Assembly: GCA_012295275.1 (NCBI GenBank)
Contig: CM022670.1
Coordinates: 18,724,001 to 18,788,000 of the forward strand
Direction: 5' to 3'
DNA from: Chrysomallon squamiferum
Taxonomy: Eukaryota; Animalia; Mollusca
Length of the DNA: 64,000 nucleotides
Shown here: positions 1 through 64,000 of the stretch, piece after piece
Position numbering within the stretch: position 1 is the stretch's first letter
Layout of the letters: the number at the start of each line of letters is the position of its first letter
Translations under genes and position numbers: made by a program
Notes under the pieces: model-generated
Told to the model about the DNA's origin: nothing
Seen by the model: only the letters and a program-made list of their open reading frames with translations
Database searches by the model: none

Positions 1-420
1 ATACAAAATTCATTTATACTTAGAATATTTATTGGGATTGCACAAATATTACATTAATCTATTATTTTATATTAATAACAGTATTATAAACAGTATTCCA
101 TTTTCTTTTTGTTTATTATTATTATTTTATTTTTTTAGTTTAAAGGTTTAAATTTAATATATTAGCAGACTTTTCAATTTAATTTTTCTCTTTTTTTTAA
201 AGTTTTCTGTTGTATTTTAGTATGTTTGCCATTATATCTTGAAGGACTGGAATATTCCTTTAATTTCTGGCAAAAATAGTTGTTATATATTTACTTATTT
301 ACACAATATATCTTTTGTTGTCATTATTAACAGAGTTATTAATTTGGATAAATATAATATTAATAAATTTATAGTTTAGCAAATACTTAATAAACTGTTT
401 TCTGTTTCATTCCAATTTTG

Positions 421-500
421 TATCTATGCAGAAGTATTATAATTTGTTATATACACCTTCAGATTTAATATAAGATTATTATTATTATTATTATTTAACA
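421..500 (+). repeat. Dispersed duplicate, copy 1 (copy 2 at 4237-4355)
   Basis: TATCTATGCAGAAGTATTATAATTTGTTATATACACCTTCAGATTTAATATAAGATTAT plus a (TTA)n tract and TTTAACA in both places. Confidence 0.9.
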
Positions 501-1129
501 TTGATATATATCAAATTCAGAAAATCAAAATAAATTAACCAAAGTTAAATATAAGAAAATCACTTGCTATATATATATTTTTATATACATTTTCATATTT
601 TTTTAATTTTTAATTTAAAAAAAAAAAAAACACCAATAAAATACTTTGATTATAATAAAAAGTGTTGTCTTATTATTTTGTAAAACACAAGTGATATGTT
701 TCGCATTCAAAGAGATGTCACTTGTATGATCTAGCAAAAAAGGTACATCCCTTGTTAATCAATTAGGAATATAATATGGCAGTACATATTTGCTTTTTCA
801 TACTAACTTATAATATTTAAGTCATTTAATATATTTAGATAATGAACTTTAATATTAAATAACTTTTCACTTGCGTACCTTAGCAAAACAAATAATGTGT
901 GTGTGTGTGCGGGGGGGGTGTTCCGCTTAATATAAATACGCGAATCTAAAGAATGTGTAGGAAGGGAGATAACCTATAAACACGACGACAAGAATTAATA
1001 AAATAGTTACTGAAATTGTACAAATAACAGCTATATAAAGGAAAAATAAATACATATAAAATCATACATTCAAGTTCCATGGAAGTTACGGGTTTTATTT
1101 TTGTGTGTGTGTGTGTGGTTTTTTTAACC

Positions 1130-1208
1130 ATCAGTCGAACTTGATCCCAGCATTTTGTTAGCTGACGTGTAACTCGAACTCAGTTTTCTTCTTTTACTCA
1201 GTATCGAA
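1130..1208 (+). promoter_or_regulatory. SRA1 core promoter / 5'UTR
   Basis: Local CpG enrichment, TGACGTG at 1163-1169, Inr-like TCAGTT near 1180, just upstream of the ATG. Confidence 0.5.
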
Positions 1209-1224
1209 ATGGCGTCCAGGCCAG
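1209..1224 (+). CDS. SRA1: SRA1 coding exon 1 (MASRP-G)
   Basis: GAAATGGCG start context, donor G|GTTAGT, phase 1 matches exon 2 to give PGNPDRGWND. Confidence 0.85.
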
Positions 1225-2113
1225 GTTAGTGAAATTTGTTTGCTAAGAAATGACAAGCAATGAAGCATGTTTTTTTTTTCATGAATGATTAGATTATCAG
1301 TATTATAAAATACAGACACTGAGATATAACATTTTTCCTGGAGCGATAAGAAATTGAGAATTTGCCTTTTAATTTGAATGTTTGTTTTTATTCTAAACAA
1401 ATATTTTTTTTTAGAGTAGCGGTGTCATTACTTTTTGTAGTTGCTCAGCTTGCTATCATTTTCCTGAATGTATTGCAAGTTTAAAAAAACCCACATAACA
1501 AAAACAAGAACCACTAGATACAAAATAGTTTTAGAGCGAAAAACAGTAAATACATATTATTTTCTTACAGTACTTTAACTGGAAAAAGTTCTCAGAGTTA
1601 AACATATTTTTAATCATTTTAAGTTATTATAATATTAAATAATTAATATAAAATACAGCACACACTTTAATAATACTCTATAATTATTTTAGAATCGTTA
1701 ACTGAGATTTGTTTTTTTAATGATTAAAAGCACTAATCAGTCAAATCACATTAATAATATGATTATAACATTTATTTATTTGTTTTGTTTGTATGCATTA
1801 TGTTAAAAATCATTTATTCTTTTTCATTTTTAACTTCACAATGAACTGATATGGGGGGGGGAATTCTTCATATATCATGATAAATAGCATTAATTAATTA
1901 ATTTATTTCATTTTTATGTTAACAGGCAATCCAGACAGAGGATGGAATGATCCACCCATGTTTGGTTTTGAAGCACCTGTTTCTTCAAACACATCATCAC
2001 GTAGAACCTTATTAAACAAACGAGTTGCATATCCACTGAATTCAAATATAACAAACAGTGCCTCTGTTTTACCCACAGGTTAGTTAGAATGTATAGGTAA
2101 AACTTTAATATAC

Positions 2114-2144
<31 letters not shown>

Positions 2145-3876
2145 TGTGTGTTTTTTTCTGGGGACGTTTTTTGTTTTTAAATTATTTTCAGTTAAACATA
2201 AAATGTTATCAAAATGACATCTTCCTAAAAGCGAATAACTCTCTTCTTTATAATGTTTTATTAATTTCTTTCCAATTGCTGCAACAAAGAAAAAAAGAAA
2301 GAAAAAATCGACAAAATTAATTCGTAAATTGAGTACTTTGTTTTGTGGCCATATAATGGGCAAAATGCCAAAATTATCTATCAAATTCTGTTGATGCATT
2401 TTAAAAAATCTCATCCTTTTTGTTTCCGACAATGATGCTTCATATAAATTTCCATTTCTTAGAAACTTAATATCTGTTAATATTAAAATGGTCTGAGGTA
2501 TTATTATTTTATGTTTCATTTCATATAGACATGTTGCAGTTAATGTTTGATTACATTTACTTAAACACACACATACATACACAGACACAGATACAGACAT
2601 ACATATAATGAAACACATATATTGCTTTAAATTTTAGTAAATATGCTGAATCCTGCAGAAGGTCCTCCTAAACTCCCAAATGTTCAGATTCTACCTCCTG
2701 CAGAAAACATATCAACCCCTGAGCCTCTGCCTGTTGTTGTCCCAACTCTTCTGCCTTGCCCCAAAGAGGACATGGTTGTCCATCCTGGTGTGGCAGTTAG
2801 GCAGGAGTCAAATGAAAGAGCATCAAGCATTTTGCAGAGACTTGGAGTTTGTAGTGATAATGAACTTAGTGAATACATTGATGATGGTCTAAAGCTGTGT
2901 ATAGAAAAGTGTAGAGAGAAGTTACAGGTAGGCATATGTTTTATATAATTAACTGTAATTAATGTAGAATGCATACCAATGGTTATTTTGGTACTCATTT
3001 CATTTCTGTGTGAATATACACAGTATTTGATCATTTTCTGTTATTTAAGAAAACCTTTGTTAATGTTTACATATATATCAAAAATATACTGTGTGTGCCT
3101 AAAAGTGATTGTTTAATATTTGCTAATAGTATAATATAATACTGTATTAACAAATGCATGGAGATTCATGGTAGACACCAATTTCATTTTTGTATACCGT
3201 CTTAAAAAAATAAAATAATAATAACACCCTAAAAGTAAGAGATTCCAAGATAACTAATAATGACTTTGAAAGTTTTTATGTTCATACTAACACACACAGA
3301 AATTAACATCATCTCCATAATATATTTAAAATACAAAATATATAAAGCTTCATATGGACTTAGAATGATAAGGTTTTCAGAATTATTCAGTTGTTCTTTT
3401 AGCATCATCAGCAGTACTCCCATATAAACATTTTTATAAGCTTTTTTAATGTACAATTGTATTGACAGGCAAGGGCTTTAGAAGAGATCACAAGAAAAAT
3501 AACAGTTATGCAAGAGATGTGGGAAGCAGGAAAGTTCTCAGAAAGTGTAAAAACTCATTTAGGTTGCCTTATTAAAGGTAAGCTTGTTAATATTATATTT
3601 GCAAAATTAACAACTTGATAGTAAAATTGTTTACACTTTCTGAATATAATTCTAAGTGTTGCTTTAAACACCATAACATAAAGATAGTTCAACAAAATAA
3701 ATGTTTGGTAAAACAAAAATGAAATACTTTACTGAAATAAAAGTAAATTTTGTTTTCTAAATTTTGGCTGTGTAACAGTCAGTAGTATTTTTAGAGTGAT
3801 TTTCAGTGAATGCTTGTTGTAATGAGAAAATTAATTCATTTAATTGATTTGAAAAAATGTATTATTATTTTAATTT

Positions 3877-3943
<67 letters not shown>

Positions 3944-4311
3944 TTTCAAATTTAAATTATTTGACTTCATTATTACTGGTTTTTTCCCACAAACTACTGG
4001 TAACATATGAATATAATACTGGTAATTAAGAGAATTTTAATATCATTTACTGTCACTATTTTGTATTTGGTAATTAAAACAAAAAAGAAGAAACGATAGA
4101 GAAAATCATAAACTTGTAGAATGTTTTTCATGTGTTACAGAATATTTGTGACATATTGATCAGCTCTTAGGTAAAGAAACTCTATGACTCAGACAGTCAT
4201 TTTGACACAGAGGCGTATTTCTGAATGCTAATATTATATCTATGCAGAAGTATTATAATTTGTTATATACACCTTCAGATTTAATATAAGATTATGATTA
4301 TTATGATTATG

Positions 4312-4350
<39 letters not shown>

Positions 4351-6018
4351 TAACAATGTAATAGACATTATAAAAACCATGATAGATGCTGCCATTAAAA
4401 ATTCTGTGAAACCAGCTATAAACTCAGCTGTAATATATACTATTATGGAAAGACGTCACTTATGTAGCTAAAATCTTTATTTGATTCTAATCTTTTTCAT
4501 TTTACTGACTGTTTTAAATATAATACTGTATTCTATTTGGTTAGTGTATATGTCTTTATGTGTCTCAGGCTTTTACAGCTGCACTGAAATTTCTGAATAT
4601 AAAAGGCTGGATTCTTTTAAAATTAGTGCATACATGAAATACAAATATTTTTATTGACTGTAACAGCTGTCAGTGGTATTATATATACTGATATATATGC
4701 ATAAAGTTTTAGTCAAGTTATTGTACTTCTTAATAAATTCTTTAAATGTATTTTGGCATATTTTGTTTTATATTTATCCATAAATAACTTGTTAATCAGA
4801 TTATAATTACTGGGGATTTATTTATAAATTATATTTTTGTTCTTTCAAAGAGTTAAATTATTTGACTTTGCTGTTTACTTCATTATTATTGTTATCACTG
4901 TTATTGGTACTACTACACTTTCTACTACTATTAGTGATACCATTTCTATTACTGTTATAACTTATATATATATATTTTTATAATTATTAGTATAATATTT
5001 ATTTATTTTATTTTATTTTTTTATTTTTTAATTACTTTTTTATTCATAAAACATGAGAGTGTGTGTGTTGTATGTCTGTTTTTTATTTTTATTTATTTTC
5101 TAGCTTTGAAAGATGATAATTTTACAGAAGCACAAAGACTTCACCAGGTTTTAATGGTGGATCATACTAGTGAGGTATTTAAACAGTTTTTATTTGATCT
5201 GTTTTATAAAATATATATTATTCTTAAAAAGTGTTTTCCAAAAATTGAATGTTTTTCTTATTTGACTGAAGTGTTCTGTAATAAAACAAAATATTAAAAT
5301 ATGATGGTTGCAGTATTAGTGGCACTTCATACACTTTTATTTTATACTTGTGAGTTAAATTCTGTTATCACACAAGCCTACTGATTATAAAAGTAATGGG
5401 TTCACTGTTAGAAATCATTGATTATTGGAGTACACTGTACTGTATTTTCTCTTTACTAAAGCCTGTGATCAATAGAGAACATCTGGTGAGGTTCTTTGAA
5501 CTAATTTTGTAATTGGCTTTTTTCTTATCAAAGTCATTAACTGTATATATTATTACAATAGCAGAAAGTCATTCTAATTGTAATTTTAATTTATTTTTTA
5601 AACACTAATCAAGGGTAATATAACAGCATTTAGAATATATAAATGAGCTATGTAATATTAAATGTAAAAGCAATATTTTAAATATGTATAATATTTGTTT
5701 GAACTTAAGTTTTTAAATCTTTTTGTTTTAGTGTAGTTAAAACAAATTTCACTTTGTAGGCTTGAATTGTTCAAGTTATGTATACACTTATATCTTTAAA
5801 AGAACAGTGAGATGAAATAAAAACATCAGTGTATATTCAGTTTCAGCTTGTCTGTTAAAATATTACAGGTTAATCAGTGGATGGTTGGCATTAAGAAACT
5901 TATTCATGAAAGCCAGCTATTGGAAGAAAACTCAGAAACACAGTCACCGTCCAATGACAACAAAGAGGCTGACCTCAAGATAACACTGACACCTGCAACA
6001 GCTGAGAAATCTGAATAG
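1209..6018 (+). CDS. SRA1: Steroid receptor RNA activator 1 (SRAP), spliced gene span; 6 coding exons, 262 aa
   Basis: Exons 1209-1224, 1926-2078, 2638-2927, 3469-3577, 5104-5174, 5869-6018 join in phase with GT-AG introns (789 nt). N-terminal motif PGNPDRGWNDPP, RTLLNKRVAYP, Pro-rich linker and C-terminal LMVDHTSEVNQWMVGIKKLI are SRA1 hallmarks. Confidence 0.95.
1926..2078 (+). CDS. SRA1: SRA1 coding exon 2
   Basis: AACAG acceptor; encodes GNPDRGWNDPPMFGF...RRTLLNKRVAYPLN; donor G|GTTAGT. Confidence 0.93.
2638..2927 (+). CDS. SRA1: SRA1 coding exon 3 (Pro-rich linker and start of helical domain)
   Basis: TTTTAG acceptor, in frame with ORF 2643-2948, donor CAG|GTAGGC. Confidence 0.9.
3469..3577 (+). 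CDS. SRA1: SRA1 coding exon 4
   Basis: ARALEEITRKITVMQEMWEAGKFSESVK; GACAG acceptor, AAG|GTAAGC donor. Confidence 0.92.
3875..3945. repeat. (TTTA)n microsatellite
   Basis: Direct reading. Confidence 0.93.
4237..4355 (+). repeat. Dispersed duplicate, copy 2, in SRA1 intron 4
   Basis: Identical unique part to 421-479 with a longer (TTA/TGA)n tract. Confidence 0.9.
5104..5174 (+). CDS. SRA1: SRA1 coding exon 5
   Basis: ALKDDNFTEAQRLHQVLMVDHTSE; polypyrimidine tract plus TAG acceptor, GAG|GTATTT donor. Confidence 0.92.
5869..6018 (+). CDS. SRA1: SRA1 last coding exon
   Basis: TTACAG acceptor; VNQWMVGIKKLIHES... ends at TAG 6016-6018. Confidence 0.92.
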   Translation, partial: VNQWMVGIKKLIHESQLLEENSETQSPSNDNKEADLKITLTPATAEKSE

Positions 6019-9000
6019 GACAGTTAAATGAGAAAATTGGTTAAAAATATAAATGTACACATTCAGATAACAGATCTATGGTAAAACAGAAATACTTGTA
6101 GTTACCTTGGAAGCAAGCAAGTCTTAAACACCAAGGCATTCTGTCTGTTCAAGTTTAAACCAGGGGTATTAAGACTGAGTCAGTGGATTGGTGAAATGAA
6201 ATCACTGGAAGTGGTTTCATTGATATATAATGTTATTGAAATGTATGCTGCATTATAACTATGTGTTGTGTTACACATATTGTAGAAATCTTAAGGAAAA
6301 TATAAACCAATATTTTTATGCCAACACTGGCAGATGATGAGTTGATGATCCATGTTAGATTATGAATGCAAAAACAGTTTGATCATCTCTTGTCCTATAA
6401 AAATGTCTTGGTAAAAGAATGTTTACTTTTTAGAAAACAACTGAAATTTTATACCTAGCAAACCATTTATTTATATACACACTCATTATATTTCATTTAA
6501 TTGTCTTGCTAGTATTTAAAACCACAATGAAAATTATGAAAATAGTTTCATAAACATGCATTTACACTGCTTCTGTTCAGAACTTTAGAAATAATCTATT
6601 TCAGTTTACAGTGTACTGAAAAGAGAGAGAAAAAAACCAACAAAACATTTGAGCTTCATTATATTTTGTTCTTTCCATCAGTTTGCTTGAACCCCATGAT
6701 TATTTTAACTGGTAAAATGTGGTGTTTGAGTTAATGAATCCAAAATGTATAATTTTTTTTAATTTTTATTAACATTTTTAGAATGTACAAATACACAGAC
6801 ATTTGAGATGAATCTATGAAAAATGTATTATAATTATGTGGAGTAATTCTTTTTACATAAAAATTTCAGGTTAATTTTTGTTACATGTAGATGTGCATCT
6901 ATCATGAAACAATACCCTATTAAATTAAGCAGAATGATTAGCATTCTTGACTTTTATAAAAGATAATGTCCGTATTATTGCTATATGGATGCAGTTAGTT
7001 GATACTATTATGGTACAACAGAACAAATATGATGTGGATTTTAATAATTAGGATGACTGTAATTCTGACAGTTTCTTTTATAAATATAAGAATATTTATC
7101 GTGTAAATGTTATTAATAAGTGGGAGTTGTTAGGTTGTTTTTCTTACTGTTGGTAATTGGTAATTAATTAGACAGATAGGGATTCATTGGATTCAGTTAA
7201 TAATTTTTATTAATTTTTATATTTTTTAATTTTATTATTATTCTTTTTTTTAATGATTAGTGAATATCAACATCATTAATTTTCATTAATTCATATATAC
7301 ATGTAACATGGTTCTTAAAATGTTTATATATGCATCTTAATACTAGTCCTTGATAATTCAAAAATAGAAATCATAGAAAAAGTCCATTTTGTGAATCATG
7401 GCACAACTAGAAAAGGTTATGTTGAAATAAGTATACATATTTAAAACAAATATATATAAAGATACTCAAACATCATAGTATCTAAAAGATGAATGTCTCT
7501 TATGATTTTTAGTTATTTGGTTTTTTGATTTCTGCTTTTATATAAAACTGCATATCAGTCACAAAATATTAGAAACTATTTTTCATATTTGTTTTCAGTT
7601 GTAATAATAGAATTACAACATCTTTTTAGGGAAAAAAGGAGTGTTATTGTTATTGACTTACATTAATTACTACAAAAGCTTGTTTTATTTTATGTTAATA
7701 CATTTTTTATTTGTTTATTTTATAAAGCCACAGAATAAATTGCATAGTCATATGCAAAATGATGTATGTTGTCATTTTAACAAACAAAAAATCTCTTTCC
7801 TTCAGATACACCAAATAGCATGAATCTGTCCTTTTTATTTTTTAATGTTTCCTAGTTTGTTATTCTGTAGAAAAAAGTAAAATCTTTTTCTTAAAAATAT
7901 GTTGATTCAAACATAATTTTTGTTTCTCACTCTCTGAGACTAGCTCATTAAGCTGAGCTGTTAGCCAGTATCCTCACAAGTTGATCAGTGCTTAAAACAC
8001 TGGACACAATCACCATGATTATAGGATTAATGTTGGTTATTTCATTTTAGCAACTTTCTTGCAACTGGTGTAGCTATCAATGGGAAGGTACACATAAGGG
8101 ATCCTTTATTGCCAATCGGGTATTCCCTCTTTTGAACAGTGTTAACTAATTCCTTGTTTCATTACTATTACTGTTCAAATCTTTTACTGTAGACCCCAGA
8201 ACAATTAATATAAAATGTTTTGAGGTTGCAATAAATACTGAATAGATTCAGTATAGTACTCTCCTCAGTAACATGAGATTTCCATTTTTCATACATCAAT
8301 CTGATTTCCACCTTTAAAGGCTGTACAAATTTTACTTTACATCATATACTGAAAAATGGGTTCTTGTATCTGCTTTTGCAATCTTCTTAAGTTTGTTTAA
8401 CAATTTTTGTAAGAAAACGAAAGTAGTATCAGGCCTGCCATTGTAGCCAGCTAGTGTCTTATGTTAAAGTAGTCCATGTTGTGAAAGCAATTGATTTCCC
8501 CTCAAAATGCCTATGAATGCCTAACACCTAATAATCATTTATATTAAAATATGTTGTAATTATTCATTCATTTACATATATTTGTGCCCATATAAAAAAA
8601 TAAAAAACAGACCCAGATGCTTTAATAGTAAAAAATATTTTTTATTCAGTAAAATAACTTTTACATATTTGTTATTTATTTAACTTTGTTAAATTCTTGC
8701 AGAGAACATGATACAAGTGATTAAGTAAATGCTTTTCTATGCATAATAAAAATAAATAAATTGCTGTCAGTCACCCATATACTATCAATTGAAATTCAGT
8801 GGAAACTTGTTATCTATAGAGGTTAAAAACAATAAAAGAACACAACAAAATAGGGAAATTAAAATATTCAGTAACTGGTACTTTAGTTAAATAATGAGAA
8901 TTTGTTTTAACATCAGTAATAATAATAAAAACAACATTCAGTCTTTAGTAAGGATGATCAATAAATAAAGTTATTCTCTCATTTTTCTATTAACGCTGAA

Positions 9001-12000
9001 ATTCCAGTATACATACTAAATAAATTTTGATAATCATTAGATTTATTAGAAATTAGCACCTGGAATTATTTTAAAGTAGTATTGCAAAAATCACTAATAC
9101 AAATAAGATATAAACACCTTGATTGTCATGATTAAAAAAAAAAAAAAAGTTATAAAGAAGTAACAACATTAATGTTATATTATTTCTTATTTATCTTACA
9201 GATTAAGAAATTAGTTTTGTTTCACACTGTATTTTTTTTTTTTTTTTTTTTTATATATCAGTTTTGGATATATACAAAAGAAAATGCATCACATTATAAA
9301 CTGTGGTTATATCATATTTAAAAAACTGTCATGACAACCAGTTTAATGATATTGATAAAAAAAAGATTAAAAAAAAGCAGTAACAACATCAAAAAATGCC
9401 ACTAAGAAAGAGTAACTTGAAATATAATTTTGAAACATTACAAATATCTATATTAATGATTTAAGCTTCTGAAAAACACATCTACACTGATTTATCGTAA
9501 GTGTATCAAGATAAGCATTAAAGAAATACTTCCCTTGACCTTTAAAAAAATAAAATTAATTCATAACCTGATTATAAAATTTCATTTCACCTGGAATACA
9601 GAAACTAAAATTCAACTGATCTACTTAGTCTTTGTAATAATTACAAGGTAAATTATAATAAAATGGTTATTAGTAATTATTTTATTTATGATAATTGACA
9701 GTTTTTATCAATTTATTTTCAAAGAATGCATTAAATCCATTAAAAAAATAATAATAATAAAATAAATAATAATAATAATAATAATAATAAAAAATGAATA
9801 AATAAATATTTAAGTAAATAAAATAGATATTGTGACTAATCCAAACAAATAAAGATACTCTCCCAAAAAACATTAACAATATTTTTTTATATTTGTTTTT
9901 TAGGTGGTAATAATTTAAAAAAAAAGAAGTAAAAGCCAAATAGTTACAATTCACTTTCCTGAATTATTTATTTTATTTTAAGAATATCTTTAACATAATT
10001 AAACACATTTAATTAAAAGTATAGGTACAAATATTTGGCAAATGCATAATCAGCCACAAAATAGTGATATTTCTTTTGAAAAAGAAGATCAATCCTTCAA
10101 TATGTACTTAATTACAAAATTACTAATAAAACAAAGTACTCAGAAACAAATTAAATATGTAATTCACAAATAAATTACTGTTTCTAAATCTTATCCTAAC
10201 AGTCAGTTCTCATTGTCAGATTACAATTAACATTAAAACCGAACATCACAGATTTAATGCAATAAAGGCAACAGTTCAGTAATTTATCTAACCATTCTAC
10301 AACCGCCACCAGTTTATGGAATGCAAAATTGAAACTCTAAAAAAAAAAAAAAAAAAAAAAAAATAATAATAGTAAATTTAAATCAGTTAATTTAGTAATA
10401 AAACTTCCTTTCTCTAAGAAGTATGACGCATTCAATATTCTGAAATATTGGTAAAAAAAAAAAATAAAAAAAGAACTTGATAAAAATGAAACAAAAGGTT
10501 ATGAAAAAAGGTAAAAAAAGAAATAATCAATATATTATGTATTAAATTTACCACAAATCCAGCAGTATAAGTCACAGTGAAAAAGAAATAAATGTATTTT
10601 AAATATTTTTATTTAAGTAAAAAAAAAAAAGATAAAAAAAAAAAAGAAAATAAAGACCTGTATACAAAACTATTTCTGACACTTCACATGTGACATTTTT
10701 AACATCATTTATCAACAGTTTGCACAGTGAAATAACAAACACAAAATTTTAATAAAAAATGGAACTTGATCATAATTTTCTCCACACCCAAACTTCTAAA
10801 ATTTATTTTACCTACATGCTATGTGTTTCACTATTTTTCTAAGTATTTAATCAAATACAAGCATTTTCAATGCTAGTAATATATACACATAAATCACACA
10901 GTTTACAGTATATTACTGTCAAGAGCTTTAATATCTGCATATGTCATATTTCTACCAACCACTGAGGCTAAACAAAAACAAGAGAAATCATCTGACTTGT
11001 TATGTTAATTTATCCTGAAGAAAACTTAAATAATGTCAGAAATAAGTATTGGGTTACACCAATAAATACTTAACATCAATTCATTTCTGTGGTAAAAATT
11101 ATATTTATTCTTTCACTGACGTTGGCTTTCACTTTGCTTATTAAAAAAACATTTATTCTGTTTGCATGGCAATAACAATTTTGTTTATTATTATTTTTTT
11201 TATTTAATTTATTATTATTATTATTATTATTATTTTGATGCATGTCAACAACATATGTTGAATCTGCACATTATTGCAATTTATGCAAACAATTATATTC
11301 TTCAACCAAAGCCTTAAAAAAAACACCTCATGTACTCTTCTTTTTTCTTTTTTATAAAATATAAAACAACTGAATCAGTCATGACCATTTTTACAAAATG
11401 ACCTCAGAGGCAATGGATATCTGTAAAAATACATTTCTGCTGTCCAGTGGAGTAACATACTTAAATATTTAAAACAACCACACAATAAATAAATTAAAAA
11501 AATAAAAATCTATGGTTTGCTGACCTTCAAGATCTATGGAGAACAATCTTAATAAATAAGAACTATTCTGACTTACACTGTAAGCCCATAACCTAAAAAT
11601 GTGGCTAAAGATTAGATTTTTTTGTTGAATTTCTTAGTCCTTTTCTCATAATTTCCACAACATTAATTGCTAGGTTATTCCACTGGCCAGTAGATTTCTT
11701 TAAGCAGTTTTATCAGCTGATCATAAACAAAGAAGTGGTCAATTCATATTTGATAATATCAAAGTTTAGAAATACTGTTAATAGTCAGAAAGATTTATAT
11801 TAGAAGATAACATTAAAATTTATACAAGAAAACAACATGTACCTAAAAAAATGTAAAATAAATATAGAAGAATATATGGCATCTTTTCACAGCCTTAAGC
11901 ACATTCATGTAAACATTACCATTCATCATAAATCTGTAGCATCCTACTTTTCATTTAAAAATGTGGTTTAGTGATATCAGTGTCTAAATATTGATCACTG

Positions 12001-12241
12001 ATTTAGTGTAAAACAAACTAATCCAGAAAGCATGGTCAAGATATTTTACATGTGCGTGTGTATTTTTTAAATTATTTTTTTTATAACCAACCTGAATCTA
12101 GTTGGCATCACCCAGCAAACCTATGTTTTAATCTTTATAACAAAACTTGTATTACACTGAAAGTAATACTTATCATAATGATGAAATTCTGGATGTATTT
12201 ACTATTTTCAACTGTGAACAGTTTCCATCCATTCTCTTGTG

Positions 12242-12497
12242 CAGTGGTGTGCAGAAGGGGGGCAAAGGGGAAGTGGCCTTGAAATCCAAATGGGGGGGGG
12301 CATGCAATCAGTAGAAACAACTTAATTTGGTTGATTTATATTTAAATCAAAGTTCTATTTTATGTTTCTTCTGTGTTTACATATTCAAAAAACTTCCTTT
12401 CTCATAAATTTCTCAGGTCTAGGCCCGATACTGGAGTCTTTGGGGCATACAATCAAGGAGCTGGCCCAGGGCAACAGCAGACCTCTGCACATCACTG
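12242..12497. mobile_element. hAT-type MITE, 256 bp
   Basis: TIRs CAGTGGTGTGCAGA / TCTGCACATCACTG (13 of 14 match) and 8-bp TSD CTCTTGTG / CTCTTATG; GC-rich subterminal regions. Confidence 0.8.
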
Positions 12498-12688
12498 CTC
12501 TTATGACAATGAAATTGATAGGCAAAACAGAAGAAACAAAACTCACTGATCAATTTATCAAATACCATTCTTAAATTAAACTACTATTCGAACTAGGTAG
12601 TATAGTTCTCCAGAATTATTAAAAATTATCTAGCTTTGATCACACAGAAGTATGCAAATGATCTGATGATATGTCTTTGTTAAGTTTT

Positions 12689-12704
12689 TTATTATTATTA
12701 TTTA

Positions 12705-12757
<53 letters not shown>
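12689..12757. repeat. (TTA)n microsatellite
   Basis: Direct reading. Confidence 0.93.
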
Positions 12758-12758
<1 letters not shown>

Positions 12759-14315
12759 AAAACACTTGACTGATATGAAACAGCTATTCATGACCATGCT
12801 ATCTTAAGGTCCAATTGCAGTTTTGTTCATGAAACCTTTGTCAGAAAATAAGTTAACAAAAACCAACATATGATGTAAAAGAGATATGTAATTCACTCAT
12901 ATTTTATAACAACACAACAATTTCAGAATTCATGTTAAATATTTCATTGCTTCAAATAGCTCACTTTTTTCACATTCAAGTATTGCAATATATGACATAA
13001 CTAAAATTTTATTTTATAAATATTAAGGATTTTTAGTATGTTAGGCATATTTATTTTATAAATATTTATAAAGCAAAAAGTTCTTTTTCTTATCTCCAGT
13101 TTTCTGATCAATATTCAATCAAAAACTGGTCATCCATTAAGAATAATAATAAAAATAAAATATTTGGATGTATTATCATCCAAATGTAAAAATATGAATA
13201 TATATGCTTAAGTTATGAATATTTATAGTTATCAACAACTTTTAATATATATCATAATATATAGAACAAATATGACACAGTAGGCTGAACACTTAAGTCT
13301 CATAAATACAACTTGAAAAAACTGCACAAAACAAGTCAGTTTTAACAAAGCAGATATTTCATTTTAACAAATAAAACAATGTCATGAGAAGGAAAAGAAA
13401 AGGAGAAGTAATTAAAGTTAACTGAGAAAAAATGCATTATTTATCATATTTTTAATAAGGATTGCTGAAAAGTTTTGATCTGTCTGAACATTAATCAAGT
13501 AAATAACTGCAGCCATTATTGTTCAACATATCCGAGGACAGTAATTTTTTAGGAATAGAATAAATATTTCAGTAAATGTGTTGACAGTGATGGTGAAAAT
13601 GGAGCACAGTCTGAATTTTTAAAGCTTTAGAAAACAATAATACATAATACATTATCATGATAAATTAATCACATTTACTGATTTAGTGTCAACAAGTTAT
13701 ATTAATCACTAAAATAATTATTAGTTTTAACAGATATTAAAACACTTTATATAGTTACAGTAACAAGAAGTCTCTGTACGTAAAATATTTGATAAAGCAT
13801 TCAAATTTCCTTTGTTGTTGTTCTTTTAGCTCTACCAACCTTCACATCAGTTAAAAACAAACAATATAAACAAAATCTTATTTCTCTTATTGCTTTCAAG
13901 TCATTATTCTCTTATATTTTATTCTCTAACACAAACATTCATCCATCCATAATAAAAAAATATACACATGCATCTATGTATTAATATTTTATCCACTGTA
14001 TATTGGATCTCTGAGTCTCTGAGGAATTTAAATTCTTAGATTAAATAAAAAAGGTTTTTCAAAAAATTGATGTACTAATTAGACAGAAATTTTGTATAAA
14101 GCTATTGTCAGACTGGTAATAATTAATGACTGAAAGTTTACATATTATGGTTATAAGATGTAGGTAGCTTGATTCCAGACATTTGACTTAAAAATGCACG
14201 ATTTCTGCCAGTTATACACAATCTTAACAAAATAGTTCAAATTAAAAACACCCCAAAAACTCAATAATAATAATAATTTAAAAAACCCATTAATAATAAT
14301 AATAATAATAATAAA

Positions 14316-14347
<32 letters not shown>

Positions 14348-15898
14348 TTTATAAAAGTATTAATTCTTTTTCTTCTTACATCAATCTTCAATCAATATAA
14401 GTATCCATTAACAATTTGATTGTTCTGAAATAATTATTAATGAAACAAGTATTTCTCACTGAATAATGAAAAGGCATACTGACAAAATTCAACCAATACT
14501 TTTATATATATTATTTTAATTACCTTTTAATGCTTAAAAAATATATTCAAATTTCAAACAGTTGGTTTCACTTCTGTATGTAGAGGGAAATGGTATTAAG
14601 CACCAGGGAGCAATAGGCACCTGTATCACGGAAATTTGAAATATTAATTTCTCTTTAGGCAGATATGTGTCAAATGGCTCTTAACCAGTGTCAATGAGGT
14701 TTTCTTTTAAAGTTTGTTATACCCAGTCAACTGGACACAATTACCCAGGATACACTAGTTTCAACATTACTGACCTCTGGTATGGCTCACAAAAGCTTGG
14801 TATAAACTTTGCCCCAGTATTTTAGTACCCAAATTTGAGAGGGATCTTTGTGGGGTTTTTTAAATCCTTTTAGTTTTATCAGAGATGTCTGTAAAAGTGT
14901 CAAGATGAATGTTTACATATATTTATTTCTAATGTCATTTCAGTTCAGCTGATTTTAAAAATATATTTCAAATTGGCTAGGCATAAAAACAAAATGGCTG
15001 TCATGATGCAAATAATCATTCTCGAACAAAATGTAAAATGTTAAAATCCAGATTATTTGACCAACATTAAATTCAGTTTGCATTTTTAATAGTATGAGAA
15101 TATTTGAAAAATCTAAAGTGTGGTGCTTAATAATGTAAATTCCCAAAATATTTGTTTCAGTAACTTACATCAATAAAAAGCTGATTAATTAATAATAAGT
15201 GCATTTCAGATCTTCTTTCAGTGTTCACTATCTGGTCAAGAACAACATATCAGGTTAATTCAAAAGACAAACATATTTCCAAAAAGAATTATCTTTGATA
15301 TCATGTTTGTTTAAGAGTACAACAGTTTGAAACATGTGATTACCCATGGTTTGGAACATATAAATGGTTTGAAATACATGACCCACAAATAATTTGAAAA
15401 AAGGGCCATTAATGGTTAAATCCAAAAGCAAAACATTTCTTGATGTCATACTGTCTTAAAAATGAGATCAATTAAATGTCCAGAAATTGCAATATATAAC
15501 AGAACAAAATATTCCAAAATCCTAGAATCAGTTCCCTTTATAATCAAGGAACAAAAGAAAAATATATAATCTATAATTTCTCTAGTTCACATTAACAAAA
15601 AAACTTCAAAAAGAATGCCATATTTTTCTAGAATGTATCCAATTCATGTCATCTTTGTGAAAATAACCCACATTTCTAGTATCAGTGTCACTGATATCCA
15701 AGTCTAGTTTCAAAAAAATTAATACAATTAACTTTTCATAGATCCTTAATTGGCCCAGAACTGTGTTAATCAAGTTACATAGCAATTCCATCACTGACTG
15801 TCTGATATGTTCTTCTGTCGAGCACAAGTCATAACACTATCTTCTTTTAATCAGCTTTCTTTGAAACTGAACATTTCACTCCATAATACCAGACTGAA

Positions 15899-16322
15899 TT
15901 AGGAAGATTTTGGTTTGTTAGAAACCTTCCGTAAGATTTTTGAAAACAGGGCTTTCTTCTTTGGCTTCCGACTCTTCTGTTCTTCAAAATCATGGTCATT
16001 TGTTGAATCTTTACTCTGCTGACTATCATTCATCAGCCTTCGCAGACCTGATGTTGAGATGCTTCGCTTTCCCTCAAATGTTGTGGCAGTGTTGGTACTA
16101 GTATCAGAGGAGGTGGGAGACAGGTTCAATCTATGGAAAGAGGCTGAGTATGGGATACTTGGAATGTGTTTGCCGTTGTCCGTCAAGTTAAGATGGAGGC
16201 CTTCTTTAGGATTTCTGTTTAATGTTGAGACAGGAGTGGTGGATTGATTGGAGGAGGATATGATAGAACTGGAGGCCAATGGGTCGTTGCTGGACAGTTC
16301 TGATGCTGCAGGTGGTGATGAA
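15899..16322 (-). CDS. STIM1: STIM last exon (Ser-rich region and polybasic tail)
   Basis: CCTCAG acceptor, in frame with ORF 15899-16279; ends KSRKPKKKALFSKILRKVSNKPKSS*. Confidence 0.9.
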
Positions 16323-17339
16323 CTGAGGAATGAAAATCAAGTATTAAAATATTTATAAAAATTCAGCTACTGTAAAACTGCTCTTGTAACAGATCAATGA
16401 AAGATATCCAAATCTTGAGACAAGTATTCAAACATTACAACTGCCAGTTTTAAATAAAATTTTATATTATGTATTATAATTTATTTCTTTTTTGTTCCCT
16501 TTTGTTTTTTAATTTTTTTTTCCCCTTTTTTTTTTTTTTCTTTTGGTATTTAAAGTGTCAAGACTCACTTGTCTCCAAGGTGAAACAAGACACCATTGCC
16601 AGCTACAGGCGTGTCAGAGGTTCTTGACAGACGATTTGTGTTGACAGGTAGAGAAAGTGAAGAAGTACTTCCAGAGTTTGGGTTGCTCATTGAATGGAGC
16701 ACAGATTTACTGGCAACCACTTTCATCACATATTCTGAGAAAAAAGTGAAAAAAATAGAAAAATAAAAAAATAAAATTGGATCTTTAACTATAACATTTA
16801 TTTTTTAATGTAAAGAACAAATTTAAAAAAATAAAAACTGTTTTCATGCACTAATTTTACAATAAATATGTGACAGAAATTCTGGTTACAAAATTTATGA
16901 AAAGATTTAAAAAATATTTTATGGTACATGTATATGTGATGTTTTTAAATATATTTTGAATAAAATGTTTCAGAGAAAAAAAACTTTTCAGCATGATGAA
17001 ACATTGATCATATATACTAAGAAAAACGTAAAAGTTTCGTGTTTGGACTGCTTGAGAAATATTTACACACTGAAATAAAAATGTTCAGTGTCATATATGA
17101 CATCAAAAACATGATAATAACTTTAAAAATATGTTAAATAATTTGTGAAAATTATTCATATGTTCTCAGAAAAAGCAAAAATAATAATTTCAGTTACAAA
17201 CATTCTCCGAATATTTCTAGAAAAGTGAAGGTATTAGTATGAATTCATGCTGGCAACTATCATCTAAATTTCTGAAAATCAATAAAAATATATTAATGCC
17301 TACTCAAAATTCAGTTTATAAATTCTTAGAAAACTACAA

Positions 17340-17389
<50 letters not shown>

Positions 17390-19852
17390 AGAAAATATCA
17401 ATCACATATTCTTGTATTACATAATCAACAAATGTATCATTATGAATCTATTGTATATTTAAATACAATTTCTGATTTAGAATATATATATATAAAAACA
17501 AAAAACAAAACAAAGAAAGAAAAAGAAATTGTCATAATATAAAATACATATATTAGAAAATATTCATTACATATTGAGAATACTGATGATTTCAGCATGA
17601 ATTTATGCTACAAATTTTCAACATGTAAATATTCTGAAACTAAACCAAATAAAATACTTAATGTATTCTTTGTAAGCCCACATGATTTAACAGTAATAAC
17701 AAAATGTGTATAAAAGTATAAAATATGCTTAAAGAAATAATCCAAAACAAACTTATTAAGAATTTAAATTGATTGGCTGAAAATTTAATTATATATTGGT
17801 TTTAATCAAATAATAAGAATTATTTTTTGCATAAACTGGTTATTTTTAAGTTTCAAGCTTTTGTTATGTTTAGATTAGAATGTTTAGTACTCTAGTTAAT
17901 CTTAAAATTAGGATTACATGATTTCAATTGCTATTACGTGAAAAAAACAACAACAAAAAAAACAATTTCATGCGTATAATTCTTTTTATTGTCTTTTGAA
18001 TAATGCATGTCTGAATTTACAAAAGTGCTTACCTTTTTTTTTTATCCATGTGGAAATATAAGAAAAATAATTACAAAAAGATGCTATTAGATTACTTCCT
18101 TTTGGGTTATTTTACATTTAACAGTCACAATGCTCAATATATATATATATATATCAAGCTATACAAACACCTTATCTAATGACTCAAACAGAAATAAATC
18201 ATGAATTTAAAGAGATAAAGATATTTCTGAAAGATTTTTCTGACCCAATACTGAAGACATTAAAGAAGTTTTCTCATAATTTCTGAAGATTACCAATATT
18301 CCAGTAAGCCTATCTTGGAAACTATACCAGCTATGGAAATGAGAATGGTATCAAACTAAAGATGATGTCATAATGAAAACTGAATACCCCCACCCCAATA
18401 CGCTGCTTGAAGTATTATTTTATGAGCAGGTTCACTATTACCAAACCAAGAAACAAAATGACTGTTTACCCAAGGGTTTATATTACAAAGGGCATGTGGA
18501 CTATTTTAGCCTTTTCTTTGCAACAATACAAATGAATGGATAATTAATTTCAGTTCATTTATTTATATATGATTATTTGCTTTATTTATAATTTCATAGT
18601 AGTTAAATCTCGTTTTCAAATTAAATTCCTGAAAATAAGAACATTTATATCAAATACCAAAATAAAATAAAGCTGAATATGCTTTATAGTGATCAGTGCT
18701 TGAAAAACAGATAGACAATGAAATTAAAGTTTTACCTTGTCCTTTAGTTGACTTTATGTTCTAGTGAGTGTTCCATGACTAGTTTAAAAAAAAGCCATGG
18801 GGTGTGTGTTATCTTGTGTGTCGGGTGCACATTAAATATCTTTTGCTCAAGAACAGATCACTATTTTAACAACATTTCACAACACAAACAAGGAAAAAAA
18901 TGAACAACACAGCTCTAACTGTACAATACACTAAAACTGAAAATAAAAAAAACAAAAACAAGAACAAAAAGACAAAGGCCTCTTGAAGTGTACATGAAAA
19001 AACAAAAAAACCTGCCAGAAACAAAGCAAAGCAAACAAGCTTCAACAACCCATAGCATACAACACACATGATGTCGTGCAAAGAGACAGTTTTCAGCGAC
19101 AACATGACAACATCGCTGTTTTTACCTCGGAACTTTTGTTTCCCACGTACACATGAACGTTCTTCCAAAGATGGGTAGTGTGGGGTGTTTTTAATTTGGT
19201 AATGATCTGCCATATGTACTGATGCTGAAACACAAGTGGCCTTATGATATATGAAATCAACATTAAAGTCTACCAAATGAGATATGGACAAACATGTTAT
19301 AAATAAATTTTGTATACTTCAAAGTTAAATTTTTGTTCATTGCTATATATTTACTTTTGGTTGTAATTAGTATGACAATAACATAATGAACAGACATGAA
19401 AAGTATGAATACTGCCATTTTTCTTTCTCTAAATGACATGATCTTACAAAGAAATGTAAAATGATAAAACCCAATTTGTTTGGCTGAGTGATGATGAAAC
19501 TAAACAAGTAATAAAAAATCAATAAATAATGTTCATACTTTATTGTAAGCAAGGACTGTTCTGCAGAACAAATAAAATAATCATTTGGAAGTATACAAAA
19601 CATATTTAAGCTGTTACTTGGTAGACTTATCCCACTGGATAAATAACAGGATTTGTTTTTTTTCAAGAATTTTCACACACAACACTATCTGCAATATACT
19701 GTAATAATAAGTTATGTTGTCTTAATACTATATTAAATAACTAAGAAACTGAAGCATAAATCAGTGAGATCATAGATTTATTGCCTTCTTTTTTCATGAA
19801 ATTTCTAAATATGTAAGATCTATTTTGTTTTTAGCTTTTACTTTTTAATTCA

Positions 19853-19885
<33 letters not shown>

Positions 19886-22800
19886 GAAAAACAAATTTAT
19901 TTACTTTTTTAAATATTTAATTAATTTTCATTAATTTAATTTTTGTAATTAATTTCTTTTTATCGTATCTTAAATTTTTCTGCTTTCATAAAACCAGTGT
20001 TTTTTTTAAACACTGCAGAATTAAATCTTTCATTAATTAACATTGTTAATTAATTTACTGCTGCCAATTAAGAAGTAACTGATTTATTAATTTGTTTTTT
20101 TATTTAATATTTGCTCATATCAATACTACACACTGTACAGCTGATATTTATTAACTTGAAAATACTCATAAGTTATGAAAACTAATTTTAAAAGAAATTT
20201 TAAAAGAAATTTATCCTTATCAGTTGCCATGTTGGTATATCATGAGAAATTGATTATTTACATGAAATCATTTTTAATTTCATCAGCCTTTATCAATGTA
20301 TTATATATGTATATAAAAGAGATATAAATATATCTACAGCTAAACTGCAGCTATCAGTGTTAGGTTATTACTTCCCTTGCTCCACTGGTAATATTTACTA
20401 TATCAGTTAGGTATAATAATACAAAATGTCAATTAAAATATTTTATATGATTTATTCATATATATGTTATATATATTCATATAACATGTATCAAAGGCAG
20501 CAGGTTAAATGTTACATATAAATATATCAGAATTAGATTCATTACATTATACTTGTTACTAGTACATTTGCCAGTTTAAAGTTAGTAAGTTAGGTAACTG
20601 TTCCATAGGTGGCAAAACACAACACACCTGTTATAAGATTACTGAATAATATATATTATAGTAGTTTACAAACCTGTGGGAAATGGAGGAATATCTTCAT
20701 CTGCATCATCAATTGCATAGTTGTGTGTTAAAGAAGGCACAGAATTACTAGAACTAGGACCTGCAAAACAACATTATAACACATGACTAATTATGTGTTT
20801 TTACAACATACAAAACTAACAAAAGTTATATGGATAAATAACTTTAATTCTGGAAAGTTAAATAAAAGGATTCTGTATGAAATTATCTAAAGCAGATTAT
20901 CAGCGTAACTTTATATATTCAGAAATGTGTATTTATCATGACTGATTTTATTTAAAGTTATATAAATATAATATACAGATTTGTGTGTGTATGAACATTT
21001 GTGGGTTTTTTTTATTTTTGTGTATGTATATGTTTATGTGACATATATGTTTATATGTGACATCCCCAAAAATAAACACAAATCAAATTTAAGACAAATT
21101 TCATCATTTCCAACCCAGTTAACCATAGCAGTATTTCAACTTTAAACAAAATATTAATACAAATGAGTTCGTAAACACTTACACACACCCAGATTATCTT
21201 TAAACAGCATCTGTCTTAGTACAGTGATTCCAGGGTTTGTCATTATAGGGAAGTTGCATATGTTTTCAATAGCATGCCAGCGAAGTAAACGTTCTTGCAG
21301 GTCTTGTTTAACCTCCTCTAGAGCAGCCCTAATAAATATGGTTAGTTTTAAATTATAACATTTGTCATGTGAATAAACATATATATATTTTAAAAATAAG
21401 GGAAGAAAGGAAAGAGAAAACTAGAAAGAACAAAGAACAGATGAGGTGAAGAAACTAGATTCAAATAGAAAGAAACACAGAGAGAGAAGGGTAACAGAAG
21501 GGCTATATAAAAAAATATAAAAAATTATTTTGTTCAATATTATAGATAGATTAAAAACACAACATGGAAATTAAAAAATCTCACTTTTTAGAAGTAACCA
21601 CACACACACAAGAAAAAAAAACAGTTTATAATAATTGTCACTGACTGCAATATTAAATTGACTCAAATATCTCAATATCTAAATACATATATACACATAT
21701 ACAGATAGACACACCCAGACATACATGGTGCATCACCTACGCACATTTTAATAGCCACTGTTACCAATTCAGAAATAATCACAAAGGAGTACATATGATA
21801 ACAATGTATTTATGGCCCCCAATAAACCCCAAAAATTAAAGGCACTACTGAAAATATATTATAAATATTTAATTTATTATTATTATTTTTTTAATGACAG
21901 TATTATAAATATGGTACTATTTGATGTTAAACTTTGTTCAAGTTTTTAGCCATTTTTGTAACTTTCAAAGCATCAGAAATATATCAGAGTAGTTGTGGTC
22001 AGTCCTTTTTTTCAAATGCAATACAGTGTTAAGATCACTACACTGCAAAAATAAAGACTGACCACTAATGCACTTGTAACGAAATCTAAATAAAATGATC
22101 ATTTTCAACAAAAGGATGTTGTGTCAGTCATTATTATTAATAATTTTAAATTTAGTTCTGCACAATATGGTCAGTTTAGGGGAAATAATGTCAGCAAACT
22201 GTTTAGCAATCCTGTAACAAGTCTGAACAAGTTATATAGTTACCTAGTAAGCTGCTGTTAAAACTAGAAAATCAACTTTATGACGTAACTAATATGCCTT
22301 TCATGAATATTACAATTAATGCACATATTATATTCCATTTTTGTGTTTGTTTTTTTTTCTGTTAAAAGTTATTTATTGTCTGCTAAAAACAAAACTCAGC
22401 TGAAAATGTCACTGAATGACACAACTTGTACAGACAAAATTACTTTATTATATAAATATTATTTTCTTTATTTGAAAACAAGTATTTCAGTACAGGTAGA
22501 ACAATTTCTTGAATTACACTGTAGTGAAAATAGTTTGCAAATAAATAAGGCTTTTAAAAAAATATATATATATCTAGGTCTCCCATTTAAGGCCTCAAAA
22601 AATAGCATATTCCTGACTATGAGACATAAATTTAGTAAAATGTATACCATATGTTGACATTTATTTGAGGGCAAAACACTATATTTACACCTTAGAAATA
22701 ATGGGTGACTAAAAAGTCATTCAGTGTTTTTTTTTTAAAGTTTTATAACTTCATAATATCTAGAGGATTTAGATTTTAAACGAGTTAGGTGTGATTCTTT

Positions 22801-25800
22801 ACATCGACTATCTTTTACAAAAATCACCCAATTTTGAAACAAATTTTGTTTGCTAATAATAAAGTAAAACAATATGTTCTTGATGTTTAAACATAAATAA
22901 CAATATTCATTTCTTTTCGCTTTATTCACTTTGTGATACAAATTATTATATTAAAGGCCCATTGTCTGATGAAAGTATGTAAGATGTTCCTGACATCTAC
23001 AACAATTCTTCTCAATCTGATATCTTTACCTGTTCAGTATATTGATTAAATTGTCTGAGTAATTATTAATAAAGGTTGTTGAGATATCTTGAGGAACATA
23101 TGTCATTTAAAAGAGAAGACAGCTATTAACAACTGGTTCTTAATGCTATTTCTGTTGACACTTGTTTCATTTTAATCTGATAATGATCAAAAACAATAAA
23201 TACTAGTGACTTTTAAATTCTCAGCCGATTATATTACAGTATTTATCTATTGACTAAATTTAAAAAGTTAATAGTATAAACATTACATTTGAATATTTTA
23301 GTCCCAACTAGAGAATTTTTAAAAATAATTTTCATTTCTATTTCATTCCAAGACTATTATGTCCCCGACACAAAAAGAAACTGCAGTAGCATAAAGGTAA
23401 GGACATGGGTACAAAAAGAATGTGAAAAGTATACAATACGTTTTCGAACTGGGATGGCAGACACTCACCGAGCATGCAGAATCCATTTGTCAACATCATC
23501 TAATGAGCTACTGTGAGCCATTCTCAGAGATCCGAAGAAAGCTCGGTTTCTCTTCCTAATTTTATCACACTGTAAACAACAAACACATGCTGGTTAGGTT
23601 TGTACATCATGCAAGCAACATATCACAAGCTGCATAAGACTTACAACAAATTGTGTTAAGATATTACAGATAACCTAGATGTATTTGATATGTGTCATGT
23701 CAGTTTAAATAAACATAATTTGCTTTCCATTACACATGAGACATGATAGATTATTTATATGATATTAAGTCAATCATTATAAAACATGTGAAATGTTTGA
23801 TTAAACTGACATATTATCCATTTCTGAGATATAATCACTACCACTGAAATGGAACACTTTATGACTGAGATGAAGGTTTTAATTTATATTAATTTTCAAA
23901 ATTAAGAATTTGGTTACGTTTCTACTAAGCACTACAAATATCCAGTATATATCCTTAAGATAAATAAAATTCTTCCCCAAATTTAGGCTAGAAAATGTAG
24001 AATTGTTAAAGAAATAGATAATGTATTTAAAATAATAATCTATACTGATGACTGTAGATTAATGTAGAGGTACTAGATGGTCTATATTAACTTGATAGCC
24101 AAGTTCTGCTATAGGATCGTCAGGAATATTACAAAGTAAAACTATTACTCAGTGTATAGATATAATAAAGTTTTCAAATAAATATTATTTGACAAGATAT
24201 GTTACTATTTATTTAATCGTTAACAATGAAATGTGCTTCATATAATATATATTGTATTTGTTTATTTATCAAGATACAATATGTTTATACAGTGTTTGTT
24301 TTTATACTACATATAAATATATTTTGTTTATTTATCACTATACAGTACATATATATATACACAAGTATAGTGTTCGTTTGTATGTCACTATACCATATAT
24401 AAATATATTTAGTGTGTATTTGTTAATGTACAATATACACATACCAATATATTGTGATTGTTTATCTTTCTATGCATGCACACAAACAAAACAAAATGTA
24501 ATTACAAACATCTATGTACACATAACTGTTTTTGATTAAAATCTTAATTCAATAGCATGCATTATCATTTATCCTGTTTAAATTAAATATTCCTTGCTGC
24601 CATTTAATTAAATTTGTGCACCCACACATAAATATGCAACAGATCAAATAGGATAATCAAACGTGTTCATACACACAGGCACACAGACACACACACATAT
24701 AACTACATCTACATCAAAACACTTCATATACAAAATTTATTGTTGAACGTATCAGTAATTATGGTATGTTAAATAAATACTACATATATATATGTGGAGC
24801 TTATGTGAGAGAAGATGAATGTGCCTGTTGAATTATAAATAAATAAAAAACGAAATCATATAAACAGAAAAAAATATTTGAAAAAACAAAACAAAACAAA
24901 CCCAAAACAAATTATAAATTATATTTCCTAATATTTCCTAATACTTTTTGTATTACATAATATTCTCTGATATACTGTTCTGACATTTTATGGAATATAC
25001 TCAGTTTGTGACCATTTTTCATAAATTAAAAAATAATAATAAACAATGAAAACAAGAACAAATACAGTAATTCAGCCCGGTTATTATTTTCAAAAGTGTT
25101 TGCTATCAGTCAGTTCTAAAACAATAATACTACTTTTAATGTTTATAGATAAATGAATATTTTTTTTAGTATAGTAAAGCATTATTATTACAAAAAAGAA
25201 TGTTTATACTTAATCTTAACATTTGTTATAAAATCAGATTTGTTGTCCCTGTCATTTCCCTCCCTGCTTTGTGAATGAGAAAAAAAAAACACATTTAAAA
25301 ATAAGGCTGGAATGCATTTATGTTTAAGTAAAAATAATACATATATTCGTAACTGCACAATAAAAGTTGTTTTTTGTGATGATGATGACTATAGTAATAA
25401 TACTGATAGTAGTAGTAAAAGAAGTTGCAATGACATTACCGGTATTAGTAATATTATTAGTTAATAACCAATACACATAAGCCACTGTAGCAAAATGAAT
25501 GATACGGGGTGGATAATTTAATCGGTTACCATGTTTTTCTCAACTGCTGCAATAAACTGCAATGACTATATAATATATGCAATGTATATAATAAATAAAT
25601 AAAAATTAATCAGTCAGTAAGCACATGAGTACTCACTTCCTCTTTGGCAGTGTCCATCTGTTTCTCTGCTGCCTTCCTCTTCTGCAGGTAGTGGTTGTGC
25701 TCCACTTCATGGGTCAACTGTAGCCAGGCCTGGAGTTCACTGGGTATTGTCCAGTTGTGTTGGTTCTCCAGCTGTTTCTCTGTTCTCTTCAATGTGGCTC

Positions 25801-28800
25801 GAAGTTGTGCTAGTTCTTCTTCTGCCACTCTCAAACTGTTCACCTGACCATCTTTTGTTTGAGCCTAAATAAAATAAAAAGAACACTTACAATAATATAG
25901 TATAGCATATGATATTTTTTAACAGACTGACTCAATATTCTTTGCACTAGATGTCAATAAGAATTGCACTGAGAAAAAATATGTGTGCTAATTGAATGCA
26001 CTTAGAATGACATACATGACTGTTGCACCCTTTTTATTTTCACAGTCTTGACTGATATTTCATCAGTCATATACAATTAAAATTATATAAATGACAGTAC
26101 TGCATACTCCAGTCTTGATGTTTCAAAGACTGTAAACACACAATTGTGCAACATTTTCATCTAAAGGAAGGACGGATGTATTTTATTTAACGATTTACTC
26201 ACAACCTGGGTAAGAAAGGCTGTGATATGTACTACCTTGCTATAAAACAATAAATATTTTCCAATGACATCAACAGTTATTTCAAAAACATTATAAAATA
26301 AAATAGATGCCAGTTACACTGTATTTTAGAAATCTGCATAACTGTTATAGTTGCAATTTTATTTTTTAATCTGTTTTCTTTCTTCTTTTTTTTTTCTCTC
26401 ACTTCTGATATTTTTTCTATTTCAATTTAATGTTTTATGCCTTGCAATAACCTTCTTTTTATAGGGATCATTATCTGACTGAAACAAGAAAGTGTCTTCA
26501 AAGGCATGATTGAAAAAAGATATGACTTATTGTATGAATGAATGAATATTTGTTTAACAATACACCAACACAATCCAGTGTTGATTTAAATCAGATTTCT
26601 TAAAAATATTATTTTATTATATTATCTATTTCTATTGTCTAAGTATGTGATAAATAATAATAATAATAATAATAACAATGTTAAAAAAAAAAGATTTTGA
26701 ACACTTTATATTTATTCCAACTTTGTTTTCTTTTGATTAAATTACAATACTGGAGAGAAAAAAAAAAGAATATTTATAATAATAATAATAATTTAATATG
26801 CCACTAAAACAACAGTAGTCACCCATTTGCTGTCCATATGTTCTGATGTCCCACTATCTACAGCTTTGAACTCCATGGATGGAGACAACTGCCTTTGTTC
26901 TGCCATTTCCAGTCTACATGTAGATAAAATTTACATATTAGTATTACAAATCATTTACAATTTTACATTGGATAAATGTATTTTCAATTACCAGGAATGG
27001 TTGTTCTTTAATATTATAATCAAAGTTAATGAAGCTTTGCATTCATATTATTAAATATTCAACTAAAATAATACAAAAATAAAAGATTTGTTTAAAATAA
27101 CATTAAAATGAAACATTTATCAATATAAACAAAATAATCATTGGTCTCTTCCAATATTTAGCAGCAAGAGATCTTTTTACCACTAAACAGTGAGCTAACC
27201 CATGACCTGCCCATGCAAAATGGCAGATATTTACAATATCCATTTTCAGTCTCTGTAAGCTGATAGTCTGAATATCAAATGAGCACAGCATTATTAATAA
27301 AAACAGCACTTGAATAGTAATACTATTAACCAATTGGGTATAAATGTATAGGGATTTTTTGTTTGTTTATTAAAAATGTAACCACTTGGGTTCAAAGGGT
27401 CAAGTGTTAGAGAGATTAAGTATAATATTACATTGTTTAAAGAGAAATGATACATTTACTAAGCTTTAAGGTTACAGATGATGTTATGATGGGGGGGCAA
27501 AATAAAACATACTGTTCAACATGAGAATGAATAAACCCAAATGCAATAACAATACTCTTGCACAAATGTTCACTGAACTTAAAAATGGATGTTTTAAAAA
27601 AAACAAGAGAAAACCAGCATATAAAAAAATTAAAATTTAATAAGTGAAGGTTATATGGTATTTTATTGATTATCTCAAGCAGTACCAACACTAGTATCTT
27701 GTTAACATATGACTGAATTAAACAAAGAGAAAAGATGAGGATATGGACTGCTAAGTTACACTGAACTGTACATCAAGGGTTTTACATTGGAGTATGAATT
27801 ATTAAAAATATATATTTTTATTTCATAAAGGTGACTGTGCCAACATGACATGTTTATGTGTTCTATACTGAACAAATTCCCAATATTTTACTTTTATTTA
27901 AGTTGGAAATGCGAAAAAGATAAATCAGAGATAGATTGTAAAAAAAAAAAGAAAGAATATTAGTAAAGAAGAAATAATTGAAAAGATATGGAAAGAAGTG
28001 GGGAAGGAAAGGAAGGATACACAGAAAGAGAGAAAAGAAGAAGAAGAGAGAAAACAGAAGGCATAAAATATGTGAGATAAAGGACAGGAAGAAAGAGAAG
28101 AAGAGGCAGACAGACACAGAAATTGAGAAAAATTCATACAACTGAAATAAATGATAAGAGATTTTCACACAAACTAACTTTTCCTGAAGTTCTGTTAAAG
28201 CATCTTCAGCTTTCTGCAGGGATTCCAGATCCTTCATCATGCGTTTAATGTGAGTCTGGGAATACTTGTGATGAACATAGGCAAACCAGCACCCACCAAG
28301 AGCAATAACCAGCGATCCCACCAATGCAACATCAGTAAGGTAACCATGTGCTTCTGAAAACAAAATAATCATTCATTTTATTCAGGTAGACCTTAAAAAA
28401 AATATTCATCACTAAGTATTAATTTAGTTTATTTTTGCTATCTTTTACATTTTTATTTATTTATTTATTTATTTATTGTTATTGTTATTGTTATTGTTAT
28501 TGTTATTGTTATTATTATTATTCTTTTTATTTTTTATTTTTTATTTTTTTAAATTTTAAACATAAAGAAAGTGCTATTCAATTATTTGTTAATTAAGACT
28601 GCAAGGAAAAAGTCACCTGATCACATGATTATATTTCACGAAATATCTTCCCTAGTTCATGAATTAGAGCACATGCATTCCAAACTGTACTTATATTTGA
28701 CCATTAAACTCAGATTTTTAAAACTAGGAAACCCATTAATAAATTCAAATGCAAATACAAAAACCTACTCTTAATACACGTCAAAACAAATACATGAGTT

Positions 28801-29044
28801 GATGGCTCCCCTGCCTGACAATGTCAAAAGCATAAGGATGCTGTAAACATTTTAAATAATGTATTTAAAACATGTTAAAAGATGAATAAAAAATTTAACT
28901 CACTTTTGGGTGGTCCAAACAGCACTGTATCCATAGCTTTAAGAGCAAGCTTCTGTCTGTGTATGGAATTTTTTATACCAAGAACATTGACAAAGAAGCT
29001 GCTATTGCTACAAGCCAGTCTGCAAAATAGCATAAAAATTATTT

Positions 29045-29106
<62 letters not shown>

Positions 29107-31252
29107 TCAATCTAAAGATATTTAATCTATAAATAAATAAAAATCAATTACTTTTTTTTTAATACACATATTCTTTGAACAGGCAGAAATTTTAAAAAAA
29201 ATTCATATCTTTTATTTTTTTATATAATGGATTACTGAACTGTATATCTTAGAACATATTGTTTTTCTATTTTTTTCATAAAATGTTACCAACAAAAATG
29301 ACAAAAATAAACTGTTTATACAAAAGATGCACTGCTTGACTACTGCATCCTAATCCAAAATGATTATAGTCAGTAAACTGGGTTTAACGATTGTTTTCTA
29401 TCATAGTTGTTATCTTATTTTATTACACAACAGAGATTATCAGAATAACAAGCCTATTACACAATAACTGATTTAAAAAAAAAAGAAAAAGACACCTTAA
29501 TTCAACTGATGAATTATCAACATATTTAACATTACTTCATCTGATCCAGTATGGTACAACTTTCTCCTAACGCAAGTATGGACAATAGGAATTTGCTGTA
29601 TTATTTGGATTTTTACAACAAATAAAAATCACAAGAAACCATTTTCTAGACAGGAAGTTAACATTTTCTGTAAACTCTCCCGAATTTTTTTATCATTCAT
29701 CAAATATTAATTAATATTACAGCCAATTAATTAAAAATCTAACATGCTCATGAAAGTTTCTTTTTCATTATTTTTTTTATTAAATTTTATTTACAACACT
29801 TAATTTATATTCAAAGAGAACATGAAATTCTGTACAAGGCAAATCCAAGATAATAACAAACTTTGATTATATATAACCTAAATTGATTAATTTGTTGAGA
29901 CATCAAAGATATTTCCAAACACTGTCATTTGTAATGTGTTACATCCATTTTAATTACCTGTTTGATACTGCATTCTTTTGCACATAAATAGATACTGTAT
30001 TTTCCAGAAAACATTAATTTAAATTAATTGAAAACCAGATACAAGATAAATAAAAATGTGACCAGTTAGCAAACATTAACAAATTTGTAGATTTTAGACA
30101 TTTATAAGTGTCCCTGTCATCACTGATATATGGTATAATTTATGACAACTAATGTTTGTCTAAAGCACCCCAAAAAAAAAAAAAAAAAAAAAAATGTATT
30201 TATATACATATCTATCTATAGATATATATATATATATAATTTGAGATAAATGAAAACAAGTGAAGTACAAAAAAAATTGAATATAAAGAAAAATATCACC
30301 TTTGTAAGATTCAGAACCTTTTGTAAATAGAACAAAAGAATTTCTTTACAGTCAGTAATATGTATCAGTGGGGTGGTTTTAATATGAAGTATTTGTTCTA
30401 TATTTTAAATTTATTCATAAATGTTTTAAAATTCTTTGTGGGAAATAAATAACAAAGTAGAAAATTTCTTCCAAAAACAGCAATGGAATCAAGAATGAAA
30501 GCGTTGTTTGAGGGATTAAAATGTTGATGTATCTAATTCCCTTCCTCTGTTAATTTTCTGAAACAATGACAATAAAGGGATGAAGAATGAAGAACCAAAT
30601 TTAAGACTTTCACCTATCCCCTCACTCTTTCTATCTTGTCTTCCTCTTTTTTTCTTTGTTATATGCTCAAAAACAACAGATACACACATGCACACATGGA
30701 CACACACACATTCACAAATATTTAATTATTAGAAAGAATCACCATATTATAATCCAGCCCAAGAAAACAATCTTTTTTTTTGTAATTAAATCTGAGACAG
30801 GAATCATTATTCTAGTAATTAATCTAATTAATCTACAGATGAGTATTAATTCTGTAATAATGAGATACCAATGTGACAAATTCACTATTATTTTTTATAT
30901 ATAACCTTCTTTTGTTACAACTTATACTTCAGCTTATAATTTGTCTTTATGAAAAAGGATGGGAAATGTCTCTTTCAAATGCATTTTCTAAAAATGTATT
31001 TATTTATTTATTACATTCTTTTTTTTATCTTTCTTTTTTTTCAGAAATAAATAATGAAGCTTAATCAATCCATTCACTTACATTCAGAAATGTTCACTAC
31101 CATTTATATGAAAACACAATGAAACATTAATATACCTTGGTAAAGATGTTCCATCAACACCATTTGCCACGAAGACATCGATATATTGTGGTAGTTCAAC
31201 ATGAATTTCCAACCATTCAAGAACATCATCAACTGTCCAGTTAAATACTGAA

Positions 31253-31284
<32 letters not shown>

Positions 31285-34200
31285 GTTGCTTTTTTTTAAA
31301 ATTAGTAATTAATTAAAATAAAGAGAAAGATAATTCAAAGCAAATTTCTGATACATGTTTTGTACTGCAACAAAAATATAGCAATAGAAATCCTGTTTCT
31401 GTAACTTGTTCTTCTTACTGGTTCTGAAAAATAAAAATCTATATATTAATATAAAATTATATTTCTTTAGCATACCCTTAGTCTTGTAGGTCTTCTTTTT
31501 AACAGTCACAATTCCTATTTCCAGCCAAGACTTGAAGACTAGTTATCAAAGGCTGTGGTATATTTTTTTTCAGCCTTTGGAGATGAAGACATATTGCCTC
31601 TTTTCCTGTATTTTTAATTTTCCAAATGTGTTTGACATAAGAAACATTAACATTAAAATGTTCTGAAATGTTATTAAAGATTTATTCATTGTTTTTGGGG
31701 GGTTATGGGTTCATTTTTTTTTTTTTTTTTTTTTTTCCCCTTCTTTGTATTATTGTTTTGTTGTTATTTAAATACCAAATTATAAAAGTATTCCTTATGC
31801 TGCTGTGTACTTAAACAGTTATTCACTGCATCTCTGTTACATAAACATTTTTAATTTAAAACAGTCTCATATTATTAGTTTTCTATTTATAAAGATTGTC
31901 TACTAATTTACTTCTCGAAACACTGTTAATATACTGATAAATTGTATCATAAATTTTATTATTGACTATTATTCCCAAGACTATTTATTACAGTGTAAAA
32001 TGAATAATGAAATTATTTTAACATACAGAGCCAATGTTTTTCATCTAAAATTTTTAAATTATTGTCTTTTCTCAATGAAAGAAGTTGCTTCTGTCCTGAC
32101 TGTTCTGTGTGGAAGACATATCTAGATGTATGTGTGTATGTTATGTGTTTGAATGTGTATTTGCATATATTTTTCTCATATACATACATTCAGAGACACC
32201 AACATTACTATATACTGCTATACTAAACATGCATGCTCAGTCTCTGTACTCAGCTTTATATATACACAGAGACATGTACAAAACTGACAGATGTTAAATC
32301 ATAATCAGACTAGTGTAAACATCAGAACATAGGAAAAGTCTTAGGAAGAACATGCTGACTGAAAAGTTCTGGACAAGCTGTTATATAATGGAAATGTCAT
32401 TATTCAGGAAAAATAATTTATAAGACTTTTAACTACAAGTTAATCCTTTTTCATTAATCCCCTGTGTTGAATAAATTTTTCTACTTAACCCACAACTCAC
32501 TGATTAATCAATAACAAACATGTTTGTATTTAGTATATGTTATTATTTTGACTAAAACTCATACTAATTTTAAAAGAAAATAATAAATCTGCTTTGACAT
32601 AACTCAGTCAGGTCTTGTCAACAACACATTATATGTGCTAAGTGACATGTATGTATAGATAATACATACTGATATGAAATTATAATGAAAAATAATAAAC
32701 AGTAAACGAAACACAAAATAAAAACCATGTCAGTAAAAACAACATCTGAAAAACAAAGTAAAAAAGAAAAATATTCTAATTTCATTCGGATTCATTATTA
32801 ATTTCACTGTTAATTGTCAAAAACATAGTTTTTATACCATGGTAGTATTAGAAACAAATTGAAGAATACTACTAATAATAACAACAACAACACTCTTCTA
32901 TGAACTTCTGTAACTAAATAGCTAAACAGCTCTAAGGAATTATTTACATGTATTTCCCACTGATAGGAAAATGTAAAAAGGGCCACTTTCTTTGATGTCA
33001 CAGTCACAGAGTGTGGGCTGTAACAAGAAATAGCCCATGACTACATTAAAGAAGATTGATCTTGAGACCTGTTATATATTAAAAAAGTCCTAAAGGAAGA
33101 TTGGTCGTGTGCCATTTATGTATAATTATCTAATACTCTACTCCTTGATCATCCTACAATATACCAATACAATACAATGTACTGAATGACATTACTTAAC
33201 ACAAAACACCCCCAAAAACTACAAATAAATAAATGAAAAAACAAAACAAGGTAGGATGGGCAGGATATCACTTCCATTCTTGCTGGGGGGGGGAGGTTTT
33301 TTTTTCTGTTCTCATCTTTTCTTCTTCTTCTTTTATTTTATTTTTTTTATTTATTTTTTTTATTTTTTGTAGTTAAAAGTATAGATTAACATGAACTTTA
33401 ACATTTGATCATAGTCATGTGAATTTTATTTACTGTGAGGCAGATTTGAAAGAAACTAATAAGTGTTATTGATACACTGGGTGTACTTTTTCACTGTATC
33501 GTGTTTCTTTATTTTGTAACCAGAAAGAAGAAATGAAAAAAGAATCCATCTTAGTCAAATATATTACATTCTGTTTTTATTCACTTATTGTACTCTTGAA
33601 GATTTTATGATGTACCAGCACAGGCAGATATAAACTGTTGCCAAATTTTACAAAAACTTTGTATTATATTTCAATCAGAACAAAGGTAATCTGCTGTGCT
33701 TTGTGTTAAATCATTGGTTTTGTCCATATGTATCATAATTCTGTCAAATAATACAGGTTCAAAGTATAATTATGTTTAATTATCTAAATGTGCTTCACAA
33801 CAGCTTGCTCTGATTAGCACGTTAATTATTTTCCATTCCATTCCATAAATTAAGTTCTTTATTTATTTTTTATTATTTGGAGGGGGGGAAAGATTTGGTT
33901 GTATTTTAAATATTTTTTTTAAATTTTAGCATAATAAAGTGTTGTTGATATTTACCAATTCTGTGATATACCTGTTTAGTACTTAAGCAAAAGTTAACTG
34001 GTGTAACAGAATCTCTGTAGTTATGTATTGTATATCATTCTAAACAAACAATGTCAACTGCTGTAAAGTGTTTTACATTAATGGTCATCCTACTGGTGGT
34101 ATGTAGTAAAAACATTCAAGCTTGGTTAAATAGATCCAGGTTGGTTAAACTTGACCGTGTTGTTTGACCCTGTTGTTAGTATAAACAAAAACCAAGAAAT

Positions 34201-36174
34201 ATCTTCATAGAATTATCTTTATATCTACATTAAAAGTGTATTTTTATATCTTCATTAAAGAATGTAAATAAATAAAGAATGAACGAATACTTGTTTAATG
34301 ACAGTTATTAGCTAAGAAACATGACCTGAACAAGGCAATTTTAAAATGACAAACTAATCTTTCTCAGTCAGCAATAGTGGATCTTTACAATCAACTGTTA
34401 TATGGGGAACTACAAAATACCAGGTTCTTACCACAGACAGCTACCTAACAAATCTTTGCAAAACCTACAAGAAGAGTTCTTCAGTCCTACTTAGTTCTAA
34501 AACAGGCAATACGATAATAATGAACTGAAACAATAGAATTCTTCAGTCTACCAAAGCAGACATTTAAATAGATTTGGCCTACTTTTTAAGAAAATGAAAT
34601 TTTGCAGGGCAGCTGAGAAAATGGTCTTGTTCAACATGCCAACTAACTGTTCTGTTGTCCGCTACCAGGAAATAAAGGTTCAGTGTAGATATAATATTTC
34701 ATGCTTTGTGTCAATAAATCATTCAACTTAATTATCTTTTTTATTTATTTCTGCAAAATGTTGCTGCACACCTAGCTGACATTGTGGCACCTGTTTGCCA
34801 CAGCATACTGGCTGGGTATCTGTGATTATATATAAACAATATTAAGGCCTTTTGCAAACTATAAAGCATTTAAAATGACTTTTAGATAAATCAGCTGAGT
34901 GAAACTTCCTATAACAATATGAAGTACAACAAATGTGCTGAGAATGACTGAATCCCAATCAGAGCTTACATGAGTATTCTAACCACTGAATCTGTCTATA
35001 TTATAAGAAAGTCTGTAAGACTATCATCATTGCCTGAAATAGCAAATTAATTGAAAACTGTCTGATTCATCACACCTCTGGGCAATAGATTATTTAAATA
35101 ATCATCGTCTGGTTTTGGTCTCTGGATTCAAATTTATTGTTTCTGTAGCAAAATATTGATTTTAAAGAAAATGGTCAATTAAAGAGAAGTTGAAAGATTG
35201 TATCTATGAAACAGCATGAGCAGTATGAAAGCAAAATATCTAAAATTAAAGCTGTTGTTTGTTACCCATATGCAGATTTTCCCATCAACAAGAATAATGG
35301 CAACTATAACTTTTTATTAAACTATCTATTTCTCATTTCATAATTATTTTTTGTTACTGGCATGTTGTTTCTCTTCATTTTATACATTTATATGTGTGTT
35401 TAAGTATGTGTGTATGTGTGAGTATATCTGGTTTTATGAATGTGTGTCTATGTAGGTGTGAGTAGGTGTACATGTCTGAAAGACTTATCTTTTCATTTTA
35501 TATTACATTTATTATCTTTATCACTTTTATTTTGTATTAATTCTTTTTATTATTTTCAAAATTAAAAGAGAAAAATAATACTGTTAACACATGTGTGCAA
35601 GTGTGGGAAATAAAACCATAACAATCTTTTTTACTTTTTTTTAAAAAAAAAAAAAAAAAAAAAGAAAGAAAGAAAAGAAAAGGAAACAAAAGGTTTCTAC
35701 TTGATCACCTTAAGACATGTAAAGGTTAAATTATTTAATTATACCTTGATGCAACTTAAGACGGATCCTGATAAACAGAAAGAATTCTGACTAATGATGT
35801 AAATATAATGAATGGTGTTTGATAAAACAGAAAAAGAAACTTCCTGATTAGTTCCTGTGAATGATACCATAATTATAATACAGAATCAAAAAAAATATGT
35901 ACTAAGTGAGAACCAGAGACAAATTTAAAAGATACAAGAGTTAGAACGGAAAAAAACACAAGAGAGAGACAAAGGGAAAGAAAGCAAAAAATAAAAATAA
36001 AAACAGAAAGAATAAGAGTAAGAAAAATATAAAATAAAAGTGAGAAAAGGTGAGATAGAGAGAATGAGATATAACTTTTCAGATACCAATCCAAACTGAA
36101 AATCTTCATTTTTATTATTACAACTCTCTTTTATTCTTTTTTTAAAAATATTTTGTGTGTATATATATATATAT

Positions 36175-36211
<37 letters not shown>

Positions 36212-37635
36212 ATTTTTAAATTACAATCTCATCAAAACCTTTAAAATACGGCAGAAAACTTAACTCTTTTTATAGATGTTCATGAACTTGATAGTAGTTA
36301 TATAATTATAGTATCATTGTTCTACTATTAGAAAACAGATCAAGTCAGGAATAACAATTATGATACGGCTGCTTCTATGTAAGATGACTCTAGTATTTCC
36401 ATATCAAGTAACAGTCTGCACAATTTGGTTTGAGAAATAGTACATACAATATACGTCATACAAATAATGAGAAAATAAGATTCGTGTACACAGCTAATTT
36501 GATTGGTTTTGCACAGCTTACAATTATGAAATGGAGATATATTCTTGTACCTATAATCACAGGTAAAATAAGATGATTAAAACAGAACTTTCAAGTCTGT
36601 GCATGCAGGTGATGCCTACAAAAGCTAAGAAAATGACACGGGTGATTAATTTTCTCCTTGAATTATAAGGCAACTTTGATTTAAAAAAGATGTAGAATAA
36701 GGCAGAAAGATATTGTTCTAAAATATTCTCTCTATCACATATATATTTATATTAACCTTTTTAAGTATATCTCTGAGAAAAAACCCTCAGTAAGTATATA
36801 AAGAAACCGAAAAAAACAATCTATAGTCATTTTTAAATATACAAGATTTAAACAGAATAGGTTTCAAGGGTTTATTATTATTTTTATTGTTATTAAAAAT
36901 TTTAAATCAGAAGAACATAATATTTTAAAGTTCCTTCATATTTTGTAAACCTGTGTATGTGTTACTCACTCTCTTTCTTATCTCTGTACATACATACATA
37001 GATATATACACGGATCTTTCCAAGAGCCAGTTCAGATATTAGATCATAAATGTCTGTCTTCTTTCTGATTCATTGTCTAACATTAACTGTTTTCTGCTGG
37101 CAATCTAATTTTTGGCTGCTTCTTTAGATACAATCATATTTTTCTATACCACACTTTTCATTGATTTTTTTTAATGTTTCCTTCCAAGTAAATCAAATAC
37201 AGTCTAGAAATAGATGTCTCTTACTTTTCTTTAAAAATCAGAATTGAAGTAAACTACATGTGTATGTGTGTAAAAAAAACCATTTGTTTCTGTTTTTATT
37301 TTATTTTTTAAAGGAGTCTAGATCACATAATGATAAATGTTGGTAAAATGTATTAGTTTCATAACAATCTGATTTTTGTCAATAACATTTAGTTACAGAT
37401 AATATTATACAGTGGCTTAAGGCTACGACCACAATATCAGTTAATAAATGTACCCAGTATAATTATTAAAATTTCAAAATGTTAAAATTCCTTTAAACAA
37501 TCATTCATACTGAGTAATCGTTAAAATAATAATATATTGATGTGTTGTTAAACTATCATTCATTTAGTCACTTATCTTCATTTCACAAATATATTTCTTA
37601 TTCATTTTTCCTATGTGTGTGTCTGTGTGTGTATG

Positions 37636-37667
<32 letters not shown>

Positions 37668-38962
37668 TATATAATATATATAGAGGTTTTAAATTTGAAA
37701 CAAATCGGTTTGTTCTCCGAGAATGTCAGAAAGATCATAATAATGCACACATGAATTAACATGCCTTTGATTCACTGTTCTCAGAGAGATAGCAGGGACA
37801 GATATTTACTTAAAATAGAGACTCAACACATAATATATTGATGGGACAGATATTTCACAAATATACTGTGTGTGTATGTATATATATATATATTACAAGA
37901 ACTAGTGATTCACTGTTCTCAGAGAGATAGCAGGGACAGATATTTACTTACAAGAACTAGAGACTCAACACATAATATGATAGTTGTCAATATTGAATTC
38001 ATTTAGCAGATTTAATCATGTTGCAATAAATGGGCAACATTTACTGGAAAAGAAAGATTCTTTCCACTGTTATTTGTTTTATGTTCTAATTTAGCCCTTT
38101 ATTTTTATTAATTTTTTTTAAAATATAAAAAAGTTTTTTTTATTATTAAAGATATTATAATTATTATTATTTTTATTATTTCTATTTTTTTTTTATTATT
38201 ATTATTTCAGCAAAAAATCTGGATAATAAATATTATTCAGACTTAAAATATATATTTCAGGTTTTTAAATTGTAAGAGTGAAGAAAGCAAGCAGACAGTT
38301 CTTGAAGAAAATATCAAGAAAAATTACTTGTAAGTATTAAATATATTTAATCATCAAAGTTTACCTTTAATATATTTAATTTTAAAATTCTATCATTTCT
38401 TCTCAAAATACCAACCATCAATATCTTCCTCAAATGTAAGACATGACTAAATATAAATTATTTTCAAATAGATAAAGCCAGAGACCTGAAGGACCCTTGA
38501 ACCCTAAATATAGAAAATCACAAACCTTGGGAGCTCTTCCAAATCTTCCATAAATCAATGACACTAATTTGCTTGTCATTGCCATGAAATGTCTTCTGTC
38601 TTTCAAACCCATCAGTATATTGTAATTCATCCCTTAGAAACTGAAAAATTAAATATCAGTATTATAACATTATCATTACTAATATAGTTCTCACAAAATT
38701 AAAAATAAGTTAAAAGCATTTTGCATAACACATTTATTGTTTAACAAGTTTCTTAAATATAAAGACAAATATCAATAGAGACATAATGACAATTGTTTTT
38801 TCTGTTTTGCTCTGATTAATTCAGTTAGTTAATCAATCATTCATCAATCATTCAGTCAATTATTTACTCAGTTAGCTAATCATTTAGTCGTTCAAACAAT
38901 TAATCAGTCAATTTAATCAACCATCTGTGGTTTGAAACATCTGTTTAGCACAGAATTCAATG

Positions 38963-39015
<53 letters not shown>

Positions 39016-41204
39016 ATATAATCCTAGCTTTCCTTTTTTATATATATATATAAACATATAAATGCTAATTTAGTAATTATATGCATTTTTGGAACTCTTT
39101 ATATATAATAAATAAATTAAAATTGCTTTGATAAATATGACAACTGAAAAATTCTCAGAGTAACAGTGATGTAAATGCATACACAAAAACAAAAAAAATG
39201 AACCTCGAAGCAACAATATTCAGATAATGAAATGTAATCTTGCCTGAATGTTTTCATCAAGACTATTTACATTTTCTTTTCTTCTAGGTTTTAAGTTTAA
39301 CAATTCATGTATCTGTGTACTATATGTTTTAGAAAAAAGAAGATATATTTATTTGCTGGAGGGTAAAAATACACTAAAAAGTAGCTTTTATAGGTGTTTA
39401 GTCTGTGTTAATAATCAGTTTTCTTTGCTGTGCAGAAAACATGAGGTATATGGATAACATTTTTTTTTTTTTTTTCACCACAGGGAAACAGAAAGTGTAT
39501 TTAAGAAAGTAAATGTATGAATAATAAAAAAAAGGTGTTTTTAAATGCGGTGGTACCTGTCTTGTACAGGCACTGGTGGGTCCAAACAAGTTTCCCTACA
39601 TTGCAGGTGTCCCTCATTAGAGGGATAAAAATTACAAATATATCAAATTAATTGATGGATGTAAATAAAATTTATTTTTCATTTCATGAAACATATAAGG
39701 TATATTTATGTTTTAAAAAATATTTCAGTTCTCAAGTTCCAAACTGGTATGACTGTCTGCTGTAGAACTGGAATAATAATTTTAAAAATATTGAATGTGT
39801 CTGCATTCAGCAGGTGTCTGCTGATCTAAGGGACATATATACTGAAAAGCAACAGCTTACATCAGGGGCCACTAAAGACAGATATCATTGTACTATTTTT
39901 TAAATTGTTTTTTTCAAAAAAAAAAGAGTAAACTTACATTTTAATATAAGTAATCTCTCATTCAATAAATGAGTAATCATTGGAACAATAACAGTACAAT
40001 ACAAAACAATCAATGTAAACAAAGACATATTTTGTACTGTGCATAAACCAAAAAACCTAACCATCACCCCACAAAACCACACCAGTCTATTATATAAATA
40101 TCAACTGGACATAATGTTGAGGTACCTTCTAACATCTATATTATTTATGTATTTATTTATTTATTCATATATTTTTATTTATTTATTTATTGTTATTTTA
40201 ATCACCAACTGCAAGCTTTACAATTCAAATTTTATTTTATTATATTCAGTAGTGTAAGGTAGTTTAAAATTCAATTATGCATCTTGCTAAATCATTTTAA
40301 ATACAGTTTTAATTAATTAAATTTTGATATTAACATTCAAAATTATTATTATCATCATCATCAGATGCATGATCATTTCTTTAAACATGTTATTTTTTAT
40401 TTTATGTGTCAAAAAAAATCATTTTCTGTGCTAAATTTACTATTTATATTTCCAACAATATTATTAAAACAAAAATATAATTATTAAAAAAAACTGGCAA
40501 GAAAAAAAAAATGCTACAGTTAATTAAAAATTGTGATGCTGACAAGTTTATGTGATGAACCATGCACTTATCCAAACAAACAAATGAAACATCAACATGA
40601 AAATAACAAAAAACTAACACATAGCTTCACAATACACACTAAAGTAAACAAATTAAATGTACTGAATTATTTATTTTATGGGTAAAAATAAATATCACTA
40701 TATTAGTATATAGTATTAACTTGCTGTTTTTAATGCCAATCATTGAAATTATCAACATCAATACATTTTTGTTAGAAATAACAAAAATATGAGAAAATAA
40801 ATAAATAATAATAACAACAACAATAAATATATATATATATCCACCCCAAAATCAACAAAACACAACAACAATATTTATATAAATTAACAGATTTCAAACA
40901 CAAAATTTGATCAACATATTTAAAGTGTTCACAGAATATTCTTTCGTTAATCAGACACTTTTCCATGGAAGGTATATTGTTTTCATTTTGTTGTACTATT
41001 TTGCAGTTTATGTTATAGGGATGGGCAGTTCATTTTTTTTTTTGAAAAAAGGTTAAGTTTATTTTTTATTTCTTTCTTTTAGATGTTTGTCTGTTTGACT
41101 AATATCAAAGTAGCAGCTGATGTGTTTCAAACTGAAAACATCGTTAAACTGACAGATGGCTGCATTATTCCTGAATAAACAACCATCTGATTAAAAAACA
41201 TATA

Positions 41205-41240
<36 letters not shown>

Positions 41241-44200
41241 CTCTGGATTATTTGATGATTTAGTGATTATTTTAAAAAGTGTAAAAATAAATTGATTTTT
41301 ATCAGTAAATTAAATGTGTATTATTTACTATTTCATTAATGCTGTCTATTGTTTCTAAACAAACACACACACACACACACACACACAGGCATACATGCAC
41401 ACAAGGCATACACACACACTACACAGAAATTACAAAAACATTTTCAGATGATAAATCTTTAATATATTTAAGTCTTGATTCATGAATATGAATTTTACAA
41501 TATTTAAATGAATATGAATTTTACAATATTTAAATAAATAATGTAAAATATGAGTCCTGCAGATATTATAATAAACCTGGATTTTGACATGTTCCTTGGA
41601 ATCAAGGTTATTTTTTTCTCTTTCATTTTTCATAACCATATTAATGGTCAGATCCACTAATGTCAATTTACAATATTTCATGTGCTTGTTGAAGCTAAAG
41701 CATTTATTTTTATTGTCATAATGAATGTCCACAATCCAGATTCATTAAACTGATATTTTAAACATCTTAAGTAAATATTAATTTTAAGCATGTTGTGGGT
41801 GTTTTGAAGGTTTTTTTTTTCTCTGTGTACCAGATCAAGATAATGGCAAGAACAGGTGAGAACAGAACTTTGGCACTGGTTAGTTTTTGGTACACTGCCA
41901 GTGATATAACCTTCAAGATAATTGAATTATAGTTTTCTCTTCCTTTGTCTTAAGTTGATTTGTTTCTTGCTTAATTTTATTTATTTATAATAATAAGTTG
42001 TTGCAACTATTACATTACTACTATTACAGCTACTATTACTATTACTACTACCACTAATAATAATTTATTTTTTTCACACACATATTATTGTTATATTTGT
42101 CTGAACACAAAGAACAGATTAGTGACTGAATGATTTTATTAGTGCAGAATGTGAGTCTGAAAGTAAATGCAGTTAAGTCTGAAGAATGAAAAACTTAATC
42201 AAAATCAGAAAATGAATGTTTTATTGGTTATATCAATTCAATCTTAAAAACAGAAACAACTGGCATTTATGTTACTTAAAATTACATCTATTAATGAACT
42301 ATCAGATTATCATTAAAGAAAAATAATTCAGCACATGAATCACATAGATAAATACACACACAGGCAAATTTAAAATAGCATTTACAAATTATCTCTGCTG
42401 ATATTGTGCAACAGGAGAATCTACAACAAAATGATCAGCTTCTGTGCCCTTTTTAAGCTGTTTCATATTCCAAACTGTATCCCATGTAAGACATATCAAG
42501 TGCCAGGTTATGTATTTCCTGTCCCTGGGAAGGTATTTATAAAAGAACATATGCTGCTATCTATAGAAGTTGCTAAAATCAAGGCTACAAGTTTCATCAA
42601 AACTATGTATCTATCAGTAAGAAAGACAGAAACAATATTTTATGGGCACAAAATTTCTTTCACCACTCTTAAGCTGCAGAAATATCTTTATCATCTGGCT
42701 AAATGTAAAAGCAACCAAAGTTAGGTCTAATTTATGAAAACTGTTTTTCTTAAATGCAAATGTTTAAGTATCCAGACAAAACTGTATACAAGCATGTAAA
42801 ATTGATTTGTGTCTTTACTTTTTTTTTTTTATCACACCCTGCCATACTCTTACAGATTAACAGGAAAATAAAGGAAAAAAGACGCATCTCACCTCATCAC
42901 TCTCTGATTGATCAACATTGCCATTGTGATCATCATCCAACATACGATGCAAACTCTGAATTGCTTCAAAGTTTTCTCTCTCTTTTAAACACACCTGATC
43001 ACCATCATGACAATCTGTAAAAACAAATTATATATGTAACTTATTGTTAATTAAATAGCATACAAACAAGTAAATAATATCAAATTTGAGAGCTTTATTA
43101 AATGTACCACTGGTTGTTAATATTCATTTGTTTACTATTTTAATTACATTGAATTTGAAACTGCTGATCAAAAGATAGAGTTAAAAGTAACAAGAAGGAC
43201 AAATCAAAACCACATTTTTTAGTAAATACACTTACTTGAACTATACTGAATGACAGCAATTGCAGCACAAACCAATGGATGTAAAACCATTGTGATAAAT
43301 ACAACAGTTAAATTTTGCGAACTATATGTGATCAGCATAAATAATAATATTAAGAAATATCAAAATTTGTCTGACGTGGAAAAATACATATTTTCCTCAC
43401 AGTTCACAACTTCAGCTTTATGTAATAAAATATGATAATGCGACCTACTGCTAGGTACTGCTCTCATGTCATTTATCATATACTAAGTGAAAAAGCAGTT
43501 TGTGTTTTAAAATCAATAACTGAAATATCACTGAATCTAAAATACAATTGATATACAGTTCAAAAACAAAATATGTTGTTATTTAACAAAAACAGTAATA
43601 CCATTTACCTCATCATCATAAACTATCATACTAATAAAAAAATATCCAATAAAACAAGTTTTAAAAAGCAATTTTAAATATGCTTGATGAAACAAGTGTA
43701 AATTGACATTTTTTTCTGTAGAAATCATTAATTTTATCATTACTAATGTCACATATGCCAATTAAAAAACAATATATGTTTGTGTTTTTGTGTATTTGGG
43801 TGTATGTATACATGTAAATATATATTTGTATGTATGTATGTATATCCATGTTTGCAATGATATAATAAACCAAAAAATTATTTATTATATTCTATTGTTC
43901 CTAAGTATATACGAAGAAAAAGATTTGCAAACAACAGAAACAACAGAAAAAAAAAAATAAATAAAAACTGATTTCAAATAACCAGGCAAACCATACATGC
44001 AACTTTACAATCAAAGGTATGAAAAATATCAGCCATGATGCTAATCTACAAACTTTTGAACTAATTCTATTCATTTAGTTTGCTTTGCGTTTTCATAATT
44101 ACAATCAGAAACCTGAGGCACAATGCCAATCTACTAAGATTTGTATCAACCATATTAATTCTGTGTGGGTTTTTTTTCATAATATTACATGACCAAATAT

Positions 44201-47200
44201 AAGAGGACAATATCTCAATCTACTAACATGTGTATCTTTGTTCAATTTATTTTGTGTTTTCACAATTTTATCACAATAATTATAGTATATATTTTTTTTT
44301 TTAGACATAATGTCAATCTGCAAACCTTTATATTCACTATATTCATTTACTTTATTTTGTGTTTTCACAAGACTAGAGACTTTTTGAAATTACACCAATG
44401 TTTGAAATTATTTATTCTTCAAAATAGGAAAGATAGTATTGCAATACAAATAGCTTGCAATATATTTTATTGTATATTTCAATAAATCTACAACACAAAC
44501 ATTTTACTAAGACAAAGCATGTATTTTACACACACCTACACACAATCTATTCTACATATGTGTTTAGTTAATGTGGTTTACACTATATAACACATAAATT
44601 TACATATATTTCATGCAGATTTTCTGACCAGCTAAGATAGTATCAAGTAGAGTGTTGATAGTGAGACAAATGCTTTATGCTAAACAATCAGTTAGTTATA
44701 GTACATTTAGTTGTTGTATGGCAGTTGGTAATGACTGAAAACCAAATTTATAACAAATATATGATAAATATTTACTGAACAGCATTTTGATAGGTAATTC
44801 TTCTACACACTTTCACACACATATATATAAAATAGTATATATGTATATGTATGATGAAGAATTATTATACATACATACAGACACACATACATAAAGCAGT
44901 AACAATTATGTTTGAGACCTTAAAACCATTAATATTAAACAGTTTTTTCATCCATTTACCCATAAATTAAACAATACACAAATATCAGTTTCAGATTGTA
45001 TAAAAGCCATGCATAATTATATAATTAACTGAATGAAATATGTAGTGTTATTATTTAACAATAATAATATCCCAGGTTATTTATAACACCATTTAGCTCA
45101 TTATCATAAACTAAAATATCATATTAATTAAAAAAAGGAGACACAAATCCAGTAAAATCAGTTTCAAAAATCCATACATACTGTTGTCATATCAGTCAAT
45201 CTCTATTTATTTCAGGACAAGGTTTTGTGTCACAATGACAATGACAAAAACCTCATCAATGATAACAATTTAGCTAAATCATTATCATAAAATTAATATT
45301 ATTATTTCTAAAGATCCTTTGGATAACTACTTTAAAGCAGTGTATCAGTAAGTGAATGTGTTCACCAGGTTTAAATATAATGAATATTATAACAATTGTT
45401 GGATTTTTATGATTTTAGTGCTCAAAGAAAAAGTTTAAAATAACATTATGTATACTGACATGAATAAACTACAAAAAAAGGTTTACAGTTAATGAGTTTT
45501 AAGACAAAGAAGTACATATTAATAATACTCCAAAACAAGACTTTTTATATTTAGTTGTGTATGACAGTAAGGCATGAAATGACTTTTGAAGGTCATTTTA
45601 TTTCATGATACAGTATCATAATACTATGATTATAAATAGATTTTTTTTAATTATAAAAACAGCTTAATGTCATAATGCCTACACATTAGTCTCTACCATA
45701 AATACAGAATGGAGATTCACTGATTCCTAGATCATGACTGATTATGTATTTTCCCCTTCTACTATTAAAATATTATAAAGCTTATGTTAGTGCACAAAAT
45801 GGTTGCATATAAGACTGATAAATGTAATAAACACTCACACACACACATATATATCAGAATCGTCTATATAACTTGTTATACATGTGTATTAAAAAATGAA
45901 CATAGACGCATCACTTATAGTAATTATAATCCTTGAATGTTTTAAGAAACTTACATATAGGCAATAATGATAAATTTCATCTGTGAATAAATAAATGATT
46001 AATGTTGCCTATACTATCTGTATAGTTGTAATATGAAAGGAGAATCTGTTACCACCACATTACATATTATTCTTACTCATTAACAGTAAAAGAATTTTGA
46101 GATGTTCTTTCTTACTAATTAGAAAAAAAGCAATAACTTTACTAACAAGGTCTGATCCTTAAACCAACAACAGTATCACAGGGAAATCTTTCAGCAACTG
46201 AAGTAATTAATATAAATGGAAAATAAAAAATATCAAATAAAAAGATACTATTAAAAATAATATAATCTCTTAGATTGGTGTGAAAATAGATAGAAAAGTC
46301 AAGGAAGTTGGTCATGGAAAGTATTTGTAACATACATCAGTGTGACCATCTCAATTTTATGACTAATCTGCCACTTGTAGTGACTGGCAAGGGACTTGAT
46401 TATCTTGGACCAATACCAAATGAATAACAACAAAGGAGGTGCAGTATTTTTCAGTAAATAGTTTTAAAAAAACCTTAAAATTTACTCAGTAAAACAAGAC
46501 AGTTCACAAACTCTAACAAATTCTGTCTGAGCAACTTGTATCCATCTCTTTCAATTTAATTAACAACAGTAAAGAAGAAAGTTAATAACTTAAATCAAAA
46601 CTGTATTTTTAAAATGTGTTTAAACACAAAAAGAAATGCCAAATAGAATTTGAGAAATAAAATCATGTCTCATTTCGAGGAAGTTGGTCAGCTTCTTATA
46701 TCTGATATGTTAGTGATACAAGATAATGAGAAAATAAAAGATATATGTAGATGTTAATTAGATTGACACCATGTAGGTGAAACATAGTTCATTTTTTTGT
46801 TGTTTTTTTGTTTTGTTATTGTTTTTGTCTCTGATACTTCAACAAGTTCAAGGTGTCAATAACACAGGACCTGCTTGAATTCAGGTATATAATATGTCAA
46901 TGTTAAATGAATTAGTGTTGGCTCATTAATAAATCATTTGCATTCAACAATAACTAGTCTGACAGATTTGACATAATTAAGATTGTGAATAAAATTGTGA
47001 TCTGAATATAAATTGATTTTTATATTAGGTTTATTATTATTATTAATTCATTTTATTTAATTTTTTAGGTATTGTTATTATTATTGTAGTATTTTATTAT
47101 TTTCATTTCTAATTTACACATCATTAAAAAGAACAAAATTGCAGGGATGCATTTTTTAGGTTACAGTTATTTCAGACTACTTGAAGATAATTTAGTTCTA

Positions 47201-48089
47201 CTGAATATACCATGCCAACTGAAGAGTGATAACCAATAGTAACATAATTAATAGCAATGGGTTTTAAATTAAATATTTTATATTTTGATTATTTATATAA
47301 AAAAATATTCATGTGACATTGTTAATATTAAGTTGTGAATGCCACAGTATCTGTGACTTATGGATCCTGTGTAGAAAAATTGATATTTCACATATTTTAA
47401 CAACCTCCTTCCTTGCTAATGCTAGGCTAGGATAAATAAGAAGCGAAGAAGAGTACTTATAAATTATGAAGTCATACGTACAGTTTAGCCAAAACTTTAA
47501 CAATTAAAGTTTGTGTATTCTTTTATTAAAATAGTTAACCAATTTTAATTCAAATAAAAAAAAGGGAAAAAAAGGGAAAAAATGAAATTTATACAAATTC
47601 AATGATGTGCGAGTGCCTGTTTTTAGTATGAGTTATTAAGAGTATAACTTCTAATTCTATAAGCGAGTCTGTTAATTTTCCTAAAAGCGACATTAGACAC
47701 TGACACTTGACACTGTTATTTTTCTTATCGTTGGATACATCGAGATTAACTGCCAGACGTTTTGCCAACTATTTGGCTCTTACAGTTAAAATTAAATCAA
47801 TAATGACAATAAAAATTGAATAATTTTTACATGAATACATATAATGTGAATGTGACTTACCAAACAATTCAGCACTTGGATCAGGACTTTTTTTCGACGA
47901 TATTCTGTCATTTTCCATAATACTAGCTGTATTATATTCCAACCCAGAAACATGTAAAGACAAACAAATCCACAACCAAAGAAACATTAAATGCCGCGAT
48001 GATGGCAAGAATTTTATTTCAGTGACGTGGGTGCATCGAAGTCCACTATACGATCTATATCCAAAGTATTGTAATCTCCACATCTCCAT
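15899..48089 (-). CDS. STIM1: Stromal interaction molecule (STIM) ER calcium sensor, spliced gene span; 13 core exons (703 aa) plus candidate alternative exons
   Basis: All core exons join in phase with GT-AG introns. EF-hand DDDHNGNVDQSE, SAM NWTVDDVLEWL..VELPQY, HRQKLALKAMDTVLFGPP, TM GGCWFAY, SOAR LQAWLQLTHEVE / AHSSSLDDVD, acidic DDADED, Lys-rich C-terminus. Likely co-orthologue of vertebrate STIM1 and STIM2. Confidence 0.96.
16569..16734 (-). CDS. STIM1: STIM penultimate exon (Ser/Pro-rich)
   Basis: YVMKVVASKSVLHSMSNPNSGSTSSLSLP...VLFHLGD; TCTCAG / GTGAGT; phase 1-2. Confidence 0.85.
17345..17388. repeat. (GT)n microsatellite
   Basis: Direct reading. Confidence 0.95.
18736..18778 (-). 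other. STIM candidate 43-nt alternative exon with in-frame stop (VMEHSLEHKVN*)
   Basis: T8-AAACTAG acceptor, AAG|GTAAAA donor; read in phase 1 it ends at TAA 18746-18744. Confidence 0.4.
19126..19224 (-). CDS. STIM1: STIM candidate cassette exon, 99 nt in frame
   Basis: TTTCAG acceptor, GAG|GTAAAA donor, phase 1-1, open: ASVHMADHYQIKNTPHYPSLEERSCVRGKQKFR. Confidence 0.62.
20674..20760 (-). CDS. STIM1: STIM exon 11 (acidic inactivation domain)
   Basis: PSSSNSVPSLTHNYAIDDADEDIPPFPT; TTGCAG / GTTTGT; phase 1-1. Confidence 0.85.
21183..21328 (-). CDS. STIM1: STIM exon 10 (SOAR alpha4 / CC3)
   Basis: AALEEVKQDLQERLLRWHAIENICNFPIMTNPG; TATTAG / GTAAGT. Confidence 0.93.
23469..23569 (-). CDS. STIM1: STIM exon 9 (SOAR alpha2-3)
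   Basis: CDKIRKRNRAFFGSLRMAHSSSLDDVDKWILHAR; TTACAG / GTGAGT. Confidence 0.95.
23645..23674 (-). CDS. Candidate alternative 30-nt STIM microexon (VICNILTQFV) inside SOAR/CAD
   Basis: CTAG acceptor with upstream CTGAC branch-like motif but weak pyrimidine tract, perfect GTAAGT donor, phase 0-0, stop-free, TGCATG and GCATG in the 75-nt downstream intron. Confidence 0.5.
25637..25864 (-). CDS. STIM1: STIM exon 8 (CC1 alpha3 and SOAR alpha1)
   Basis: AEEELAQLRATLKRTEKQLE...PSELQAWLQLTHEVE...AKEE; TTTAG / GTGAGT. Confidence 0.95.
26823..26913 (-). CDS. STIM1: STIM exon 7 (divergent CC1 middle)
   Basis: LEMAEQRQLSPSMEFKAVDSGTSEHMDSKW; open frame that bridges phase 2 (exon 6) to phase 0 (exon 8); TGTAG / GTGACT. 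Confidence 0.8.
28179..28353 (-). CDS. STIM1: STIM exon 6 (transmembrane helix and CC1 alpha1)
   Basis: [49 protein letters not shown] / GTTAGT. Confidence 0.95.
28904..29019 (-). CDS. STIM1: STIM exon 5 (SAM end)
   Basis: LACSNSSFFVNVLGIKNSIHRQKLALKAMDTVLFGPPK; TTGCAG / GTGAGT. Confidence 0.95.
29052..29104. repeat. Poly(T) tract of about 53 nt (poly(A) on the STIM sense strand)
   Basis: Direct reading; lies just upstream of the STIM exon 5 acceptor. Confidence 0.93.
31136..31247 (-). CDS. STIM1: STIM exon 4 (SAM domain)
   Basis: FNWTVDDVLEWLEIHVELPQYIDVFVANGVDGTSLPR; TTTCAG / GTATAT. Confidence 0.95.
31511..31680 (+). mobile_element. Decayed copy of a dispersed SINE-like repeat
   Basis: AAAGGCTGTGGTAT also seen at about 26215 (AAAGGCTGTGATAT); related fragments at about 7935-8125, 27100-27215, 32955-33075 and 58480-58600. 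Boundaries approximate, class is inference. Confidence 0.4.
37768..37978. repeat. Local duplication of about 70 bp
   Basis: TGATTCACTGTTCTCAGAGAGATAGCAGGGACAGATATTTACTTA...AGAGACTCAACACATAATAT at 37768-37836 and 37906-37978. Confidence 0.9.
38526..38640 (-). CDS. STIM1: STIM exon 3 (hidden EF-hand)
   Basis: [44 protein letters not shown] / GTTTGT. Confidence 0.95.
38965..39012. repeat. (GT)n microsatellite
   Basis: Direct reading. Confidence 0.95.
39548..39890. mobile_element. Degenerate Tc1/mariner-like MITE in STIM intron 2
   Basis: Left end (TG)CGGTGGTACCTGTCTT versus reverse complement of right end (TA)CAATGATATCTGTCTT, differing only by transitions; internal GCAGGTGTC repeated. Confidence 0.5.
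42893..43014 (-). CDS. STIM1: STIM exon 2 (Cx6C and canonical EF-hand)
   Basis: DCHDGDQVCLKERENFEAIQSLHRMLDDDHNGNVDQSESDE; TTACAG / GTGAGA. Confidence 0.95.
47861..48089 (-). CDS. STIM1: STIM exon 1 (signal peptide)
   Basis: Hydrophobic MFLWLWICLSLHVSG, donor G|GTAAGT at 47860, phase 1 matches exon 2. Start could be ATG 48089, 48083 or 47987. Confidence 0.8.
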
Positions 48090-48410
48090 TAAGTTATTCT
48101 TTCACAGTTTCACATACATACATGATACTGAAATATGGGTGTTTCTCGTTTTTTGTTTTTATTTATGTGCGATAATCGGAGAGTATTGCATTTTCATGCC
48201 TATACTAGCGTGTTACTGTTAGACAACATCACAGGCACGATTCAGAAGTGTCCCATTTAAATCGACTGGTAACAAGCATTCCCGTTGTTAGTTATATTTT
48301 TTCACGTCATCAAGAAAAGACACCAGTAGGCTTTGAAGAGTAATCTATCTGTCGGCACACTTCGGGTATATCCGTAGGTCTCTGAAAATTGCAAAATATA
48401 ACGGGTAAGT
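48090..48410. promoter_or_regulatory. STIM 5'UTR/promoter, probably bidirectional
   Basis: CpG-retaining segment upstream of the STIM ATG, GATGACGTGA motif (minus, 48302-48311), and a + strand donor CGG|GTAAGT at 48405 suggesting a divergent first exon. Confidence 0.55.
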
Positions 48411-48535
48411 TCTTACTAGAATAATCGTTAATATTGTAAATAAAATTGCCTGCTACAGAACATAATTAATTAAATAACTTTCATGGATGAATGTTATTCT
48501 TTATGGCTGTTAATTTAAAACAAAACATTTCTCTC

Positions 48536-48536
<1 letters not shown>

Positions 48537-48591
<55 letters not shown>
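48537..48591. repeat. (TTA)n microsatellite
   Basis: Direct reading. Confidence 0.93.
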
Positions 48592-48592
<1 letters not shown>

Positions 48593-50716
48593 AAAAACAG
48601 TATTACTTCAAACTTCCGAAAGTTCATGTGTATCGAAATCGAAAAATCGATATTTGTTTATATAAATGTACTAAGAATATAATAAGACATTACTGTTTTT
48701 GCTTTGTTGTTGTTTTTTGTTGTCCTTGTTGTTTGGTTTGGATTGCTTGTTTTTATTTTTATTTTTTTTTATTATTTTTATATTTTTTAAATTGCTCCGA
48801 AGGTATTTATTCAAATATCATTCCGCCCTATTTCAATATAATTATGATGAACTCTGTAGAAAGAACCTCGAAATTCGATAAAATTTGATATAGGTAAATC
48901 AAAGAGTTTGATGACATAAAAGTATTCCGCATATGTATTTACACTGATTGAAAATAGATCCAATAAGGGGAATTTTGCCTCACAAATTTATTTGTCTATG
49001 ATATTATTATAGTTGCTGGTGGTGATGGCGGTGGGGACAATGACAGTGACTTATTCTCATAAACGGTAGGAATACAGTACGGAGAGGAATGTATAACGGA
49101 TAGATAATAACAAAAGTAAAATGCATACGAGTGGAAGTTTAACATGGAGAACATATTCTCTTACATATATTTCTTATTAACAAACGTAGCTTTTTATTAT
49201 AAACATATTTTTGCTATTAAACAAATTATTATATGAAAATATATTCGGATGTCTCGTATGTTATTTGATATTCCTTCCTTTGCATTTAATAATTTATGAT
49301 CGTTACATTCAAATATATGTATAATCATGGCCATAACTATACTTTTTGAAATGAGGCAAAAACACTTAATCGCCGAGCGGAACGGGGCAAAAATATTTGG
49401 GGCCGCCCAAGGCCTCAGAAGCTCCGACTTGAAAGACGCAAAATCCTTGAGTCTAGCCATTTATAATTTATATTTTTAAAATCAAATTTTTGTTTATTAA
49501 AAAAAATTAAATTAAATTTAAAAAATTAAAAATTAATCGTCGATTTCTGTATGAGCCATTTGCCTCATTTCACTCAATGTAGATTCAACTGTGATAATGA
49601 TATCATTCTCCACTTTTGTCATTTTTCAAATATGTCATTTCCTTTTCCCTTAGAATATTAAACCATCACACAAATTTCGATAGGAAGTTTAACAGTAGAG
49701 GTTCTAAATTTACATAAGACACTGGCGTTCTTTTGAGTCAACACTTCATTCTTAATGACAGAGGTATTACTGTTTTATTATTTCATATTGTTTTTATTAC
49801 TTTATTAGTAATTAATTAATTATAATTCTTCCACTGAGATAATCTACCTGCTAAGCTGAAACTTAATTTTTTATTTGTTGCTGTTGGCGTTTTATCTGCT
49901 TCCAGTTAATCACTTCTGTTGGTGCTGCTGTTTTTATTACTGTTTAATTTGGATTTCTTTTAATATTTGTTTAAAATGCACCCAGATCATTGTCTTATAA
50001 ACATGAGTTGATTCTGAGTTTTGGGGAAGAAAAATCATAACTGCTGTTATTCATTAATACACATACATTTATTTATACGAATATAGGCCTCCTAATTATC
50101 ACCAAGGCCAGTAACAAATATTTCATATCGTTGTTTTAGTCTTTCCTCAGTTATCTCTCTTACATTAAACTGCTGCGTTTCGATCCGAAATATAGGAAAA
50201 CTATTTTAACTAGTCAGGGTATCTGCATTACCGTTTACAAGAATAAAACTAGTAATTTAAAATAATTTCACACAAACTACAGAAAAATGGATGTTTTAAC
50301 AGAATCTCAATAATAATGTTAAGAAATAAGAAATTCGCAGCTGCAAATCGAAGTGCTAATCTTTTCAGTTAGCCGTGAAAAATCTTTTAGCTGAATCTTC
50401 CTTTGGAACCTACATATATACCACGATATTTGTTAAACCATCTCGGGAATACTTGTTGCATGGTCTGTTAATCCGGCGACAAATGACACCACAGTACAAT
50501 GCTCTAATTACTAATAAAAGAATCAAAGAAATCAGTTTAAGTTAACTACTTTTCTCCTTACAAATATTGCTGATATATAAATGCCTTTATAAAAATACTA
50601 ATTCGGAATTTGAAGATAATTAGTTAATTACAGAAATAAAAGAGTGATATTAAACGGATGTAAATTTATTTGGTCTTAATTATAGGTTTTCCCCCATTTT
50701 TCTTCCACTTAGTTAC

Positions 50717-50817
<101 letters not shown>

Positions 50818-51115
50818 ATGGAAATATAACATTATTACTCAGAATTAATGCATGTAGCATGTATGTATATATATTTGTTGCGTCAATGTAAAATTACGTA
50901 CATTTATAAAACGTATATGCACATGTGATCAGATGTTGCTTACAAAGTCGTATTTAGCTTCTTTTTTTCTTTTCTTTTTTCTTTTAACAGTCATATAAGT
51001 AAACGTACGTTATAATCCATAACTGTCAGGTTTTTATTTATTTATCTATTTATTTATTTTTAGTCTTAGTTTTTTATATATATATATATATATATATGCC
51101 TATATTTTGTTACAG

Positions 51116-51260
51116 GTCACTGCTTACTACATCTCTAGCGAACAAAATAATGTATGACTAATGAATAGTTTCATCTGTGGAGGCGGCACACGGGATCTTA
51201 ACGGAAAATGTCGACGATTCCCGATAAAGATCATACATTAAATGAGACATTTCTATATGA
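51116..51260 (+). other. Probable non-coding 5'UTR exon of the profilin-like gene
   Basis: TTTTGTTACAG acceptor, GTAAAT donor, further acceptor TTTTGCAG at 51463; contains only short upstream ORFs. Confidence 0.4.
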
Positions 51261-51700
51261 GTAAATTGTTTTATATTTTTATTTCTCTTTGTTCATTCTT
51301 CTCTATACATACTGCAACATTCTAAACAGCCATCCATTATATATTTAAATGATTTAGCAGCATCACAGGATATTGCTCATTTCCGTAAAAATTAAATAAT
51401 CGTCAATTTCCGTGAAAACTTCTTACAAAAATAAAATGCACTGAAATGAACACTGTTTTGCAGGCGGAGTACTTGTAAGTCTGTTACTTAACTCTCTCGC
51501 GCAAACCGTGACTATTGTTCTAATTCGGCTTTCTTTTCAGAATGAGGTAAACAGCAAGGTGAATCAGTTCAAGAACAATTGTTTCTTTTCTCTCACAACC
51601 GAATTTCATTTTATATTTACACTGGGTGGGGGCAGTGTGTAGTAGTACCTCACACTGAAAGTTTTTGACTTTAAACATTAGTAAAGTTATGCTAGAACTC

Positions 51701-52105
51701 ATGACGTGGAATGAAATAGTTACCAGCTTAACTGCTGAAGGAAAACTGAAAAAAGCAGCCATCTTCGACCTGAACGGCGATAAACTAGCTGGGACGTCTG
51801 GCATACAAATATTAGCTTTGGAGGCGAGGGATATACTAAAATGTCTAACTATTTCAACACCAGTGAACACGATTTTCGCTCTGTTTGTGGAAGACGAAAA
51901 GTACAGCTGCTTTGTTGTGGATGAAAATACATTAATTGGAAAAACAACGAAAGATATATTTGTTGCTCACAAAAGCAATAATGTATTAATTTGTGGTTTT
52001 TCGGATGTGAATTCAGAAGTGTCATGCCTAAGTGGTGTTAAGAAGTTTGCAAGTCGTATCGGTGGCCAGGTGGGACCCGACGTCGTTGTTCCTGCTTTGA
52101 TATAA
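51701..52105 (+). CDS. Divergent profilin-like protein, 134 aa, no intron in CDS
   Basis: Starts MTWNEIV (profilin MSW-like), AAIFDLNG strand, ALEARDIL helix, EDEKYSCF, IFVAHKSNNVLICG, and a C-terminal helix; size fits profilin. AATAAA at 52281. Confidence 0.75.
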   Translation: MTWNEIVTSLTAEGKLKKAAIFDLNGDKLAGTSGIQILALEARDILKCLTISTPVNTIFALFVEDEKYSCFVVDENTLIGKTTKDIFVAHKSNNVLICGFSDVNSEVSCLSGVKKFASRIGGQVGPDVVVPALI

Positions 52106-52955
52106 ATTAACACGGAGAGTTCCTTAAAGAAAGTGGGAGGGATGTTCTCAGGTTAAATTAATTGTGGTTCAGACTTGCTCTAGAAAAACCAACTTTCATA
52201 ATGCTGAATTTGATTCTTAATTTTTTGTATTTTTTTTTTTTTTTTATTTATTAATATTTATGTGAAGAAAATAATGTATGAATAAAGTTTTGATGAAGTA
52301 TTTATTTATTCATAATGTATGTTTGCAATATTAAAAAGCGGTTAATATTTTTTTTCAAAACGACTGCGGAGAAAACGTTTTCGGTGATCGAATTGAAAGT
52401 TGTGTACGGAAAGACGTCACTCACTGTGAAGAGTCGCCTCAGGCACATGACGAAAATGAATCATGTACATTCTTCACCAACAGCAGATTGAGTTAACTAC
52501 AGAAACTGTTCAGTCAAATGTGTGTTTAGTTAAACTACGTCAACCTTTTCTAGTGTATTTTATTATTACGTGTTGTGATGTTCTGTCCATTAGAAAAAAT
52601 GTTGTGTAGATCGGTGGCAAATGCTTGTCTAGCATACATCACCATACTTTTTCTTTTTCTTATATACTTTATTATCAGCTAAAAAGAAAAGAAGAAAACG
52701 TTCAAATAGCCTAAAAAATCAAAAGCAGTATAAATAAAATCAAGACTGATCAATAAGACTGAATTTTCATAATGTAGAATTTTATACTGATGCAGTTTGA
52801 AATTATTTTTATTATTAAGTTCTATAAATGTGTTTGACAATCTTATTATTCGTACGTAATTATTATTGCGGCTTTTTGTAAAAAGTTAAAATAAATGTCC
52901 AGAAATAAAATAAGTAGGTGACATGTAATGGAGTTTTTTAAGATTTGAACATTAT

Positions 52956-52995
<40 letters not shown>

Positions 52996-53211
52996 AAAAT
53001 CAATTATGTCCATCATTATTAATCCATTGCAAAACTTTGATACAATAGCTTTTCTTCTTGTCACTTCCGCAGAAACAAACGAGAAACAAAAAGTTAATAG
53101 CAGCAAAGTTACTGATTAATTAGTCCATATAGAAATATTTCGCACATGTCAAACAACAGAAGAAATTGTATAAAATGTGAGCAATGTTAAACATATTCTG
53201 TAAGATACATG

Positions 53212-53248
<37 letters not shown>

Positions 53249-56200
53249 CATGGTCATAAATAACTATAACCTTTAATAAGGTATTGTCCCTTCGTCGGGG
53301 AAAAAGATATGAAACTACATACTCGGGACTAATTACTATGTGCTCTAATTGTACCCCTCAACAAAACCCCTCCCAAATAAAATAATGCAGACTTCAGTTT
53401 ATTTAATAAACATTTTTTTCTTCCATTACTTGATTACAAAAAAACTCTGAATGTCGTAAATATATTTTAGCATCATCAGTGTCAAAAGATATGTATGTAT
53501 GTTTCACTTTCAACAATGTACTTTTTCTATAATTACTTCATACACAGCAGAAACTTTACAATCTGTAATGGAAACTATGTACAACTATTTTAAAAACTAT
53601 AATATTAACTGAAAAAAAATATTAATCTGATTTGTTTTGGATATAAACAGAAAAATAATTTATTTGATGATGTGACAATAATAATAATAGTCAAAACAGA
53701 AATCTGTGCTTACTAAAGATTTTAAACTGATTTGTAATTTGTTTCGTTTTGTTTGACTTTACTTATTCTCTTATCCCAGATTCCTTTATGAGCAATACCT
53801 TAATGTGCGTGACAATTTACAAATTATGCTTTATTTTTAAAAAAAACGTCGATTAAAACGGGTAAATCGTCCATTTTCCGGCATTAAAACTGACGGATTG
53901 TCAAATTTGACGGACTTCATGTAATAATAATGTAAAATAAACGCCATAGTTATATATTGTTCATATGTCTAAAGCACTACAGACAGCTATAACAGTCAAT
54001 TAAATGTAGCTGAAATAGGTTTATTAAAAAGCTAAGACTACATGAAGGTAAATCAAGCTAAAAATAGCACAGTTGTCACAAGCAACGAATAAAATGAAAG
54101 GAAACTCAATGGATGGACCATACGCACCATTAAGTGTAACTTGTTTAGCGGTCGTCGTAATTTCATTTTCCTTTCGTTAATTCTTTTTGAACTAGCCAGT
54201 ATATCGACATGGTACCACTAACAGTTCGAAACCACTATGTGTAATATGCTTATAATTTGTTAATACAAATGTACTAAAAGGACTGAGTAGTATAATATCC
54301 ATATGTGTTAAATACATGCGTGCGTTTCTGAAACAGAATGAGAACGTATTAGCGGGTGGAAGTGGATTTAAGCATACACGTTTGTTTATGTGCGCGCACA
54401 GTTGTTATAATTAAAATTTTTTTTTTTTTTATTTTCATTTTTTCTTCTTTTTCTCAATTATAGGAAAAGACATACTTCACTGAAGCGTTATAAACTCTAA
54501 AGTTAGTTTGAACATTGAAAATACTAAAAGAAAGTATTTATTATTAATTTTGTTGGTCGTGCCGTGCAATGATAAGCGATTATTTGAAAAATTACTCGCA
54601 GTGCATTAGTCTAATATACAGTGTAACTTTGTTCCTATAGGACATTTTTCCCCCCCCCCTAACTTTGGCCATATCACTATTATTTGGGGAAATACTCGAT
54701 TACGTTTTTGGGGTATAGGTGTAGTTCATATCCAGTCACAAAATACGCACATCAAATCGAACGTCGGTGAATGACTGAATTATGACGTACCTGTGAGTAC
54801 GTGATTTAGTCCTTTCTAGCTGTGAGGAGGAAGTTCAACCAGTCTAACTGTAGAGGTGTATTTTCAGTGTTGATGTCAGCCTTGGGTAACAACCAAATCA
54901 AAAGTGTTCGTACAATACAGTGGTATTTAACTCCTCTAGGATAACCAGAGTTAACTGGATGATGGAAGCATAGATACTAGATAGATATCTGTTTATCGTT
55001 GTAGGTGTTTATCAAGTATATTTTATACGTTATATTTTCGGTTACATACAAAAATAAAAGATATAGAGATACAAATAATAAAAATAATACATGTCTGTGT
55101 ATGAGTGTGTCTGTCTAGTTTGTCTGACTATCTATCTATGTATATATATATAAAATACGTATGTATAATTGGATAAATAAATACTATATATTATTACATA
55201 AAAATTGTTTCATATTTATTAAGACAATCAGTTTTAATTTTATATTTAATATTATTGCCACTGTGATATATTGTAATTAAAACCTTACTGAGATCGCGCG
55301 GGCTAGATGAAGGTGGTGCACATAAACCAGTTTTTCACCGAGAGATTTTGTTTTGTGTGACTGTGTATGAGCGTGTGCGTGTTTTGTTTGTCTGATTATT
55401 TCTTTACCATGAATCACATTTCTTTCTGGCTACAAAGAGATGTTGCTCCATATTTCTAAAATAATGGATCCGTCTCGCAAACAGTGGTTTTATTAAAGTT
55501 ACTTCAAAGACATTGGTTTAAGCAGAGCCCGACAATCCCAGCAGTTTTATCACAGTATTCATCGTGTTATCACATACCTGGTCACATACACACGTACGTA
55601 TTCACTTCTTTTATTAATCCGATTTACCATGTATATCCTCGGTATCTTAGTTACTAGGCACGAACAGATTTATGGGGCTGATTTTGTTGGAGGAGGAATG
55701 CAAAATAATACTCATAAACTTCATAAACAATAAAAGAAAAAAAATTAATATGCGACGAGGGTTCTGTATTAAATTTATGTATATTGCTGGCGTTTTACAC
55801 CTTCAGTTAGTAAAAAAAAGCCTATATAGTAAGATAAACTGTTTAAAATTGAAGAGTGCTATGTATTTTTTCTGTCTTGAATACAGGGAAATTCGTCTCA
55901 TGCCATTTATTTTCATTATTAAGGGAATATTTGAATATTTTACTTTTCGGAACTTATATCATTCTGTATTACGTGTTTTCACTTCAGTGTAAGGAATGTG
56001 GACAGAATTCATCTATTATGATATATCGCAAATTAAATCATAATTCAAAATTATTTTCACAAATCAAAATACGCCAGAAAAGAGTGGTTTTATTCCTTTA
56101 TTTTCATTTATTCATTCACCATAAAGAATTGTTTTTAATATTTTTTAAACATTATTATTAACTGAAAAAGTGACAACTATCAAAGGTACAACTCTTATCC

Positions 56201-58116
56201 AGGGTGTTCCGTATTGAAATTCTGTGAGAAACGTGCGAGCTTTATTATTGGTTCACTTATTCACCTTTCAGTTATTTAAGAATTAAAAGGCTTTTGATCT
56301 TATGTAACTTATTTTGAAATAGCCTTTCTACATCAACCTAAACGTGTTAAATACAGGTATTGAGTATCTATCTTTTTAACATATTATTGTCAGCCCTGTT
56401 CAAACTGAGGTTAGTTACACAAGCTATCTACAATTAGTTGTCCGTAATGTCCGAAATCCGTTCGTTGCACTCTTGACCACAGTATCAAACTGTTCCATCA
56501 TCCTTTGTAGGGGGAATTTTATTGTCGTGGCTTCCCATTGTTAAATGTCTCTCTTGGCTTTAGCGTCTACTGGTTTTTAATAACATTGTTACGTCAACTG
56601 ATGTTGCATGTTTTCTTTTCCTTTACAACAAAGCGATGGACCAGTCAATCAATCTTTCTCTACCCTAGACAATCATTTATGCCAACATTTTTCGAATCTC
56701 TGAAATGCTGACAGTGTAGTTTGCCAGAGAGTGAGGTACTTGTTAATTGTTTTCCCAAGTGTAATTTTATACAGACAAAGTTTTCAGTGTAAAACAATCG
56801 GACACAATCTTATGTAACAGCAACATTCGTGGAGATTAATCAAAATATTATTTATATTGTTTATATTGACCCTGTTACGTGATCAAAGTGTACCTTAACC
56901 TGTACGTTACAAAGCAGTATTTAATACTGATCTTGGCTGTATTAATGAGACTGTACTTGAAGTATTTAATTTCACTGTTATTTATTTCATAACAAGACTG
57001 ACTCATTTTCTCACACAAATTAAAGAAGCAATATTATTATTATTTATTTTTTCTTTCTTTCTTTTTCGTTTTTAATAATTATTACATTATTGGAAACTAA
57101 TTTTCACAAAAATTCATTAATTCAAGTCATTATAGAAAAAAAAGCAAGAAAAAACACAAAGAAAAAACAAAAAACAAACAAAGATAAATACTTAGGAAAT
57201 ATTATGTAATATTTATCAGTGTGACATACGTGAATTTGTTATCAAAATGTTATTACGTAATCTACAATGTTATCTAGTTAATCAGTATGCCTCGCTTCAA
57301 ACCTGAAGCAGAAATACCTTTGAACAGGCGATAAATAAGGATTACGTTTCTGTGTACACTGATACAGGTGTCTAAATCTTCGTATGCTTATTTGTATATT
57401 TGCAAAATTATCTCGTGCGATTGCAGATCTATTTTCTCAAATGTAATATGATGTAATTGTTATCAAGTAGGCTTGATTGTTTTGATATGCACACACACAC
57501 GCACACGCACATATATCTGCATAGTTACATGGCTAATCCTACTCGGTGTTGCCGTGGAGTTTTCTCTCGTCCCATCCAGAGCCTCCAGCACTAGTTATTG
57601 TTTTAATAAACTCACCATTAAAAAGATACATCCTATAAATTATACCATCCACATTCTTAACGGCTACAGACAGTCATAGTTTACAGTTAGTTACCAGGAT
57701 AATATTTAGAAATATAATTATATGATTTTTAAATTTTAATTAAAAATATTGATCTGATTATATTTGTAAATGATGCATAATATTTTTATAACGTCTATCA
57801 TCACCATCACCATGTATGTCTTAGCTTTCTCTAAATTTAGAAAATCGTTTTCTTTGTTACTGACATCCATAAATATTATGCTATGAAATGAAGTACAACC
57901 GTGTAAAATAACCGTGACATCACGCACAGAGGGTAACAAAGGAAATAATATTAACGGCTTTGGCTTTTATGGATTCCTGTCTGCGTGCTGGCGGCTTTAT
58001 TTTGCGTATAGCGAATTCATTAATAATCAAATACGATTTCGCCTTGCTGCCTGGCAACGGTTGTTCATCACGCACCAGACTGTTAGCGACGCTAGCAGAT
58101 AAATGCATGTTAATAT

Positions 58117-58264
58117 CGAAATGATCAAATATATACTATAAATTATATATTTTAACGAAATGATCAAATATATACTATAAATTATATATTTTAACGAAAT
58201 GATCAAATATATACTATAAATTATATATTTTAACGAAATGATAAAATATATACTATAAATTATA
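58117..58264. repeat. 39-bp minisatellite, about 3.8 copies
   Basis: Unit CGAAATGATCAAATATATACTATAAATTATATATTTTAA starting at 58117, 58156, 58195, 58234. Confidence 0.95.
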
Positions 58265-58479
58265 CAGTATAACTTCTTTTCTAAAGTTTCAGCTGTCAAA
58301 ACATCAATATCCTTCTGTACTTTATGTTATTGTATGCATTTGACTAAAACAGTATGTTCAGAGTTTATAAAATATTATAAACTGTATGTCGCTATACTTC
58401 GAATGAAAAAAAATAAATGAATAAACACATCCTTAACAGCATTTCATAGGCGTCAGATTTATAGTTTATAAGTACATGA

Positions 58480-58600
58480 CTAGAAGGAAGGGAACTCATA
58501 GGATTAGCAATAAATGCCTTTTATAAGTACCCTGAAGTAAACAGGAAAGTGGATTACAGGTCTTTAATAAAAATCTCGAAGCACTGGTTGTAGTGGGAAA
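58480..58600 (-). mobile_element. Decayed copy of the same SINE-like repeat, opposite strand
   Basis: Reverse complement TATAAAAGGCATTTATTGCTAATC resembles CATAAGGGATCCTTTATTGCCAATC at about 8093 and TAAAAAGATCTCTTGCTGCTAA (minus, about 27160-27180). Confidence 0.35.
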
Positions 58601-58953
58601 TGATAAAATAGATTAATATACACTGAAAAACATGACGTCATAAACAATAATAAAATAAGAATAGTATTTAACTATAGTGCTGCTTCCATTTCCTGATATT
58701 ACACAACCAAATAAAGTAAAAATGTCACAAATAGCACTGAAAACATCTCTACATCAGTAAAATAATTTACGGACAAGCAAAATTGTTATTCAAAGGTAAA
58801 AAATACGAAGTGTGCAATGTTTGGATTAGTTTTTGGATTAAGTTTTGAAAATAATTTCATTCAGCGTAACTGATAATATCTAATTTCTGTTTACAGAAAT
58901 TTTGCAATGGACTTGGAATTGTTTTTTATCTTTTACATATTAATTTGTTTTTC

Positions 58954-58955
58954 AT

Positions 58956-59017
<62 letters not shown>
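58954..59017. repeat. (TTTA)n microsatellite
   Basis: Direct reading. Confidence 0.93.
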
Positions 59018-59019
<2 letters not shown>

Positions 59020-59059
59020 TATAATTTAAAACCATAGTACTGTCATAAAGTGAATACTA

Positions 59060-59096
<37 letters not shown>

Positions 59097-61049
59097 TTTA
59101 TAACAACTGCTATTACAATTTTTGATATATTAAATAATTATTTCGAATATTATTAAAAAGGACATTCTAATTTTCATTTTAAATAATTACATATTTATAT
59201 CCAATGTAATTATGGAAAGCTTATAATACCCGCGATGTAAATAAAATGACACAAGACAGAGCTAATTTCTTAATTCCCGTATGACTCTCCCACGAAGAAA
59301 TTGATTGCGTAAGTCAGAGTACTCGAATTATCCATGTAACATTAATTGTTAAATCCTATTAACATAGCAAAATGTCATAGGGTGGTTTAAAATAAAGACA
59401 TTTTGTGCACACAAATTTCCTATGGTCAGTAAATAGTTTTCGAGTGCAGTATGCAGGGGCAGATTATGGGAGGTTCACAGGTGCATGGACCGCCCCCGGC
59501 TAAATAAATAAATAAATAAATAAAACTGATGTCAACATGAGTGTATCCCTTCATGCTTTTAATGATATTCAAGTTCAACTTGATGTCAGCTTCACAGTTT
59601 GCTTTGGTGGCAACCATGGACGAAGAGATAGCAACGTCAAGAACTGTGAACAAACAACGTAAAATTTCAAATTTCAGATTACAAAAATTTACATACTGTG
59701 TCCTAAAGCATAATCCGCCCATGGTATGTAATAAATGAAGTGTGAAAACGTTTCGATTCAATTTATATACGTGTATGTTAATTATTATCGAATTTGAGTG
59801 AATGAGTTTAAACATTTTAAAAAATAAATTTGTGAAGGTGATTTAAATATATAAGGGAAGACAAATCATTAAAATATAATTACAGATACTATAATTTGTT
59901 TTCTAAAATAGAGAGAAAGAGAGAGAACGAATTAACTTATGTGTATATTTTTATTTATTCAGTTTCTTTTAAGCAATGACATTTTTTGGTACTAAGTAAA
60001 TAAACAAATGATACTGAGCAAACACCGATCATTCCAAAAAGCATAAGTAAAAATAAATTACAATGCTATATACAAATAAATGTATAAAAATTAAAATGAT
60101 AATGATACACAAAATATTTACAGAAAAATAAAACATCACTTGCTTTCACATTTTTCAAATACAAATGTTATCAAAAATGATTTCATAACACAAAAACGTA
60201 TCGAAAAAAGTCTTTACAAAATACCATTTTAAATATAACCTGTGTACGAAATAAATAAATAAATTAGCACCAGTAAGAAAATATATTGGCTAAGATATAT
60301 TTAACAACATACAGACGTACATTAAGCTGTGAAAATGTTCTTCTTATCTTAAAAAATAAACTATACGCTATATAATATCTAATACAAATTTAGTGAAATC
60401 TAAATAAAACGTAATCAAGCAGCGTGCTTGTTATTACCATATATATATATACCAAACAACATCGTACAAAAGATATTAAAATCTGCATACTTGTTTCTGA
60501 TTGGTTTATGCTGGCAAAAGTGTTATAAATGCTAATATGCAGAATAACAACATTGAGGACTAATACATTAACAAACAATATGTTATATATATATTTATAA
60601 ATGCATACAAGTAAAATGATTTAAAATATGTATAAAAACACAACCTGATGAATGAGGCACAGGATATACCGGTATTACCTGGGTGATACGGAATATATCA
60701 ATTATATAATATATTTACTATTTACATATGACCAGAACAAACACTCACAAAGATTCAGAAAATAGGATTACAAAGATATATGCAAGATACATTATTTTTA
60801 ACTTCATAATTAGTTTTCGGAAGTTTTATGAGAATGATGTTAGATATTACATTCACAAATTTGGCTATAATGGTTCAAGAGTAAGACGTCTTCGACTGAA
60901 TTCCAAAATGTAACGGAGTAATTTGATTTTAGCTTCATCAAAAATAAAATAAAAATATAATAGTAATATAAAATAAAATAAAATAAATTCTAATTTCGAA
61001 ACTTATGTTTGATTTTATAAATGTAATTGTTGGATTCGTTGCTGTGACG

Positions 61050-61770
61050 TCACTGTGCTTTGACACATCGTAGTTTCACTCGTGGAATACCGTACATAAT
61101 GTACGGTTTTCCTGGAAGAGACGTTTTCGATGTCCTAGGATTATCCCGTGCTTTGTCAAACACTGTTTCCATTATGGACTTTGACAGACATTTTCGAATT
61201 TGATCAGACGGAGTGATGTAGACTTTCTTGCCTTGTCGTATTAGGATCATCGCTGCAAGATGGGTGTTCACCTGTTTGCGCCAGGTCATCCATTCTTGAT
61301 AATCTAGTTCATATTTCTCTGAAAAAGGAATCCGCGATTTCGAACGTCCACCAATCAGTTTGTCGTTTAGTATTTTCCTTTCTGGTAAACGTGCATTTAT
61401 ATTATTATCCATGAAGTCATCGATATCGTAATCCGGCTCACATACATCCTCCAGATCAGCAGTATGAGAATCAAAATTTTGACTACGTGTCATTTCCCTT
61501 TCCCGAATGTTGTGGGATATATTTAGCGCAGGGATCTCTGGATATAGTGGGTAATCCGGTGGAATTACAGTTTCTTGATCATTTTCCTCATAAATTGAGC
61601 CGGCACCGTATTCAATTCGCTCTCCGTTGTTGTAAAAGGGACTAAGATCAGGATAGAGACGTCTATTGACGTTTTTATCGGACGATTCTCGAGAAGGCTG
61701 CATGACGTCACGTGGTGTTGAACTGATTCTCACCTGCTTGGATTCTTGCAACCCAGCTAAAAAATCTGAA

Positions 61771-61804
<34 letters not shown>

Positions 61805-63235
61805 TGATGAAAATGTTCTTTTTAAAGCAGAATTACACCAGTATCTAAACACAATTATATTGGCGTACATAGACTATTTATAAGTTACCTAGACTAGCCA
61901 AACTCCCAAACAAAATGTATATTTAGTTTTCATTTAGTTTAATAAGTTGTTTGTATTAATGATAAATATTCAGTTTTTATTTTATATTATTTTTTGTTTA
62001 AATCGAAGTTATCCGAATATATAGGTGTTCTAAATGGAAGTGTTTTAAAGTGCTGGGCCTTTAACAAATGCTTGAGGGTATTTTCCCGTGAAAGTGTGAT
62101 ACACACTAGGCTTATTTCACCTAAAAGTAAATGGCACCCACTGATTTGTGAAATCGTGAACAAACTTGTAAAACACAATTCCATTACCAATCTAAAGCAT
62201 TCATTTCAGAAAACTGCACGTAGTTAATTAGGCGAAATGGAATAATTTATAACATAAAATTGCTTGGATTCTGTTCCAATTATAGGCGTGATTCATACCG
62301 GGTTATTCAGATTTTCCCAACAATTAATCAACAAAATTTACAGTGACATTATAAAAAAATAAAAATAAAAAAAATACACATACATATACACAAACACAAT
62401 CATACGAATTTGGCAAAACACCAACGTTCAGAAACATTTAGTGCAAAAACAGAGACGGACATATAGAGAGGAGAGAGAGGGAGAAAGAGAGGCTTAAATG
62501 CTATCAGAAGATCGTTGACCTCTTTTTGTCTGATCTGTTATGAACAGGACAATTTTCATGTTACGGAATAAACATTAAACCAGTGTAACGAAGCATTAAC
62601 TCGGAGTCTTAGTCAAACACATGGTTTCATTCCGAATTAAAGTCACGCAACTCTGACATATTGTCGCACCCCTATGTAAATTTATGTAATTTTATTTTGC
62701 ATTGAGAAGGTTAATCGTTTGAATTAAGACAAACATTAACATAATACTGACGTGGATTTGAGCCTGAAACATAACTATTTGTCATCCTTTCAAGTTTTAA
62801 ATTGAAAGATTACAGTAAAACTACACAAATACAGCATTGTTTTTTTTTTTTTTTTAATTCAGACTTCTTCCGTTAACCTCTGAACAAATCTAATTGCCCT
62901 TACCAAATAGATGTAATACATGATGTGACTACATATTTATTTATATTATTTCATAAATAGGAAATAGTTATACTTTTGTCTTTTAGATACTAGATTCAGA
63001 AAAGAAACCCCTCCCCAAAACAAAAAAAATAAACGGACTACATTTTTTGCTAATACTTTTAATACATATTAGTTTCTGCTTATCACTGATATATATTTTT
63101 TTGTTCAGCTGCACATTATCACACAAAGAAAGACAGACAAACAGACGCGCAGATTAAACAATAACACAGAATACATTTTTGAAAAGAATAATATCTCTTA
63201 CTTGTTAAGCTAAGCATATCTCCAACAAAATCCAT
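61050..63235 (-). CDS. Uncharacterised protein, 249 aa, two coding exons (63235-63202, 61765-61050)
   Basis: AAGATGG start, MDFVGDMLSLT, donor A|GTAAGA; TTTCAG acceptor at 61766 joins in phase 1 to the long ORF ending TGA at 61050. Higher GC than flanks. No family recognised. Confidence 0.78.
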
Positions 63236-64000
63236 CTTGCTTTATTAGAAGGTATATTCCTGAAGTGAAATAACTATTTGTTTACAAGTACATTTATATA
63301 TATTTCGCTGATCATTTCGCAACATGGAGTGATTGTTAGAAATACTGTTAACGTATTGTATTTATAAACTGCACCACGGCTACGATTTGTAACAAATACG
63401 AACGTTTGTTCTTAACTGGAAATACAAGTACCTACAGCCAAACATAGGATTATAGGATTATCCGCACAAAAATATATTATATAAGTAAAAAGGGATCATT
63501 TTTTTTGTTGTGTTGTATGTAAGCTAGATATTCTGAATAACTGTGTGACATATTAAATTAATTAAATGTACAAAATTTTACTCATTCACACATGCACATA
63601 CTTACATCCGGACGTATCTGTGCGCATGTATCTACTCACACGCGTACACACAAACATATATAGTAATAAACAAACACACCTATACGCACACATGCGTCAA
63701 ACGCACTGGAGTTAACGTGAGAATCTGTCACATTTATTTTCTCGATAATTAATCTTCAAATATCAGTGTCAATTTTGATGTAGTGCTTAATTACGTAAAA
63801 TGGCGTATTGTGGTGTAATGCTAACCTCTCACTAAGAGGAAAGAAATAGCTGTGATAAATTCTGTATTTACATACAAGATTAAGCTCAATCTTGATTACA
63901 CCGCCAAAACAAAACAAAAAAACAAACAAAAAACAATACTGCAACAGTATACTAATACACAGACAAGTATAATTTTATCAAGCATTCGTAATGAAGACCT

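Follow-up and report, generated by a model that had tools for sequence, protein, structure and literature searches.

In mammals, the STIM2 gene contains a 24-nt exon, exon 9, whose inclusion, proven by RT-PCR, generates the form of the protein named STIM2.1 or STIM2-beta (PMC4411291, PMC4460148, PMC6274866). The exon lies in a phase-0 intron of the SOAR/CAD region, just before the basic Orai-binding stretch, and its product, VAASYLIQ, enters after the position of STIM1 G379 and STIM2 E383 (PMC6274866). According to the accessible part of the same report, the insert lowers helicity, abolishes calcium entry even when it is placed inside STIM1, disables STIM1 as well as STIM2, and is known from STIM2 homologues alone. 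Inserts that carry mutations remain unable to activate Orai1, but they inhibit more weakly, which indicates that strong inhibition is sequence-specific (PMC4460148). The available text of that paper describes exon 9 in most mammals and no annotation of it in non-mammalian vertebrates, a point that Rana et al. leave open.

Another class of short exons with particular splice signals is represented by the neural microexons dependent on eMIC/SRRM3-4, which are defined as 3-27 nt long. In the accessible part of the study describing them (10.1101/2021.02.24.432780), exons of this class in both flies and mammals have long tracts of pyrimidines and, near the AG, a UGC; the fly exons are typified by acceptors that are very weak, by extended AG-free zones and by a strong branch point downstream. 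Rbfox proteins typically activate exons from downstream and repress them from upstream, as stated in the available portion of PMC11874969. A partial survey of the open-licence literature on STIM splicing returned no report of an insert in the SOAR of an invertebrate.

The window analyzed here, a stretch of 64,000 nt of the Chrysomallon squamiferum genome, contains an intact, ordinary gastropod STIM gene (Table 1). Fourteen coding exons were mapped by tblastn of mollusc STIM proteins, from about 48089 to 15899, the start of the first exon being not fixed; the 13 exons from 43014 onward, joined with the candidate described below left out, give 657 codons followed by one terminal stop, and EF-SAM, transmembrane segment, coiled coils and SOAR all lie in one open frame, as expected of a STIM. 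The nearest named protein is Gigantopelta aegis STIM (XP_041360090.1, XP_041360091.1, XP_041360092.1), with 89% identity over the upstream exon, where it is the sole match among 80 longer candidates, and 94% over the downstream exon; its residues 355-455 align with the SOAR structure 3TEQ. The upstream exon encodes the first third of SOAR, and the CDKIRKR sequence at the start of the 101-nt exon is the basic Orai-binding stretch of this domain. The two snails also have in common an alternative exon after the acidic stretch: the 99-nt exon matches a 32-residue segment of the Gigantopelta aegis protein that is present in isoform X1 and absent in X2. Variation of 5-75 residues is observed in this region in other molluscs as well, and the vertebrate forms STIM1A/B/L, as described in the accessible parts of PMC13143212 and PMC7795233, vary in the same general area.

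Table 1. Features of the STIM gene and of its SOAR intron, in positions of the window.
Feature	Position	Strand	Basis
STIM gene (EF-SAM, TM, CC1, SOAR/CAD, acidic stretch, polybasic tail)	15899..48089	-	tblastn of mollusc STIM proteins
Upstream exon, 228 nt, phase 0-0, ends AKEE, donor GTGAGT	25637..25864	-	Pfam SOAR positions 1-39
Phase-0 intron, 2067 nt, at the STIM2.1-equivalent junction	23570..25636	-	intron found at this place in other animals too
Branch-like CTGAC, with its A at -26 relative to the candidate acceptor	23699..23703	-	sequence
Candidate 30-nt in-frame piece VICNILTQFV, CTAG acceptor, GTAAGT donor	23645..23674	-	sequence pattern
75-nt segment from the candidate to the next exon: GC 0.39, TGCATG, CTAAC, GCATG	23570..23644	-	sequence
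Downstream exon, 101 nt, phase 0-2, starts CDKIRKR	23469..23569	-	tblastn of mollusc STIM proteins
99-nt in-frame exon after the acidic stretch	19126..19224	-	matches alternative segment of Gigantopelta aegis STIM

The initial annotation had proposed that the SOAR intron of this gene harbours a microexon similar to that of STIM2.1, able to generate an inhibitory form of the protein. The pattern on which this proposal was built is found in the DNA as described: the 30-nt piece, bounded by AG and GTAAGT, is stop-free and can be read in phase 0-0 as VICNILTQFV, between an upstream exon that ends in phase 0 with AKEE and a downstream exon that starts with CDKIRKR; the 75-nt gap that follows contains TGCATG (23613-23608), a CTAAC branch motif (23597-23593) and GCATG (23590-23586), and the CTGAC motif is located upstream. 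The junction, too, is the one claimed, since AKEE/CDK aligns with the G379/E383 site of STIM1 and STIM2. Thus, the candidate is confirmed as a sequence pattern, not as a spliced exon; the part of the proposal that concerns exon status did not hold up equally well, because of a very weak acceptor and of the lack of the insert in 134 mollusc proteins, among the matches listed.

The candidate would occupy the same phase-0 SOAR/CAD intron as mammalian exon 9, just before the basic Orai-binding stretch, and, as in STIM2.1, would give rise to a short in-frame insert made up mostly of non-polar residues. Conversely, exon 9 is kept across mammals in the accessible accounts (PMC4411291, PMC4460148, PMC6274866), while the snail piece is 30 nt long instead of 24, is known as a pattern alone, had no counterpart detected, and sits in the single-copy type of invertebrate STIM, unlike STIM2.1. 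Aligned without gaps, VICNILTQ and VAASYLIQ are identical at V1, L6 and Q8; the BLOSUM62 score is 11, with a background of 0.6-2.9%, and among 14,348 intronic 30-mers free of stops, at least three residues in eight are identical in 0.9% when the offset is the same and in 2.9% when any of three offsets is allowed. At the AA, SY and LI pairs of exon 9 that have been tested functionally in the available part of PMC4460148, one position out of six is matched.

As anticipated in the initial annotation, the pyrimidine tract of the candidate acceptor is weak. With a matrix built from the 13 real acceptors of the gene itself, which is a small sample, the candidate scores -8.3 while the real sites range from -2.7 to 11.4 in leave-one-out scoring, and 639 of 739 intronic YAG sites score at least as high, which places it in the bottom 14%. 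Four T residues occupy positions -20 to -4, compared with 6-13 in the real acceptors, and there is neither a YYYY run in the 45 nt nor a TGC in the 40 nt before the AG. The AG-free zone is 46 nt long and not exceptional, the range for the 13 real acceptors being 14-90 nt. Branch motifs are found at -26 from the candidate acceptor and at -25 from that of the 101-nt exon, whereas 8 of the 13 real acceptors have none within 60 nt. The GTAAGT donor corresponds to the full intronic consensus; its use together with the candidate acceptor would require splicing of a 75-nt intron, the shortest of the 13 mapped introns being 246 nt. The very weak acceptor, the long AG-free zone and the branch motifs up- and downstream are shared with eMIC/SRRM3-4 microexons, but the candidate differs from them in the absence of UGC near the acceptor and of a pyrimidine or UCUC tract, in having a strong instead of a weak donor, and in being longer than 27 nt, so far as the accessible description of that class goes (10.1101/2021.02.24.432780).

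For longer exons that would share the candidate donor, 15 further acceptors are available within 400 nt, each of which leads to a stop when read in the upstream exon's frame; the 75-nt segment, if retained, contains a stop as well. A word search of sequencing runs gave four RNA runs from one study with a share of 0.07, which the 101-nt exon alone would yield and which speaks neither for nor against the 30-nt piece, itself too short for a 31-letter word, and one run of unstated kind with a share of 0.85. A single chance-level match (E 0.76) was obtained with Rfam; folding of 23540-23760 gave z = +1.23, with no structure; and the candidate region is not a repeat in the window or in the 80 metagenome loci described below, its best other match (E 0.009) being AT-rich DNA.

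Similar pieces arise by chance rather easily. An in-frame, stop-free YAG…GTAAGT of 9-60 nt is present in 10.6% of 2000 dinucleotide shuffles of the SOAR intron, and with looser donors a look-alike appears in 14-39% of them; the combination of such a pair with TGCATG within 150 nt downstream is limited to 0.65% of the shuffles. In the 29.4 kb of STIM introns, the sense strand has two pairs of this kind, one of which is the candidate, and the antisense strand has one. The second AG…GTAAGT look-alike, of 54 nt, is located at 45955-46008 on the minus strand, in the first mapped intron; since this intron is in phase 1, the frame tested is not the coding one.

The 75 nt that separate the candidate from the 101-nt exon have unusual features. 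Their GC content is 0.39 (range for the final 75 nt of the 12 remaining introns, 0.07-0.32), and they contain two GCATG, whereas none is present in the corresponding segments of the others; among intronic 75-mers, 3.9% are as GC-rich and 0.08% contain two GCATG, the flank itself being counted. Among 1489 overlapping windows of 221 nt, the highest number of CATG, six, is found here. The composition resembles that of the flank of the alternative 99-nt exon, which ranks second in GC content (0.32). Over 30 kb of STIM introns, TGCATG occurs 14 times against 3.6 expected, and CpG is at 0.18 of expectation; the sense strand has 14 copies of TGCATG versus 5 on the antisense strand, a bias that CpG decay alone would not give. 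Four GCATG are present in the SOAR intron, at 24560, 24479, 23612 and 23590. In addition to the TGCATG at 23613-23608, two copies of this hexamer, 81 nt apart, are found in the middle of this intron (24479-24561, minus strand), at the first two of these positions. The pair close to the exon flanks the candidate on its downstream side and the 101-nt exon on its upstream side alike, and it could equally repress the latter as promote the former.

Relatives were examined at the protein level by collecting 437 STIM-family proteins, 415 of which cross the junction; the queries were insert-less, no mammalian STIM2.1 was used as positive control, and some clusters are represented in part (15 of 89 and 15 of 23 members). 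None of the 415 has an insert like the candidate, among the matches listed. Within the same limit, the insert is absent from all 134 named mollusc proteins that cross the junction (135 examined, from about 44 species counted by hand) and from all 23 transcript-derived mollusc-like proteins that do so (25 examined); the three annotated isoforms of Gigantopelta aegis also lack it. The same isoform sets do contain STIM differences of 1-9 residues elsewhere, as in Haliotis rufescens (5, 8 and 9 residues), Mya (8), Babylonia (6) and Octopus (1). Seven non-mollusc proteins vary in length near the junction, including P0183, which has this stretch twice. Four clean inserts, of 1, 6, 8 and 25 residues, all begin with V and otherwise have nothing in common, and the three with known cluster size are singletons; these properties suggest that they result from run-on into the GT of the intron. 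The mite gene models P0304 (RWS23447.1) and P0183 have unrelated junction inserts of 8 and 6 residues that start with V, and these are likely prediction artefacts.

At the DNA level, 131 relatives of the upstream exon were found in metagenome contigs, and the best 80 of the 131 were examined. In 54 of these, GT is found exactly at the junction, 37 loci containing the whole intron and 17 ending before the next exon; the remaining 26 continue without intron or insert. All the 54 interrupted loci have the intron at this same position. The junction intron is therefore ancient, and any exon-like piece inside it would sit at a "homologous" place, so the homologous junction by itself would carry little weight as an argument for an exon. 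The 37 full introns, 8 of which are merely 62-125 nt long, collapse to 24 distinct upstream peptides (16.8 kb). Four of the 24 contain an in-frame YAG…GTAAGT, of 21, 39, 48 and 57 nt; these pieces are unrelated in sequence and place, one of them starts with V, and no look-alike is shared among the 24 introns. The conserved exon that the initial annotation led one to expect at this junction was thus not encountered, either in the 134 named mollusc proteins (among the matches listed), where close relatives were covered at the protein level, or in the 24 animal introns. Similarity allowed 17 of the 80 loci to be labelled: none is gastropod-like, one is nearest to proteins of bivalves and another to STIM1 of vertebrates. 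When the downstream exon was sought with a degenerate DNA pattern, the metagenome contigs gave no match, and contigs of prokaryote genomes gave 26, none of them a relative.

Two observations on these introns can be added. In locus L065, the SOAR intron is 75 nt long, in frame and stop-free, and reads from V to Q; its retention would add 25 residues to SOAR. In worm-like STIM genes (L056 intron 1217-1437, L067, L072, L079), the SOAR introns share a block of 90-250 nt with 67-73% conservation; it shows indels and no shared in-frame exon in three related introns, and may be an ancient repeat or have a regulatory function.

The best reading of these data is an ordinary STIM gene with an intronic look-alike: the candidate is probably an unused pseudo-exon, removed together with the 2067-nt intron. 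The protein would read AKEE-CDKIRKR, with the Orai-activating helix unbroken; the spliceosome would pass over the candidate because its acceptor is nearly devoid of a U-rich tract, and the nearby TGCATG would derive in part from CpG decay in a methylated gene body. We regard it as unlikely, by judgement and not by computation, that the piece is genuinely used as a cassette exon restricted to certain tissues, arisen in the snail lineage independently of mammalian exon 9. Were it so, RBFOX at the two downstream GCATG would favour inclusion, the ten extra residues would interrupt the helix of SOAR just ahead of the basic stretch that binds Orai, and the resulting STIM could not open Orai and would damp the wild-type protein through heterodimers. 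The consensus donor, phase 0-0 and the open frame are in keeping with such an exon, as are the unusual flank, the rarity in shuffles of a pair followed by TGCATG, the branch motifs, the 3/8 match with VAASYLIQ and the strand bias of TGCATG, which goes beyond CpG decay alone; a weak acceptor with an AG-free zone and a downstream branch point has a parallel in fly eMIC exons (10.1101/2021.02.24.432780), and downstream is the side from which Rbfox typically activates (PMC11874969), in the accessible parts of both sources. However, the flank and peptide features in its favour were chosen after the fact, the acceptor ranks low among intronic YAG sites, the insert is missing from the listed mollusc proteins, the nearest relative among them, and look-alikes are common in other animal introns. 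As regards function, the mammalian insert disables STIM1 too (PMC6274866) and mutated inserts are inactive on Orai1 (PMC4460148), and a ten-residue insert at this junction would likely be inactive towards Orai by analogy; its role as a dominant-negative form would be less certain, since the strong inhibition by the mammalian insert is sequence-specific in the available data (PMC4460148) and a different insert might be inactive instead.

A further explanation, less probable still, is that the candidate is not an exon and that the two GCATG are putative RBFOX repressor sites acting on the 101-nt exon. Its skipping would shift the frame and introduce a stop six residues past the junction, leading to mRNA decay or to a STIM cut inside SOAR. 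This stop falls 18 nt into a 140-nt exon, a position that fits the 50-nt rule for mRNA decay. The odd flank would be explained without a microexon, in agreement with its resemblance to that of the alternative 99-nt exon; one GCATG lies between branch point and acceptor, and repression from upstream is typical of Rbfox (PMC11874969, accessible part). This explanation leaves unaccounted for the GTAAGT exactly at the start of the unusual 75 nt, and no isoform of this type was encountered among the annotated mollusc ones, where its sampling would be poor; the bivalve-like protein P0350, which runs from the junction into sequence well beyond the 101-nt exon, may stem from an erroneous gene model. 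That the candidate is homologous to exon 9 of mammalian STIM2 and was inherited from a bilaterian ancestor can be considered most improbable. The position in the same intron and the three identities, with their background of 1-3%, would agree with it, and Rana et al., in the text available, leave open an unannotated exon 9 in non-mammalian vertebrates (PMC4460148). Against common descent stand the different length (30 vs 24 nt) and the single match at the six tested positions (PMC4460148), the lack of a shared look-alike in the 24 introns, the 8 of 37 loci whose introns are only 62-125 nt long, and the absence of anything like the insert in the 415 proteins, among the matches listed. Exon 9 is annotated in mammals alone and the insert is known from STIM2 alone in the accessible parts of PMC4460148 and PMC6274866, which makes shared ancestry very unlikely; the suggestion in the initial annotation that the switch is ancestral to bilaterians can thus hardly be maintained.

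It is doubtful, then, that an RBFOX-switched 30-nt exon of the snail lineage enables a single STIM gene to produce an activator of Orai as well as a brake on it. If this were true, it would be the first STIM2.1-like switch in an invertebrate, exons would have been born convergently at a single weak point of the structure, and an animal with a single type of STIM could use an inhibitory splice form to adjust its store-operated calcium entry. A second natural insert, of other length and sequence, would also provide a test of STIM2.1 inhibition, namely of whether the exact sequence is needed, as the available part of PMC4460148 indicates, or merely a broken helix, as that of PMC6274866 does.

Other features were observed in the window outside the STIM gene. 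Exon-like frames on the plus strand at 1898-2080, 2631-2945, 3450-3572 and 5821-6015 (within 1898-6015) resemble a gene of the steroid receptor RNA activator (SRA1) type; the two of them that were tested gave no Pfam match, nor did a 260-codon open frame at 61053-61832 on the minus strand. Just upstream of STIM, on the opposite (plus) strand, a single open frame at 51659-52102 encodes a profilin domain (Pfam PF00235, E 3.8e-13).
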